Assembly: GCA_000708835.1 (NCBI GenBank)
Contig: DF237056.1
Location: 124,001 to 188,000, forward strand
DNA: 64,000 nucleotides
Source of the DNA: Klebsormidium nitens
Lineage: Eukaryota; Plantae; Klebsormidiophyceae
Direction of reading: 5' to 3'
In this document: positions 1 to 64,000 of the stretch, one piece after another
Layout: each line of letters opens with the position of its first letter
How positions within the stretch are numbered: the first letter of the stretch is position 1
The notes under the pieces: model-generated
The model's input: the letters and a program-made list of their open reading frames with translations, nothing else
Database searches by the model: none
Told to the model about the DNA's origin: nothing
Position numbers and translations under genes: made by a program

Positions 1-1756
1 CGGTCAGCCTGCTCAACCCAGGTCCTGCATGCATCTGATTGTGATCCCTTGCTTGCACTTGGTGGATCCTTCGCTAACTAATTGTCCTCCTCTTACACTT
101 TTCCGACCGCTGTATGCTTTTCACTACCCTTCTTTTCTCAGACTATCCTTCTTCGGTGCATTTTGTTATCAGCCAACACCAAGCAGATTCCTGAAGCATG
201 CTACTAAACGATGGCTCATTATCAGCGTAACCCTCTTTCTCTCCTCTCGAGGATCTCCGCTTAATACTTTGAGGATTGCTGTCGCAACCAGCTTTGCATA
301 GAAGCGCACTGAACCACGTCATCATGGGAAGCACAGACTGCTTATATTGAACCTTTCGGAACCCAACAACAACGTCAGAGCCAGAGTTCCTAGTGTTCAG
401 TGACTCCACCAACTCACCAACAGCAGGACATTATGAGCAGATGGCATGTCATTGTCCAACTCTCAGAGGCAAGGCAATAAAACAAGGCGGGGATCGATGA
501 CGGGAGGCTGCTCCTTTGAGAGTACCACCACCAACCATCTCAAACCTCAAATGCATGTGAGTGATGCACACCAAGGGGTGCAAAAAAAGCTGAAAGAAAA
601 CCGAGCGATATATGGCAGACATGCACGCGTAGAGCTTCAGAGAACGGATTAAACCAATATCATCGCTCCGAAGAGCTCGGCGCCCACTGAGAACCAGCGG
701 GCGGGTTTGTATGTGTATGATCTCATCAGCAGCCAACGAACGTGCAAACGAGGCGCTTGCATTTCCAATTTGCTTGGACAACCCTGGAGAACCCTAAATG
801 CTTGTAACCTGGAAACGTGCTGAAAATCTGGGGATATAAACCAGAGGCAGAGCTTACCGAGCAGAAGGCCAAGATTCTTAAGGCTCCTTATATATTGCAA
901 GTCATTGAGGTAATATAAAAGTTTCGCTCTTTCGCTGTGCTTATGGTTGTGACAAAATCTGCAGCCAGCTTGCTGAGAGAAACATTCCCAAGATAGAACT
1001 ACAAAGTGGAAGCTTCATGCAAGTGTAAGCAGGCCACCTCAAAGGGACAAGCAACTTCTGGTCAAGCAACACATGACCTGGTTAAGCAACTGTGTCTTCA
1101 ACTCCCATCACAGAAGACCAGGAAAAGAATGCTGCACAGCAAGTTTTGCAATTCTGCCCTAATTCATCCCAGAACACAGGTTCTCCTCCAGCAAGAGCTC
1201 TGACAGCAAGAGCTCTGACAGCAATGCAAAGACGGACAGAGAAACCTTGTAAGACCCACAGCAAGCTTCAGCAAGCTTCAGATAGTACCACTGAGGATCT
1301 AAGCATGCTGCTACACTAAAGCAATCGACTGGTAGCTAAAACCAAGCGAACCTAAGAGCTGGTTCCGCAAAAGCAAGCCATCATGCAATTCGCAACAACA
1401 GCGGCACTTAGAAGCATCAAGTTCAACCAAAAACGAACAATTGTGTGTACAAGGTCTTGGCGGCCAAACAGACTTCCTGTCAGTGATAGCTGCATGGCAA
1501 GTGCCTGGGATTCAAACTTCATAGCACAGCAGCCCACCAAAGTGCGTAAATAACCTTCCCAAGATACGGGCCTCCCTCTGACATTGAAAAAGGAACAGCA
1601 TTGCGGTTGGAATGCAGACCAATCTGCTTCATGTGCATGCTGCAAGCGCCATGTTGACCAATCACAACTTGGAACCATTGCCGTTGCAGATCCAAACAGG
1701 TGCTTAGTACTTATTTGCAGAACCAGATGAGCTCAAAAATCAGCCAAAATTCTTAC

Positions 1757-1959
1757 CAGTCCTCCTGCCGGCTTGACGTGTCGACCACAAGTACAGGCAT
1801 GCGCTCCGGCAGCAGATCAGGTGGCAACCTGGTGAGAGGAAGGACTGGGGGAACTTGCTCGGGCCACTGGTCTGACGCAGCCACAGTGATCAGTGAGGTC
1901 TTCCCCGTCTTTGAGTCCCCAACCAGAACCACGCGGACATGGTCCCGCTGCTGCCCCAT
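1757..1959 (-). CDS. MIRO: Mitochondrial Rho GTPase (Miro), first coding exon only
   Basis: ATG at 1959. MGQQRDHVRVVLVGDSKTGKTSLITVAASDQWPEQVPPVLPLTRLPPDLLPERMPVLVVDTSSRQED has a P-loop (GxxxxGKT) and the Miro-typical VPPVLP..LP and VDTSSR motifs. It ends at a TG|gtaaga donor (1756). No downstream exon could be assigned inside the window. Confidence 0.85.
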
Positions 1960-2399
1960 GCTTGATGCTCTCTCGAAGAAACAAAGGCAAACGCTCGGAA
2001 CACCTTCTTAAGCTGTGCAGACCTTGCAGCGTCTACAGCAGGAGGGTAGCCTCTCTCGACGTGTCTAGTGCATCAAAGCCCCCACGTAGCCGCCTCTTCA
2101 AGAAATAGATCCGAGTAGAGCAAGCGCCATTGCAAATCCGCTGAGGGGATGCATGTCAATGTCATTGTCATTTCAGATTTGGCTGTGGTGGCGAAACCCC
2201 AAATTGCTTTGCATCTAGGATGCGACCAAAAAGTGCAAACCGTCACCATTACCGTCTGCTGCGGCCCCAGTGCCCCGGTGCCCGGCGAACCACATCCAAC
2301 AGTAATGACTTGCCAAGAGTCCCCGGGCCAGGATGTCCGCACGGTAATGGTAAGATGTTGAGTTGGGCGGCCGCGATAATACTAATAATACCTTGACTA

Positions 2400-2877
2400 G
2401 GAATACTTGCACCCATTATCGGCCACCTTCAGCTTGACAACAAGTTTTCGATTTCGACTCAAGTTTCAGTATGCATGTGATACATGGATAGAAAGCTTGT
2501 CGAATCCTCTTTCCATCCATATAAAACACTCTTGCACGAAATGACGTCTTCCACATGTTGTATAAGATCACAGATTTTGACCGGATTTTTTACCATGTTC
2601 CTATTATCGGCCACCTGCATAAGCTAGCCAAATGCAGCATACTTGGTCAAATTGAGTCCGGTTTTTAACTGGAGGTAGATCTTGACCCTGCCCTCCTAAG
2701 TACCAAGTTTGGTCGCCAACAAGCAAGATCTTCAACCCTTACTGAAGACCCGTTTCCGCCTGCTAAAGTGGCGAATGTTCGGCCGCGAACCGAGTTTCGA
2801 TCGATCGAGACTCGGTTTCCATACGAGTTCGGGGTGGCCGGAAATAGGAGCTGGCCGATATTGGGTGCAAGTATTCC
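2400..2877. mobile_element. Non-autonomous TIR element (MITE), ~480 bp
   Basis: 26-bp inverted termini with 1 mismatch: GGAATACTTGCACCCATTATCGGCCA (2400-2425) versus the reverse complement of 2852-2877, GGAATACTTGCACCCAATATCGGCCA. Internal copies of the TATCGGCCA motif. No ORF; no clean TSD. Confidence 0.75.
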
Positions 2878-2941
2878 GGTACGGTTGTAGGATAGGTAGT
2901 TGGGTTGATCGGCCAGCCATGCAGCACTCATGACTCTATTC

Positions 2942-3314
2942 CAGTGATCGTGGCGAAAACAAATCCTGAATACACTAATAGGACCTCTCGGACATTAATT
3001 GGCGAAAATGGCACTAAAATTCCAAGCGGCTATTATGGCCGGGCGCCTGTCCCGGGTACTTTATTTCTGTCCCGACCTTATTCTAACCACTTCTCAGAAG
3101 TTCAACCTGACAAAGCACATTCGCAGGCGTTTCGACTGGTTTCAATCAGGGTTGAGAGCTGTCAAAGTCGGTGAAGGCGCCCGAGCGGGTAAAAAGTTGC
3201 CTGGTAGCCTAGGCTTTTTCGCCAGGCCGGCGAAATTCCCTTGCTAGACACTAAATGGCGAAAAGCTGGCGAAAATCAAATTGGCGAAATTAATTAGTTT
3301 CGCCACGAACATTG
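2942..3314. mobile_element. hAT-type MITE, 373 bp, with 8-bp target-site duplication
   Basis: Exact TSD CTCTATTC at 2934-2941 and 3315-3322. Imperfect TIRs CAGTGATCGTGGCGAAA / CAATGTTCGTGGCGAAA. Multiple subterminal GGCGAAA motifs. An 8-bp TSD with CA..TG ends is the established hAT signature. Confidence 0.9.
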
Positions 3315-3540
3315 CTCTATTCCCATGAGGCTGTAGTGCGATCTAGGTAGGTACCTATCTCGGTTGTATAGGGGGCGTGTCTGCATGAGGGGGCGCCTAA
3401 ATCGAGCTACCGCTTCCGTTCGAAGAATGTCCCATCTGGGTATTTAATCGTATAGAAAACTGTAGGCTCGTGGCTTCATCTACCTTCTGTAGCACTCTTT
3501 GTATCCTTTGAAGCTGAGGTTTCCTTCAACACGTTGAAAC

Positions 3541-6500
3541 ATGAGGCACCTTGAGAAGCTGGGACGTCTCGCATTGCGTCATGCCCCTCGAGACGGCGTT
3601 CACGGACCGCAGGCATGTGCTACGCTGCGTGTTGAGTCTTGGGACCAGGCAACAGAGATCAGTGCGGAAGAACTGACGAGTAATCAGTTTGGGCTGCACG
3701 ATTGCCCTGATGAATGTGGAAATGCAGGATATCCAGCGGGTACCTTGCATGATGAATGCTCTACCTCGAGCAGATGCCAAGGTGCTGTTCAAGCCACTCG
3801 CCGAGACGGAGCAACTAATCACCACCATTCATCGCCATCGGTAAACAGCTGCCTTGTAGGTTCGTTGCACCTCCGCCGGCCTCTCCGAAGCCCTTCTATT
3901 CCAGATGGCCATTTGTGGCAACAGACCCCTGCTCGAGGCTTTGCTGCGTCAGCGCTTCCAACAGAGACTATGGAAACGGTTTTTCGAGAGCGGTATGTTC
4001 CTCCGGGCGGTTTCCTAGCGCTCAATAACCTCCGCGACAATCCGGGGGCAAAGAAAGAGGTGAGGAGTTGGAGCAGCGGTGTGCTTCTTGAATCATCTGC
4101 ATAAAGAAATAAAATTTCAATTGTCGTACAAAAATTTGCTTCAAACTTTATGCTCTACGGACACTTTTTAGGTATGCCGTCGCAATTGGATTCGACTGCC
4201 TGCAGGAATGTTTCCAGGAGATGAGCAGTTGTTGGTGTCGTAGGTCTTATATCCTTCATAGAAGGTTCCCTCCACCAATGCTGGTGTCGCTCATTTCTCA
4301 GATCTTGCAAGGTGTGAGCTTCTGAGGTAGATGCTTGTTTCAGCAGACACGAGACAGAAGAAGTTGATGATGGCAAGTCCTTCTCGGCTGAACGTTACTT
4401 GCATGTTGTCCATGCGAACGCCTCTCATCATTTGCCTACAACCACCACTTGTGCTGGCTGTGAAGCACTCACTGATTCTGGCTATCTTTCTATGTGTGCT
4501 GGCAGAAAAAGCGGTTAGGGCGAGGGACGGGGTCAGGCCTGGGGAAAACAAGCGGACGGGGTCACAAAGGCCAGAAGGCACGAGCAGGCAAGGAGCAAGC
4601 CAGAATTCCAACCAGAATGCGACGAATTTTGCCTGTAATCTTTTTGGCTTGGCTGTCTAGCTTTGACAATCTCCGAAACACGAGCGCACATGCCTTGATA
4701 AGGCGAGCGAGAAAGTCTCAAGACTCTATCAGGGCGGAAGTGCAGGTTGCGGTGAGCTTTTGACAATTGGATAAAGTTGGGTCAGTTCGTTACATGTTAT
4801 AACCAGGTCCTTTTGAACAATAAAGCTCATCGTTGAGTTGGACCTCCCTACACTTGCGCTTTGCAATCTCAAAGGTTGCTTCAATCGAATGAAAGCAGAT
4901 CCTGAGGGGGCAATAGGGGCAGTACAGTGGCATCCTCTGGATGCGATCAAGGATAGTATGGAGATGACCAGTACCTGAAACAGGGCTTGAAACCGGTTGA
5001 GAGCCATGTCGGAGCAAGCCTTTCCCTTTTGCCTGCAATTATCTGACTCATTGTCCCGTGCAGGTAGGAAACCACGTGCCGGTTTCGAGGGCGGTCAGAC
5101 CCCCTTGCGGCTGAGCATTCCAAAGAGAGGGTTCCACAATCCGTAAGTGCCCTCCCTCGCTGTTGTCTGCGGCAAGCAGCTCTCTTGCTTCGAATTCTCC
5201 ACAGCTGCTACTAAATCATGGTGTTCTTAGATTAGGATTGAGCGACCCTGAGGGTGCATGATGCTTGCTGCGTCACTTACATTGTTTCAAGTATCCATGC
5301 TTCGTGAGTCTCCCGTTGATGCGGGAGTTTGATGCAGAAGATGTGAAAATGCGAGAAGTGAACGTCCACTACTAGCAGCTCTTTTTACAGCCAACGGTTG
5401 AAGTGACAGAGCGGTATGGGCATGGATGGTGGTTGTAGAGTATCTGTCAGCAACAAAACCGAATATTGAGTCACCATCTTCGACCCTACCTTGTGAAAGA
5501 ACCAGCTTCTTTTTGTCAAGCAGCTGACACACATAGTGGAATGCAAGGCCTGGTGACTGACTGTCATCTTGAATTCAGGTTTTCCTTGGATTTCCAAGTG
5601 CTAAATTTAAACCGGTTGACCGACTACATTGAAAAGGGCAAGATCGACCCCAACAACCTCATCACCATGAAGGTCCGTCAATCTGGTCTGATTATATTAC
5701 CTTTGCGTTCAACGTACCTGCAACCCTTGTCTGAGTGCAGATGCGGATTCTATTCCAAACTTGAGTTGGCTATACGGAATTGCCTGCCTGGAAAGCGCAA
5801 GTTTTTCGTGGTTTTGCAATCGGCCTGCCTGAATCTGAAACCAGATTGAAAACCTCAGGTGTTTGGCGGATGATCCCGTTGCGACTTGGGTGGCCGCATT
5901 TTTCCGTAGAGACATACTCACTGTATTTTCTCCGACCAGACTCTGAAAGATGCGGGTGCGATCGGAAAGGCGATGCGGGACGGCGTAAAATTATTGGGGC
6001 GGGGCAGCGACGAGTTCAAGCACCCCATCAAGATCGAGGTAAGCTTCGAACACTAGTACTTCAAACATTGTGAGTGCTCCGTAGCGCAAGTTTTGATGTC
6101 GTTCTTAATGGGCATCACGCGAGATCAGGTGTAATGTCGTCAAAGGCACGCTTTCAGGCCGTTTGGCACAGTCCTGCCTTGGTGGCAGGAATTTCTGAAT
6201 GGACAGCGTCTGATTACGGGTGAAGGTTAAGTCTACCTCTGTTTGTTTGCCGGAAGGCCCTACAGAATACTTTGGCCCTTCTGAGGTCGAGAGGCGAAAA
6301 GGTCAATACTGCTCCTTCGTCAACAGGTCAAACCTGGTTTCGAAAAGCGCGACCCAGTAACACGTTGTCACATGAATCAGGATTCTTCCGTTTCTTTGGT
6401 GGGCATGGGCGTTGAAATTCTCGCGCAACCTCCCTCTAAGATCGGACACATCCTAGAGCAGGAACTTTGTGGTCCTCACGGCTTGTGCTCGCTCCCGTTT

Positions 6501-7185
6501 GCAGGTGACTCGAGTGTCGGAACAAGCACGGAAGACGATCGAAGCTGCCGGGGGCACAGTTACGACGGTTTATTACAACAAGCTGGGCCTGCGGGCTCTG
6601 TACAAGGTAAGCACTGGGCAGTCTAGCTCTGCCAAGTCAGATCGTCGTACCCAGCAGGCCTGCGTCCGTGCTCTTTCTTCGATCGGTCGGACGCCTTTCT
6701 ATGACGTCACGAAGTAGTTGTAAGCTTTTGGCCTGTGGTGCTGGTGATAAGAACCGGCAGTGTCGCTGGCACGGGGTAGATGTAGGCATTTTGAACCCTT
6801 CTCGAGCTCTGCCGGAGACTGCCGTCAAGCGGACGAGTATGTGAGCAGCTGGACTGGACTCGGGGCAAATGTTTTAGCCTTGGAAACCTGCTGAACTAAT
6901 TTCAAAGTACTGTTTGAGACAGACATTTCGCTTTGATGTAGTGTTCGCTGCTGTGTGAGCAGACTTGCACCACTTCGCGGCCATCCATTATTCACCTTTA
7001 CATCCTGGGGTTTGAAGATTGAACTTGTTGCCCTTGTGCAGCCGGAATGGTTCATCAAGAAGGGCCGAATGATACCAAGGCCAGCACGACCACCTCCAAA
7101 GATGAGAGGCAAGACTGACACGATTGGCCGCCTTCCTGCACCTACCACGCCTTTGGAGCTGGAAGGTGAAGGATCAGTTCCTTGA
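3541..7185 (+). CDS. MRPL15: Mitochondrial 50S ribosomal protein uL15 (7 exons, ~372 aa)
   Basis: Exons 3541-4059, 4506-4587, 5064-5142, 5579-5672, 5940-6038, 6505-6606, 7042-7185 join in frame. Motifs: [54 protein letters not shown]. The C-terminus [20 protein letters not shown]...IGRLPAP is of the plant mitochondrial type. Intron 2 is GC-AG. The start codon is less certain than the rest. Confidence 0.92.
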
Positions 7186-7994
7186 GTTTTGAACGGAAGA
7201 TACGGATTATACTAGGAAGCTTGTGTCGAAGCGGGCTTTCGGTTTCAGCCGCAAAAAGTAGCAAAGAGGAAGTGGTGTCCGCAGTGCTTCAGGGTCCAAA
7301 TCAGGGGGCTAAAACGGGAGTGTACCGGTTTGACTTGTCTGCGCAAATGAGGCTCTTACATTGAATAAGTGCTGCCATTCCTTCCGATACGAAAAGCAAC
7401 TTGGACAGATCAAACTCATTTGTTTAACTGGAAGGTCACCTCCAGACTCTGTGTCCCTTAAGGCCCGTTTGAAGGCTTGTGTATGGGGGTTGACGTTTGC
7501 AATTGGCCCCAGATTCCACCAGCCAGATTGAGATCCTACTATGAGCCGCCCCTGCTAAGGTCTGCAAGGTGTTCAACCAATTTCAAAGATTGAGATACTT
7601 CTGCCACCACACTCACGATTCTCGTAACTTTCTGTCATCTCAACATGTAATGGTCCGTGCAACTAGATTCGACGATGTAGGAGTTGTTCACGACTTGTGC
7701 TTGAAGTTGATTATTGTATCAACTCCATTTATCTTGTCTCATATGGTCAATAGAAGCTATATAGCAAATCCATTTGATGCCGTATGGCGGCCGCCTGCAT
7801 GTCATGCACGTACTTCAATGTAAGGGGCGTGCGTGCATGTAATCAATTCATAACCTGGTGCATGTACCGTCACGTGCAATTGGCGCACGAGAAGTCAAAA
7901 GTACGCTGGAGGGCCCTCGAGTCCCCGGCCCCCTTCCCCTATGAGAATTGCGGGTTCAATCAAACTTGCCTATTTAGAGCTCGAGCTGCTAGAC

Positions 7995-8170
7995 TCAGAA
8001 GCGGCCGCGGCTGAAAGCATGGGCGGGCCGCACCGACCGTCCCGGGCCCGTCCGATCATTCGTACTAATCATTTGCGGCGGCCGCGGCCCCGCCATGGGC
8101 CCGGGCCGCCACGTGGGCGGGGCCGCGCCTGCGGCATGATGATGCCAGTCCCTAGCGCGGCCGCCCTATG
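7995..8170. repeat. GC-rich palindrome island
   Basis: Near-pure G/C tract with three GCGGCCGC sites. It shares GCGGCCGCGGCCCC (8078-8091) with 52957-52970. Confidence 0.5.
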
Positions 8171-8742
8171 TTGGCCGTTGCTATCAATCGGACGGCTCAC
8201 GATGACACCGAAGTTGGAGAGTGTGAATGCGTACTTCATTCTGTTCTCTCCGCGGCCCGGTCGACCTTCTTGCGATCGCAACCGTTGGATGATGATGTTG
8301 TGCGCGGGTGGAAGCCAGTGAACTTGAGCCAAGCAGAGACCGTCCATTCAGCAACTCAGACCGTCGATACTCGAGCTGAAAGCATCGAACGGAACAGATG
8401 AGGCAGTTCTGAAGAGGTTTGAATCTCAGCTTTGCGAGATCGAGCTTCTCATGTTTTTCGCGCTCAAAAAATTGCTCCATCTTCAAGTTCAAACTTCGCC
8501 TTCAAAATCAAGCTGCACAGGAGGGCGCTTGCAAGCTTCATCTCTGTCAAAAACAGAAGAGAGGACGCTAGATGAGCGCCTGTCGTTATCCACTGAACTT
8601 TTGCTAAGAGCAAATCAAGCTAAGAGCAATTGTGATACAGTCAATTCAAAGGGAGCACTTAGAGCCAGCATCCATTCCGCCAGAACTATTTTCCAACATA
8701 AAGGAGCGCCCATCTGTCTGTTTGCATTCCTGAGGCCTAAGC

Positions 8743-11127
8743 ATGGTAAGCGTCTTTGCTTTGCTTGCAGTCACAGGGCTTGGCATGGCACTATATAGAT
8801 CCTGACGAGTAGGCTTCTACTGTCCTTTCAACAACGTGGCTTAGGTGCCCTCAATTGGGACTCTTCAGGTCTTTTGCCTAGTCCATTTGCATCGCTGTCA
8901 TATTCTGTTCACTCATTCAAGTCTTCACAGTATTGTAAATTGAAGATCACGGCTACTGCTACTCGTAACGGTTGCTGCATCCATTCGTCACAAGTTGAGG
9001 TGCCGCATCCACAGAGATGCTTCTGACTGGTCAGAAGACAGAAGCAGCAAGCAGTTGATATCGAGGATTTGTCTGCGGTACTTCTGTGCATAGTATTGCT
9101 CACGCCCTTTCGTAAACAGACGCTCCTAGTGTCTGGATGCATTGGGTTGTTCGTTCCTCTTGCTTGCAGTCGATTGCAGTGCGGCTTTGATTAGCATATC
9201 GCTAGTCTTTTAGAAGAAGGTAACTCCAACTGAAGGTGCATTGCGAGTAGTGAATAGCTGCTGAGAATGGACAGCCAGGGGGAGCCTGATTGGCTAAAAG
9301 CACTTATCCAATGGAGAATGCTCCTCAATAATACCGCAAATAATCTGCAGCTTAGTGGCGCAGGAATGACAGGTGCTATTTCAAAATTGACTGCTCAATC
9401 TGCTGTGTCTGCCTGCTTCAAGCTGCACATGACCATAATCAACGTCTTCCCTACTTTCTGCACCTTATAGCTCGTGAGCATGTTAGCTCACCTCTTATCG
9501 AGATGGTTACCTCACCTCTCTATATAGCAAGAGATGAGCTAACCATCTCATGGGCTCAATAGTATTCAGCAGGAGGATGGTGATCTACTTTTAAGCAACA
9601 TTTTTTTATTCTTGTGCATCCAACTGCTTCAGTCAAAGCATTTTGCTAGTCACCTTTGATGGATTCTACACTGGCTTACAAGCAGGGGCTCTTCATCATT
9701 TTACCGGGGTTACCAAAGCTCAGTTGCTAGACAGCGCTCCTAAGATTGGCACCGTAATCTTCAGACCTGGGTTGCTATCTGACCATATTTACCATATTGT
9801 GCAGTCGGGTAAAGGAGCAAAGGGTCTGTTGACCGGTGGCAAGCCAGGAGCAGACGACAAGTCAAAGGATAAGAAGAAGCCGCAGTCCCGTTCCTCAAAA
9901 GCAGGGCTGCAGGTGAGCTGTTTGCGGGCTTTGACTTTTGAGATAGCATCCACAAAAGCAAACACCATGCAAACACCAGCCTCATTTCAAACTGAAGAAT
10001 TCTGTTTATTTCATTCCCAACCATGAGAGCATCAGTCAGAAGAGAGGTAAATAAGCAACATGATTACATCAACGGCTTGGTCATGCAGTCACTGTGCCAG
10101 ATTTACCGCCCAGGATGTTGCCCGGGGAAAGCGCATTTTCAAGATCGCTCTCAGAGTTGCCCTGTTAAATTCTGTTTGGCATGGTCTGCTTATTCTGCTT
10201 TCCTCTTAGGAACATCTTATGGACACTGGTTGTACTTGAGTTCTCAACACCCTTTCTATTGGAGTGAGCAGCCTCGTTGAGCTGGTTTCAGAGTAGTTGT
10301 CTGTGCTCTCAAGCTGTAGAAGTAGTATGGATCTTTTGGAATTTTCCTGTCTGCCCTTGGAGTCCGTCCGCACCTGATGGTGCATATACACCGCTCCAGA
10401 AACTACAGCAAGTTTTTTAACAGGATGCGAGTCTTGTCTTCATGAGTACGTCAGCTGGAATACCTGTCTCTTCTGACAGTTCCCGGTTGGAAGGATCCAC
10501 AGACTACTGAAGAGCAGAGTGTCGGCAAATGGCCGTGTGGGTGCCACGGCAGCGGTCTACAGCGCTGCTATTCTGGAATATCTGACGGCTGAGGTGCTCG
10601 AGCTGGCTGGGAACGCATCCAAGGATCTCAAGGTATGCTAAGCATCGAACCAGTCTCTCGTCTAGCTGGCAGTATCAGCTGCTTGTGTGGCCTCGTAGTG
10701 ATGCTTGCAAGGTTGTCAGTCCGTCACTACTGTCCTTGACTGTATCCTTCTGCATTCATATGTTATGTGCTTGCGGCCTCGGCAGTATTTCCCTTAACTA
10801 GCAATAGGGTAAAGTATCGCACTCCAATCCAATGTTGATGACCCAAAGAATATTATTCTGTCTCTTCAGTGCTTTCTCTAGTGTTGATCTGGTGTTGATC
10901 TCAGCAGTTATTTGATTTGCACTCTTCTCCATCCTCCTGAAGAAAGCTACGCTGATGTGGTCTTCTTGCCTCCCCTACAGGTGAAGCGTATCACGCCCCG
11001 GCATTTGCAGCTGGCCATCAGAGGAGACGAGGAGCTGGACACGCTCATCAAGGGGACCATTGCAGGGGGTGGTGTCATTCCTCACATTCACAAGTCCCTC
11101 ATCAACAAATCCAACAAGAAGGAGTAG
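8743..11127 (+). CDS. H2A.Z: Histone variant H2A.Z (~136 aa)
   Basis: Exons 9805-9912 ([15 protein letters not shown]...SRSSKAGLQ), 10480-10632 ([51 protein letters not shown]) and 10981-11127 ([40 protein letters not shown]). The Met must come from an upstream exon; the best candidate is ATG|gtaagc at 8743-8745 (inferred). Confidence 0.95.
9500..9549. repeat. Intronic fold-back (21-bp stem, 8-nt loop)
   Basis: GAGATGGTTACCTCACCTCTC (9500-9520) pairs 18/21 with AAGAGATGAGCTAACCATCTC (9529-9549). A partial extra arm copy lies at 9482-9496. Confidence 0.6.
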
Positions 11128-13191
11128 GGTAGCCGCACTGCTGAAAAACCTAATCTGCAGATCAGTGCGCTGGTTCGCACCTGATTGGTGCTGATCCGTA
11201 CTTTTAAACGACTGGTCACAAGGTAGTGCTTTTAGTAGCTCAACAGATGATAATGCTTTCTGTAACTAGAAGCTCACCTCTAAGGCGAAGTGGATGGTAT
11301 AGGGAATGTGGTAAACAGCCAGATTTTAGGCAGCCAGGAGTGGTCAAGCGACGACGTACTTGACTGCATGCTTGCGAGCTGCTCCTCAACTCTACTTTCT
11401 TTGCGAGTGTCTTTCAACAGCAAGTTGAAGGGCCACATTGATCAGCACCTGACGGAGTTATCCTCTTTCAACCGACTTCCCGTTGGAGCACCAAGCTCCC
11501 AAATGTACTTTCAGGTCAGCTTGTTGACTCGCATATTGCTTATAGCAAGACACCAAGCATGGGATTGTGCAAGTCGAATTCAGGTCCGGTTTTACTTGAT
11601 TGTGTGGGATAGCCTGGTTGAAGTTTCTGTTGGTCGTGTCTTGATGGATGGATCCAAGGTCCATGTTTTGTGCACAAGCTTGGATAAACATCAGTTGACA
11701 GTGGCACGTGCAGTTGGCAGTTGTGCGTTTCAAATTGGTCTTTTACATTGAAGGTTAGGTTGAGCAATCAAGCGATCTGCTGGCTAGAAGCATTCAAGTT
11801 GGGACAAGCAGATTTCCGGGGACCATTGTTTTGTGAAAGGCGCAACATTAAGTGAGAATATGCGTACGTTACTATCAATATGTGCATGATTTTACTAAAA
11901 TCTGGAGCCATCAAATTTTTCATATAGTAGCGACCACTTGTGACTCGGCTCCACAACTCAACAAGAGAGCTTCGGGTTGCATATAAGCCTATCAAAATGC
12001 GATCAGGCAAATGGTCTGTAATGATCGTGTTGTATGTGTCGAATCTCGATCGTCGTTGAAAAACGGGAGAATGCATGGTCATCCATCAACACACGTGCAT
12101 ATGTACTGTGCGAGAAGACAGTGCAGAAAGAAAATGATGCAATTGTGCTTTTGAAACGCACGCTGCAGTACCAACTTTCAATGGCCACGATTCGTTCTGA
12201 GCGAGCGACGAGCGTGTATTTGATAGGATGCTGCTCTGCTGCTGGCATGTTCGGAATTCAGGCCGCACTTGAATGAGCAAGCACAATTCCGAACAATGGT
12301 TCAGCATGCACTGCCAAGCACTAGCCTCAAGGACCGTACGCGCGAGCATGGCGGACCGGCACGTGACTCGAATAAGGTCTGAAGCGCGGCGCTGGCAGCC
12401 TGTCACTAACAGTAACTTCGGCAACGGCCGCTAATTGCGGGATTTGTGCTGACTGGCTGAGTCCTGACCCACACAGGAGCGCGGTCCACTCGCGATTTGG
12501 TAATTGCCTTTCAACAGCACCATAGCCTATGAAAATACACCTGCATGCAGACCATGACTTGGAGTCTGTACATGAGTGTGATTTGGTGGCTGCTATAGCC
12601 TACCTCGGGTACCGGTACCTACTGACCCCGCTGCGGACTCATCTCATTCTGCTTTTGCATGCACAGCTTTCTGGCGTCTCGCACCCGGTATGCTAAACCG
12701 AGCTCCAGAAAGTCAGATACACAGCTTTGTGTTCGCCCGGTAGATCAACGACGGTGGAGCCGGTTTCTAGCTGCATGCAGCACTGTTGGCACACACGAGT
12801 GAGGTTTCCAAGTGGCGTGCAGCAGAACAGGGATGAGGCAAGCGAACCAGCTGGACCCGACACGAAGCTAGATTTTGTGGATTTCTTTTTGAAAGCCCTA
12901 CGTGTCGTACTCCCATTGCAGGGTTGACTGACAAGTCCAAAACTTTTCACAAATGGCCTCCAGCTCGCAGTCAAACCTGTGACTGACTTGGCCTGCTCCC
13001 AAAGGAAAGGCAGCTCGCCTCACAGCTTGCTTGCCAGAGCCGACAATCCCCTAGTTTCCCGCAGGTCGCCAATTGTCTCACAAAAATTTTCTCGTCTACA
13101 ATTGAACGCCTGTGAAAGCGCCTTCAAGTACCAAATAAGCAATCAAGAACCTTCAGGGCTCAACCCGAGTACCAGGACCAATCAGCTAGCC

Positions 13192-16100
13192 ATGGCTCAG
13201 AGGAACAAGTCCGGCAATGAGGCTGCCGCTAAGGCTGGCGCGGACTCCGCTGCCAAGATCGCTGACCGCACTGCGAGGGAGCAGGGTAAGAACCAGAAGG
13301 ATGCGTCCATCACTGAGGTGACCAAGGGTGGGGCCACCGTGCACACTACGGTGCAGCAGAACCAGGAGAGCGATCCCTACTGCCCCAGGGTCGATGAGAC
13401 CACGGTAAGTGTGACGTTGTTGTTTGGCAATTGTGCGCTGGAGCTGTTCTGGTTAACATTGTGCCATAGAGAGTGTCCAAAAGCTGTCGCCGTTCTAGAC
13501 TGAGCTGCATTTAGGAATGGGAAGAGGCTGTTGTTCAAGTATGTGTGTAGTTTTCTTTCAGGTTGTCCTTGTGAAATTTCACCTCTCTGACCATACTATG
13601 ATGACATGACTGGTCGGCAGTGCATGGAAGAGTCAAATGCGCCCTTCTTTGACTTCAGATCATCTGAGCAAGAAGCTTCAGCATTCTGACCGAGTTTGGA
13701 AGGTCTTGCTCTTCATTGAGCAAGAGAAGTTTCTTGGAGTGGCACTGCATGCAGATGGCTTCAAGCAGTGAAGTTCAGTGTGTGTCCGCGCCATTATTTG
13801 GAGATGCCATATGTACTCTGCGGGAAGCGATTAAACCTTGTCCTACAACCATCTTTGCACTATTTGTCTTTGTTCTAAAACAGCATTTCGTAAACTGGAT
13901 TCTCTGAGTCTGTTTGAACTTTACTGCAGACAGGTCGACAGGGTCAGGGACTGAGGCAGCTGCTGTCACTTCACTTGCAATACTTAGATCTAGTGTACAC
14001 GCCATGTACTGCACCCGCCATGTATTGCACTAAAATTCCAAGGGTTCTTGAAACTCTTAAAAGCAACAATGAAGAATTGCGAACGTAGACTGACATTGAG
14101 GCGAAGTAGAGACTTTAGATCGAGCATATTCGACCATTCTGGTAGATGGTACTAATTTGGTTACTTTTCTTGGATGCAGCCCCAGGAGTTTGAGACCAAA
14201 GTGCAGGTCATTCGCAAGACCCCTCAGATGAAGACCGTTGAGAAGACCGAGATGGTCAAGCGTCTCAGCCACGAGGAGAAGACCACGACCGTGCCTCGTA
14301 CCAAGGTTATCACTGAGGAGCGGACATCGATCACAAAGCACCCTGTTGTGAAGGAGGTGCAGAAGACGAGGACCATTGACGTGCACAGGTAATGCGAGAT
14401 ATGCATGCAGAGTACTAAACCTGACAACCATGCGAAGACATTATTATCACGCAAAGCGGTCGGAGCTTGTCTGGTGGAGACAGGTGTGCAGTCCGATGTT
14501 CAACATGATTGGTTATGACCATCTTGCTTTTCGGTTGACTCGTAGCGTGGTCGAAGTTCGGTATTTCCTCTCCAAACGAGAGGGGTGGTAGATAAGTAGG
14601 TGTGGTACAGTTGCTGGTTTCTTAGCACAACCGACTCGAATCCCTGTCTCAATGGTTTCCGATTCCGATTTCTATTTTCTTCTTGCAGGGTGATCGAGGA
14701 GGAGAAGGAGATCACCGAGACGGTTGACGTTGTCGAGCAGGTGTGTTAACCGAACAGTCTGTCGCCTTATAAATTAGCCCGTATATAGAGTTAGAAATGA
14801 CCTTTTTAGTTGTTTCTCTTTAGCGTACATCTCAGCATCCTCTACGTGGTAATTCGAAGTCTCACTAATAGACTGTCCACACAGTTCGTCGTAATCTGAG
14901 GTCCACTAGAAGTTTGCCGATACAGTTCGTGCAACGCCAGCTGAAGGATACAAATTTGCATACTCTCAAGTTTGACACAAATGTGTTGACGCCGTTTCGG
15001 CTAGTTCGACCGTGAACCTGAACTACAGCAAAGAAATGGCCACTAGGTTTTCCTCTTTCGATGTCCAATTTGATTTGAGCGTGTTGAGTCTCCGGTTTTT
15101 CAGGTGCGTGAGCGGAAGGTTGAGAAGGTGCCCAAGGTTATCTACGAGGAGAAGGAAACGTGGATCACCAAGCCGGTCGTCAGGCAGGTTGAGAAGAAGA
15201 GAACTATCAAGGTGCCCAGGTAAGCAAACGATGTGTCTCAGAAGAGCTTGCATCGTGTCGTCACCTGTTGATTTCAAATCCCGCAATGTTCTTAGCAGCC
15301 CGCATAACTATTGGCAGGTCATCTAGTTTGAAAGCTTCTGAGGCTTCTCGGGCCACGTTGGGGAATGAGAGATCCTTCCCACATTTGTAACGTCAGTACT
15401 AGTTTTAACGTGCAACTGTGCATGGTTAGCTCTTTGGTGAATTGTCACATCTTATTTCTTGAGATACATATCTGCTTATCCAAGTCAATCGGTTCATGTG
15501 TAGGGTTATCACTGAGAAGAAGGAAGAAGCGTACACCGACTACCAGACCGATGAGGTGGGTTAACGTTTCTCAAGTAGTTTGCAACGAAGCCGACCCGAT
15601 GGTTTCCTCAATTGTCAGCCATTCCTGCATCGAGACTGCGTAACACTTCATATGATCTGCTTACTCGTTGTAGAAGTTCACAAAATTCGTTTCTTCGACG
15701 TTGTAACGAGAGTGCAGCTGTGAGGCGTAATGCAACACAAGAGAGAGATTTCAAGTAGACTGAGATTTGTCACTAACCCATGATCTTTGAACTGTTTGGC
15801 AGGTCGAGGAGAAGAAGATCGAGAAGGTGCCCAGAGTTGTTACAGAGCAGGTCAAGCAGACCATGTCTGTGCCGGTCGTGACAGAGGTGCCCGTAACCAA
15901 GAAGGTGGAGGTGCCCACTGGAGAGTGAGTCGCGAATCTTCTGTTCTGCCAGATGGTAGATAGATTCTTTCGTGCTTGTCATTTCGTCAGGTTTTCTTGT
16001 TGATTCAGGGAGAAAAGATGGGTATCTGGTAATCGTATGTAGTTTTATGTTACGGATATTCTTTTTCTGTCGTGAATGTGTCGATTCTTTTGTACTCCAA

Positions 16101-16372
16101 ATGGCGGTTTGTCTTCTTTTGTCGTGAATATGTCGATCCTTTTCTATTTTAAATGGCGGGCATGTGAAATTCAATATGTCTTCGTTTTTGTTCTCAGGTA
16201 CTGCGAGGAGGTTGTGTCTCACGACCACGCCCCTGCTGCCCTTGGCCCGGCTGTCGTTCCCGAGAAGGTGACGTCCATCAGCGACAGCAAGCTGAAGACT
16301 TTGGAGAAGGATACTGAGGCTCCCGCTGAGGAGCCAAGGAGAGGGTTGTTGGGCAGATTGATTGGGGCATAG
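13192..16372 (+). CDS. Articulin/alveolin (epiplastin)-like Val/Glu/Lys/Thr-rich repeat protein, 312 aa
   Basis: Exons 13192-13404, 14180-14388, 14689-14740, 15104-15219, 15504-15555, 15803-15924, 16198-16372 total 939 nt, all in frame with GT-AG junctions. The central domain has repeated VEKVP, IEKVP, PVV, VPV and KVEVP motifs. The gene model is solid; the family assignment rests on composition and motif resemblance. Confidence 0.8.
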
Positions 16373-17274
16373 ATATGATTGGACGAAAGTTGTGGGGAAG
16401 CGGAAAAGGTGTGAGGATTTGCTAACAGAAGTGTACCGTCTCGATTGGAGATGTCACCTTTTGGTGTAACACGTAGACGCTCGCTGTAACATGTTGTAAA
16501 CTTGCCATAGGAACAGTCCGATTTTGGAAAGACGAAATAAGAACACGCTCGCTTGTCTTACAAACCCACTGTTGCGGTTTTTTAGTGTCTCAACATCTTT
16601 TCAATCCATATTTACGAATATCTTACCTTCTCAAACTCTCGTGACACTCCAAATCACATCAAGTGTGCACAGGATTCGTTTTCTCGACATCATTTTTCAA
16701 TCTAAACAGAAAAGTAAAGTGCAAATAGTGTACTTAACCTGATATTCATGTATGTGCATTGTAAACTATTTCATATAACTTCTATCGCACATGGTTGTGA
16801 TGTGGTTGATAATATAACGGCAACGGATGATATTATTAATGAGAAAGTTGCAAGCTGACACCCTCCTCAAATACAATATTGAAGTCGAAAAAATATACGA
16901 AACCTATCATAGGTAACTGGAATAATATTTATATCATTGACCGATATTGCACACCCTTAATATATAACGTACATACTGACACTTTCGAAAATGTATTGAG
17001 CAAAGAAGGAATAATTGCTTGAATGGAACATACTGTTTGTAAGTTTCCTGAGGATCCCTTCGAGGGGTATTCCTCAAATATGGCTGAAGTGAAACATGTA
17101 CATGAGTTCGCCCACCTGCCACGACACCGATCACCAGATGTGTAAGCGCGGAATTGTGGAAGTTCATCACACCTGTCTGGCGCTTGTAAACTCGTCCCCT
17201 GAAGCGCCTCGCAACCGACCCATCGGCCTTCGATACATGCTACAGTGCCTTGCAAGTTCAATTGCAGAGGCTAG

Positions 17275-17400
17275 GCCCCCGCGGCAGCTCGAGCGGATCG
17301 CGACCCGGGGGCCCGCAGGCCGGGCTGGCCGGACGAGCGCGGCCGGGCCGGCCGCGCCAAAGTTTGCGGCAGGCGGACGCGCCGCCGCGCTGCGGCTACG
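17275..17400. repeat. GC-rich palindrome island
   Basis: 21-bp palindrome GCGCGGCCGG-G-CCGGCCGCGC (17337-17357). ATCGCGACCCG (17297-17307) is shared with 52887-52897. Confidence 0.5.
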
Positions 17401-19115
17401 ATGTGCCACTTCAAACTTGAAAGCCAGCATGTTGAACTCGCAGCTATAGCTTTCGAACCACGCCCGGGCAGAGAGTACTGCTTTGGAACTAGGGAACGTG
17501 AAAAAATGTGAAACCTGGGTCATGCGTTGCGCGTGCGAGAATTCCGGTAATGGTCCCATCAACAACCTCAATTTTACTTAGGGATGTACAAGGTACAGTC
17601 TGTTACACGTAGTGGGAGTACAAGCTATGCCAATCATTGGCACCGCAAATGTCGGTGAGTTTGCAATCCATGTTTTGTCCCGGTCGATGGGCTACCTTGC
17701 GCCAGAGTCCCAGTGTCTAATCTACCGAGATTGTGGGTATTATAGAATTTCCGCTCAAATTCACGTACCGACATCCAAGACTCCCGGTATGAAATTCTTG
17801 GTGTACACCCACAAATCCACTTGAAATCTATGTACCCAGCCTCAATTATAAAAAGAATCAAAGAAATCGTCAAGAACAGACGAATCGATGGTCCGCAATT
17901 CGAGTTTTCTGACATCCGCACCATCCAACGGCCCGCATCCAAAAACAACTATTAATCTCAGATTTTACAGCCCGAAGGGTGTATCCATAGGATTTTTCCT
18001 ATTTATCGTCAAATTCACTTGTATATTGCCATTTGGGTTGATCGTCCTTTAACATCCATAAGGGCCTAGCTAATTGAAACGCGGAATACCGCGTAGACCT
18101 GTTGCCAGTTGGTACCGTATACGGGGCAAAATCATGGGCAGATACCGTACCAGGGTACCTCAAGTCAGGGTTTTGGCAATAATATTGCCTTGTTTTCGCC
18201 TGGGCGAGTTGGGGGCCTGCTATGCATAAGGGGTCCGCCTTATCGTCCGGTCGTGCCCGGGAGTAGTATAGGGGACAGCCCCGGGAGCCCTGGTGGCCGG
18301 TCCCGACTTGCAGTTATTAGAGGACGTTCCCGGTTCGATACTCTTTAGATGTCCCGGCGTGTCAAGCTGTGATTCGATTCAGACCTCCTGCTCGTAGAGG
18401 GATAGAGAAGCCTCAACTTAACCGTCGGCCTGACTGAATTTGGTCAATGGATGTCAAAGGGGTGCGCTACTGTAACTGGCTCGGTTCACGTGCCCCGGTT
18501 CCGATCCGTCGATGAACTCACGCGTACGGCTGCATGTCGGTGCTTGGCGAGAAGCGATCCCCTTGCGCGCCCTCCGACCCCTTCCTAACCGATTCTCTGC
18601 CGAAAAGGCCACAACCTGGAAATGGGGCTCCTTTTAGTAGACAGGAAGCCTACTTTTTCAGTTGCAATAAGATGATCATTTACAAGCAGTAAGTACACAT
18701 ACGTGCCTCTTAACTTGAAAGTAGAAGCGCCTCCCCGACGTCGCGATTTGTTCTGGCATTGAGTACTGGTCTTTTTCATACGGCCATGCAGAAAAGATGA
18801 TGCATCTCATCTGCTCAAAATGGAGATTCAGAATACGCCTCCTTTCAATGCTGTGGCTAGCATTGCTGAGTGCAATTGCAGAGCATTTCCACCTTCTTAG
18901 CTGCACAAAAGCCATCGTTTCAAGATTGCCCATACTTGGACTCTGATAGACTTTCGCACTGAACAAGAGGCACCTTGACACTGCTCATGGCTTCTGAACA
19001 GCAGCTGACCTTTGGATAGTCTTCTGAGCTGAGGTTATCTGACAGTGAAAGGGCTCATTTCAAGCAACCACTGCTTCAACCAAGCATGGTTAATCACACG
19101 GTCATCTCTGTGCAG

Positions 19116-20958
19116 GTGGCTTTCGCTTCTGGGACTATTAGAGCAGTTATCCAATGCGCAGCTTCTCGCCGAGCTCTTCCGCCACCCAATGTTTCTCGTC
19201 TTTGTGGGCCTGGTGGCGTTCTTCCACGTTTCAGAGTTCACTTTAGCAGCCGTCTACGATCGCGACAATCTGGGATACCACTGTGAGTCCCTCTACAACA
19301 TTGACTTCTAGACCTAAAAACTACTATAGTACTTAAAGCCCAAGCGGCCCTAGAAGTCCTGCCTCACAAGCGCTTCCCATTGGAAGGAGAACAGAAGCAG
19401 GGTCTGTGATTTGTTTTGCCAAACAAGGCCACCAGGCCTGCTCTCCATGCCGTCCCGCAGTGGTGTTCTGTGTCAGGCAGGTTCACGTTTTTGAAACTAT
19501 CTTACTTCCAGTCGCATCATCGGACTGCCTTGCGTCGCTCTGGTGAATGGCTTGAGGGGGAGCCCCAGGTAACTTTGAAGTATGTTTGTGAGACAGGGAA
19601 AGATGATGAGTCGGTTGCCAAGTTGTCAACCCTTCCGCCACTTCACAAACATGACCTGTCGAGAAAACGATCAGCCAACATTACTTGGCACTAGTAAGAT
19701 CTCTCATTCCCCTTTCCTTCGTTGTTTCTGCAGCATGGCTCATCTCCCCGCCCTACTGCCTTGCCCTCCTGGCTGCGTGCGCCGAATACTGGGTAGAGTC
19801 CAGCCTGTTTCCAGGCATGAAGGGGCCTGATGTGGTGTCACTTGTCGGCTTAGTGGTTGCGCTACTAGGAGAGGCGATACGGAAGACTGGGATCATCACG
19901 GCGGGCAGCAGCTTCACACACCATATCAGGCACCACAGGGAGCAGAACCACAGGCTGATCACAGAGGGGATCTACAGGTAAGCCAGAAAGACTGGCAGTG
20001 CTTGTCTTCTCGTTTCTCTGTTCTCTGCGTTCTTGGAGACCGTTGCTGGCTAGCTGGCAGGGAAAGGGGACGAATGTCCTAGCTCCTAATGTGCGGTTTT
20101 CATTTGACGATGGACTGGGGCTGGTTGTGGCCGAAGTTTTGAGAATTCTGGGGTGGTCAGGGAATGGTGGAGGTCAGGAATGCCCTCGAGAAAGCCATAG
20201 CACACAGAAGCTGGCTCTTGGATAGTACTCTGAAGTCCTTTGTGCATAAAGTCTTTATGGATCTTCAGCTCGGCCGGCTTTTCTCCTGACTTACGCGTAA
20301 TGATCTTTTGCGGCCCCACCTTGTCCGCCGCTTCATTCGCAACCTGTGATTCATTCCTGGGTATTTCCTGGGTATTTTCCCTCTGCAACAAGGTCTTTGG
20401 CTAAACACGGTTGACATCCTGTTGAGAGTCTCGGTATGATCATCGTTCTTACCGCTGATCTGACTATTTTCGTCAAGGTACATTCGACATCCGGGCTACT
20501 TGGGGTGGTTCCTTTGGGCCGTGGGACTGCAAGCGATGCTGTGCAACCCGGTCTGCTTCATCTCCTTCGCCATCATCTCGTGGCGCTTCTTTGCTACTCG
20601 AATACCGTATCCTCAAGCTGCCGCTCCGTCCAACCTCTTTGATTGTATTCTGGCGTCCCTGCCTTGCTTTCAGATTGCTCCGATGCTCTGATCCTTGACC
20701 GTACCTCTATCCGTCCTCCACTCTTTCTTTGTACAGCATGATTGCTGATTCCGGAATTTGGTGAAGGCGGCCGTCGTACAAAGTATATTGCATCTGGAAG
20801 GTCGATTGTAAAGCTGATGGAAAAGTGAAGTATGCGGGTCCAGTTGAATCCTTGACGGACAGTTCAGCTACGAGGAACATTTCCTCGTCACGTTCTTTGG
20901 TGATAGGTATGATTCTTACCGAAAACGGACGCCAACATACATTCCATTCATAAAATGA
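19116..20958 (+). CDS. ICMT: Protein-S-isoprenylcysteine O-methyltransferase (STE14/ICMT)
   Basis: Exons 19116-19282, 19734-19977, 20478-20606, 20868-20958. Motifs: FFHVSEF, GEAIRKTGIITAGSSFTH, EGIYRYIRHPGYLGWFLW, RIPYEEHFLVTFFG. The 5' end is uncertain (internal Met at 19189, or an unassigned upstream exon). Confidence 0.92.
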
Positions 20959-22023
20959 GCAAGCCGTTCTGATCAAGTCCGACCTTATCCTGAAGTTGCA
21001 TCAACTCCGTGCATAGGGCATTTGTTAAGGAAGCGGTGACGTGTTGTCACAAGAAAGCAAGCATGCATGGACGGTTCCAAGGAACAGCTTTGTGAATATG
21101 TCATATGCAAGTAATGAGCCGGCCACCGAACAATAATCTGCTCCAGTACTAACATGTACGATGCTATTTGACCCAACTTCAGCCACGTTTGTGTGGATTT
21201 CTATCCTCCAAGAGCTTACGACACGTTTTAGAAATCAACGTCTCGCGCCCTGAAAGGCTGAATGGAGCGGCAGAGCACCAGGTTCCAGGTTCCGACACGA
21301 AACAATGTTGACTTCTTACTAATAGCTTTCGATACAGGCCTCACGGCGTTGATTTATCCCAGGGGCCAATCAGTTTGCATGCATACGATATATGTGTACG
21401 CATGCCATAACACGCGGTAATTCGGCCATGATGTCACTGCTAGCTATAGCGCTATCGACTTACGACTTTCCTCGTCCTTCTAATTCGATCATGACGCGGG
21501 GATTATGTGCAGTCATATCCGCGAATGCGTTCATCGCGATTATGCCAGGCTATACAGAGTCACGTGTAACCAAATGAACTGTAATTGGTTAATATTGCCC
21601 GATTGACCACGACCGTCGCATCAGTGAGTGACGCATCCAAGTCACATGCATGAAAGATGATGGCAGCCGATTGATTCCATGATCCGTTTGCAAATACTAA
21701 GACTACGCATGTGGCAACCTTCTAAATAATTGGTTAAATAGCTCCTGTTCAGGTCGGCAGGTGCAACGGATCCAGCCCGAAAATCTACCAGCCGATTACG
21801 TGCAGCTGTTCAATCTATCCGTCACGCAATACGGAACCATCAGAGCGAAACGCGAACCTAATCTGAGCCCCCAATCGGGCGAACTGCCAGTAGCAACGCT
21901 TTATCCTACAAAGAACGGCCGCAGCCCTAACACAGTGTACACTTGGATGAATCAGCCGGCCTATAGCTAAGGGACCAACGCAATGCAACAGGTTATCGGT
22001 CCCCAACCGGTCACAGCAGTATT

Positions 22024-27970
<5,947 letters not shown>

Positions 27971-28754
27971 CTTCGAAAGACGGCCTTGCAAACAGCGGGC
28001 TTTCAACCAAAAAACGGGCCCCTAAAAAGACAACCGGCCACGACAACGGACTCCCTACTTCAAAGACACTAAGATAGTTACACGAAAACTTGCTGGGGCA
28101 GGCTGGCAGTTGAGGAAAAGAGCTAGCACCACAAAATGCGCCCTGGTGACGTCGCCCCTCCTCCGTCTGCCAAACACGTTTCCGTCAGGAAGGGCCGGTA
28201 CGTAACTTTGCAGTCAGCCATGGACGATGACGTTCCGTTCCGTCCCCGACCAAGCAGTTCCTGAGTGATACCGGAGTCCGGCTGTCTTCTTTGGATCAGA
28301 AAGAGCCCGTTTCTTTTGAGACATGCAGCGCTAAGCACATGAATTTGAAAATCATGAATGAGTACGGCCTACTGGGAGCGCAACGGAACGGAACGGCGGA
28401 CTTATGGGTGCACTTGCGGGGTGGCATCTGGCAGCTCAGCCGATTGACAAGTGTACGCCTGCCAGCTTTCACGAGCTTCCAGCTCAGGAAGGCGAAAAGT
28501 GCATGCAATGGTGACTGTGGAAGGGAAGCGCGCGACCTTTCCATGGAAGGCAATTGCAGGGGCAGTTCCATCTGCTGGGTGCAAAAGCTTCCTGTTTGCT
28601 TTGCAGAAAGGCGATTGTTAAATTGGACAGGAAGCTAGACGTGCAATTGGTTGTCAGCTTGTTGAAGGAAAGTGTCTCTTGCAAGCAACTTGTAGAAGGG
28701 ATTAAGTGCTACATCTGGTTAATGAGCAACACGCAAACTTGAAAAGCAGAAACA

Positions 28755-31700
28755 ATGGCTACATCCCAAGTGCCAAAAGACCCCAAGCTCTATGAGCTGC
28801 TAGGAGTTGACCGGTCCGCTTCTGAAGAGGAGATCAAGCTTGCATATGGCGAGAAGGCCATTCAGGTGGGAATTTGTTCCTGAAAGCTTTGTGATTTTGT
28901 GTTTGGTAGCTCTCTTTGATTTAATGGATGGTAGACCTTTTCTTCCCTTTCTGCAGGTCACAATGTAAGAGCTGGCCTTCATTGACTGACAATAAGCCAT
29001 CACTATTGGACTGCATCAGTGCCAAAAAGCTGTTCTGCATGCACAAGCTGTGCTGACGGGTTGTGATACGCATTTGAGATTTCATTTTCCAATTCCAAGC
29101 CTGCTGTACGTTGAGTTTTCCTCAAATGCCAACATTTTTCCATTGGCAGACAACTTCATACCACCACCTGTGTAACTTGATAACCAAACTCATGAAAGAA
29201 ACGAAGCTTGGAAGTTTTGGTGCCTTTTTATTACGAGGTTTTGACCTCCTCAATTGACTTTCTCCCTTGTCCTATGCAACTTCATTTGCAGATGAAGTGT
29301 CAGTGGCTCCACGAGTGGTTCATATGCATGCACCCTTCCAATTCCCTCTGAGTTGTGTCCTGTATTACATTGAACTTTCAACCAACCAAGCTCAGAAATC
29401 AAATTTTTTTGTTGTCAAAGGTGAAAGTCACGCGAATGCAACTTGATGCTTTTCCTCTGCTTCATTAGGACCTTAGCAAATATCTAATGAGTGCCGTACA
29501 CACGGTGACCTGTGCTGTCGTGTCATTCCTAAACAACAGAAGGTCAAACCCAGAGCGCCTATTTTGAGAGCAAGAGCTTATTCCACACAATTCATTGATG
29601 ACGTAGTTGCCCAGTATTATGAAGGTGGTGACATCTCTGGTGACATCTGTGACATCGTTTCCCTGCAGCTGCAAGAAAGGATGGCCAACGTCTTTGGTCC
29701 CCGCACCGCCGACCCTGCCGCTCTCGAGTTTGAGCGCCTCCAGTTGCAACAATTGAGCGCAGCCCTCGAGGTGCTGACTGACCCCCAGCAGCGCTTGGCA
29801 TACGACGTCACCTTTCCCCCTAGTTACGGAAAGGAAGCAGAGGAGAAGACGGTTCAAATCCCAGAGGGGCCTCCCAAGGCACAGAATGAGCAAGCGCAGG
29901 CTCTGGCATCTGCAGCCATTGCGTTTGCTAAGCTGCTGGGCAAAGGCAAGCTGTGAGTTTGCCATGACACATCCAGCCCTGACTTATATTTGAGAGTGTT
30001 TGGTTTTACTTTACGTAGTCTTCAGATCTGTCTATAGTCATTCCTGTCACATCATAAGTTGCTGGCTATGCTTTCGCAGGCCGGATTAAGGGGTTCATGA
30101 ACCAACTGGTGAGGACACGAGAGTTTGACAATGAAAGACGTACTTCGGCAAAACATTTTGGCCACTTGTTGTGTTGAGTTCAAGGCTGCTGATCATCTGT
30201 AGGCCTGATGTGGTTAGCCAAGGAGCTACTGTTGACTGTTGTCAATACTTGTGAGGAGGAAAGAACTCCTTTTTGCGCCTGGTTACAATCCGGATGGCAA
30301 CAAGTTCTCAGAGGAAAGCGAAGAAAATTGCTTGTAGCAATCTCGATGACGACAAGCTCCGATGCTTATCAAGGAAGAGTTTTAGCGAGCCTGTCACTTC
30401 TGCTTGACAGCTTTGAGGACTATGTTGGACAATTGGCGACGTTGGCCGCTATCATCTTCGAAACAGGGGGTGACATTGGAGGCGACGCGAAGCCTGTCAT
30501 TAAGGAGCTGAATCAGGTCGGCTATCTGCCTGAGCCCTTCCTGCCTTGTGTTTCACCATGTTTCCTCAGTTTATTGTGTATATGACAGAAGAGTTGCCCT
30601 AGTGCTGTGTTTGCATTGTTGAAAGGTTCCTCAAACAATGAAAGAGTTCGGAGGGAAGCAGGTGCGGTGAAGACATGAATCGTACTCTATCGATGTTTCG
30701 CAAGCAATCCGATACTTTTTCTAGAGACAGGTCGTCCAGCTATGCAGATTCCATGAGTAGTTCACAAAGCTTTCCCTTGACCAACCAAAGGACTGCAACT
30801 GAAGAGGCTTCTCTCATTAAGCCCTGGCCTCTTTCTTCAGGAACGTATCGAGACTCTGGCCGAAATCCTCAAGCTCAAGATTCAGCCGTACGTGACTGGA
30901 GACAAAGAGGGATTCCGCCAAGCCGTTCGAGAAGAGGCAGAGGTTCTTCAACAAACGCCATTTGGAGTGCCGATGATGCACCTGATCGGGTGAGCAATCT
31001 ATTTATTGGCAAAAGCAGTCTCTCTTTCGCTAAAGACGTGTTGCTCTTGCCGCTGTTTTGGTCATTCGGCTTTGTCCTACAACTTTTGTCCTAATGTCTT
31101 TTTTTCGGATACAGGAGGTGCAAACAGGGTCCTCAATTGCGAGTGGGCACGAGCTTAAGCATTTGTGGACAACACCGTTTCCTGGTCTTTCAATTCTCCA
31201 GAGGTTTGTCATGTGCTGTGTTTGTGCGAGCTTCATCCACTGCGAAGTATACAGATCTGGGCCCAGATTTAGAACGGCTACTCTAAGGGCTGTCGATGCT
31301 CCGTTTCCAGGTACGCATACGAGCGGGCCGCCAATCCGTATTTGGGCCATGTCGTCAGCGAGTGGTTCACGAGGATGGGGCACAAGCTGTCGGTCTTGGT
31401 GAGTCTTCGACAAGTGTTCTCGCATACCTCGGCAAATGATAAGGTAGATTGCTGTGCAAACTCTTCTGAAATGGGTTCTGCTTTAAAGGTACTGCTAGAT
31501 GGCTGCCAGATTTTAGACGGCCTCGTCCAATCGTTGGAATTCGAAGCGATCCGGCTTTGATTGCCTTTGCGAGGCTCTCGAATTTAGACCTGCGAAGTTT
31601 CTGGTGCTGCGTCCGATTGGGTTTTGCTACTTGACGTTTTCTGGTCGTCTGGTTGCCCTTCGTCACGTGGCAAGCTTTCACCCCAGTGTCGTTAAACCTG

Positions 31701-34700
31701 GTAGTGGCAGAACAACTGCTCACTAGTACTAAGGTACATGTGACGGAAAAGCAAGCGTCTCATTATTGTGAAGGCAATGCAATGCAGGAAATACGCTATT
31801 TCCAACATTCCGTGGTGAACAAGTAGCTCTGTGCCCACTCTGCAGGCCAACGCCGCGCACGGCTACGCGAGCGTGAATGTGATGAAGTACGACGTATTCC
31901 ACCGGCAGAGCTACTTCGTGAAGGACGTCATGCCCGCCAAGGAAATGGCCGAGTACTTTGAGGACCGCCTGGGTTGGCTCATCACCTCGCTCTGGGAGCT
32001 CAACTGCAAGGACGCGGACGACACGTTGGCGGCTGTGACGTCACGTGTGTTGACGCAGGGTGACGTCAGCAAGGAAGAGATCCGACTGCGCGCAGAGGCC
32101 ATCAAGGAGATTGCGACGGTGTTCCAGGTGGGGGGTCGTACTAGCACGTCCGGACGTGAAGCTTCTGGCGAATTTTTGTTCGAAGTCTGGGTTTGAAAGC
32201 TTGGACGTGATAGCTTGGTGTGTAAACTTCCATCGTTTTGCACAGAAATCGAATCTAAGTCGGACTTGAAGTCGGTTGTAGGGGGACAAAGATTTGTTCT
32301 AAGAGCGGGTTCCGTTGAATGGTGCGAGACATTGAACTCGATCCTCACTTGGCTTGCAAACCGTGTATTCACGTCCTCACTTAGGGTCTTTGCTTTTGTT
32401 CCAGGACGCCAAGTTCGTGCCCCCACCTGCTCCCCCTGCCAAGCTGCAAGAAGCAGCCCCCGGAAGCCACCGCACCTGGGACGACGCTCTTGAACAAGGA
32501 ACGGATTCCGCCAAGTCGGGAGCGGATCAAGCCAGCGGAGCTGCGAAGTCAGGGGTAGACCAAGCTAGAGGCTCGGCAAAGGAGGGCACGGAGCAGGCAC
32601 GGGATGCAGCAAAGTCCGGCGTCGAACAGGGCCGGGGTGCGGTCAAGTCTGGCGCGGAGTCGGCGAGAGATGCCGTTCATTCCACGACGGATCAGGCGCA
32701 CGACGCGGCGCTGTCAGGAATTGACCAGGTAAGCGGGCTTTTCCCTTTGAAGGAATTGGAGGTCACTACTCGATTGCAGAAGCTAGTGGAAGGGCCACGC
32801 TTAACCTTTCAGTGGCTAGAGCGGCGCAGTCTTCGAGCACCTCAAGACATGGCAACTTCTAAGCTCGATGGACCAGAGAAAGGGAGAACCACTTATGTCT
32901 GCGTCGATTGACGATCTAATGCTTGCAAGATGTCAACTGAAGTTGGACAAGAGGGACTACGAGGCGTCACTCAACAAGCAGCTCGTGCTTTTCGCAAAAC
33001 CCGCGAATTTCATGTCAAGCCTGTGTGGTGGCACAGAATAGATTGTACACTTTTGCATCCATTCACCCGTCTCATGCAATCAAGATTGTGGTGTTGGATT
33101 GCGCTGAGAAAGAAGCAATCTGTTGCCAGGAGGTTATTGTTGAAGCGTTGTCGACCAGACAAATTCAAGCCCGAACATCAAACACAAGCATCAAACTTTC
33201 AGGCACGTGACGCAACCCACGACGGAGTGGAACAGGCCCGTGGCGTTGCCAAGGACGTTGCTGCCAAGGCTGGCCCTACTGCCGAGAAGATCAACAAGGA
33301 GCACATCCAGCCCCTGGGCGAGGAGGCCGCGGCGCAAGTCGTCAGCAAGACCGGGATGCTGACGTCTGATTACATCAGGCCGGCAGCGGACGACCTCGCA
33401 GAGAACGCGGAGCCCAAGACCAAGGAGTTTACAGAGGTGGGTAATTAGTTGTGAACGGTACCTTCGAAACAAGTTGAAGTTGGTGCCTGGGTTCAGCATC
33501 ATGTTACGGCTCTGCTTCGACTTCTTTTACAAAGGCAGCTTATGAAGTAAGAGTTTCTTGTTTGCTTGGGAGCTAGAGGGCAAAAGCACATTTCAGGCGG
33601 TCTGGAGAGGCTTTCGAAAGCTGGGTAAGAGGGGGCGACTCATTCAGACACTGCTATCCGCAGATATGGATATTGAGATTGGCGCAGCTTTTATCACGCA
33701 GACGTCGTTCCGAGAGTCGCCTGAGTCCTTGGAGTTCCTGTTGCTTCTTGATTTTGATAGTGAGGAGTTACTTGCCCTCGCAAACGGGTCAAAGATGAAC
33801 CCCTTTCTGCTTCTTGCAGGAAACTCTGAAGCCCACAGTGGCTGACGCCGCGGACAAGGGTGTGGCGGCAGTCTCCGACTTCACCGAGGGCACGCTCAAG
33901 CCTGCTGCCAAGGAGGTGGCCGAGAAAGCAGAGCCCAAGACGAAAGAGTTTACGGAGCAGACGCTCAAGCCGGCTGCGAAGCAGGTAATTAACACGCTGT
34001 GATATGAATGACACCTGCTTGATTTGCAAGGTCTTGGTTTTCGCAAATAGGGTTTCGTGCAGCTTTGCTGGTGCTGCTGCTAGAGTCCAACACTCCTCGC
34101 CTTGACTACCCTCCAAGAAAGTATGGACCAAACGCTTGTGGAAGCCCTTCTTGTGTGCAGCACAACGAAAGGGAGTCCCTAAAGGCAGAACACCTCGAAG
34201 TGATAATTTTGCCTACAAACGCATTTACCCGCCACATCTTATATCACCATAAGATGACCGCAATAACACGTGCAACTCCGCAGGTGGCTGACGACACCAA
34301 TGCTGCCGCTGAAGAGCTTGCCGAGGGTGCGATCAAGCCTGCCGCCCACAGGGTTGCCGAGGACGCACAGGCGGTCGCTGACAACAGCAGGTACGATTCC
34401 TTTCATGTATGGAATTTGTTTTACTTATCTGGACAAATTTAAACGGAAAATACGCTCTTTACATCTGTCTTGGCGGGACAAATCAACCACTCGAACGCGC
34501 TTGCTTGATAGCTTGTTCTCTGGCTGGAACACACGAGGAAAGTCGATTTTCGGGGCCTTGTGTGCAGGCTGCGGCCCGACCTACAGTCTTGAAGATTGCT
34601 TATAATTGGGCTACAAGTCCCGTCGTTCGAGTGGTATTACAAGTGCCTTTCGTGATGAGGCCAACATCCTGCTATCACTCTTCCGTTTCACCAACTCAGA

Positions 34701-37700
34701 ACTTCGCTGTTTGGTAACGTCCCCACCTGCCTCTTGTCCACAAACTTGCTGACGTTGTCCTAAACCCTCTTTGCAGAGACGTCATCGTGGGGTCCGCCGA
34801 AGAAGTGGCGTCGCGCCTCCAGCCGACCGCCGACGAGTTCAACTCCAAGACGCTGAAGCCCCTTGCCAAGGAGGTCGCCGAAAACATTGAGCCCGACACT
34901 AAACGCTTCACTCAGGAGCAGCTGCAACCTGCGGCGGCCCAGCTGGCGGAAACGATCCCCGAGGCCATGGACCGGTTTGTGGAAGAAGGGCTCAAGCCAG
35001 CAGCGGACTATATTGCGGACAACGCCGAGGTGGGTGGTCAAAGAGAATAAGTCTGGCCGGTTCTGCTTTAGCTCTGCGCTAACAACGCTGCTCGTCGGTC
35101 GGAGCAGTGCCTTCCCCAGGAGTCTGCTTATTCACGCCTTTATCTGTTGGCGTTGACAGTATGCGAAGTGCTGGGGTCGCGATTGAATGTGTCATTTGGC
35201 CTGAAGGGAAACATGCGTCCTTCGCGTTGGTGTTTTCGGGGTTTTGAGCGTGGTTTCAACGAGGTGTCATATGCTGGTTCATATGAAAACGGCAGGTCTG
35301 GACGACTTTGTTAGCTTCGTATCTCTAGCAGCTAAGCACGTGCCCCTTTCTTTGCAGCCCCTCGCCGACAAGATTGCCAAGGAAGACCTGCGACCTCTCA
35401 CCGAGGCAGTCGTAGGGTTAGCCCAACAAGCGCAGAAGTCGGCAAAGGAAGCCAAGCCCCGAATCCGTGAGGGTGCCGAGGCGCTTAAGCAAGCTACCGA
35501 CGAGTCAAAGCAAGGGCTTAAGGAAGGGCTTAGCAAGGCGCAGGGGACCGCACAGAAGACGGCGGACCAGGTCAAGGATCGGGTTAGCGAGGGGCAGAAG
35601 GGCGCTGAGAAGGCAGCGGGGCAGGTTAAGGAGGGGGTCAACGAGACAGCGGACCGGGTGAAGGGAGGGGTGGAGCAAGGGAAGAAGGCGACCGAGGATG
35701 CCACGGACAAGGTTAGCGACAAGGTTAAGCAGGGTGGCGAGAAGGGCAAGCAAGCAGCCGGGCAGGTTAAGGAGGGAGTTAGCGGGAGGGGTTCCGAGGA
35801 CGTGAGTTTGGGGGAAGCTGGGCGGAAGAGAGCGACGGAGGAAGGGGCTGGGAAGAGGAACGAAAAGGAGGCGAAGGTGACCGGGGAGAAGGACAACCAG
35901 AGAGGGGCTCACTCTACCGGGGACAAGAGAGACGAGACGGAGGCGAAGTCGGGTGGAGACAAGAAGGATGTGAAGAACATTGCGGAGGACACCGTGGCAG
36001 CTGTGGAGCAGTCCTTGGTCGACAGGTACGTACACGCAACCGATAAAATTCTCAATGCGACTCTATAAAAGGCTGCTCATACGTTCCCATTTCGTTGATC
36101 AGCTTATCTTGACGATGAGGTTGTTTCGGTGACAAAACTTGGGTTTCGTGCTTCAAGTCTTGTTCTAAAGCTGTGTACCTGTTTCGCCCAGAAACCAGCT
36201 TTTCGTTCGCACAGTCTTACATCACTTCTGCGAAACCGTCTCTTGAACGTTCTACGTTCGTATGAACGCCGTCGCTTATACGTGAAACTCGTCTTCTTCA
36301 GTCTCCGCACCCAAGCGCTGGACCCCTTGGCCAAGGAGGTGGAGTCTCAAGCCGTCCCCCTGGCGCGCCACCTCAACCGCGGCATGCTCCAGCCCGCGGC
36401 CGCCGAGTACGCCGACCAGTTCGAGGCGGCGGCCAAGGACTTGTGCGACACTGTTGGGCCGGTCGCCGAAAGACTGCCCAACTCGCTCAAAAACGCCATC
36501 CACAGGCGGCGCGTGCCAGAAGAGCTGGCGGTGAGTTGACGTCATCAGTTCCCTTAGCATGGTCTAAAGATCCTGTCGTCAGAAGGGATCGTCTCCAAAC
36601 CCCCTCTCTGTTTCCTAAGCTATTACCTTGTAGCCAAGTCGGACGACGATTTGATGCCGTGAGCATGATGTTGCAGGGTGTTGTTGGATCACACTTAGAT
36701 TTCAAGGATGGGGAGCACGCATCTTGATGTCTTCAAGAACTGAAGTCGTAACCTCCTCGAAGAAACTGAAGGCTTCGCTTTTCAGATCCCACCTCCTCCT
36801 CGGAGTGCGTTTTTTGAGTGCATGCTTCCCAGTTCATCACATTGTTAACGTAGTCGCAATCAAAAACTTGAAGTTTGACAAGTCTCGTCTTTCTCTCCGC
36901 GTCCGCAGCCGGACCTCTCAGTGATCGCTGTGCGCATGGAGCCCCTCATCGACCGCATTGTGGACATCGCCATCGAGGTGCGCAAGCAGGCGCCGGCGGT
37001 CGCGCAGAAGATCCCCGAGACCGCAGAGAAGCTGGGACAGGTTATTGAGGAGGGCGCCCAGAAGGTAAGCCGCGCAGTGTCCCCCATCCTAGTTGGCAGA
37101 TAGAAGGTGCTTGCTGAGCTAAGAACCGCTTGATTAAGTTACAGGGGCTTCGAACTTGGCCCTGCACTTCCTGTTTTGTCTATGTGTTCATGTTCTCAGG
37201 GCTTTCTGCTGTGATGATGTTACGATGACGTTCAATTTATGACATTACAAAGCGGGGTCACTGGCTCGCTGTGTGACGGCTGACCTAATCTTCATCACCT
37301 TTGAGTTCCTGACCCTCAATTATCTGAAAGCATGTCGATTTTGACTCTACGATAACAAAGATCATCGACATTGGAAAGCTTCCTGCTTGTTCTCTTCGTA
37401 AGCAAACGCCGATTCCGTCTTCAAGCCTGGTGACGAGAGAACTACACCATGTTGCTACACTCCTCTGAATGTGATTCTGTACTCTGTTGAACAGCGTCTT
37501 TTCCTATCAGGTCAAAATAATTCAAGTTGCACAAATGATTCTCTCTTAACGCAGGTGGCGGATCAGGCCCAGCCCGCAGCGGACAAGGTTGGCGACATCG
37601 TCGAGGCGAACGTGCACGTGGCAGCAGAAAAGACGACTGACCTGGCAAAGATCGCCGTGGAGAAGCTGCCAGATGACATCACTCTCAAAATCGAGGAAGT

Positions 37701-40687
37701 CGTCAACGAGCCAGCAGACACGTCAGCGGGTGCTAAGGCAGAAGAGACCGGAGACAAGGTCAAATCAACTGCTGAGAGCGCCAAGGGCAAGGCAGGCGAG
37801 GTGGCAGACGAAGAGAAGGTGAAGCAGGCCGGCGAGAAGGCGCGCTCGGCCGTCGATGACGCGACATCGACGGCGCAGGACGCGTCTGAGAAGGCCAAGG
37901 CGAAAGCGGACGAGACGGCGGAGAGCGCGAAGGATGTCGTGGACCGGGCCGGGAAGAGCGCGGAATCGGCGGCGGGTGACGCGGCTGACGTGGCGAAATC
38001 GGCGGCACAAATCGCGCAGGAGCGCGGCGACCAAGCGGAAAAGATCTTGAAGAGCGCGGCCAAGGACATTGCGGAGAACGTGCGGCCCGCCGCGGACGAA
38101 CTGGGGGAGCAAATGAAGGTATGCGCGTCTGTTTCGAGAGCGTCTTGGCCCGTGCGTAGATATTTCCATGATCCGCAGTCACTTTCATCGGCCTGCTATC
38201 GTGGATGTGCTACGTTGTTTAGTTGGTGGCAAATCGTTTTGAGAAGTATTGTGTGCGAGGTAGCTTAGGGGGAGGACTGTGGCGGGTTCTAAGGAGGTTA
38301 GTCATGTTTTAGGGCTGCGAAGGTTGCGAGTGGGAGCTGAATACTAACAATGGCTCCCTTGTGTCTTGAAAGGGCTCAAGAAAATTGTTGCTAATTTTCA
38401 GGGTCCTGTACCAAAATATAATTTTTGCACAAACAACGCTTCCGTTGCAGGGTTTGGTCGTTGGGCTCGGACTATTTTTATTGACGCCTGAAAGGTTTTT
38501 ATCCATCTTTGGACCGCAAGTTGACAAAGGTGTTTTAGGTCTCATGTTTTTCCGCTTGCCCGCAGCACAGAAATCTGTGGCCGCTAATCAGGCTGTTAAA
38601 CAGTCTTTAATTTCAGGTTATCAGTTGAATAGCCGGTGTTCGACGTTGCTCCAAGGCTGGTTGTCGCCCAAGCTGGTTGTTATGGACATTTAACCACTTC
38701 CTGACCAGCCCATTAGCACCTATGGTTAACGGCAAAGATGACTGTGCAGGACTTCGCCAAGGAGGCCGCGGACGACATCGAGCCGGCCGCGGCGCGCGTC
38801 TCGGAGCAGCTCGAGAGCGCGGCCCACGACGTCGCCGTCAACGCGGAGCCGACGGCCGACCGCGTTGCGGCCGCGATCTCAGACACCGCCCAACAAGCAT
38901 CCGCAGACTTGCCGAAGGCGGCGGAGCGCGTCTCTGCTGACGTGGAGAAGGCGGCGCGGACTGTGGCGGAAAATGCGGAGCCGGCGGCTAATGACATGGC
39001 AAAGCAAATCAAAGGGAGTGCCGCGGCGGTCGGGGATAGCGTGGTGACGTATGCGGACAGCGCGGCCGTGGGGCTGGAGACGGCGGCTCACGACGTGACG
39101 GAGAGTGCGGAGCCCGCGGCAGAGCAGGTGAGGGTCGAAGGAAACTGCTTCAAAACTTTTCGATTAGAAAAAGATTATCCGTGAATCGTTACAAACCCTT
39201 GGAAACCTTTGAAGCTTACCAGTGTGTACTTGGTACTACTCGTTGCCAGATTCCGTTGTCCCAGGCCATCGTGCACACTTTGTTGATCTGTCTTGAAATA
39301 CGGTTGCTCCCGCTGCTTTTGAAACCTTTCACCTAGCAAAGCAGGGGAAACCTCGCTGGCTGCGACTTGGCTTTCTCCAGATCTGAATTTCTTATAGAAA
39401 AGCTGAGTGCTGGCCGTCTTACATCTCGGATCTCAGCTCTGAACAATTGTTCACTTGACAGGTGTCCAAGGATCTGAAGGCCGGCGCTGAGGCCGTCGCT
39501 TCGGACAGCAAGGCGGCCGCGGACAAGACTGCGGACAATCTGAACGCGTCCGCAGCCCAGGTGGCGAAGGATGCGCGCCCGACGGCCGACAAGTTGTCCA
39601 AGAACCTGGAAGAAACGGCTGAAGTCGCGGCAGGTGAGCGGCATTTGCCGGAATGCACTCTGCTGGGCTTGAGGCGTTAGATGATCCCTGTATTTCCTGC
39701 TCCGCCACTTGTGTAGGGTCTGCTTTAAGGTTCATGACAAGAAAGCGTTCTGCGTTTGTGCATTTCACCTTTGGTTTGTCTCCAGGCATTCCCGTGCAAC
39801 ACTATCTTCCCCTAAACATCTAATCAGTAGAGAAAGAGGGAAGCGAGCTCTCCTTTGAGCCGCGCTTGTTGATCTCAATGCCATTTTGTATGTCTTAAAG
39901 GATGACGGTCCAATTTGCCAAATGAGGAGGTAAAACGAGGGTTGTCGAAAAGGGGTATTGACTTCATAGTCAGACTGCTTAAAAGACAAAAAGCCTGGCG
40001 GCCCTTGCACCGGTAGACCTCTTCATTGTTGGACGAAAGCGTTTCTTTGGGAATTATTGCCCCCTTCCAAAGTTACCGAATCCTCTTTCTTCCAATAACA
40101 CCTTCCATCTACGTAGCGGCATAAGTCGCTACTCGAATGGAGCCGCATCTGATCTTTGATCTTTCGTAATTGCAGAGAAAGCCATCAAGCCGGCTGCCAA
40201 GTCCGCGGGCGACACCCTGGAGAGCACGGCCAAAACCGCCGGCAAGAACCTGGACGAGGGCGCGGATTCCGCTGCGGACAAGGTGAAGGAGAAGACGGAC
40301 TCCGTTGCGGAGGAGGCGAAGCGGAAGACCGGATCTGCGGCGGAGACGGTGAAGAGCACAACGGATGACGTCGCGAAGAAGGCAAAGGAGACGGCCGACA
40401 AAGGGGCGGAGAAAGCAAAGGAGACGACGGACAGTGCGGCGGATAAGGCCAAGGAAACTGCGGACAGTGCGGCGGATAAGACCAAAGAGACGACGGACAG
40501 CGCAGCTGAGAGTGCCAAGAAGGGGGCTGATAAGGGCGCGGAGAAGGCGAAGGAGGGAACGGAGAATCTGAAGGAAGGTGCCGAGAATTACAAGGAAAAG
40601 CTGAAGCAGGGGGCGGAGTCGGCTGGGGAGAAGATGCAACAGAAGACGAAGGAGGCTGAAAAAAACGCGCGTCAACTCGGGGCGTAG
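28755..40687 (+). CDS. J-like domain (no HPD) + DnaJ-X domain fused to ~1,250 aa of LEA/perilipin/apolipoprotein-like repeats (18 exons, ~1,593 aa)
   Basis: Exons 28755-28865, 29669-29952 (alternative acceptor 29540), 30411-30516, 30841-30989, 31311-31398, 31846-32127, 32405-32728, 33203-33436, 33820-33984, 34284-34390, 34777-35029, 35358-36025, 36302-36530, 36909-37064, 37555-38118, 38750-39127, 39462-39633, 40176-40687. All junctions are GT-AG and phase-compatible, with a single stop at 40685-40687. The N-terminal part resembles the ATJ10/Djp1 family (LYELLGV...EVLTDPQQRLAYD; LFEDYVGQLA; LWELN). Confidence 0.82.
40382..40546 (+). repeat. 33-bp coding tandem repeat (five LEA group-3-type 11-mers)
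   Basis: AKETADKGAEK / AKETTDSAADK / AKETADSAADK / TKETTDSAAES / AKKGADKGAEK; the 33-nt period is visible in the DNA. Confidence 0.85.
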
Positions 40688-42314
40688 CGGGATTGAGGAG
40701 TTTGTTGGTGCTTTACGGTTAATTTGCGTATGGCGGTGGTTGTGAGTAGGGATGGAATACTGTTAACGGTGGTGGTGAGAGGGATGGTTATTGCCTAAGT
40801 GGTAAGGTAGATATTGAGCCAAACATTTTGCAAGTTGCGGGCGCCTACCTAGTTCTTGCACGCACAGATAGCGAAACTCTAGATTGCGGCCTGTATATAA
40901 ATCTTTGATGGAAGATATGCTGAGCTGGTTTTAGGTTTTCAATCCTGTCAATTCTACTTAGTATGTGAGTGTCTGTTCTTGAACGAGTCCTTTGAGTGGA
41001 TCTAACAATCTTAATCTATGCCGCCCTGAATTTCACTGGCGCGAAGAAATCTCAATCGCCTATACCATATACCCTCCGACCGATCATTGTACGTACATGT
41101 CGAATTATTTGTTTCTCACAAGCTGGCAACTACCTCGATATACTGGTGTCGTCTCTTTAAAACCTCAATTCTTACCAACACGAACACCGACAGGCGCTAA
41201 CACTCGTTCGAACACGGTCCTATGCGAATTGCATGAACGAATTGTGCCAGTGCCGTCATGACACCGGTTGATGTTGATATTCGGCTGCAATATGGACAGC
41301 TAGTGCCAGGTTGGCTGCTTCCTGCCATATATAGAGCTAGTGCTAGGTTACCGGTATATAACGACATGCCGACCATGCACGCTACTAACCATGAGAAGCT
41401 TCACATCCATGTCATACTTTTCTGCGTTTATGCCCAATTTTAAATGGCATGCATGATAACTTGCATCCGTGCATCAAGTTCGGGCCTTAGTTGAATAATT
41501 GCCCAGTGCGCAGCTTCTATAGTGACTGTCCAAGATGAATTGCTTATCAATCAGCTTGGCAGAATTAACCAGATGCATACGCTTTGCTAACATGTGTCAG
41601 GAGCTTCTTTAGGCTAGCTTCTGAAGTCATTCCAACCTTCCAAGTGAGCATTGTTTCCGTCCCGATCCTGTCATGAATCTGCCACATTTGACTACGCTTC
41701 AAGGATAAGTTATCCTTGTCGCCCACACGATGTCCAGATATGTCAGAGCAACTCCAAAATCTGCGGAAGAAAAGGAACGAAAATTCAGATGAGCATGCTG
41801 TTTCCTGACGTAAAGACAGAAGAAAGGTCCTCGCTAAAAGGACTCCGGACGATGTAGGAAAGGCCCGAAAACATCCGCAATCCCAGTCACAAAGCGTTAG
41901 CTTTTCACGATTGGGTGGCCGACAAACTTCGTTAGGTTCGCTCGCAAGAATCCATGCTATCCTTCTATCTTCGTTAATGAAATCGTATGATAAGCTCTGA
42001 GGCCTCAGGCCGAAGCTGTTCCCACCGACATCAAGGACGCTTCCGAGCTTCCTGCCCGAGACTCTCATGGTCTGCGCACTTTTGCCAAAACTCAGAAAGC
42101 ACAATTGGACGAAGGCGGAGATATGAGACCCGACGGGACTATGCAAGGAGCAACCATGGGCGTATCTTTCAAGGATACTTGCACTGGATAAAAGCTAGCG
42201 GGGACGTCACCTGCTTCACTTTTTTCACCAAATTTGGGAGCCCTTCAAACGCCGACTGACACCAGCGGCAAAGTTTGAGCACGGGCGTTGAGCTCTTGAA
42301 CTTTTGAGCTTTCT

Positions 42315-44354
42315 TCAAATACATGGGAGGACCAATTCTTGTACAAAGAAGAGCATCTTAGTGACGAGCACTCGAAAGAGCGAGTGTGTCTGGCCGCTCA
42401 CGTTGATGGGCATCTCTTCAATGATGAAGCCCAGAGACTCTTCCAAGGACCGCAGCATGCCAACTTCCGCCGCAGCTACGAAGCTTAGTACGATGCCGCC
42501 TGCAGCAAAGGCATGGCAGGTGCGGTACTGATGAGGGCGACCACGTACGTGTTGGTCCCGGTCAACATGACGCCCTGCCTGGAATGCGTCCGACTGATCA
42601 ACTCAAGAGGTGAGACCGCCAATTTTTTTCAACCCAGGCAAAACAGGGCGTAACAGCTCGTGGTGCTCAGAGATCCTCAGCAATGAGAACAGACAGCTGT
42701 CCAACTTCGTCTCACTCACTTGAAGAGTGTGGCGCTCCCGACAGGAAGGACCGCGGTGGGGAGGATCCGGAGGGGGTGATCTTGGGCAGAGCGCTCGCTG
42801 CAGTTGGGCCGAGCACCGCAGCCACTCGGCGCGCGTACTGCTCCTGCACGGGAGACCAGGCGATGATTCCATTAGAGAGCCAATAAGATCGTGCTTTTAA
42901 CAGCTTCGTTCAAAATCACATCACAAGGTACCTGGGTGGAAGGTGTATTGGTGCGGTACTATCACTGACCCGCAGATCAATCTGCTTTGATCATTCGACA
43001 TTATGGTTTAACAACAAATTGCAACACCCAGTTCCCTAACCTCTATTCCGACGAACGTTTTGAGAGCTGAGGCACAGACGAATGAACGCCAGGTGACGCC
43101 TGCAACAATTGCAAAGCAATCATGCAGATTCGCGGAGCTTGTTGAGATGAGATTGAACACCGGCTGACACAAGCTGGTACGAGCTGCTGTCAATAAGAAT
43201 GGCGCCTGAATATTCTACGATGCTAAACAGCTGTGTCTATTACATTTGCACGTTCCACGGAGGCCTCACCTTCTTCAGCGGCAGCTCATAGTTGATCATC
43301 AGCTTTGCCAGCAGCGGGCTCTCGCCAAGAGCAGCCATTGGAAGGCACGCATCCGTCATCGCCAGAATGTTTAGTGCAGCCCTCGACAGCTTAGCTTGCT
43401 TTCCTTCCTCCTGATCTTCTACAGATTCTGCGCCCTTTTCCTCTTCTCCGGCAGGACTGCTTTCAGAGGGGGTGGGCTTGGCAGGAGGGCTTTCGGAAGG
43501 ATTTAGGGAGTGCTGTCGTCTGGCATGAAAGGCTGATAAGATTTTTGCGCGATCGCTTTCCACCATGTCGCTGTGCTGCAGATGGCATAGCAAAGCAGGT
43601 TTACTCCTTTGCTTTGGTAACAAAGAATCAAGAAGAAGTTGGTCTCCACGATCACCGAGAAAGTATATCCTGTACTTTAGCATCAACAGGCTGGCTATCG
43701 CTGCTGCTAATCAATATGCAGTCTGCACATGACTCCATTAACTGGACTGTTTAGATGGATGCAAGTACCGTTCTTGATTACATAAGTGGACGTGACAAAA
43801 GCTGGCCCAAGTTTGCAAGTACTCAACATCACTCAAGGACCCAAATGAATGCGTAAGCAGGCCAGATTTAGAATGGACACAAGAAACGTGTCGAGTACCA
43901 GCGCAACCTTTTGACAAAGTACATTTGCCCGGCTTTGCCTCACCAGACACTGGACAGAGAAGCGAGTCTCATATGCGATGGCGCCAACCAAGGCATCGAG
44001 CACATCCCGCGTGCCGCAGCAGATGCCAACCGCCACCTCACCCCTCCGCGCCAACACCTCCAATAGATCCTTCAAAGTTCCCAGCTTGAATTGGGGCCGC
44101 TCCACCGCCACGTAAAACTGGGGCAGACTGCTGTGCCCTGTCACTGGAGAGATGTATCGGCCGGCTGGGGGCTCTGATGAGCGGAGATCTAGAGTGGGGG
44201 GAGTTTCAGGGATGGTGTTTCGCAGGCCAGAAAGTGAGGGTGAGCTTGATGGGGAGTGGTGGCCCCGCCCGCTCGTGGTGGCAGCATTTTCATGGGGTTT
44301 CAGAGGGTGGCTGTAGGCAGGCCGCGGTTCGTCGTTTCCTGGACCGCTTGACAT
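42315..44354 (-). CDS. eIF4A-like helicase C-terminal (RecA2)-domain-only protein
   Basis: Exons 44354-43944, 43575-43270, 42843-42720, 42499-42402 are in phase. Motifs: QFYVAVERPQFKLGTLKDLL, ICCGTRDVLDAL, TDACLP...GESPLLAKLMINYELPLKKEQYARR, GIVLSFV...LRSLEESLGFIIEEMPIN. This matches my recollection of a conserved plant family (Arabidopsis At4g37020-like). The last few codons are unresolved; the end given is the read-through stop. Confidence 0.8.
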
Positions 44355-44904
44355 GCCTGCAACCAGCAATGCAGTGCGGAGACTTCTAACAGGCAATCTG
44401 TTATTGCTCCACGATTGGAAAGCGCTCAAAGGCAGTCCTAGGAATACGCCTGAGCTGCAAGGATTGATCAGCAGGTTCAATGCTGAGCTCTTTCTGGCTC
44501 AAGGCTCAAGCTAGGCCCTTGTCCTGGGCCGCGCTGACCTACACGAGACTTATCTTATTTCTGAAGAATCCGGGTAGTCGCCCAAAACCCATGCCGTCCC
44601 TCGCGTTCTTTGCTGCTTTTGCTTTCCATATCATTTCAGAGATTTCCTAGAGCTTACTGACGGCCGAAGTGCCGGTCCTTGAGCATCAACGTTAGAAACA
44701 GCGACGCGAACTCCGACTAGAAATTGCCTTCGCTGCGCAGAATTATAGGTACCCCACCAAGACTCAGAGTTGGTAAAAGTGAGGGCAGGGAGGCCTACAG
44801 CCTCAGGAGGGAGATTGCAAGTTGCAAAAAGGCGAGGAAAGGGGCGGAGATTATTACCTGACATATACCTAGACGGGGGTATTGTTGACAATCAGGCAAC
44901 GAAG

Positions 44905-47900
44905 ATGGCTGCAAAGGACTACCTTGCGGAGGAGCGCAGGAATCCAGCTTTTGATCTGCATGCAATGACGAATCTGATCTATGGAGGGCCGGTGAGCATT
45001 TTAAACTGATGAATCTTTTCTAAGCCTCTGTATCAGACATGATGCGAGGGACAGTTTGGTGCGTAATGATCGCACTTGTGAATGATTTGGAAAGCTTGTC
45101 AAGAAGTGCTTGATTTCTGAGTGGTGCAGTAATTGACATACATGAAGGCTGACCAGTCACCTTTGACAAAGCCCCTTCTGTTCCTGCATCAAATTCGAGT
45201 ATCCAAAAAGTTCAGAAGGATCAAAAAGTCTCTTAGTTTGAGCTGCTTGAGCTTCTCATTTCCCTCCCTTACCTTACCTTACCGGAATGCTGACCTGTGC
45301 AGGAGAAAGCAGAGAAATGGAAGGAGCTCAGTCGCCTGGTGGCAGCAGACCCTGTGTTCCGCAAGGACGATAAGTACCACCTCTCCAGGCCAGAGGCGTT
45401 CAAGAGGGCCCTGGAAAAGGTCAAGCAGGCTTACAAGCGGGTCCACGAACTTGGTCTAGACGGTGAGCGCTTGCTTTGTTGACCCACCTTGCGCACATCT
45501 TGATAGCCTGTTTATAACGGTTTGTTCAAAGGAGAGCCAAATTTTCAATGTTGAGCAGAACTTTCTTTGCTAGGACCACATCTTACAGCTGGTGTCGATT
45601 GGTGGCTTGTTGTCCATGCAACTGCAGCAGATCACGGGTTGTCAGTTGCTGACTTTCTGATCAGAAGAGCATTCCTTGAATCAATGGAGGGTTTGGCCAC
45701 ACCTATCTTTTGTTCAAAGACCACTACTGATTCTAGGAGTAATAGAAGATTGGGTTGATCACTCACTCATGTTTCAGAGACCTGTTTCTGGGACTTGTTT
45801 GGTTCGAATCCCCGCAAACAAGGACTATTTGTGTTTTCTTCACAAGGAGGTTCCTGCTTTTCCAGGAAGGGGAAGGCTTACTTCTGCTTTCCCCAAGCAA
45901 ACGTTTCTCAAACTTTGAGGATTACGCGGTTTTTCAATTGATGAAACAACCTTGAATGATGCCCTTTGCGCGAAAACATCTTTCTCAATTGATCGGTCAT
46001 GTTTTGTTAGATTCCGCATCTTCACTGGTCTGCAGCTGCCGACTCCCGCCTGTTCCGTGTGCTTGTGGACGAGCTTCAGGGCTCCGATTTGCACCATGGC
46101 ATGTTCATCCCCACAATCGAAGGGCAGGGAACAGAGGAGCAGAAGGCGAAATGGCTGCCGCTGGCCAACAGGTGACAGAAGACTTCGTTTTCAGATACTT
46201 CACAACTTAGCCTGAGACTATTCTTGTCTCGAGATAATCAGATGGCAATGGAGCCAATTGATCCGATTGATTGCTTTGCATCTAATGGACTGGCAAAATT
46301 CGCTTCTGGATGCCTCTGCCACTGACTTCTGTGGCATGCCGAAGTCACTGGAGTCGAATTGCACTGTAATGCTCATCAAAAATCAATGATCCAATACTTG
46401 GATCGCTGGCTGTTCATAGAGTTCCTTTTCAACTTATATGGTCCTCACCTTGCCGCATGGACGCCTTTGTAGATGATCCTGCTTGCTGTGGCGGCAGTCT
46501 GGTGGTATTTTCAGATGCTGGCAAAGTGTTAATCGCTGATGAAGTAGAAGGAAGATTAAACAAGCCTTTGATCGAAAGCTCCTGGTCAGATGTTTCCTGG
46601 TCTGGTTTGCAGCTATGCGATCCTTGGCTGCTACGCCCAGACCGAGATGGGCCACGGCTCAAACGTTCAAGGCCTGGAGACGACCGCTGACTACGACATT
46701 ACCACGCAAGAGTTCGTCATCAACAGCCCCACCCTGACATCGACAAAGGTGAGGGAAACCGTATCAGACTTAGAGATCCACTCTAATGAACATTGTGGCC
46801 TCTTCGCTGTTACTCGCTTCAATTTTGCACGTGTAGCGACTTTTGTTTGCATGCTGTAGCTCTCAGCAGGTCAACCCCTCAGGCGCTATCCGGAGGAGCT
46901 CGTGCCTTTTGACACGTAACGTCGAAGCATCTAGAAGCTCGGCCTACAAACCATCTAGTCTTCTTCAGAGACTCTTGTGTAGAGTTTACTCCCGTAGCTT
47001 AGGCCAGAGTCTTGAGTAACCCAGCTTCGTGACTTCTCAATCTCGCAGTGGTGGCCTGGAGGCCTTGGCAAGTTCTCGACACACGCAGTGGTGTTTGCCC
47101 GGCTGAGAACAAAGGGAGCAGATCATGGAGTACACCGTGAGTCTCTATCATGGTCGACTGTGCTCAGTGTGCACCCTGTTGTACTTCCAGTTTCCAAGAG
47201 GTAGAGATTTTGAAGAGGTTGATAAGCAGTTTAAGAAGCATACTCGAGAGTCAAAAAGTCTGGACGGCCATCTCAAATCTCCCAAGCCCCTCGTTTCAAC
47301 CTGCCTGCGATCTGGGTGGACAAACTTAGAAGCTCGTAGGGATTTCGCTTCACGAACCCCAGTAGAAAATATGGGATTGCCGCTCATCCTTGGCTTGGTA
47401 GCCAGAGGCTCTGTCCTGCGGACAAAGCGGGATAGAAGCGGGATCGTACTCGTTGTCGCCGACTTGATACGTGTTGGCTCTGTTCACAAACACCGCAACA
47501 AGATCATAGCGTTTTTCCTGCGGTACCCGCTTCCCTGGCACAACGTCGCCACAAATTCTAACGCTTCTTTGCGGCAGAGCAACAACATGACTTTCGATGA
47601 TACTCGTTTGAGGAAGCCGCATTGTTCGAGGATCAATCCAATAAACCTTTTTATCCTGATGTTGAGCTGACGTCCCTTCCATTTCCATTCGCTTGCAGCC
47701 TTCATTGTCCAGCTGCGAAGTTTGGACGATCACCGCTCTCTTCCTGGGATCACTGTGGGAGACATTGGGACCAAGTTTGGGCTGGGTGCCTACTTCACCG
47801 TCGATAACGGACTGCTCCGATTGGACCACGTCAGAGTGCCGCGGGACCAGCTGCTCATGAGGTGAGGCGCCCATCTGTGTCGACAATAAGCCAGTCAATA

Positions 47901-50900
47901 CACGCGGCTATCAACACGAATTGCTGACTGTTGGGCAAGTAATTGCGCTCTTCTGAGTTAATGCTTCTGTTCCTAACGCGCCAGTAGCTTTTCCTTTGAA
48001 CCAGTTTTAAAATGAACGAACAGAGCTTGTCTTTCTGTGTTCGGCCGTTTCGAAGCGAGTTTGGGCACTCCTGAGAAGAAAGGAGGTTACTGACTGATTC
48101 AGCCTCTTAATCCTGTTTGATTTGTGCCCTCGTCTTGGAGGCGTCAAGAGGACCTCTCGCCACTTTCGATAACGTCCCGCGATGTGATGTCCAGCTTATG
48201 CCGCTATTCATAGTTTTGCCCTGTTTGGTAGTAGTTTCTTCCTAAGAGGACCCTGCACCAAACGACCCAATTAGTTGATAGTAGTCCGTTGATGGATTAA
48301 AAGCTGAACGTGTCAACTTTGCACAGGTACGCAAAAGTCAGCCCTGACGGAACCTACTCGAAGCCCCCTCACGCGAAGCTGGCGTATGGAGCCATGGTCT
48401 ACGTCCGGGCGGGGATCGTGGAAGGGGCGGGGCATTACCTGGCAAAGGCAGTGACGATTGCGACCAGGTACAACGCAGTGCGGCGTCAATTTGGCGGCAA
48501 GGTTGGACTCGAGACGCAGGTGAGCTTCTTACAGCGCCGTTCAGCGACCTGGCAGTTGCCGAGGTGTGTTTACAAATCTGCTTTTGCTGGTGGTGGTGAG
48601 AGCGCTGTTAGGTCCGACCAACCGAACTGTCTACCCGTGCTCGAGAAAGCCCACTGCAGAGAAAGGTTTGGACGAGCCTGCAGGTTGTCGAGGCTGCAAT
48701 TTTCGCACACGCAAGTAAAGGAAATTGCTCAAAAAAGCAAGGGTGAAACGACGTTCTGCATTTCGAATCTCCACGGGTTCCGCTTCTTACAAACATTTCT
48801 GCAGCTTGTCGTTCTCTTTCGATTCAAGGCGGTTGTCTTCTCTTCAGACTGTATAGCGACTGCCAGATCTTCCAAGACATGATTTTTGTTTCCTTGTTTT
48901 GCAGATCATCGAGTACAAGACGCAACAACACCGGCTCTTTCCCCTTCTCGCCTCTGCCTACGCTTTTACCTTCACTGGCAAGTGGATGCGCAAGTTGTAC
49001 ACAGAGGTCATCGATCAGCTGAACCGAGGCAAGTGAAGCGTTGTACTTGGAAGCCTACACCAGGACTTGAAGTCTGATGTCATCGTACACACAGGATCAA
49101 GCCGCTAGAATCATGCCGCTTTTTATGCTTCTTGAATTCTGTCCTCGGTTGGCGAAAGCCGACCCTCTGACGTGGCAACTTGTAGACTGGGCGTACAGTA
49201 TTTCGTATCTTCACGGCACGGGTGGCTAAACTCGACAACGATGAACCGTTGCCAACTTCGAAGCAGCTTTTGGCTAGTCTGGAGCCAGTTCTTGATTTCA
49301 AACTCACTCTAGAACGAGAGGTCCGTCGATCTTCGTGTAGTCTTGCTGACATTTCCGCCGGCTTCTCCAATGTTACAGGTGACGTGTCCGGCCTCCCCGA
49401 GGTGCACGCCAGCACCGCGGGCCTCAAGGCGCTGACCACCAGCTTCACGGCAGACGGCATCGAGGAGTGCCGTAAGCTATGCGGCGGAAACGGATACCTT
49501 ATGGCGTCCGGCCTGCCCGACCTCTACTGCGCCTACGTGCCTGCGTGCACATACGAGGGGGACAACTACATCCTCTTTCTGCAGGTCCGTTGACCTTATC
49601 TCTAACACTCGCTCATTCCACTACTCTATCACGTCAGCTTTTTCTATCACGTCCTACTCTCTTCCCCTCTCTTCCCCTTTTGGCTTCTGATTTAAGTTTG
49701 CTGACTATTTGAAACTGTTGCCACTGCCGACTCGCATTACAAGCTCCTCCCACCGACCTTTCAAAGCTTGCTGGCGGACACTTTCGAGACTGTTACGCAG
49801 AAAGGTCTTCCATTTTCAGATTTTTGTGCTCGCAGTCACGTATCAAACGACCACCAAGTTCTTGGCAGATCTGACCCATTGGTTATACTACGAACCCTCG
49901 TGCAGCTGTTGGTATTACCTTTCCTGGTCTTTCTAGCTGATAGGTTTCTACCTACCTATCCTCGTTGATTGTTAGGAAGCTTATTCTGACAAGCTGGTTT
50001 TTTTCCAATATTATTCTTGTGCTTCACTAGTCCTCACTATCAGTTCTCAAGCCTCGTGGTCTCGTGCCTCCTTTCAGGTGGCACGGTATCTCATGAAGGT
50101 GGCATCACAACTGGCCAACGGAGAGAAGCCGTCGGGGGCTGCTCAGTACTTGGGGGATGCCCAGCGCCTCTGTTCCGTCCAGTGTCCGGCAAAATCCGCA
50201 GCGGACTTCCTGCGGCCAGAAGTGCAATTAGAGGCGCTCTCGGCTCGGGCGGCGCGGCTGGTGATTGGGAACGGGATGAGAATACAAGGGGCCAAGAACT
50301 TCGAGAAAGGTGAGGAGTGTTGTTGTCTGGCCGGAAGCTCTCTAATATGCTCCGGAGGAGTCCCAAGAGTTGAAGGTTTATGGAGCCCGATGCGCCTGTC
50401 AATCCAGTAGGGCTGGTGGTCGGGCGCAAAAACGTCGGGAAAGCTGCACGGATGCCATTCTTTTGCTAAGGGAAAGTCCTATTCGTTTCAATGTGAGCGG
50501 TTTGGGACTTGTAAGTTAGAGAGAAGTCACCAAGTCAGCAGGAATGCTGGCCGAGCACCGTAAGTTGAGTTGAGATTGAGTTGAGGCAGGCGTTGAATTT
50601 GGAGCCTTTAGTTTATCAGGAAGATATCAAGGTCTCTGCAGCTGGTTGAGAGAATGATGCTCCAACTTACCCATTTGGGCTACTCTCGAAAGGAAGTGTT
50701 AAGACAGTCGGATAAAGCAGATAGCCCCCAAGCGCTACTAGTCTTCATTTCGTGCGTTTGATTTATCAAATGAAAGACTTCGGAATCTTTGACATCCGTC
50801 ATCGGCCGAGGCATTTTGAGCAAAATCTTCGAACAAAGCGGTATCCCCAACTTTTTTTCTGCAGCCATCGCCGACTCCGCCGTTGAGATGGTCCGCATGT

Positions 50901-52286
50901 CGCGAGCGCACTGTCAACAAATCGTCGTGAGCAAATTCATCGAGCAGGTGCAGGTGAGAGCTGCTCCCCATTGCCGGCCACTCGAACAAAAGCCCAAAAA
51001 CTGCTCTCGGTTCATTGACGCTACGGTTTATGAAATGTTTGAAGTGCTCAAGCGTCAGTCCGGTTTCGAATGCCCTAAAAATACTTGGGCACTTTCGCAG
51101 TCTCGTCGCTTAGAGTCGTCAGGAATTGTGTGTAAGGTCCAACGTCTTCTCGAAATAGCCAAGAGGATCTTATGCATCTGCTACTCCTCGTTTCATGAAT
51201 TCCAAAGAAGACACATTGGCCCTCTGGATCTACTCACAGGGAAATAGCAGGGCGTACTGGCTGCGCCTGGCAGCAACGAAGAAACATGTGACCCGTTTTT
51301 GAGCTCCTGACGCTTGCCGAAAATTTCTCAGGTCGCCGGCAGCCACTCACAAATCAACACATCTGCCTGTTGTGCAGGGCGACATTGAGGGACGGGGCGT
51401 GCGTGACCAGCTGGTGCTGCTGTGCAACCTGTACGCGGTGTCCCAGATCGAGGCGAACTTGGGCGACCTTCTCGAAGTGGGCTATCTCAAGCCCAAGCAG
51501 GCGAGCTGGGTGCATGAGGCACTGGCAGAGCTGCTGATTCAGGTGAGCTGTCTTACCGCTTGGCCTTCGAGCTAGCTGTTTTCTGTAGGCTTCTAGCTTG
51601 TTGAGAGTTTGGTTTTGTCTCGATGCGTTAGTTTTGCCGAGATGCATTCCGTATCCTTTTACGTTGAATAGTTTTTAGATACTTTTTCGTTTTGCTCCAG
51701 CGAGTTATGCTTGCTGCTTCAGGTGGAACACTCCGCAAACCTTTCAGGTCGTTTAACGGTTGCTTCCGGCGAGTTATTTTCACCGGTTGAAGGACTCTCA
51801 GCCGTTCGCAACAATCCGACTCAGGGTCTGCTTAGCTAGACATCCCGACGGTTTTATTAAGGAGGAATGGACCAATACCAACGGTCTTTTTTAGCACTGT
51901 TCGGTAGTGGCTCACCGATCTGTGTGGAAGAGACGTTAACGATCAAGCACCAGTTCGTCAGATCTCTTGAAGGCATACAGGGCTAGCATTTGCTCATGGC
52001 TTTTGTAAGACCCAGACAGAAAAGACCGGTGCCCGCGAAGTCGTGCGCAATCACAATTATCCGTATGCAGGTCCGGCCGCAGGCGGTGAACCTGGTGGAT
52101 GCCTTCTCCTTCTCGAATCATTACCTGGGCTCCGCACTGGGCCGGTACGATGGTGACGTGTACACCGACCTGTATGCGCGAGCCTGGAAAGAGCCGCTCA
52201 ACAGTACAGACGTTGTGGACGGTTATACGGAGCACCTTCGGCCACTGATTAAGCAACAGGTGTGGCCGGTGCATTCACGGCTCTAG
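44905..52286 (+). CDS. ACX1: Peroxisomal acyl-CoA oxidase 1 (13 exons, 664 aa)
   Basis: Exons 44905-44991, 45303-45462, 46036-46171, 46613-46748, 47049-47136, 47699-47861, 48327-48519, 48905-49028, 49379-49584, 50078-50309, 50865-50953, 51378-51542, 52071-52286. Motifs: [30 protein letters not shown], catalytic TYEGDN. C-terminal SRL is a PTS1. Intron 8 is GC-AG. Confidence 0.96.
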
Positions 52287-52884
52287 CAATGGACACTTCT
52301 GCTACATTACGAGGCACGCAACGTCAGCTAGAGGATTCTATTTGCTCATTGGATGTGCGCTCCAAAAGCAATTGCACTACTAAGATCGACGCGCTTTCAG
52401 CATATTGCCCCTCGCTCAACAACCTTGCTGGGCGTAATATTCGTGTATTTCCAACATTTTGAGATCAGTCACAAAATTGCATCCGCTGTTCTGACCTTCT
52501 GCAATAAGATTTCCTTGAGATCCGTTTGTTTGGGTAGTGACAACTCAGAACTGGCTTAACGAAGATAGCAATACTCATTATGAAATCGAGTGAGGAACAA
52601 AGCAGAGAACTTGAGTCTGCAAGGAGCCTCATATAAGTTTCAATCTGTGGGAGTAAGTATCAAGGATACATTCCATTGTTGATAAATGAGGTTGACCTGC
52701 AATTAGCTGATTGTTGGTAAATGATGATGGACCTGCAATTAACAATTCGTTTTTGCGATGGCGACGTAGGCCACTAAGGCTTCTCAAAGCATGCATATGT
52801 GTATCATGTGGTTTTCAAACGGCTTGTTTACATATGGACATATTGCGAGTTATATTGAATCTACCAGACGTCCGGTCCAATTAT

Positions 52885-52972
52885 GCATCGCGACCCGACG
52901 AGACCGCGCGCGGTCGCGGGTCTGACCATCGTGGCGGCCGGCCTGGCCTGCTGTACGCGGCCGCGGCCCCTC
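52885..52972. repeat. GC-rich palindrome island
   Basis: Perfect 14-bp palindrome GACCGCGCGCGGTC (52902-52915). Motifs are shared with the islands at ~8.1 kb and ~17.3 kb. Confidence 0.5.
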
Positions 52973-53108
52973 CAAACTCACCGACCAAACCCTTCTAAAC
53001 TAGTCCGATCAGTCGTTGATGTCCTTGCACGATCGACGTACGGGTGTGGGACTTGCGCCTCGAGTATGACGGCACAGTTAATTTAGGAATAGTATTATTA
53101 GCCGTAGG

Positions 53109-53128
53109 NNNNNNNNNNNNNNNNNNNN
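53109..53128. other. Assembly gap (20 N)
   Basis: Run of n characters; spacing across it is unreliable. Confidence 1.
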
Positions 53129-53236
53129 AACTGTGCCAGTCAGAGTGACTGTGAGAGGGATTGCTCACTTCTTCGCCGTGGATTAGGAAACGCGACTTAT
53201 CGAACCCTTCGTAGGGTCTACTTCTTCGTTTTGCGA

Positions 53237-53277
53237 CACGTGGGAAGCATGCAAGCTAGCCTGCGATGGGCCACGTG
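53237..53277 (+). promoter_or_regulatory. G-box / RY / G-box cluster upstream of the LEA-like gene
   Basis: CACGTG at 53237-53242 and 53272-53277 with CATGCA at 53248-53253, about 400 bp upstream of ATG 53663. The motifs are short, so function is not demonstrated. Confidence 0.4.
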
Positions 53278-53662
53278 CTCTGTGACGCACAGCTGCCACA
53301 CGGCTTGCCACAAGGGCCGACAGTTGTCACTTCGCGACCTCGGGCCCGGCCCTAGCTAGTAGTGCATATGTTTGCTCGCTATCCGCCACGTTTCTTGTGG
53401 CGAACCAGAACTGAACGCCGCCCCCAGCTGAACTTTCAGCTAAGTCTCTGCTCGCACTGCAGACTGGGACTTCCGGCCATCCTGCTTTTGCTCTAACAAC
53501 GGGACATCCTGTTGCTTTTGATAAACTTGTTCAGAATTTCGTCATTTTGCCAGAATCCACTCGCTGCTATTCGCATTGCGCCTATCAAAACATCCTGCAA
53601 TCACTTTCATCAGTTCGCACACACTGCAACCTTCGACCACTAGTCAGCTAAAGTGAGGCAAC

Positions 53663-55253
53663 ATGTCGAGCGGACAGACAACTCAGCACGCGAAAGCAGC
53701 AGCGACTGAGGGGTTCCATCATGCTCACGAACAGGGGGAGAAGGCAGAGTCCGGGATGAAGGAGAAGATGCAGCACATGAAGGTAAGTTCTTTGGCAGAA
53801 CAGCTTGCAGTATCGCCTCTCATATTTCCCTCTTCATGACCTCCGATCAACTTTATCAATCCTTGTTCGTTGGTTAAATCAGTGCTTTTTGTTGACAATC
53901 TTCGATTATGGGTGCCAGTCTTTGAAATATTCAAGCTTCAGAACGTCAGATCGACCTATTGACATCCTGGTGCCCCCTGCCCCTCGAACTTCGTTGTTTT
54001 GCTGGCCTACATTGGCAATATGGAGAGGCAAAGATTTATAAGTGCTGGTACACAGAATCAAATGACGAGCTTGCAAGTGCAAGCTGCCAATGAGACGACT
54101 CTGAAACAACCAGAGAATGTACACTTGCCTTCTCCTGCAGCCTGTAATTCACCCTTCACTTTTACCAAACCGTTTTGGGTGGATGTTTGTATGATAGCAA
54201 ATCAGCGGAGCTCGTGCATTGCAGTGCAGATCTCATGGATTGTGCTCACCAGATTACCACTGTGTATTCTCCAGGAGGATGCCAAGGAGACCCTCAAGAA
54301 GATGACTCACCCTTTCAACAAGGAGAAGAAGGCAGGGGATGCCGCCCAGGCTGAGGCTCACAAGGAAATGGCGACAGAGGCAAGGCAGGAGAAGAATGCT
54401 ATGCACACTGAGAGAGGCCAGGCAGCTCGCCAGGTGTGTTCATCAAATCTTGAAAAGTGTGATGAGCTGCTAGCTTGCAGAGGAAAGACTACAGTGTTTT
54501 CCTGTGCAGTCTCTTCAGCTGGAATGGGCTGCAAATGAGTAGTCAGCAGATCTTCCTGTCAACTTAAGAGGACGGGTGTTGCAAGGCATGATCGGTTTAG
54601 TATGATAGTACCTCCCTAACAATGACCACTGGGAATGTTGATGTTGAGATTTGCTTTGTAGTTGGCACGTCTTGCAATACTTCCTCGAAATACCTTCGTC
54701 TTCGTATTGGGGGTTCGTTCCAATTCTGATGTCAGTATGACTCACAATACCCTGAACCCTGTGCAGGATGCTGAGGCCAGGTATGGTGGCAACCCCAACA
54801 GCACCGGCGCTTCACTGGGGCAAGGTAAGATACTCCTGACTTCTTTCTTCCGCAAAGGAGAAAGTTTCCCCACCAGTTCCCTTTCGGGTTTTATTTGATG
54901 ATCCGATGAAACTCCAAGTGAAGATAGTGTAACTTACTTGGATCGGAACTGTGAAAAGCCAGGTACCCTATCAATGCTTTCTTGTTCACGACCCCATCTC
55001 GTGAATCTAGTTCCATCGTCACTGGATCACTGCCCGCAGTATGGTACGATCCTGACATGATAGCATCTGGAAAATGGTCTGACATTTTCCATCTTTTGCA
55101 GACGCTGAGGCTGGGCGTGTTCATGGAGGAAGCACCGCGGAGAAAGTGATGGACAAGATCACGCCTGGAGAAGGTCTGACCGGTACTGGACCCAGGGGGG
55201 AGTACGGCAACACTGGCACTGGGATGGGTAGCAACTACGGACAGCAGTTGTAG
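53663..55253 (+). CDS. LEA-like hydrophilin, paralogue A (162 aa)
   Basis: Exons 53663-53782, 54275-54433, 54767-54824, 55102-55253 are in frame. GMKEKMQHMKEDAKETLKKMTHPFNKEKKAGDAAQAEAHKEMATEARQEK..., with a Gly-rich tail containing AEKVMDKITPG. No Trp or Cys; highly hydrophilic. Confidence 0.8.
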
Positions 55254-56636
55254 AGGCTTACGTACAACATTCTTTGGTTGATAGATAAACTAAATAATCG
55301 GTGCACGATATTATTGGTTTGTGACGGTGGTTCGTAGAGAAAAAGTTGATTCCGGAAGAAATAGACCTTAATCCTTGCTTATACAAAGGACAGCTGTAAT
55401 AGCTGTAACAATTGAAGTTTCGTCGGAATGGTATAATGATGATCCTTTGGATTTTTGTATCCTCAGTAGAGTGAATATTGCATACTAAACATTGTGGCGC
55501 CTCAAGGCAAAAGCATTTTGATTCGAATTGCTATTATGCTGAAGCGAATGAATCGTCTCTTCGATCACCTGATAAGAACTTCTTGAAAGCATATTGTGAT
55601 GTTACTACATGCTGCCCGTGCCCTGTCTGTGAGCTCTTGGTTGTCCATCAATGCGCACCCGAGCATCTGTAACATGTACTTCGAGCGGTGCAGAAAACGG
55701 ACGAAATTTGATGTCACCAGCGCTGCAACCGGGAAAGACAACTCTCCACCTCAAGTTGGCAAACTTTTAAAAGTAGGCCTGTCAGCCGTAAAGAGACCGT
55801 GAATCAGCTTACCAGTAGTGCAAATGATAACGAACTTCGCTTCTTGATCCTTCGCGTCGCTCGCCCATTTCTGCGTGGTGATTCCTGAAGTGCCGCCAGA
55901 ATTTGAGCAGAACATTTCAGTTCGTCGTCAAGGTCCGTTCACCAGATGATAGAATTGCATACAATTGGATGGATTCAATACATCGATGGACATCAATGTC
56001 GAAACTCAGCATTTCTGCATGGGCTCGGGTGCGCTAACTCTAGGCGTACGTAAAGGAGATGTGACCCCGCGGATGTGACCATGTCTCGATACAAAATTGT
56101 CGCCCTGATTCAGTCGTCACGACCCTGCTGCAGGTCATTACCTTCTACCTATCCCGTGAGGTGCATCGTACATCAGGTTCGTGGTTCTGAGTGTACCTTC
56201 TGCACCTGCGACACTATCATATGGAAATTCCAGGATCCAGATGAGTTCGATCGACTAGTCTGGACTCTGAAGAGTCATGCTCGAACGCGGGCGCCGCCGT
56301 CGCGCGCGCCTTGCCCGGCCGGCCGGCGCGCCTTCAGCATGCCTCCGCGTTCCGACACCTGGCAGATCTCGAAATCTGCAACCTGCTGCATGGTTTACGT
56401 ATCTACTTGAACAGCCGACATATGTACAGTATTAAAGGTACGGTAATCCAATGCCGCAGCCCGGCTTGACTGGTGTGATTATCATGCAAAGTTTGCCATT
56501 GCCCGACTGCCGGCTTTCTCATGATCTTCTTCTCAGACCTTCAATAAGTCAACTTCCTGGCTCCTTCAGAGCAGCCGCTGAGACTCGTACGAGATTGCCC
56601 ACACCGCTCTGAAAGAAACGTGGGGTGGAGTCCATC

Positions 56637-58531
56637 ATGGCTAGTGGAGGTGCCGTCCAGGAGAAGATGCAGCACATGAAGGTGGGTTTCTCGTAACCTT
56701 CTAAGGCAGCTTGATATTGCTTGATGTGATTGAAGCATGCAGCTCTTCTTGACTGCCAGGAACAGTTGAGAACGCAATAAGAATATCGTGAGCGGTTGTG
56801 AGCTGAGTGCAAATAGATCAAAAAGATTGTTTACAGTGGTTCGGTTTAGTGGTCCTTGCATGCACCGTTGGAAGGCGTACTCTAATCTGCTTCCCATGCA
56901 ATTATTATGGCAGCACTTATACGTACACCCACCCTAGTTCATCCTTGTTCGACATTTTGGCTCTGATGGTAGCAGTGGTTTTGAAAGAAGATTCTTCTAT
57001 GCCATGAGTAGGCAAGGATTTTGCCGAAATTCGAATTGCAGCACCAACATTACATATCGTTTGAGCAAGTAAGAGAATCTTAGACGGGAGGCGCCGCTTT
57101 TGTCGAGCTGGCAATCTTACTTGCAGCTAATGATTGAATCCTGAAGGCCCAACCCTGGTCGAAGACAGAAAATTCGAATGTTAGAACGGTAAGCAGCGCT
57201 GATTTGTGCAGGAGGGCGCCAAGGAAACGATGAAGAAAGCAACGCATCCATTCGACACCCACAAGAAGGCGGAAGATCATGGCCAGGCTGAGGCTGCCAA
57301 GGCTCAGGCTACCAATGCCCGGGAGGAAAGGAACATGCAGCGAGCAGAGGGGCAACATCAACCGAATCAGGTGCACTAAACAGACATGTTGATGGTGTGA
57401 ATCTGGCTTGCTCTCTTATTTTTGATTGACGCCGACAAGCGAGGGCAAAGGCAGACGTGTTGCCAGCTCAATTGTCACACATCTCGGGTTTCAGCACTTG
57501 CCAAAGCCTTTTGAACCAAAACACACTGGTTTTCCCAAACGGCCTTGTCGCCAGGAGTAGTCTGCGCTTCCAAGTCCTGAAATCCTCGTTCCAAAGACCT
57601 GGGAAGCGGGGAAGTCGCTTGTGCCCCTCGGAAAAGCTCGAAATTCTTTGCAATTCCGTTTTCGAGGTGGACCGCGGCGACAGAGCTTCTTCTTTTGAAA
57701 GATTTGTTCTTCTGCGCTCCTCCCCGCTCGATCTCGAAGATCCCCTGAGAAGCGGACGAAGATGACGTTATTGAGCTTTTCTGTCCGTACTTGGGTTTGC
57801 GAGAGTCGCCTTTTACGAGCTTTCGACTTCAGCGGAGCACCTCTGCAAAAGTACATCTCCCCTTGAGTCCATAAGCCGACATCGTTTAACGGAAACTCGG
57901 ACGGCTTTGACTGCAGGAAAGGAGTTTCGGGACTGGGGGGTCCAATCCTCCTACCGTAGCGGGGGAGAATACCAACACGTCTCAAGGTACGTAGTGTGGC
58001 TGAAAGCCTGTTCACCGATCTAGTTTTGCACCCCTCGATAGCCAGGGAGAATCGACATTGCGATTGAAATCTGGGGTTGATCAGTCGAACCACCAATCAC
58101 AAACCTTGCTTTGAGCACCTGAAGCCTGTCACGTGGTAGTGATCCGTTCAATCCTTGTTGAAAACGTCGCTTTCAGTCTCCAGATTTCGCTCTGTCACTT
58201 GAAAAGCTAGGAATCTGGGTCAATTCGCGCTGTTCTCGGTTGGATTGTAGAGGGATAGCCGTTCTTCACGCTTGGACACTCCCATTGGTGAAACGGGGTC
58301 TTTCTTCGTGCAGGCGACCCTTCTGCCCGGGACCCAGCAACCAGCCCGGAGATCGAGGCCGAGACGTACCAACCGAGCAGCCTCGATCAGCCGAGCGGAG
58401 GCGTGAAGGGGGCGGTAAAAAAGGCAGTCAATAAGCTAACCCCGGGGGACGGGATTGCGGGCCCGAACGCGGCGATGACGGAAGGGTCAGGGCCAAGTTC
58501 GGCGATGGGGTCCAATGGGAATGTAGCATGA
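56637..58531 (+). CDS. LEA-like hydrophilin, paralogue B (163 aa)
   Basis: Exons 56637-56681, 57212-57370, 57917-57986, 58314-58531. It shares QEKMQHMK|EGAKETMKKATHPF..KKA...QAEA with paralogue A, has the same intron phases and an identical 159-nt exon 2. The tail contains VKGAVKKAVNKLTPG. Confidence 0.8.
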
Positions 58532-59949
58532 GTAACGGTTTGGTCTTAAGTAGAACGCCTGAGCGGCCGAGAGCATTGGATCTAGATTCGAAGCTATACA
58601 TCGTTCACGATTGCAAACCTGAAGTCAACCTCCCTTTACAAAGTGTTAGTGGTAGATGCCGATCCTGAAGCTCGAGAGCAATATGATTAAATAGATGATT
58701 TCCAGGTATTGTCAATTGTCAGGAACGGGGATTCCAACTCGATGCCTCAGAAATAACCCCATTGTCGGATTCGCGAGGTATAAGCGCGAGAACGGTCGAA
58801 TCACTGCCGACTCATTCGATCAGATTCTAGCTTTTGTCTTGGACTCCCTAGCTAGCATTCATAGATTCCGACATTCCGGCCGATGCTCCTTTCTCACTGC
58901 TTGACGAATAAAAGGTTCTTTGAGTCTGCTTGTACTAGTGCAAGCAGCAAGCATCAAGTCATATTTACCGTATGCCATATGTTCCACTGAGATGAGTTTG
59001 AATGACTTGTCGCCTGCCAGGTGTCAATAAGTACTCCGCTCCAATTGGACTGCATTGGTCAGCCATTGGCGTCCATTTCTTCAAGGCGCACAACTCAGGA
59101 ATTTAAACCTTTCTGCATCGGCCGATCTTATTTCCTACGCTTCATGGCGAGTCTGTTTCGGAAAGTGCTTACACCCGGAATATGTTGATGACTTGCGCAT
59201 ATACGTCGAGCGGTGCAGCGGCACATACTGTACATTAAACTGCACTGAGTCATCAACACACTTTGACAAATTATATGGTCAAGACGTGTACGTATCAGTA
59301 AACATTCTGTGGGTCGAGCTCGTTTCGTGTATCGACCATCACGTCGGATAAGATCATGCCGCTTGGCCGTTGAAGCGAGTCTATTCGAGGTGTCTGTCTT
59401 CGAGAGGCAAACTTACACTTTGTGTCGCCTCTGTCTAAGAGCAAGAGTACCTTGATCTTCCAGCGCCTCTTCAAGCAAAGAGCAGCGGTTGCTTCGTTTG
59501 CCGGTGGTACTCAACGGCGCTTTGCAGTTGACGTTTAAGAAATAGTTCATAATCTAGATGAGGTCTCGCACATGAGACGTTCCAAAGGTCAAAAAAATTC
59601 CGCACATAAGCCGGCATGCAGAAAAAAGTTCGATGTTCCTGAGACCTCGAAGAGGATTTGTGCTTACGAAGTGAATGATCTCATTGCTCTCGAAGAGCGA
59701 GGAAAGGTTTCACTATCCCACCTCCAGTATGGTACAGACTACCGCTTCCTAGTGCGTTTATCTTGATCAGAGCCGTGCACCTACCTTTGCAGGAGCTAGA
59801 CTGTACGTTTCACCAGCAATAACTTCGAGACCTGCTGCTAATCATTACCTCTTACGATCGCTTCTCACTTGTGGGCTTTCTAAAGACCCGACCCGTGCTT
59901 AACCACCCGGAATCCTGCAGGGTTCTACCCATCGTACATGCCGTCACGA

Positions 59950-62900
59950 TTACCTGGCGCTTCTAGGATGTTGCGTCATTCCGCTACCTCCGGCCCGTTT
60001 GCCTTTGATCGTACCTTCGACCGTGTTCTTGGAACCCACCCGGTAACCCGTGCTGGTTATCCGGGGGTCGTACTCGCCGGGACCGGGGCCTTGATAAGCT
60101 GCACCAAAAGGTTGGGAAACTTGGGAACAGATTGCGCTGTATTCGGCGTGCGTGCCCAAAATTCAACGTTGGTTCTGCCGCTCCGTCTCTCTGACGGGAA
60201 AGTGGGCCGCTGGTATCATTGAGTCGCTAGGCAGCGTTTTTTGGAAAAAGGTACCTTTTAGAGGCCACCGTGACCACCTGATAGGACTTGCTATCCAAAA
60301 GTGTGGTGCCGCTACAGCCTCGCTTCTGCAGAGTTGCTGCCGGCTTAAGTGACCCTTCAGAAAGTGAAGTACGCTCCGCCACTCACTTAGCTTAGCTCGA
60401 AGAACCCACTCCTCAGCACAACGGTAACATGTCAAGATCGGATGTCTTCAACCCGAAAAGGGACTGCTTCGAGTTTTTCGTGCATACCTGGACTTAAGGG
60501 CACTCGAGACTTCAAAGTGAAGCCCGCTTTCCGCGAGGAGCTCTGGGGTGAATACGCCCCTGGCCCCGGTACCGCATGCCCGGCGCCTATTTTGATCGAG
60601 GGTCTTCCTCCTAAGCTGAAAGCCGGCCCGTCTCCTTTCTTTTGTGACCCGGTAACCGGGGGTGAATACGCCCCTGGCCCAGGCGCACGATCGACAGCTG
60701 CGAAAGGAAGAGGGATATTCTCAGTGTTGGCAGGTTTCGGAAGTATTTCGGATTGAAAACGAAAACATGGAACCCTTTTACTGAGCAAGGTGACGTCACG
60801 TTAAATCCTCTCATATTCGTCAAAAACATCGTTGTAGCAGTGGGCGGTTCGCGAGGCCACCAAAGGCCAGCGCGTTCGTGATAAGCAAAACACCACCTCT
60901 CACACTCTTCTCAAACGTTGAAATGAGAGGAGCTTTTAAGGTGAAGGGAACAAGATTCCAAGCAAAGAGGCAAAGACTATAAGCAGTATATCGGTCTGAG
61001 TGATAGAGTTCTCAAAGTTTGTAAGATAGAATCCTGCCCTTATGAGAAGAACGAGAGGGACACCCTGAGAGGGAGTCCCTGTCGAGCTCTTACCTGCGGT
61101 TTTCCGCGGCTTTCCCTTTATCGAGAACTTCGGACTTGTCGTGGAAGCGACCGGGTCATACGCCCCGGGCCCTGGCGGCGCGGCCAGCGCCGACCCAGAA
61201 GATTCTACCCGAGCACCAAAGCTGAAGCCGCCGTTTCCACTAGGACCGGCCGGGCTGTACGCCCCGGGACCCGGACCCTCAGCCGCTGAGAGAAAACAGT
61301 CAAGTTGAGCTCCCTTACTTAGGGACGTCCTAGTGGGGAATTAGCCATTAAAGCCGCGGATAAGGTTGTATCCGAAAAGGCTTCATGTATTGAACCGGGC
61401 TATAAGATGTTCGCTGCTTTCGAGAACGGATTCCACCCGGGCGCCGACGTTTCCAAGAGAACTGACCGGGCTGTAGGCCCCTGGTTCGGGACCCTCAGCC
61501 GCTGAGGGGAACAGAGTTGGCTCAGTAAGCAAAGCCATTTGATAGATTGTTTTAGCAATGTACCTAAGGAAGCGGGTGGGAACGTGGTCTCAGGAAATGC
61601 ATGCATTGATTGCGGCAGGAAGAAAGGCTGGCTGCTTCGGAAGGAACATTTTCACCGAGCACCAAAGCTGAAGCCACTGTTTGCACTGGGACCGGCCCGG
61701 CTGTAGGGCCCCGGGCCCGCAGCCGCTGATTAAATCAATTGGCTAGTCTCAAAGATCAGTTTTCAAACCTACGTCCTCAAGGTAGCTAAAGAACAAGGGG
61801 AAGCCGGAGGAAAAGGTGGTGAGTCGTTGAGTTTGGCTGTTTATTGCGCTCGTTTGCCACGAGAGTCAGACAGTAAAGTCCGGATCCAACAGTTCGGTCG
61901 CTGCACGACGCTTTCGCTGCCACGAGTTACGGATTCGCTCTCTGATTCATAGTCAACTATAAGGCACTCTATTGCAAGCTTCACTCCTTTCTGTACTCGT
62001 TTGCAGAATTCTCCCGCAGACTGTGGTAACGTGCAACGAACGCGGCGTCAGTGAGTTGCGGTGATGTGTCCTACCGGTGCTCGTTTTCGGGCGAGACTTC
62101 AGCGACACCCCAGGCGCGCTCGTCCGTGGCCGGGTCGCCACGTCGTAGTGGCCAGGACCCGGGGTGTCCGCCCCGGGCGCCAGCCTCCGTTCGCTCAGCC
62201 GCCCACTTATGCTGTAGCCCTTATTGCCCCGATAGCTGTCCGGGGAGTACGCACCGGGGCCGGGGTTTTCGTCGGGCCGTGCTGCACAGGACATTTTCGC
62301 CATTTGAGCCTGCCGGCTTTTTGACAAGGGGATACGTTCTCCTTTCTGTTATTCTGGTGTTCTCTTTAATGTGGTCTGTACGGCCACTCTTCAACGCAGC
62401 GCTGAGTATCCTTAACCTACCAAGCTTCCGGTCTGCTAGCTCTCTCAACCCACAGTTTACGGTGCGCGTGGTGACGGGATAGAGAGACCGCCGAAGAAAG
62501 CAAAGAAATCCGCAGTAATGGCAGCGGGGTTCGTCTTTCTCGTCTTTGATGAAACGCAAAGTCTAATCCTTCCGATACGCTTTGTATTCATTTATTCACA
62601 GGGAGACGGCGGGCTCACCATTCTAAGAGCTTGTCACTCATTGTCTAGGCTCACAGCAATCGAGCACGGGTCACAGTTTGGGGCAACCCTCACCTGTGCT
62701 TGGTCTCGTCCTACTAGTGATGCTAAACCCCTTTTTCGCACCCGGTAGCCTCGGCGAATACGCCCCCGGCCCGGGCATATCGTACGGTTTATCTTTCTGG
62801 GGGTGCCGGAACTGCAGCGAGAAGCCCCCCACGGAACGTATTTTGGGGTCGTATGCCCCCGGCCCTGGGACGCGCGCGCTCTGCGCGCGCACAGGTTGTC

Positions 62901-63627
62901 TCGACTTGATGGAGAAGGCCGGGCCGTTGGAAGGCGTCTGGGGGTCGTACTCTCCTGGGCCCGGGTTGGCGGAACCAGCTGCAAATACGGTTAAGGCTAA
63001 CTTCAAATAAGTATCCTGATGACAGCTACCTTTCTTTTGAGTCTCCGGTGAGTTGGAAGGCTTGACTCCCCGAAACTTTGCAGAATGTTGAGAGATAGTG
63101 TTGGCCTTGACAATGCTTTGGAATTAGTCCAATGCCCTATTTGAGAAAGGCTTCACAACGCAACAGAAAGAGAGTCGACTCTCTCTCTAAACGCACTCTT
63201 ACCGTTAGAATCGAAGACTACTGTTGTACCCGTCTGTATGCTTAAGAAAGTCGTTGGCTTTCAGACCAATCATATCAGGCCACCAAAACCTGGCCCTCTT
63301 AAAGATCAATTTACGACTCACGTGATCTCGGCTCTTCCCTTCCGTTCGTCGCCAGCGAGATCCCCCTCTGAGAAGCCAACGACCTGCTGACGTCATAAGC
63401 GGCAGGGCCCGGCCCGTCCGCTATTCCGTTTCCGTTCGGGTGCCTCGACGAGAGAGAAAAGGCGGGCCCGCGGAACGTGTTCCGGGGTGAATAAGCCCCG
63501 GGTCCCGGAATGTCTCCGGCCGTTTTGGGCCGGGTGCCGATTCTGCTCGAGAGAGAGAACCGGGGGCCCTGAGAGGAAGTGCTCGGGTCGTACTCGCCGG
63601 GGCCGGGGCTGTTGTCGGGGGGGCCAC
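59950..63627 (-). CDS. SHIPPO / sperm-tail PG-rich (ODF3/STPG-like) repeat protein; 5' end not resolved
   Basis: Exons 63627-63322, 62978-62694, 62281-62075, 61285-61094, 60697-60488, 60098-59950. They contain 13 PGP(G/A)(A/E/H)Y(S/D)(P/V) motifs, each usually followed by an F/Y-S-hydrophobic-x-x-R/K segment. All introns are phase 1. Confidence 0.88.
61383..61725 (-). pseudogene. Two degenerate tandem copies of a SHIPPO exon (pseudo-exons or alternative terminal exons)
   Basis: The acceptor plus CGGCTG(A/C)GGG... start recurs at 61725, 61501 and the intact exon at 61285 (spacing 224 and 216 nt). The copies carry in-frame 6- and 12-nt deletions and run into TGA at 61652-61654 and 61383-61385. 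Confidence 0.7.
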
Positions 63628-64000
63628 CTGGAGCGGAAAATAGCCCCCCTGTGAGGAAGTGCCGAATCTGCGTTGCCTTCTACTTTGACAGAAGTACTGG
63701 GGTGCTGGCGCTCATCTTCGAGGTGAAATACTTCGTCGAGACGTCGAACGCTAACGAAAGTATGAGTAGACTCTAGAAGGAAGAATGTAATTCTGGAAGA
63801 GTGTATGGTGATTGTTTGAAAGCCGCGGGGGCAACTCAACTTGACTTTGCGGAACGTCACGCGCTCGCTTTGTTTCATGCCAGTCTTGCAAAGTGCTTCC
63901 CACGTTGCCAGCCACAGTGCGCTCCCCTAACGGCGGAATGTTTACGATCAAAGTCCGTCTTTTCAGGGCAATAAAGAGGACCACTTAGACGCCTACAATC

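Follow-up and report, generated by a model that had tools for sequence, protein, structure and literature searches.

The window analysed here is a 64,000-nt stretch of contig DF237056.1 of Klebsormidium nitens, a streptophyte alga, which agrees with the green-lineage origin first surmised from the letters. KFL_001070210 occupies positions 13192-16372 of the forward strand of this window and consists of seven exons with GT..AG borders throughout, joined into an open reading frame of 939 nt. The 312-aa translation is letter-for-letter identical to GAQ82315.1 / KFL_001070210 (P0075), annotated as 'hypothetical protein'. The spliced product proposed in the preliminary description was thereby confirmed, and all six introns were spliced as modelled in RNA contigs, with 6/6 joints recovered across four runs from four studies.

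Gene structure and expression

Spliced RNA contigs begin at 13007 (run X13) and 13054 (run X6), giving a 5' UTR of at least 13007..13191 ahead of the ATG at 13192. Exon 1 (13192-13404) encodes the A/T/K/Q-rich head (aa 1-71), with a predicted helix at residues 6-30 and a 'YCP' motif containing C64; the joint to exon 2 (13403/14179) was present in four runs. Exon 2 (14180-14388, aa 72-141) opens the core, running from the invariant PxEFET to ..VHR and carrying the first strand of the predicted ribbon. It is followed by exon 3 (14689-14740, 52 nt, aa 142-158), exon 4 (15104-15219, 116 nt, aa 159-197, including a predicted turn at 168-172) and exon 5 (15504-15555, 52 nt, aa 198-214), the joints of exons 3 and 5 being confirmed by RNA. 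Exon 6 (15803-15924, aa 215-255) contains the second strand, predicted to pair with residues 87-125, and closes the core at the invariant VPTG. Exon 7 (16198-16372) encodes the conserved 'YCE' (C257), a disordered tail and the stop codon, preceded by a K-segment-like amphipathic C-terminal helix (RRGLLGRLIGA, aa 302-312). RNA contigs cover 16198-16600, placing the 3' UTR at 16373..16600 and beyond. All of these features lie on the forward strand.

RNA word depth ranged from 143 to 19,000 in exons versus 2 to 73 in intron contigs (exons approximately 100-1000 times deeper than introns), and the gene is thus abundantly transcribed as well as translated, the latter according to a published salt proteome. 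Since the transcript was abundant in several studies, the gene may be expressed largely constitutively. Three forward-strand ACGT-core (G-box/ABRE-like) hexamers located upstream of the transcript start at 12092, 12360 and 12900 (span 12092..12906) are putative regulatory elements, motifs this short being possible by chance. A Pfam scan of three other open reading frames in the window (3541-4104 and 11290-11751 on the forward strand, 29465-29965 on the reverse strand) gave no family, and a literature search found the identifier of KFL_001070210 in no paper's main text.

A conserved core of fixed length

The preliminary description had pointed to a core of about 190 aa, dominated by V, E, K, T and I, between an unrelated head and tail. 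Computed composition supports this picture: the core (aa 72-255, 184 aa) contains V 19.0, E 17.4, K 14.7, T 14.1, R 6.5, P 6.0, I 6.0, S 1.6, G 0.5 and A 0.5%, with 40.8% charged residues, 25% V+I and a net charge of +3, and is unlike both the head and the A/E/L/P-rich tail (256-312). GRAVY is -0.82. The motifs singled out as recurring (VEKVP at 164, IEKVP at 220, PVV at 126, 182 and 238, VPV at 237 and 243, KVEVP at 248) recur as a pattern and not as exact words, because each 5-mer is present only once. At lags 28 and 56 the core was 30% identical to itself (z 7.3 and 6.8, respectively), shuffled sequences reaching 12%, and a lesser signal appeared at lag 14 (z 2.9); the core is thus periodic at 14/28/56 residues, built of 14-residue sub-repeats with one proline per ~14 residues.

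The PVV, VPV and KVP motifs and the 6% proline of the core would also suit a secreted proline/valine-rich structural protein of the cell wall. Such an identity is extremely improbable: the N-terminus, judged by eye, opens not with a hydrophobic signal sequence but with a charged, alanine-rich predicted helix, Ser-Pro and Hyp-type motifs are absent, and relatives carry an S run and K-like segments typical of cytosolic dehydrins.

A phmmer search with the 69-aa exon 2 product against 1.84 billion representatives produced 20 matches, confined to a family whose core is bracketed by the motifs PxEFET and VPTGxYCE, both present in KFL_001070210; P0019, also among the matches, was discarded as a spurious repeat match. 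A profile search gave 44 matches, the named ones coming from Riccia fluitans, R. sorocarpa, Marchantia paleacea, Ceratodon purpureus and K. nitens, while an exon-2 word search restricted to candidates of 38-121 aa returned a single exon-sized congener fragment (P0001). By sequence, this is an unnamed, old streptophyte family common to Klebsormidium, mosses and liverworts, and the notion that a protein of this kind is foreign to walled streptophytes was not upheld. The family has so far been annotated only as 'hypothetical protein'.

Among 48 members the core measured exactly 128 aa in 40 sequences (mosses, liverworts and the K. nitens paralog KFL_002550070) and 184 aa in eight (the clade of KFL_001070210). 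Measured from motif to motif, 54 sequences gave 130 and 21 gave 186. Eighteen core columns were invariant and 30 nearly so, the invariant positions including E74, E76, T77, V79, P86, M88 ... P252, T253, G254 and E258. Against a congener, dN/dS was 0.17 over 177 codons, with the congener's introns unalignable. Introns just before the core and at PTG|xYCE are the same in KFL_001070210, KFL_002550070 and Riccia fluitans R1flu_023906. The core is therefore a fixed-length domain with position-specific conservation and not a loose low-complexity region.

The additional 56 aa of the long core correspond exactly to exons 4 and 5, a duplicate of the preceding exon pair. Exon 4, which all 128-aa cores lack, and the final 116 nt of exon 2 are homologous; exons 3 and 5 are also homologous, equal in size (52 nt) and flanked by introns of the same phases. 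An unrooted tree of the core resolved three clades (long-core Klebsormidium, the paralog clade and bryophytes), and because it has no root the duplication is undated relative to land plants. The domain itself would date to, or before, the split between Klebsormidiophyceae and the land-plant line.

Predicted beta-ribbon and its register

The extended beta-ribbon envisaged in the preliminary description was returned by AlphaFold2 (AF2), which modelled the core of KFL_001070210 as one long hairpin with strands at 81-167 and 173-262. Core pLDDT was 77-89, dropping to 60-63 at the tip of the ribbon; for KFL_002550070, with strands at 68-126 and 130-190, it was 92-95. A single-sequence ESM Atlas model of KFL_001070210 was poor (pLDDT 0.58, pTM 0.18). 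We conclude that the core is predicted to fold as a single, very long two-stranded antiparallel beta-ribbon.

Ribbon register was deduced from the strand ends of the AF2 models. Between the paralog and KFL_001070210 the hairpin turn shifts from ..HR|VV to ..PK|VI, equal to +28 residues, and the strand pair sums of 256 and 340 coincide after mapping (+14, +70), so that two independently run models agree in register after a 56-aa insertion. With the turn moved by 28 residues and pairing at the base still in register, the duplication is therefore predicted to add 28 residue pairs and to lengthen the rod from ~20 nm to ~30 nm.

All core prolines fell in one alternation phase (841/841 in 78 sequences, comprising 612/612 in short and 229/229 in long cores). 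In KFL_001070210 alone, prolines divided 11/0 by phase (p = 0.001) and valines 25/10 in the opposite sense. This parity is in part a by-product of the even repeat length. The whole-domain hydrophobic moment at 180 degrees was not significant (z <= 1.5), and the ribbon is therefore not simply amphipathic.

Comparisons with solved structures were negative within their respective scopes. A profile search against PDB sequences gave 0 matches at E<=1, Foldseek against PDB found only non-significant long-hairpin look-alikes (best E 5.7e-3, TM <= 0.14), an atlas shape search peaked at TM 0.31, the top VIA wide match, to pseudopilins at Z 5.0, was within noise, and no ESM Atlas neighbour scored usefully by feature or by structure (best 0.78; TM <= 0.19). 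The phi29 tail knob and the pore stems of aerolysin, lysenin and anthrax PA share only a common shape with the core, that of very long two-stranded hairpins; those hairpins are stable solely within oligomeric barrels, and the KFL_001070210 core carries far too much charge to serve as a membrane stem. A complex prediction for two copies of aa 60-265, run without an alignment, scored 0.00 and bears neither way on self-association. We considered, but did not adopt, a disulfide clasp linking C64 to C257: the column of C64 holds Cys in 40/48 members and Ala in 7/48, and in the model these two residues do not face one another.

Dehydrin kinship, likeness to epiplastins and a possible role

Dehydrins were recognised by one or more K segments (EKKGIMDKIKEKLPG-like) or by a match to Pfam Dehydrin (PF00257). 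This profile matched 28/48 family members at E<=10, with P0015 passing its cut-off (35.1 vs 30.6 bits); KFL_001070210 gave no match at E<=10 and has no full K segment, only the truncated RRGLLGRLIGA end, and thus falls outside the dehydrin definition. GAQ85800.1 is taken here to be the paralog KFL_002550070 (P0091), from K-segment identity alone. GAQ85800.1 has been reported as an SK2 dehydrin of K. nitens together with its K segment (Strimbeck 2025), found at aa 372 of KFL_002550070, which accordingly counts as a dehydrin. KFL_001070210 belongs to the same family by its common core domain. In relatives an S run precedes the K segments, whereas KFL_001070210 lacks the S segment and any full K segment, its RRGLLGRL C-terminus aligning with their K-like ends. 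OrthoFinder likewise grouped both K. nitens paralogs with the Arabidopsis dehydrins AT2G21490 and AT4G39130 (PMC12752757). Both paralogs also appear in the supplementary sheet 'NaCl specific protein' of that study, where the term denotes proteins found only in both salt-treated samples, from presence/absence data with two samples per condition (PMC12752757). The desiccation-stage scaffold offered as one option in the preliminary description pointed in the right direction.

The core domain goes unmentioned in the dehydrin literature consulted. Dehydrins and other LEA proteins are regarded as fully disordered. While disorder is part of how dehydrins are defined, over half of KFL_001070210 is a conserved beta-ribbon domain predicted to be ordered. 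The protein could, conversely, be an ordinary intrinsically disordered hydrophilin or LEA-type shapeless shield, with the hairpin an AlphaFold artefact on repetitive charged sequence, and its GRAVY of -0.82, the 41% charged residues of the core, the dehydrin kinship, the poor single-sequence ESM model and the lack of a match among solved folds (Foldseek E 5.7e-3, VIA Z 5.0) are all compatible with this. We nevertheless regard it as unlikely, as it leaves unexplained the exact 128/184-aa length in 78 sequences from algae to mosses, the 841/841 one-phase prolines, the 18 invariant columns, the dN/dS of 0.17, the pLDDT of 92-95 in the paralog model and the register agreement of the two models across the 56-aa insertion.

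The preliminary description had likened the protein to epiplastins, the articulins and alveolins of sub-membrane skeletons, and had allowed for convergence or ancient retention. As a true epiplastin, whether articulin/alveolin kin or a functional equivalent, it would self-assemble into a sub-membrane skeleton, for example in naked zoospores or desiccating cells. The likeness is considerable: in common with the epiplastins (alveolins, articulins and epiplasmins) of alveolates, euglenids, cryptophytes and glaucophytes, KFL_001070210 has a medial V/I/E/K/R-rich domain nearly excluding G and A (0.5% each; S 1.6%), with many E-K dyads flanked by V or I among its 41% charged residues, an unrelated head and tail, and a predicted beta-strand structure in a twisted ribbon. 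The transcript is, moreover, very abundant. Published criteria for epiplastin domains are V 25±7, I 9±4, V+I 33±7, charged 35±6, G 0.4, A 1, S 1 and T 3±2%, with neutral to negative net charge and beta-strand/random-coil rather than helical structure (Goodenough 2018, PMC6212826). Most of the compositional values agree with the core, as does the structure with the strands predicted by AF2 at 81-167 and 173-262, but T (14.1%) lies far outside the range, V+I (25%) is low and the net charge is +3. Moss and liverwort cores fit better (V+I 30.5%, T 9.1%, net charge -4.8). Alveolin domains are likewise predicted as a beta-ribbon by AlphaFold-Multimer (PMC12465100).

Common descent found no support in the searches. 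Pfam IMCp (PF12314) had no match at E<=10 in KFL_001070210, in its core 72-255 or in any of 48 family members (0/48), and translations of single exons yielded neither a meaningful Pfam match nor IMCp. Neither alveolins nor articulins occurred among the matches of the exhaustive exon-2 phmmer search, which found only the protein's own family, or among 8000 word-sharing candidates. Tandem VPV-rich valine-proline repeats, the hallmark of articulins, were not seen: the 312 aa contain VPV twice and VYV nowhere, and the period is 14/28/56. The protein further differs from epiplastins, whose domains vary in length, by its T-richness, exact core length, position-specific motifs and conservation, 14-residue periodicity, intramolecular hairpin, dehydrin segments in relatives, a link to stress (the salt-specific listing) rather than to the cortex, and a walled organism as its source. 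To our knowledge, no epiplast has been described in Klebsormidium. Green algae yielded no epiplastin candidates in the survey of Goodenough et al. (PMC6212826). With no detectable sequence relationship, we infer that the likeness is convergent and not inherited, and hold a true epiplastin to be very improbable.

Single-copy 'epiplastin-like' proteins are known from Basidiomycota, insects, Naegleria and Caulobacter, convergence or transfer being their presumed origin (PMC6212826). As for KFL_001070210, they combine an epiplastin-type composition with no epiplast and an unknown function; they are VPV-rich and came from BLAST searches that used a cryptophyte domain as query, whereas the PxEFET...VPTGxYCE family, distinguished by bracket motifs and dehydrin tails of its own, was not reported in that work. 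Epiplastin-like composition can thus arise outside the protist lineages known for it, which bears on homology versus convergence among epiplastin-like proteins.

We consider it probable that KFL_001070210 is a water- and salt-stress protein combining a beta-ribbon rod with dehydrin-type ends, and convergent with epiplastins. Head and tail would both leave the rod at its base, where relatives carry dehydrin S and K segments and KFL_001070210 has only the head helix and the truncated K-like amphipathic C-terminal helix. In that arrangement the protein might serve as a rigid, strongly charged spacer or shield, with its end helices anchoring the rod to a membrane or another surface while cells dehydrate, and regularly spaced prolines may prevent edge-to-edge aggregation. 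A conserved predicted rod of 20-30 nm would provide the LEA/dehydrin class with an ordered, testable structural element.

A more specific and rather doubtful extension is that the core serves as a length-tunable 'ruler', growing in steps of 28 residue pairs (~9 nm) per 56-aa exon pair and spacing membranes or macromolecules. In drying or salt-shocked cells, stiff and mostly polar rods (~20 and ~30 nm) would be held upright on membranes by K-type helices or, alternatively, would pack face to face into a lattice, keeping membranes and macromolecules separate. If true, this would represent an independently arisen streptophyte analogue of the alveolin/articulin skeleton and an ordered element within the supposedly shapeless dehydrin family. 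Because the two K. nitens paralogs differ by exactly one 56-aa module, they constitute a natural experiment in rod length within one alga.

Gene structure, expression and salt-stress records

Seven forward-strand exons (13192–13404, 14180–14388, 14689–14740, 15104–15219, 15504–15555, 15803–15924 and 16198–16372), with canonical GT..AG at all borders in a read of 12900–16700, join into a 939-nt open reading frame of 312 aa. A cluster look-up returned a protein identical over 312/312 residues, GAQ82315.1 (P0075), annotated as 'hypothetical protein KFL_001070210 [Klebsormidium nitens]'. Pfam searches were run on the exons, and the word and exhaustive searches with exon 2; the joined sequence was used for composition and local BLAST, and later whole-protein work was done on P0075.

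All six exon joints, exactly as modelled, were recovered in contigs from four runs belonging to four studies. A single 1,370-nt contig covered the transcript from 13007 to past 16600, and word depth was 143–19,000 in exons versus 2–73 in intron contigs. The runs were labelled 'RNA?' and, since their contigs carry the spliced gene, must derive from RNA. The preliminary description had named lack of expression of the spliced model as a ground for rejecting it; the spliced contigs of the four runs show that it is expressed, and the reading frame, composition and motifs reported there were likewise confirmed. A contig from one run (X6) had 26 loose letters ahead of 13054, unmatched in the window, which may represent an alternative 5′ end, adapter or a strain difference. 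The 1.1 kb ahead of the transcript start contains three short sequences of candidate status only, two G-boxes (CACGTG) and an ABRE-like motif (ACGTGTC), at 12092, 12360 and 12900.

A K. nitens proteome study (PMC12752757) places both kfl_001070210 and its paralogue kfl_002550070 (P0091) in its supplementary sheet 'NaCl specific protein', comprising proteins detected only in both salt-treated samples; this salt-specific listing is new for KFL_001070210. IAA-induced targets of KnRAV also include the paralogue (PMC10272232). The upstream neighbour kfl_001070200, named histone H2A (H2A.Z type), is likewise NaCl-specific in that supplement (PMC12752757); it was not located in the window, the scanned open reading frame at 11290–11751 giving no Pfam match.

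A repetitive core of fixed length

The core (aa 72–255) consists of V 19.0, E 17.4, K 14.7, T 14.1, R 6.5, P 6.0 and I 6.0%; G and A each contribute 0.5%, and the head (1–71) and tail (256–312) differ from it in composition, as had been described. The motifs reported as recurring are indeed present, but each exact 5-mer occurs only once. Repetition is nevertheless far beyond chance: self-identity reached 30% at lags of 28 (z 7.3) and 56 residues (z 6.8) versus 12% in shuffles, smaller peaks appeared at lags 14 and 42, and columns line up when the core is set in 14-residue rows.

An exhaustive search of 1.84 billion representatives with exon 2 gave 20 matches, a profile built from five full-length matches gave 44 proteins, and a search with the family member P0015 added 18 further family proteins. 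Named members, all annotated as 'hypothetical', came from K. nitens, where KFL_001070210 is the second member of the family beside KFL_002550070, K. subtile, the liverworts Riccia fluitans, R. sorocarpa and Marchantia paleacea, and the moss Ceratodon purpureus (five genes); the others were metatranscriptome or Logan proteins. No named vascular plant or chlorophyte protein was among the matches, a provisional result given the 69-residue query of the exhaustive search. A congener genomic contig carried the same exons 2–6 at 63–82% amino-acid identity (dN/dS 0.17, dS ~0.9 over 177 codons), with no detectable similarity between introns.

An alignment of 48 members contained 18 invariant and 30 nearly invariant columns, the conserved columns starting at PxEFETxVxVI and ending at VPTGxYCE. 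Between these brackets, core length was exactly 128 aa in 40/40 non-long and 184 aa in 8/8 long members; in a larger set the motif-to-motif core measured 130 (54 sequences) or 186 (21 sequences). Two cysteine sites flank it, C64 (Cys in 40/48 members) and C257 (47/48). The core is a domain rather than a low-complexity tract.

Predicted ribbon, exon duplication and proline phase

The extra 56 aa of the long core correspond exactly to exons 4 and 5 (116 + 52 nt), which match, with equal intron phases, the final 116 nt of exon 2 together with exon 3 (52 nt). The intron right before the core and the one at PTG|xYCE are common to KFL_001070210, KFL_002550070 and Riccia; in R. fluitans the entire 129-aa core lies on one exon.

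AlphaFold2, run with the family alignment, predicted for KFL_001070210 a single enormous hairpin with strands 81–167 and 173–262 (core pLDDT 77–89, falling to 60–63 at the tip) and helices in the head (6–30) and at the C-terminus (305–311). None of the solved structures was significantly similar to this model (PDB profile, Foldseek, VIA). In KFL_002550070 the predicted strands were 68–126 and 130–190 (pLDDT 92–95). The short-core turn had been forecast from the 14-residue rows at ..HR|VV, and the model agrees, placing it at 127–129 (141–143 of KFL_001070210); the intron after ..HR in KFL_002550070 (contig DF237204.1, 3001–6045) falls exactly at this predicted tip, so that each ribbon strand would have a separate exon. 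The predicted long-core turn lies 28 residues later, at the homologous junction ..PK|VI (168–172).

Paired-position sums were 256 in KFL_002550070 and 340 in KFL_001070210, and became equal once mapped (+14 ahead of the insertion, +70 beyond it). As the sums coincide, the base of the ribbon would keep its partners and the old tip would now pair with its duplicated copy. The register is deduced from strand ends only. The exon-pair duplication, which would lengthen the predicted rod with register kept, from ~20 nm to 29–30 nm at ~0.33 nm per residue, is a new observation.

Also new is a proline-phase rule: core prolines occupied one odd/even phase in short (612/612) and long cores (229/229). In KFL_001070210 the split was 11/0 (p = 0.001), and valines tended towards the opposite phase (25/10). 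One proline phase and even pair sums together put the prolines of both strands in a single class of site, although proline parity is not fully independent evidence because the even repeat length contributes to it. Negative design at β-sheet edges is well established, and the prolines, if their sites are outward-facing and non-hydrogen-bonded, would block edge-to-edge aggregation. The protein would serve as a stiff charged spacer or shield, with its end helices as anchors.

Relation to epiplastins and dehydrins

Against published epiplastin criteria (Goodenough et al., PMC6212826), the core conforms in its charge and in its G, A and S content, and its predicted β structure also agrees, whereas V+I is low (25 versus 33 ± 7%) and T far off (14 versus 3 ± 2%); bryophyte members come nearer. 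Alveolin domains are likewise predicted by AlphaFold-Multimer to form twisted β-ribbons (PMC12465100), so the physical resemblance is real. However, no member matched the IMCp (alveolin) profile, no search found an alveolin, core length is fixed and the motifs are the family's own, and epiplastin membership is not supported. The articulin/alveolin-like reading of the preliminary description is partly supported: it holds for much of the composition and for the predicted ribbon, and is not supported for kinship. 'Epiplastin-like by convergence' is the most fitting label, a status already given to Basidiomycota and insect proteins (Goodenough et al., PMC6212826).

A second link is to dehydrins. 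OrthoFinder groups both K. nitens genes with the Arabidopsis dehydrins AT2G21490 and AT4G39130 (PMC12752757), and 28/48 members matched Pfam Dehydrin (PF00257) at E ≤ 10, P0015 scoring 35.1 bits against a curated cut-off of 30.6. The matches sit in the tails. Family proteins of mosses and liverworts contain a run of serines with acidic residues after it, and their C-terminal end is basic and amphipathic. Strimbeck (PMC11763121) reported a K segment in the K. nitens SK2 dehydrin GAQ85800.1, and the same segment occurs at aa 372 of KFL_002550070; that study found no land-plant relatives of algal dehydrins by BLASTp and described no ordered core. KFL_001070210 itself gave no PF00257 match and keeps only RRGLLGRLIGA, a predicted helix aligning with its relatives' K-like ends, an S/K-less architecture that is new. 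Several moss members (e.g. P0038, P0033 and P0063) carry DRGLF/DRGLL and then a His run in the head before the core, recalling the F segment of dehydrins, reported as absent from bryophytes by Strimbeck (2025).

Follow-up and report, generated by a model that had tools for sequence, protein, structure and literature searches.

LEA-type proteins are usually seen as free, untargeted protectants, with the way they find their targets an open question. Among J-proteins of the DnaJ-X type, yeast Djp1 is linked to peroxisomal import and, by the title of a 2026 preprint, to mitochondrial phospholipid metabolism; Caj1, also of this type and from yeast, binds to membranes that contain phosphatidic acid (bioRxiv 10.1101/2021.06.18.448950), and J-proteins require their HPD motif for Hsp70 stimulation (PMC10410713). 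The two kinds of protein meet in grasses, where DnaJ-DnaJ-X-dehydrin genes (rice DHN1, Brachypodium Bdhn9, and Setaria) have been annotated as a DnaJ-X J-protein followed by a hydrophilin on the same strand (PMC5411031, PMC8709310), but this "fusion" is, by one assessment, probably the product of adjacent genes merged in annotation (PMC6364937). The first-pass annotation of the DNA studied here, in describing LEA proteins as typically stand-alone, overlooked these annotated, contested genes. We analysed a 64,000-nt stretch of the Klebsormidium nitens genome (contig DF237056.1; hereafter the window), and we think it likely that one 18-exon gene in it encodes a 1,593-aa protein, with a J-like/DnaJ-X head and a long repeat tail, that would act as a tethered hydrophilin.

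Gene structure and conservation among algae

The gene lies on the + strand at 28755-40687, where 18 GT-AG exons form one ORF of 1,593 aa, starting with the ATG at 28755 and having its sole stop at 40685-40687 (Table 1). Six exons (340 aa in total) make up the head; the tail is made of 12 exons (A to L; 3,762 nt including the stop, 1,253 aa), all of them GT-AG and phase-compatible, with three non-phase-0 junctions among them. The observation made in the first-pass annotation is confirmed as a whole: its coordinates (the ATG, the donor at 32127, the acceptor at 32405, and the stops) all hold, and so does its run of 12 phase-compatible repeat exons to a single stop at 40687.

Table 1. Features of the J-like/DnaJ-X repeat gene and their positions in the window.
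Feature	Positions	Strand	Description
Exon 1	28755-28865	+	Start codon, J-like helices I-II (MATSQVPKDPKLYELLGVDRSASEEEIKLAYGEKAIQ); Pfam DnaJ profile positions 2-26, E 1.5e-5
Exon 2	29669-29952	+	HPD-less loop (LQERMANVFGPRTADPAAL), J-like helices III-IV, linker; Pfam DnaJ positions 42-63
Exon 3	30411-30516	+	DnaJ-X region begins (FEDYVGQLATLAA...); conserved block 30397-30540; aligns to canonical DnaJ-X P0020 and P0012
Exon 4	30841-30989	+	DnaJ-X; PF14308 43.6 bits (cut-off 29.4); conserved
Exon 5	31311-31398	+	DnaJ-X; conserved block 31308-31404, 94% identity; aligns to P0020 and P0012
Exon 6	31846-32127	+	DnaJ-X C-terminal part, end ...IATVFQ, phase-0 donor; PF14308 38.5 bits; dN/dS 0.01
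Head/tail junction intron	32128-32404	+	277 nt; unalignable between species
Exon A	32405-32728	+	Pro-rich linker (DAKFVPPPAPPAK), then seven 11-mers (ARGAAKSGVDQ type); lag-11 identity 0.39; dN/dS 0.25, 0.12
Exon B	33203-33436	+	11-mers grading into Pro-punctuated 23-mers
Exon C	33820-33984	+	23-mers of TLKPAAKEVAEKAEPKTKEFTEQ type; same repeat type in L006, L008, L009, L010
Exon D	34284-34390	+	Ends in codon phase 2
Exon E	34777-35029	+	23-mers; first tail Met conserved in all three close species
Exon F	35358-36025	+	K/E/G-rich LEA-type 11-mers, 222 aa; whole-codon length variation among species
Exon G	36302-36530	+	Non-repeat conserved module, first half (GPVAERLPNSLKNAIHRRRVPEELA); 97% aa identity to L002
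Exon H	36909-37064	+	Non-repeat conserved module, second half (PDLSVIAVRMEPLIDRIV...)
Exon I	37555-38118	+	A/E/K/D-rich 11-mers, 188 aa
Exon J	38750-39127	+	AEP-punctuated 22-mers, apolipoprotein-like
Exon K	39462-39633	+	Ends in codon phase 1
Exon L	40176-40687	+	About 15 11-mers of KETADSAADKA type, then the stop codon at 40685-40687

In two other species (L002 and L003+L004) no exon or splice site is missing and the reading phases are unchanged, giving single ORFs of 1,604 and 1,582 aa that change in length by whole codons only; L002 and L003 share the end point of the protein to the residue. Exon nucleotide identity to L002 is 85-94%, and the introns are unalignable between the close species. 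The dS is 0.42 in the comparison with L002 and about 1.3 in that with L003, and dN/dS is 0.01-0.28 in each exon (0.03 and 0.07 for the head, and 0.13 and 0.17 for the tail, in the two close-species comparisons), which shows purifying selection on every exon; judged from these alignments, an intact 18-exon ORF in two further species together with such low ratios is far beyond chance.

The search for the same architecture in other algae, which the first-pass annotation had proposed, was successful in further algal genomes or metagenome contigs (L006, L007, L008, L009, and L010/L011): the domain order (HPD-less J-like, DnaJ-X, hydrophilic repeats) is unchanged in them, the J-like part being covered in L006, L008 and L011, where the 5' end is available, and neither order nor orientation changes between lineages that share as little as about 46% identity in the DnaJ-X exon. 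Exons homologous to exon A come after DnaJ-X in L003, L006 and L008; L006 and L008 have extra repeats between the J-like and DnaJ-X parts. The non-repeat module of exons G and H is conserved in L008, L009 and L010, and an intronless ORF of L009 aligns across the G/H splice of the window (E 7e-14). Junctions of L006 were used only where checked by eye, the automatic model of this locus being wrong at several. Exon 1 is conserved in L002 and L003 with its donor CAG/GT, and its intron is at the same position in the distant L006, L008 and L011.

Several alternative features were rejected. An exon 2 acceptor at 29540 was discarded, as L002 and L003 conserve only the one at 29669; phase and absent conservation spoke against a mini-exon at about 30081-30109 and against acceptors at 30203, 30338 and 30374; and an ORF at 32930-33448, with an ATG from which it runs on into exon B, has an unconserved upstream part. 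The conservation 68 nt past the exon A donor includes indels that are not multiples of three, so it is non-coding. A terminal mini-exon after the DnaJ-X exon of L001 (ttttgcag/TCAGAAGGGTGA) was also rejected, since an AG is missing at that place in L003, a close relative of L001. An Rfam search of 26000-43000 gave no match.

An HPD-less head and an amphipathic repeat tail

The Pfam DnaJ profile (PF00226) matches the head in two parts (25.4 and 16 bits), neither of which reaches the 27.8-bit cut-off, since each exon was scored on its own. In the window, helices II and III are connected by the loop ...AIQLQERMANVFGPRTADPAAL..., which has no HPD, and the loops of L002 and L003 are equally HPD-less; among the distant loci whose 5′ end is available, HPD is replaced by VGS (L006), ISS (L008) and VDV (L011). 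HPD is therefore lost in every lineage examined, and the head cannot be assumed to drive Hsp70. Downstream of the J-type domain, exons 4 and 6 each exceed the PF14308 cut-off (Table 1), and the head shares 35% identity over 188 aa with the canonical DnaJ-X protein P0020. The head is a J-like domain with a replaced HPD loop plus a DnaJ-X region of the Caj1/Djp1/ATJ10 type; it offers a clean case of a J-like domain that has lost HPD and yet has remained under strong purifying selection (dN/dS 0.03-0.07). No N-terminal targeting signal was recognised by eye in the 1,593-aa protein.

The tail is strongly periodic: identity autocorrelation peaks at lags 11, 22 and 33 (z 14.7, 12.7 and 9.1), and the hydrophobic period is 3.67 residues (z about 40), with a GRAVY of -0.75 and 6.4% Gly. 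It is a mosaic of amphipathic-helix repeat families with an 11-residue period, in which LEA-type 11-mers, Pro-punctuated 22/23-mers and one conserved non-repeat module can be distinguished as its three families. Tandem, hydrophilic, amphipathic 11-residue repeats, a trait of group 3 LEA (LEA_4) proteins, are thus present, and the only named sequence relative, a match of exon L, is a LEA76-like protein (E 2.4e-4); the best LEA_4 score, with exons scored separately, is 33.6 bits against a gathering score of 51.1, and comes from exon L only. No tail exon matched the Pfam Dehydrin profile at E up to 0.1-1. AlphaFold2 predicts exon J as one continuous helix (pLDDT 79). Judged by the Pfam cut-offs, the tail is LEA_4-like or apolipoprotein-like only and a member of neither family, all LEA_4 and Apolipoprotein scores being below threshold; of the first-pass description, the about 1,250 aa of amphipathic repeats stand.

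We propose that the protein would work as a tethered hydrophilin: its tail may be largely unfolded in dilute cytosol and may form long amphipathic helices on membranes or lipid surfaces, or upon water loss, and its head would give place or partner specificity, not Hsp70 ATPase stimulation. A shield for membranes or lipid surfaces is the function that we infer. It is also conceivable that the gene is as modelled and that the tail is mainly a lipid-surface scaffold, like exchangeable apolipoproteins or perilipin (on lipid droplets, or in membrane repair), instead of a desiccation protectant of the LEA kind. The Pro-punctuated 22/23-mers fit such a role; PF01442 (Apolipoprotein) is the commonest weak Pfam match in the tail (best 39.7 bits against a gathering score of 90, E 5.5e-10, in exon J), ApoA-IV is the best match of exon J among PDB sequences (E 1e-5), and ApoLp-III, phasin and perilipin give further weak matches. 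But all of these scores are far under the family cut-offs, low-complexity amphipathic repeats readily converge, and exons A, F, I and L are nearer to LEA_4 11-mers; we consider this reading unlikely, and the lipid-surface and protectant roles are in any case not mutually exclusive.

The junction between head and tail

The DnaJ-X exon ends ...ATVFQ with the donor CAG/GTGGGG, and exon A opens at the acceptor ttttgttccag/GAC, in phase 0 on both sides. Six lineages share this donor, the polypyrimidine-CAG acceptor and phase 0, and their junction introns measure 277, 311, 872, 321, 136 (L008) and 326 nt. Conservation against L002 ends at 32129, at the donor, and restarts at 32387, the intron sequence between being unconserved. 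Reading through the donor would add 22 residues up to a stop at 32194-32196, and the read-through tails of the three close species (22, 62 and 92 aa) are unrelated to each other. The first-pass annotation had seen no stop after the DnaJ-X exon within the model, and this holds; read-through to the stop at 32194-32196, which it had named as evidence that would speak for separate genes, is disfavoured by the unconserved tails, an outcome drawn from species comparison.

Its second point, that the repeat part has no convincing ATG of its own, was likewise borne out. Exon A and the 23 open codons upstream of it contain no ATG, and the intron has a single ATG, in another frame; L002, L008 and L007 likewise have no ATG in exon A or in the open frame before it, and an in-frame ATG is found upstream of the acceptor in L003 (2 codons) and L006 (6 codons). 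No initiator is conserved in exons A-D (about 340 aa, dN/dS 0.04-0.25), and the first Met common to the three close species is about 341 aa into the tail. Exon A is best read as an internal exon, because coding conservation begins exactly at the conserved acceptor. Canonical DnaJ-X proteins also run on past ...FQ into a Pro-rich tail.

Searches of protein collections gave no spliced ORF with any of exons 6, A and I in it: a representative protein search with exon 6 returned genomic ORFs only, and P0037, P0038 and one LEA76-like protein were the only matches of exons A, I and L in word-index searches. A scan of JGI contigs for the spliced junction of exons 6 and A gave no match, and the control junction of exons H and I was equally unmatched, so that the scan carries no weight either way.

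Could the locus yield two products, the full fusion and a short J-like/DnaJ-X form that arises when the 277-nt intron is retained or when polyadenylation takes place within it? An in-frame stop follows soon after the donor in every species, so intron retention would yield a head-only protein, and the intron of the window has a TGTAA motif at position 94; but this motif is missing from the L002 intron and lies far downstream in that of L003, and the intron is without any conserved sequence, which makes a second product improbable in our view. That two adjacent genes were wrongly merged, a J-like/DnaJ-X gene ending by read-through at 32194-32196 and a LEA-like gene starting near 32405, has a precedent in the grass DnaJ/dehydrin pairs (PMC6364937) and could draw on the ATGs shortly upstream of the acceptor in L003 and L006, but is very improbable given the ATG-less frames of the window, L002, L008 and L007, the lack of a conserved initiator in exons A-D, the onset of coding conservation at a conserved acceptor, the unrelated read-through tails, the gap of just 136 nt in L008, and the order and orientation kept at such low DnaJ-X identity.

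The giant fusion of a J-like/DnaJ-X head with a repeat tail is thus probably real, because several related algae keep the same join. The earlier interpretation can be retained for the single fused gene, as splice sites and phase are kept in six lineages and exons A-D are under purifying selection; the membrane or lipid-droplet coat that it suggested, with a chaperone or targeting module for desiccation tolerance, is a candidate role. It needs revision in its view of LEA proteins as stand-alone and in its choice of best parallel.

Comparison with known systems

The domain order of the head, an N-terminal J-type domain and then PF14308, is that of the DnaJ-X J-proteins (yeast Caj1/Djp1, the Arabidopsis ATJ10 type, and the rice Os01g50700 group), and canonical members likewise have a phase-0 intron after ...FQ and then a Pro-rich C-terminal extension. 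In contrast to them, the algal family is without HPD in all lineages examined, and the part that follows DnaJ-X, about 100 aa long in canonical members, has grown to 1,253 aa of repeats; the canonical members in our search results are up to about 490 aa long. If the gene is as we read it, a conserved natural protein ties 1,250 repeat residues to a folded module of a membrane-associated co-chaperone family, and would offer a direct test of whether hydrophilin shields are delivered by tethering.

Group 3 LEA (LEA_4) proteins share with the tail the 11-residue amphipathic repeats and a hydrophilic composition rich in A/K/E/D, but the tail exceeds typical LEA_4 proteins about five- to tenfold in length, is joined to a folded head, and includes a non-repeat module as well as the 22/23-mer families. 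Exchangeable apolipoproteins (ApoA-I/A-IV/E, PF01442) and apolipophorin-III share with it the proline-punctuated 22-mer amphipathic helices and a weak, repeated similarity; the exchangeable apolipoproteins are, however, an animal family, and no tail score exceeds the 39.7 bits of exon J. Convergence in periodicity and composition is the most likely source of the resemblance. Plasmodium RESA, suggested as a loose parallel in the first-pass annotation, has a comparable layout, in which a J-type domain lacking a functional HPD is combined with a DnaJ-X-like region and with long acidic repeats; but it is an exported parasite protein whose N-terminal domains and repeat chemistry differ, and no search of this analysis found a sequence relation to it.

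We regard the grass DnaJ-DnaJ-X-dehydrin annotation as the closest published parallel, closer than RESA. In grasses the tail consists of a few hundred residues of dehydrin (group 2 LEA, with K-segments), and the algal repeats are of a different type. A broader view, which we put forward tentatively, is that of an old, conserved algal family of tethered hydrophilins, in which the HPD-less J-like/DnaJ-X part was repurposed, free of Hsp70 ATPase control, as the anchor or partner-binding end of a giant shield of amphipathic repeats; LEA-type repeats would then be a modular appendage on several unrelated proteins of this alga, and the pairing of DnaJ-X with a hydrophilin, grasses included, would reflect a real functional link. 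The algal gene bears in this way on the disputed cereal annotations: the join is contested as an annotation merge in grasses, whereas here it is conserved across several algal lineages.

Gene model in the window

From reading of the sequence and its stop-free stretches we derived an 18-exon gene on the forward strand, that is, intron-containing eukaryotic coding DNA in which every intron is GT-AG with good consensus; after splicing, an ORF of 4,782 nt encodes 1,593 aa and has a single stop, at 40685-40687. The first-pass annotation had placed an ATG at 28755, a donor after ...ATVFQ at 32127, a 277-nt intron with its acceptor at 32405, twelve repeat exons running to one stop, and a read-through stop at 32194-32196, all of which were borne out.

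Exons of the fusion gene (positions in the window)
Exon	Position	Strand	Part and content
1	28755-28865	+	head; DnaJ profile positions 2-26; ATG at 28755
2	29669-29952	+	head; DnaJ profile positions 42-63
3	30411-30516	+	head
4	30841-30989	+	head; DnaJ-X (PF14308), 43.6 bits
5	31311-31398	+	head
6	31846-32127	+	head; DnaJ-X (PF14308), 38.5 bits; ends ...ATVFQ
A	32405-32728	+	tail; ARGAAKSGVDQ-type 11-mers
B	33203-33436	+	tail; TLKPAAKEVAEKAEPKTKEFTEQ-type 23-mers
C	33820-33984	+	tail; TLKPAAKEVAEKAEPKTKEFTEQ-type 23-mers
D	34284-34390	+	tail; TLKPAAKEVAEKAEPKTKEFTEQ-type 23-mers
E	34777-35029	+	tail; TLKPAAKEVAEKAEPKTKEFTEQ-type 23-mers
F	35358-36025	+	tail; K/E-rich LEA-type 11-mers
G	36302-36530	+	tail; non-repeat module with H
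H	36909-37064	+	tail; non-repeat module with G
I	37555-38118	+	tail; K/E-rich LEA-type 11-mers
J	38750-39127	+	tail; AEP-punctuated 22-mers
K	39462-39633	+	tail; AEP-punctuated 22-mers
L	40176-40687	+	tail; K/E-rich LEA-type 11-mers; includes stop

An alanine-aminotransferase-like gene (Aminotran_1_2; 27707-28006, reverse strand, and upstream) lies head-to-head with the fusion gene, ~750 nt upstream, and is also kept in the close relatives L002 and L003. The first ~190 nt of intron 1 (28866-29054) align to L002 (~75% identity) and not to L003; this stretch, which has no ORF and no Rfam match, may be a regulatory element or merely slow-evolving sequence.

Conservation of the gene and its head-tail junction

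A representative search with exon 6 returned two near-identical genomic ORFs, P0001 (99%) and P0002 (93%), whose sequences diverge completely directly after ...VFQ-V and whose contigs are L002 (18.5 kb) and L001; a search with exon A returned P0037, on a 99-kb JGI contig (L003, extended by L004). In blastn of the window against L002 the predicted exons alone align (85-94% identity), with conservation ending at 32129 and restarting at 32387. When the model is projected onto the relatives, each yields one intact ORF, of 1,604 aa in L002 and 1,582 aa in L003 with L004, with every splice site kept and all length differences in whole codons. The exon C donor is GC in L002 (L002:11524-11526, CAG/gcgagg) vs GT in the window and L003; exon J, undivided in the window and L002, has in L003 (18492-19407) an additional 538-nt phase-0 intron after ...VEKAAK, either gained or lost in the course of the family's evolution. 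Against L002 and L003 (dS of 0.42 and ~1.3), dN/dS is 0.01-0.28 across all exons, and the head (0.03 and 0.07, vs 0.13 and 0.17 in the tail) is the most constrained portion of the protein despite its HPD loss.

At the junction between exons 6 and A, the window, L002 and L003 share the donor (TTCCAG/GT), the polypyrimidine-CAG acceptor and phase 0; the intron itself is unconserved (277, 311 and 872 nt), and read-through past the donor would append 22, 62 or 92 unrelated residues, respectively. The earlier remark that the repeats have no convincing independent ATG holds: exon A and its upstream open frame contain no ATG in the window and L002, the sole ATG in the window's junction intron is out of frame and hits a stop, and the earliest Met common to all three tails is in exon E, ~341 residues from the start of the tail. 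Purifying selection acts on exons A-D, which are translatable solely from an upstream start. Matches to the fusion gene in protein collections are genomic ORFs only; the spliced junction of exons 6 and A is absent from the JGI contigs, which carries no information because a control junction (H to I) is equally absent.

Contigs of weaker DnaJ-X matches (~46% identity in exon 6) carry the same design: three species of a second clade (L006, L008, L009; exons 65-88% identical, introns unalignable), a third lineage (L010/L011) and a short fragment (L007). Wherever the 5' end is available, the J-like domain lacks HPD (VGS, ISS and VDV in L006, L008 and L011) and has an intron at the position of the window's exon 1-exon 2 junction. 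In these contigs ...IFQ/GT is followed by a canonical phase-0 acceptor opening a hydrophilic exon (SAKRRG...ADQAKQTGQQGADTAKQAGKEG...), then by FTEETLKPAA-type 23-mers and a GP.AE.LP..LK.A....VP module; the junction intron of L008 is just 136 nt, and an in-frame ATG before the junction acceptor is absent in four of six lineages. Further A/K/Q-rich amphipathic repeats, ~300-350 aa in all, apparently separate J-like and DnaJ-X in L006 (6713-8415) and L008 (6938-8713); the linker at this place is ~55 aa in the window. The observation first made on the window is confirmed; intact single ORFs in the close relatives and the same design in distant contigs indicate that the fusion is very probably real and conserved well past this species, and we hold the single-gene architecture with high confidence.

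Head and tail modules

DnaJ-X exceeds the Pfam cut-off (29.4 bits) on exons 4 and 6, and matches to the Pfam DnaJ model are restricted to the two stretches in exons 1 and 2. The representative search also yielded canonical DnaJ-X proteins, and alignment of the head to two of them, P0012 and P0020 (490 aa, carrying HPD), shows ...AIQLQERMANVFGPRTADPAAL... in place of the HPD loop. Since HPD is needed to stimulate Hsp70 (PMC10410713), the head is probably a J-like (type D) module rather than a working co-chaperone. An intron after ...FQ followed by a Pro-rich tail is found in other DnaJ-X genes too: P0020 reads ...VFQGKK...FLPPPPASS, and the window gene ...VFQDAKFVPPPAPPAK.

The tail (A 21%, E 11%, K 11%, D 8.5%; GRAVY -0.75; net charge -62) is a mosaic of 11-, 23- and 22-mers and one non-repeat module. 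Autocorrelation of residue identity along it has maxima at lags 11, 22, 33 and 44 (z 14.7, 12.7, 9.1 and 9.5), and hydrophobicity recurs every 3.67 residues (z ~40 vs shuffles), the periodicity of LEA_4 proteins and exchangeable apolipoproteins. All its Pfam matches are sub-threshold (Apolipoprotein at most 39.7 bits vs 90; LEA_4 33.6 vs 51.1; also YtxH and ApoLp-III), and its top PDB sequence match is apolipoprotein A-IV (E 1e-5). Among database sequences, exon L has just one named relative, a plant LEA76-like protein (E 2.4e-4). In the AlphaFold2 model, exon J forms a single continuous helix (pLDDT 79).

At L009:4897-5217, aligned to window 36302-37064, there is no intron between G and H, and one ORF spans both halves of the module, with the motif GP.AE.LP..LK.A....VP..L..D....A.R.EP. 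This uninterrupted ORF aligns over the window's G-H splice junction (E 7e-14) and thus independently confirms it. Within the tail, this module may be the one element for specific binding.

Proposed function and known systems

Roles tied to organelles or membranes are known for the DnaJ-X proteins that have been studied in yeast. Djp1 is required for peroxisomal protein import and, going by the title of a 2026 preprint, is reportedly tied to mitochondrial phospholipid metabolism. Caj1 binds phosphatidic-acid bilayers via C-terminal basic patches (bioRxiv 10.1101/2021.06.18.448950). The whole protein might be a tethered amphipathic shield, whose tail would fold, at lipid surfaces or upon water loss, into long amphipathic helices and whose head would position the shield or connect it to partners, a plausible reading that we put forward tentatively rather than favour.

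The known kinds underlying the fusion gene are DnaJ-X J-proteins and LEA-type hydrophilins; our literature search found no published description of the fusion gene itself. Closest among published cases are the grass genes annotated as DnaJ-DnaJ-X-dehydrin, in rice (DHN1, ~600 aa), Brachypodium (Bdhn9, 508 aa) and Setaria (PMC5411031, PMC8709310); this architecture has been viewed elsewhere as an annotation merge of neighbouring genes (PMC6364937). Unlike these grass genes, the window gene has another repeat type with no Pfam Dehydrin match, differs in size (1,593 aa) and has lost HPD, and its join is backed by comparative evidence in several lineages.
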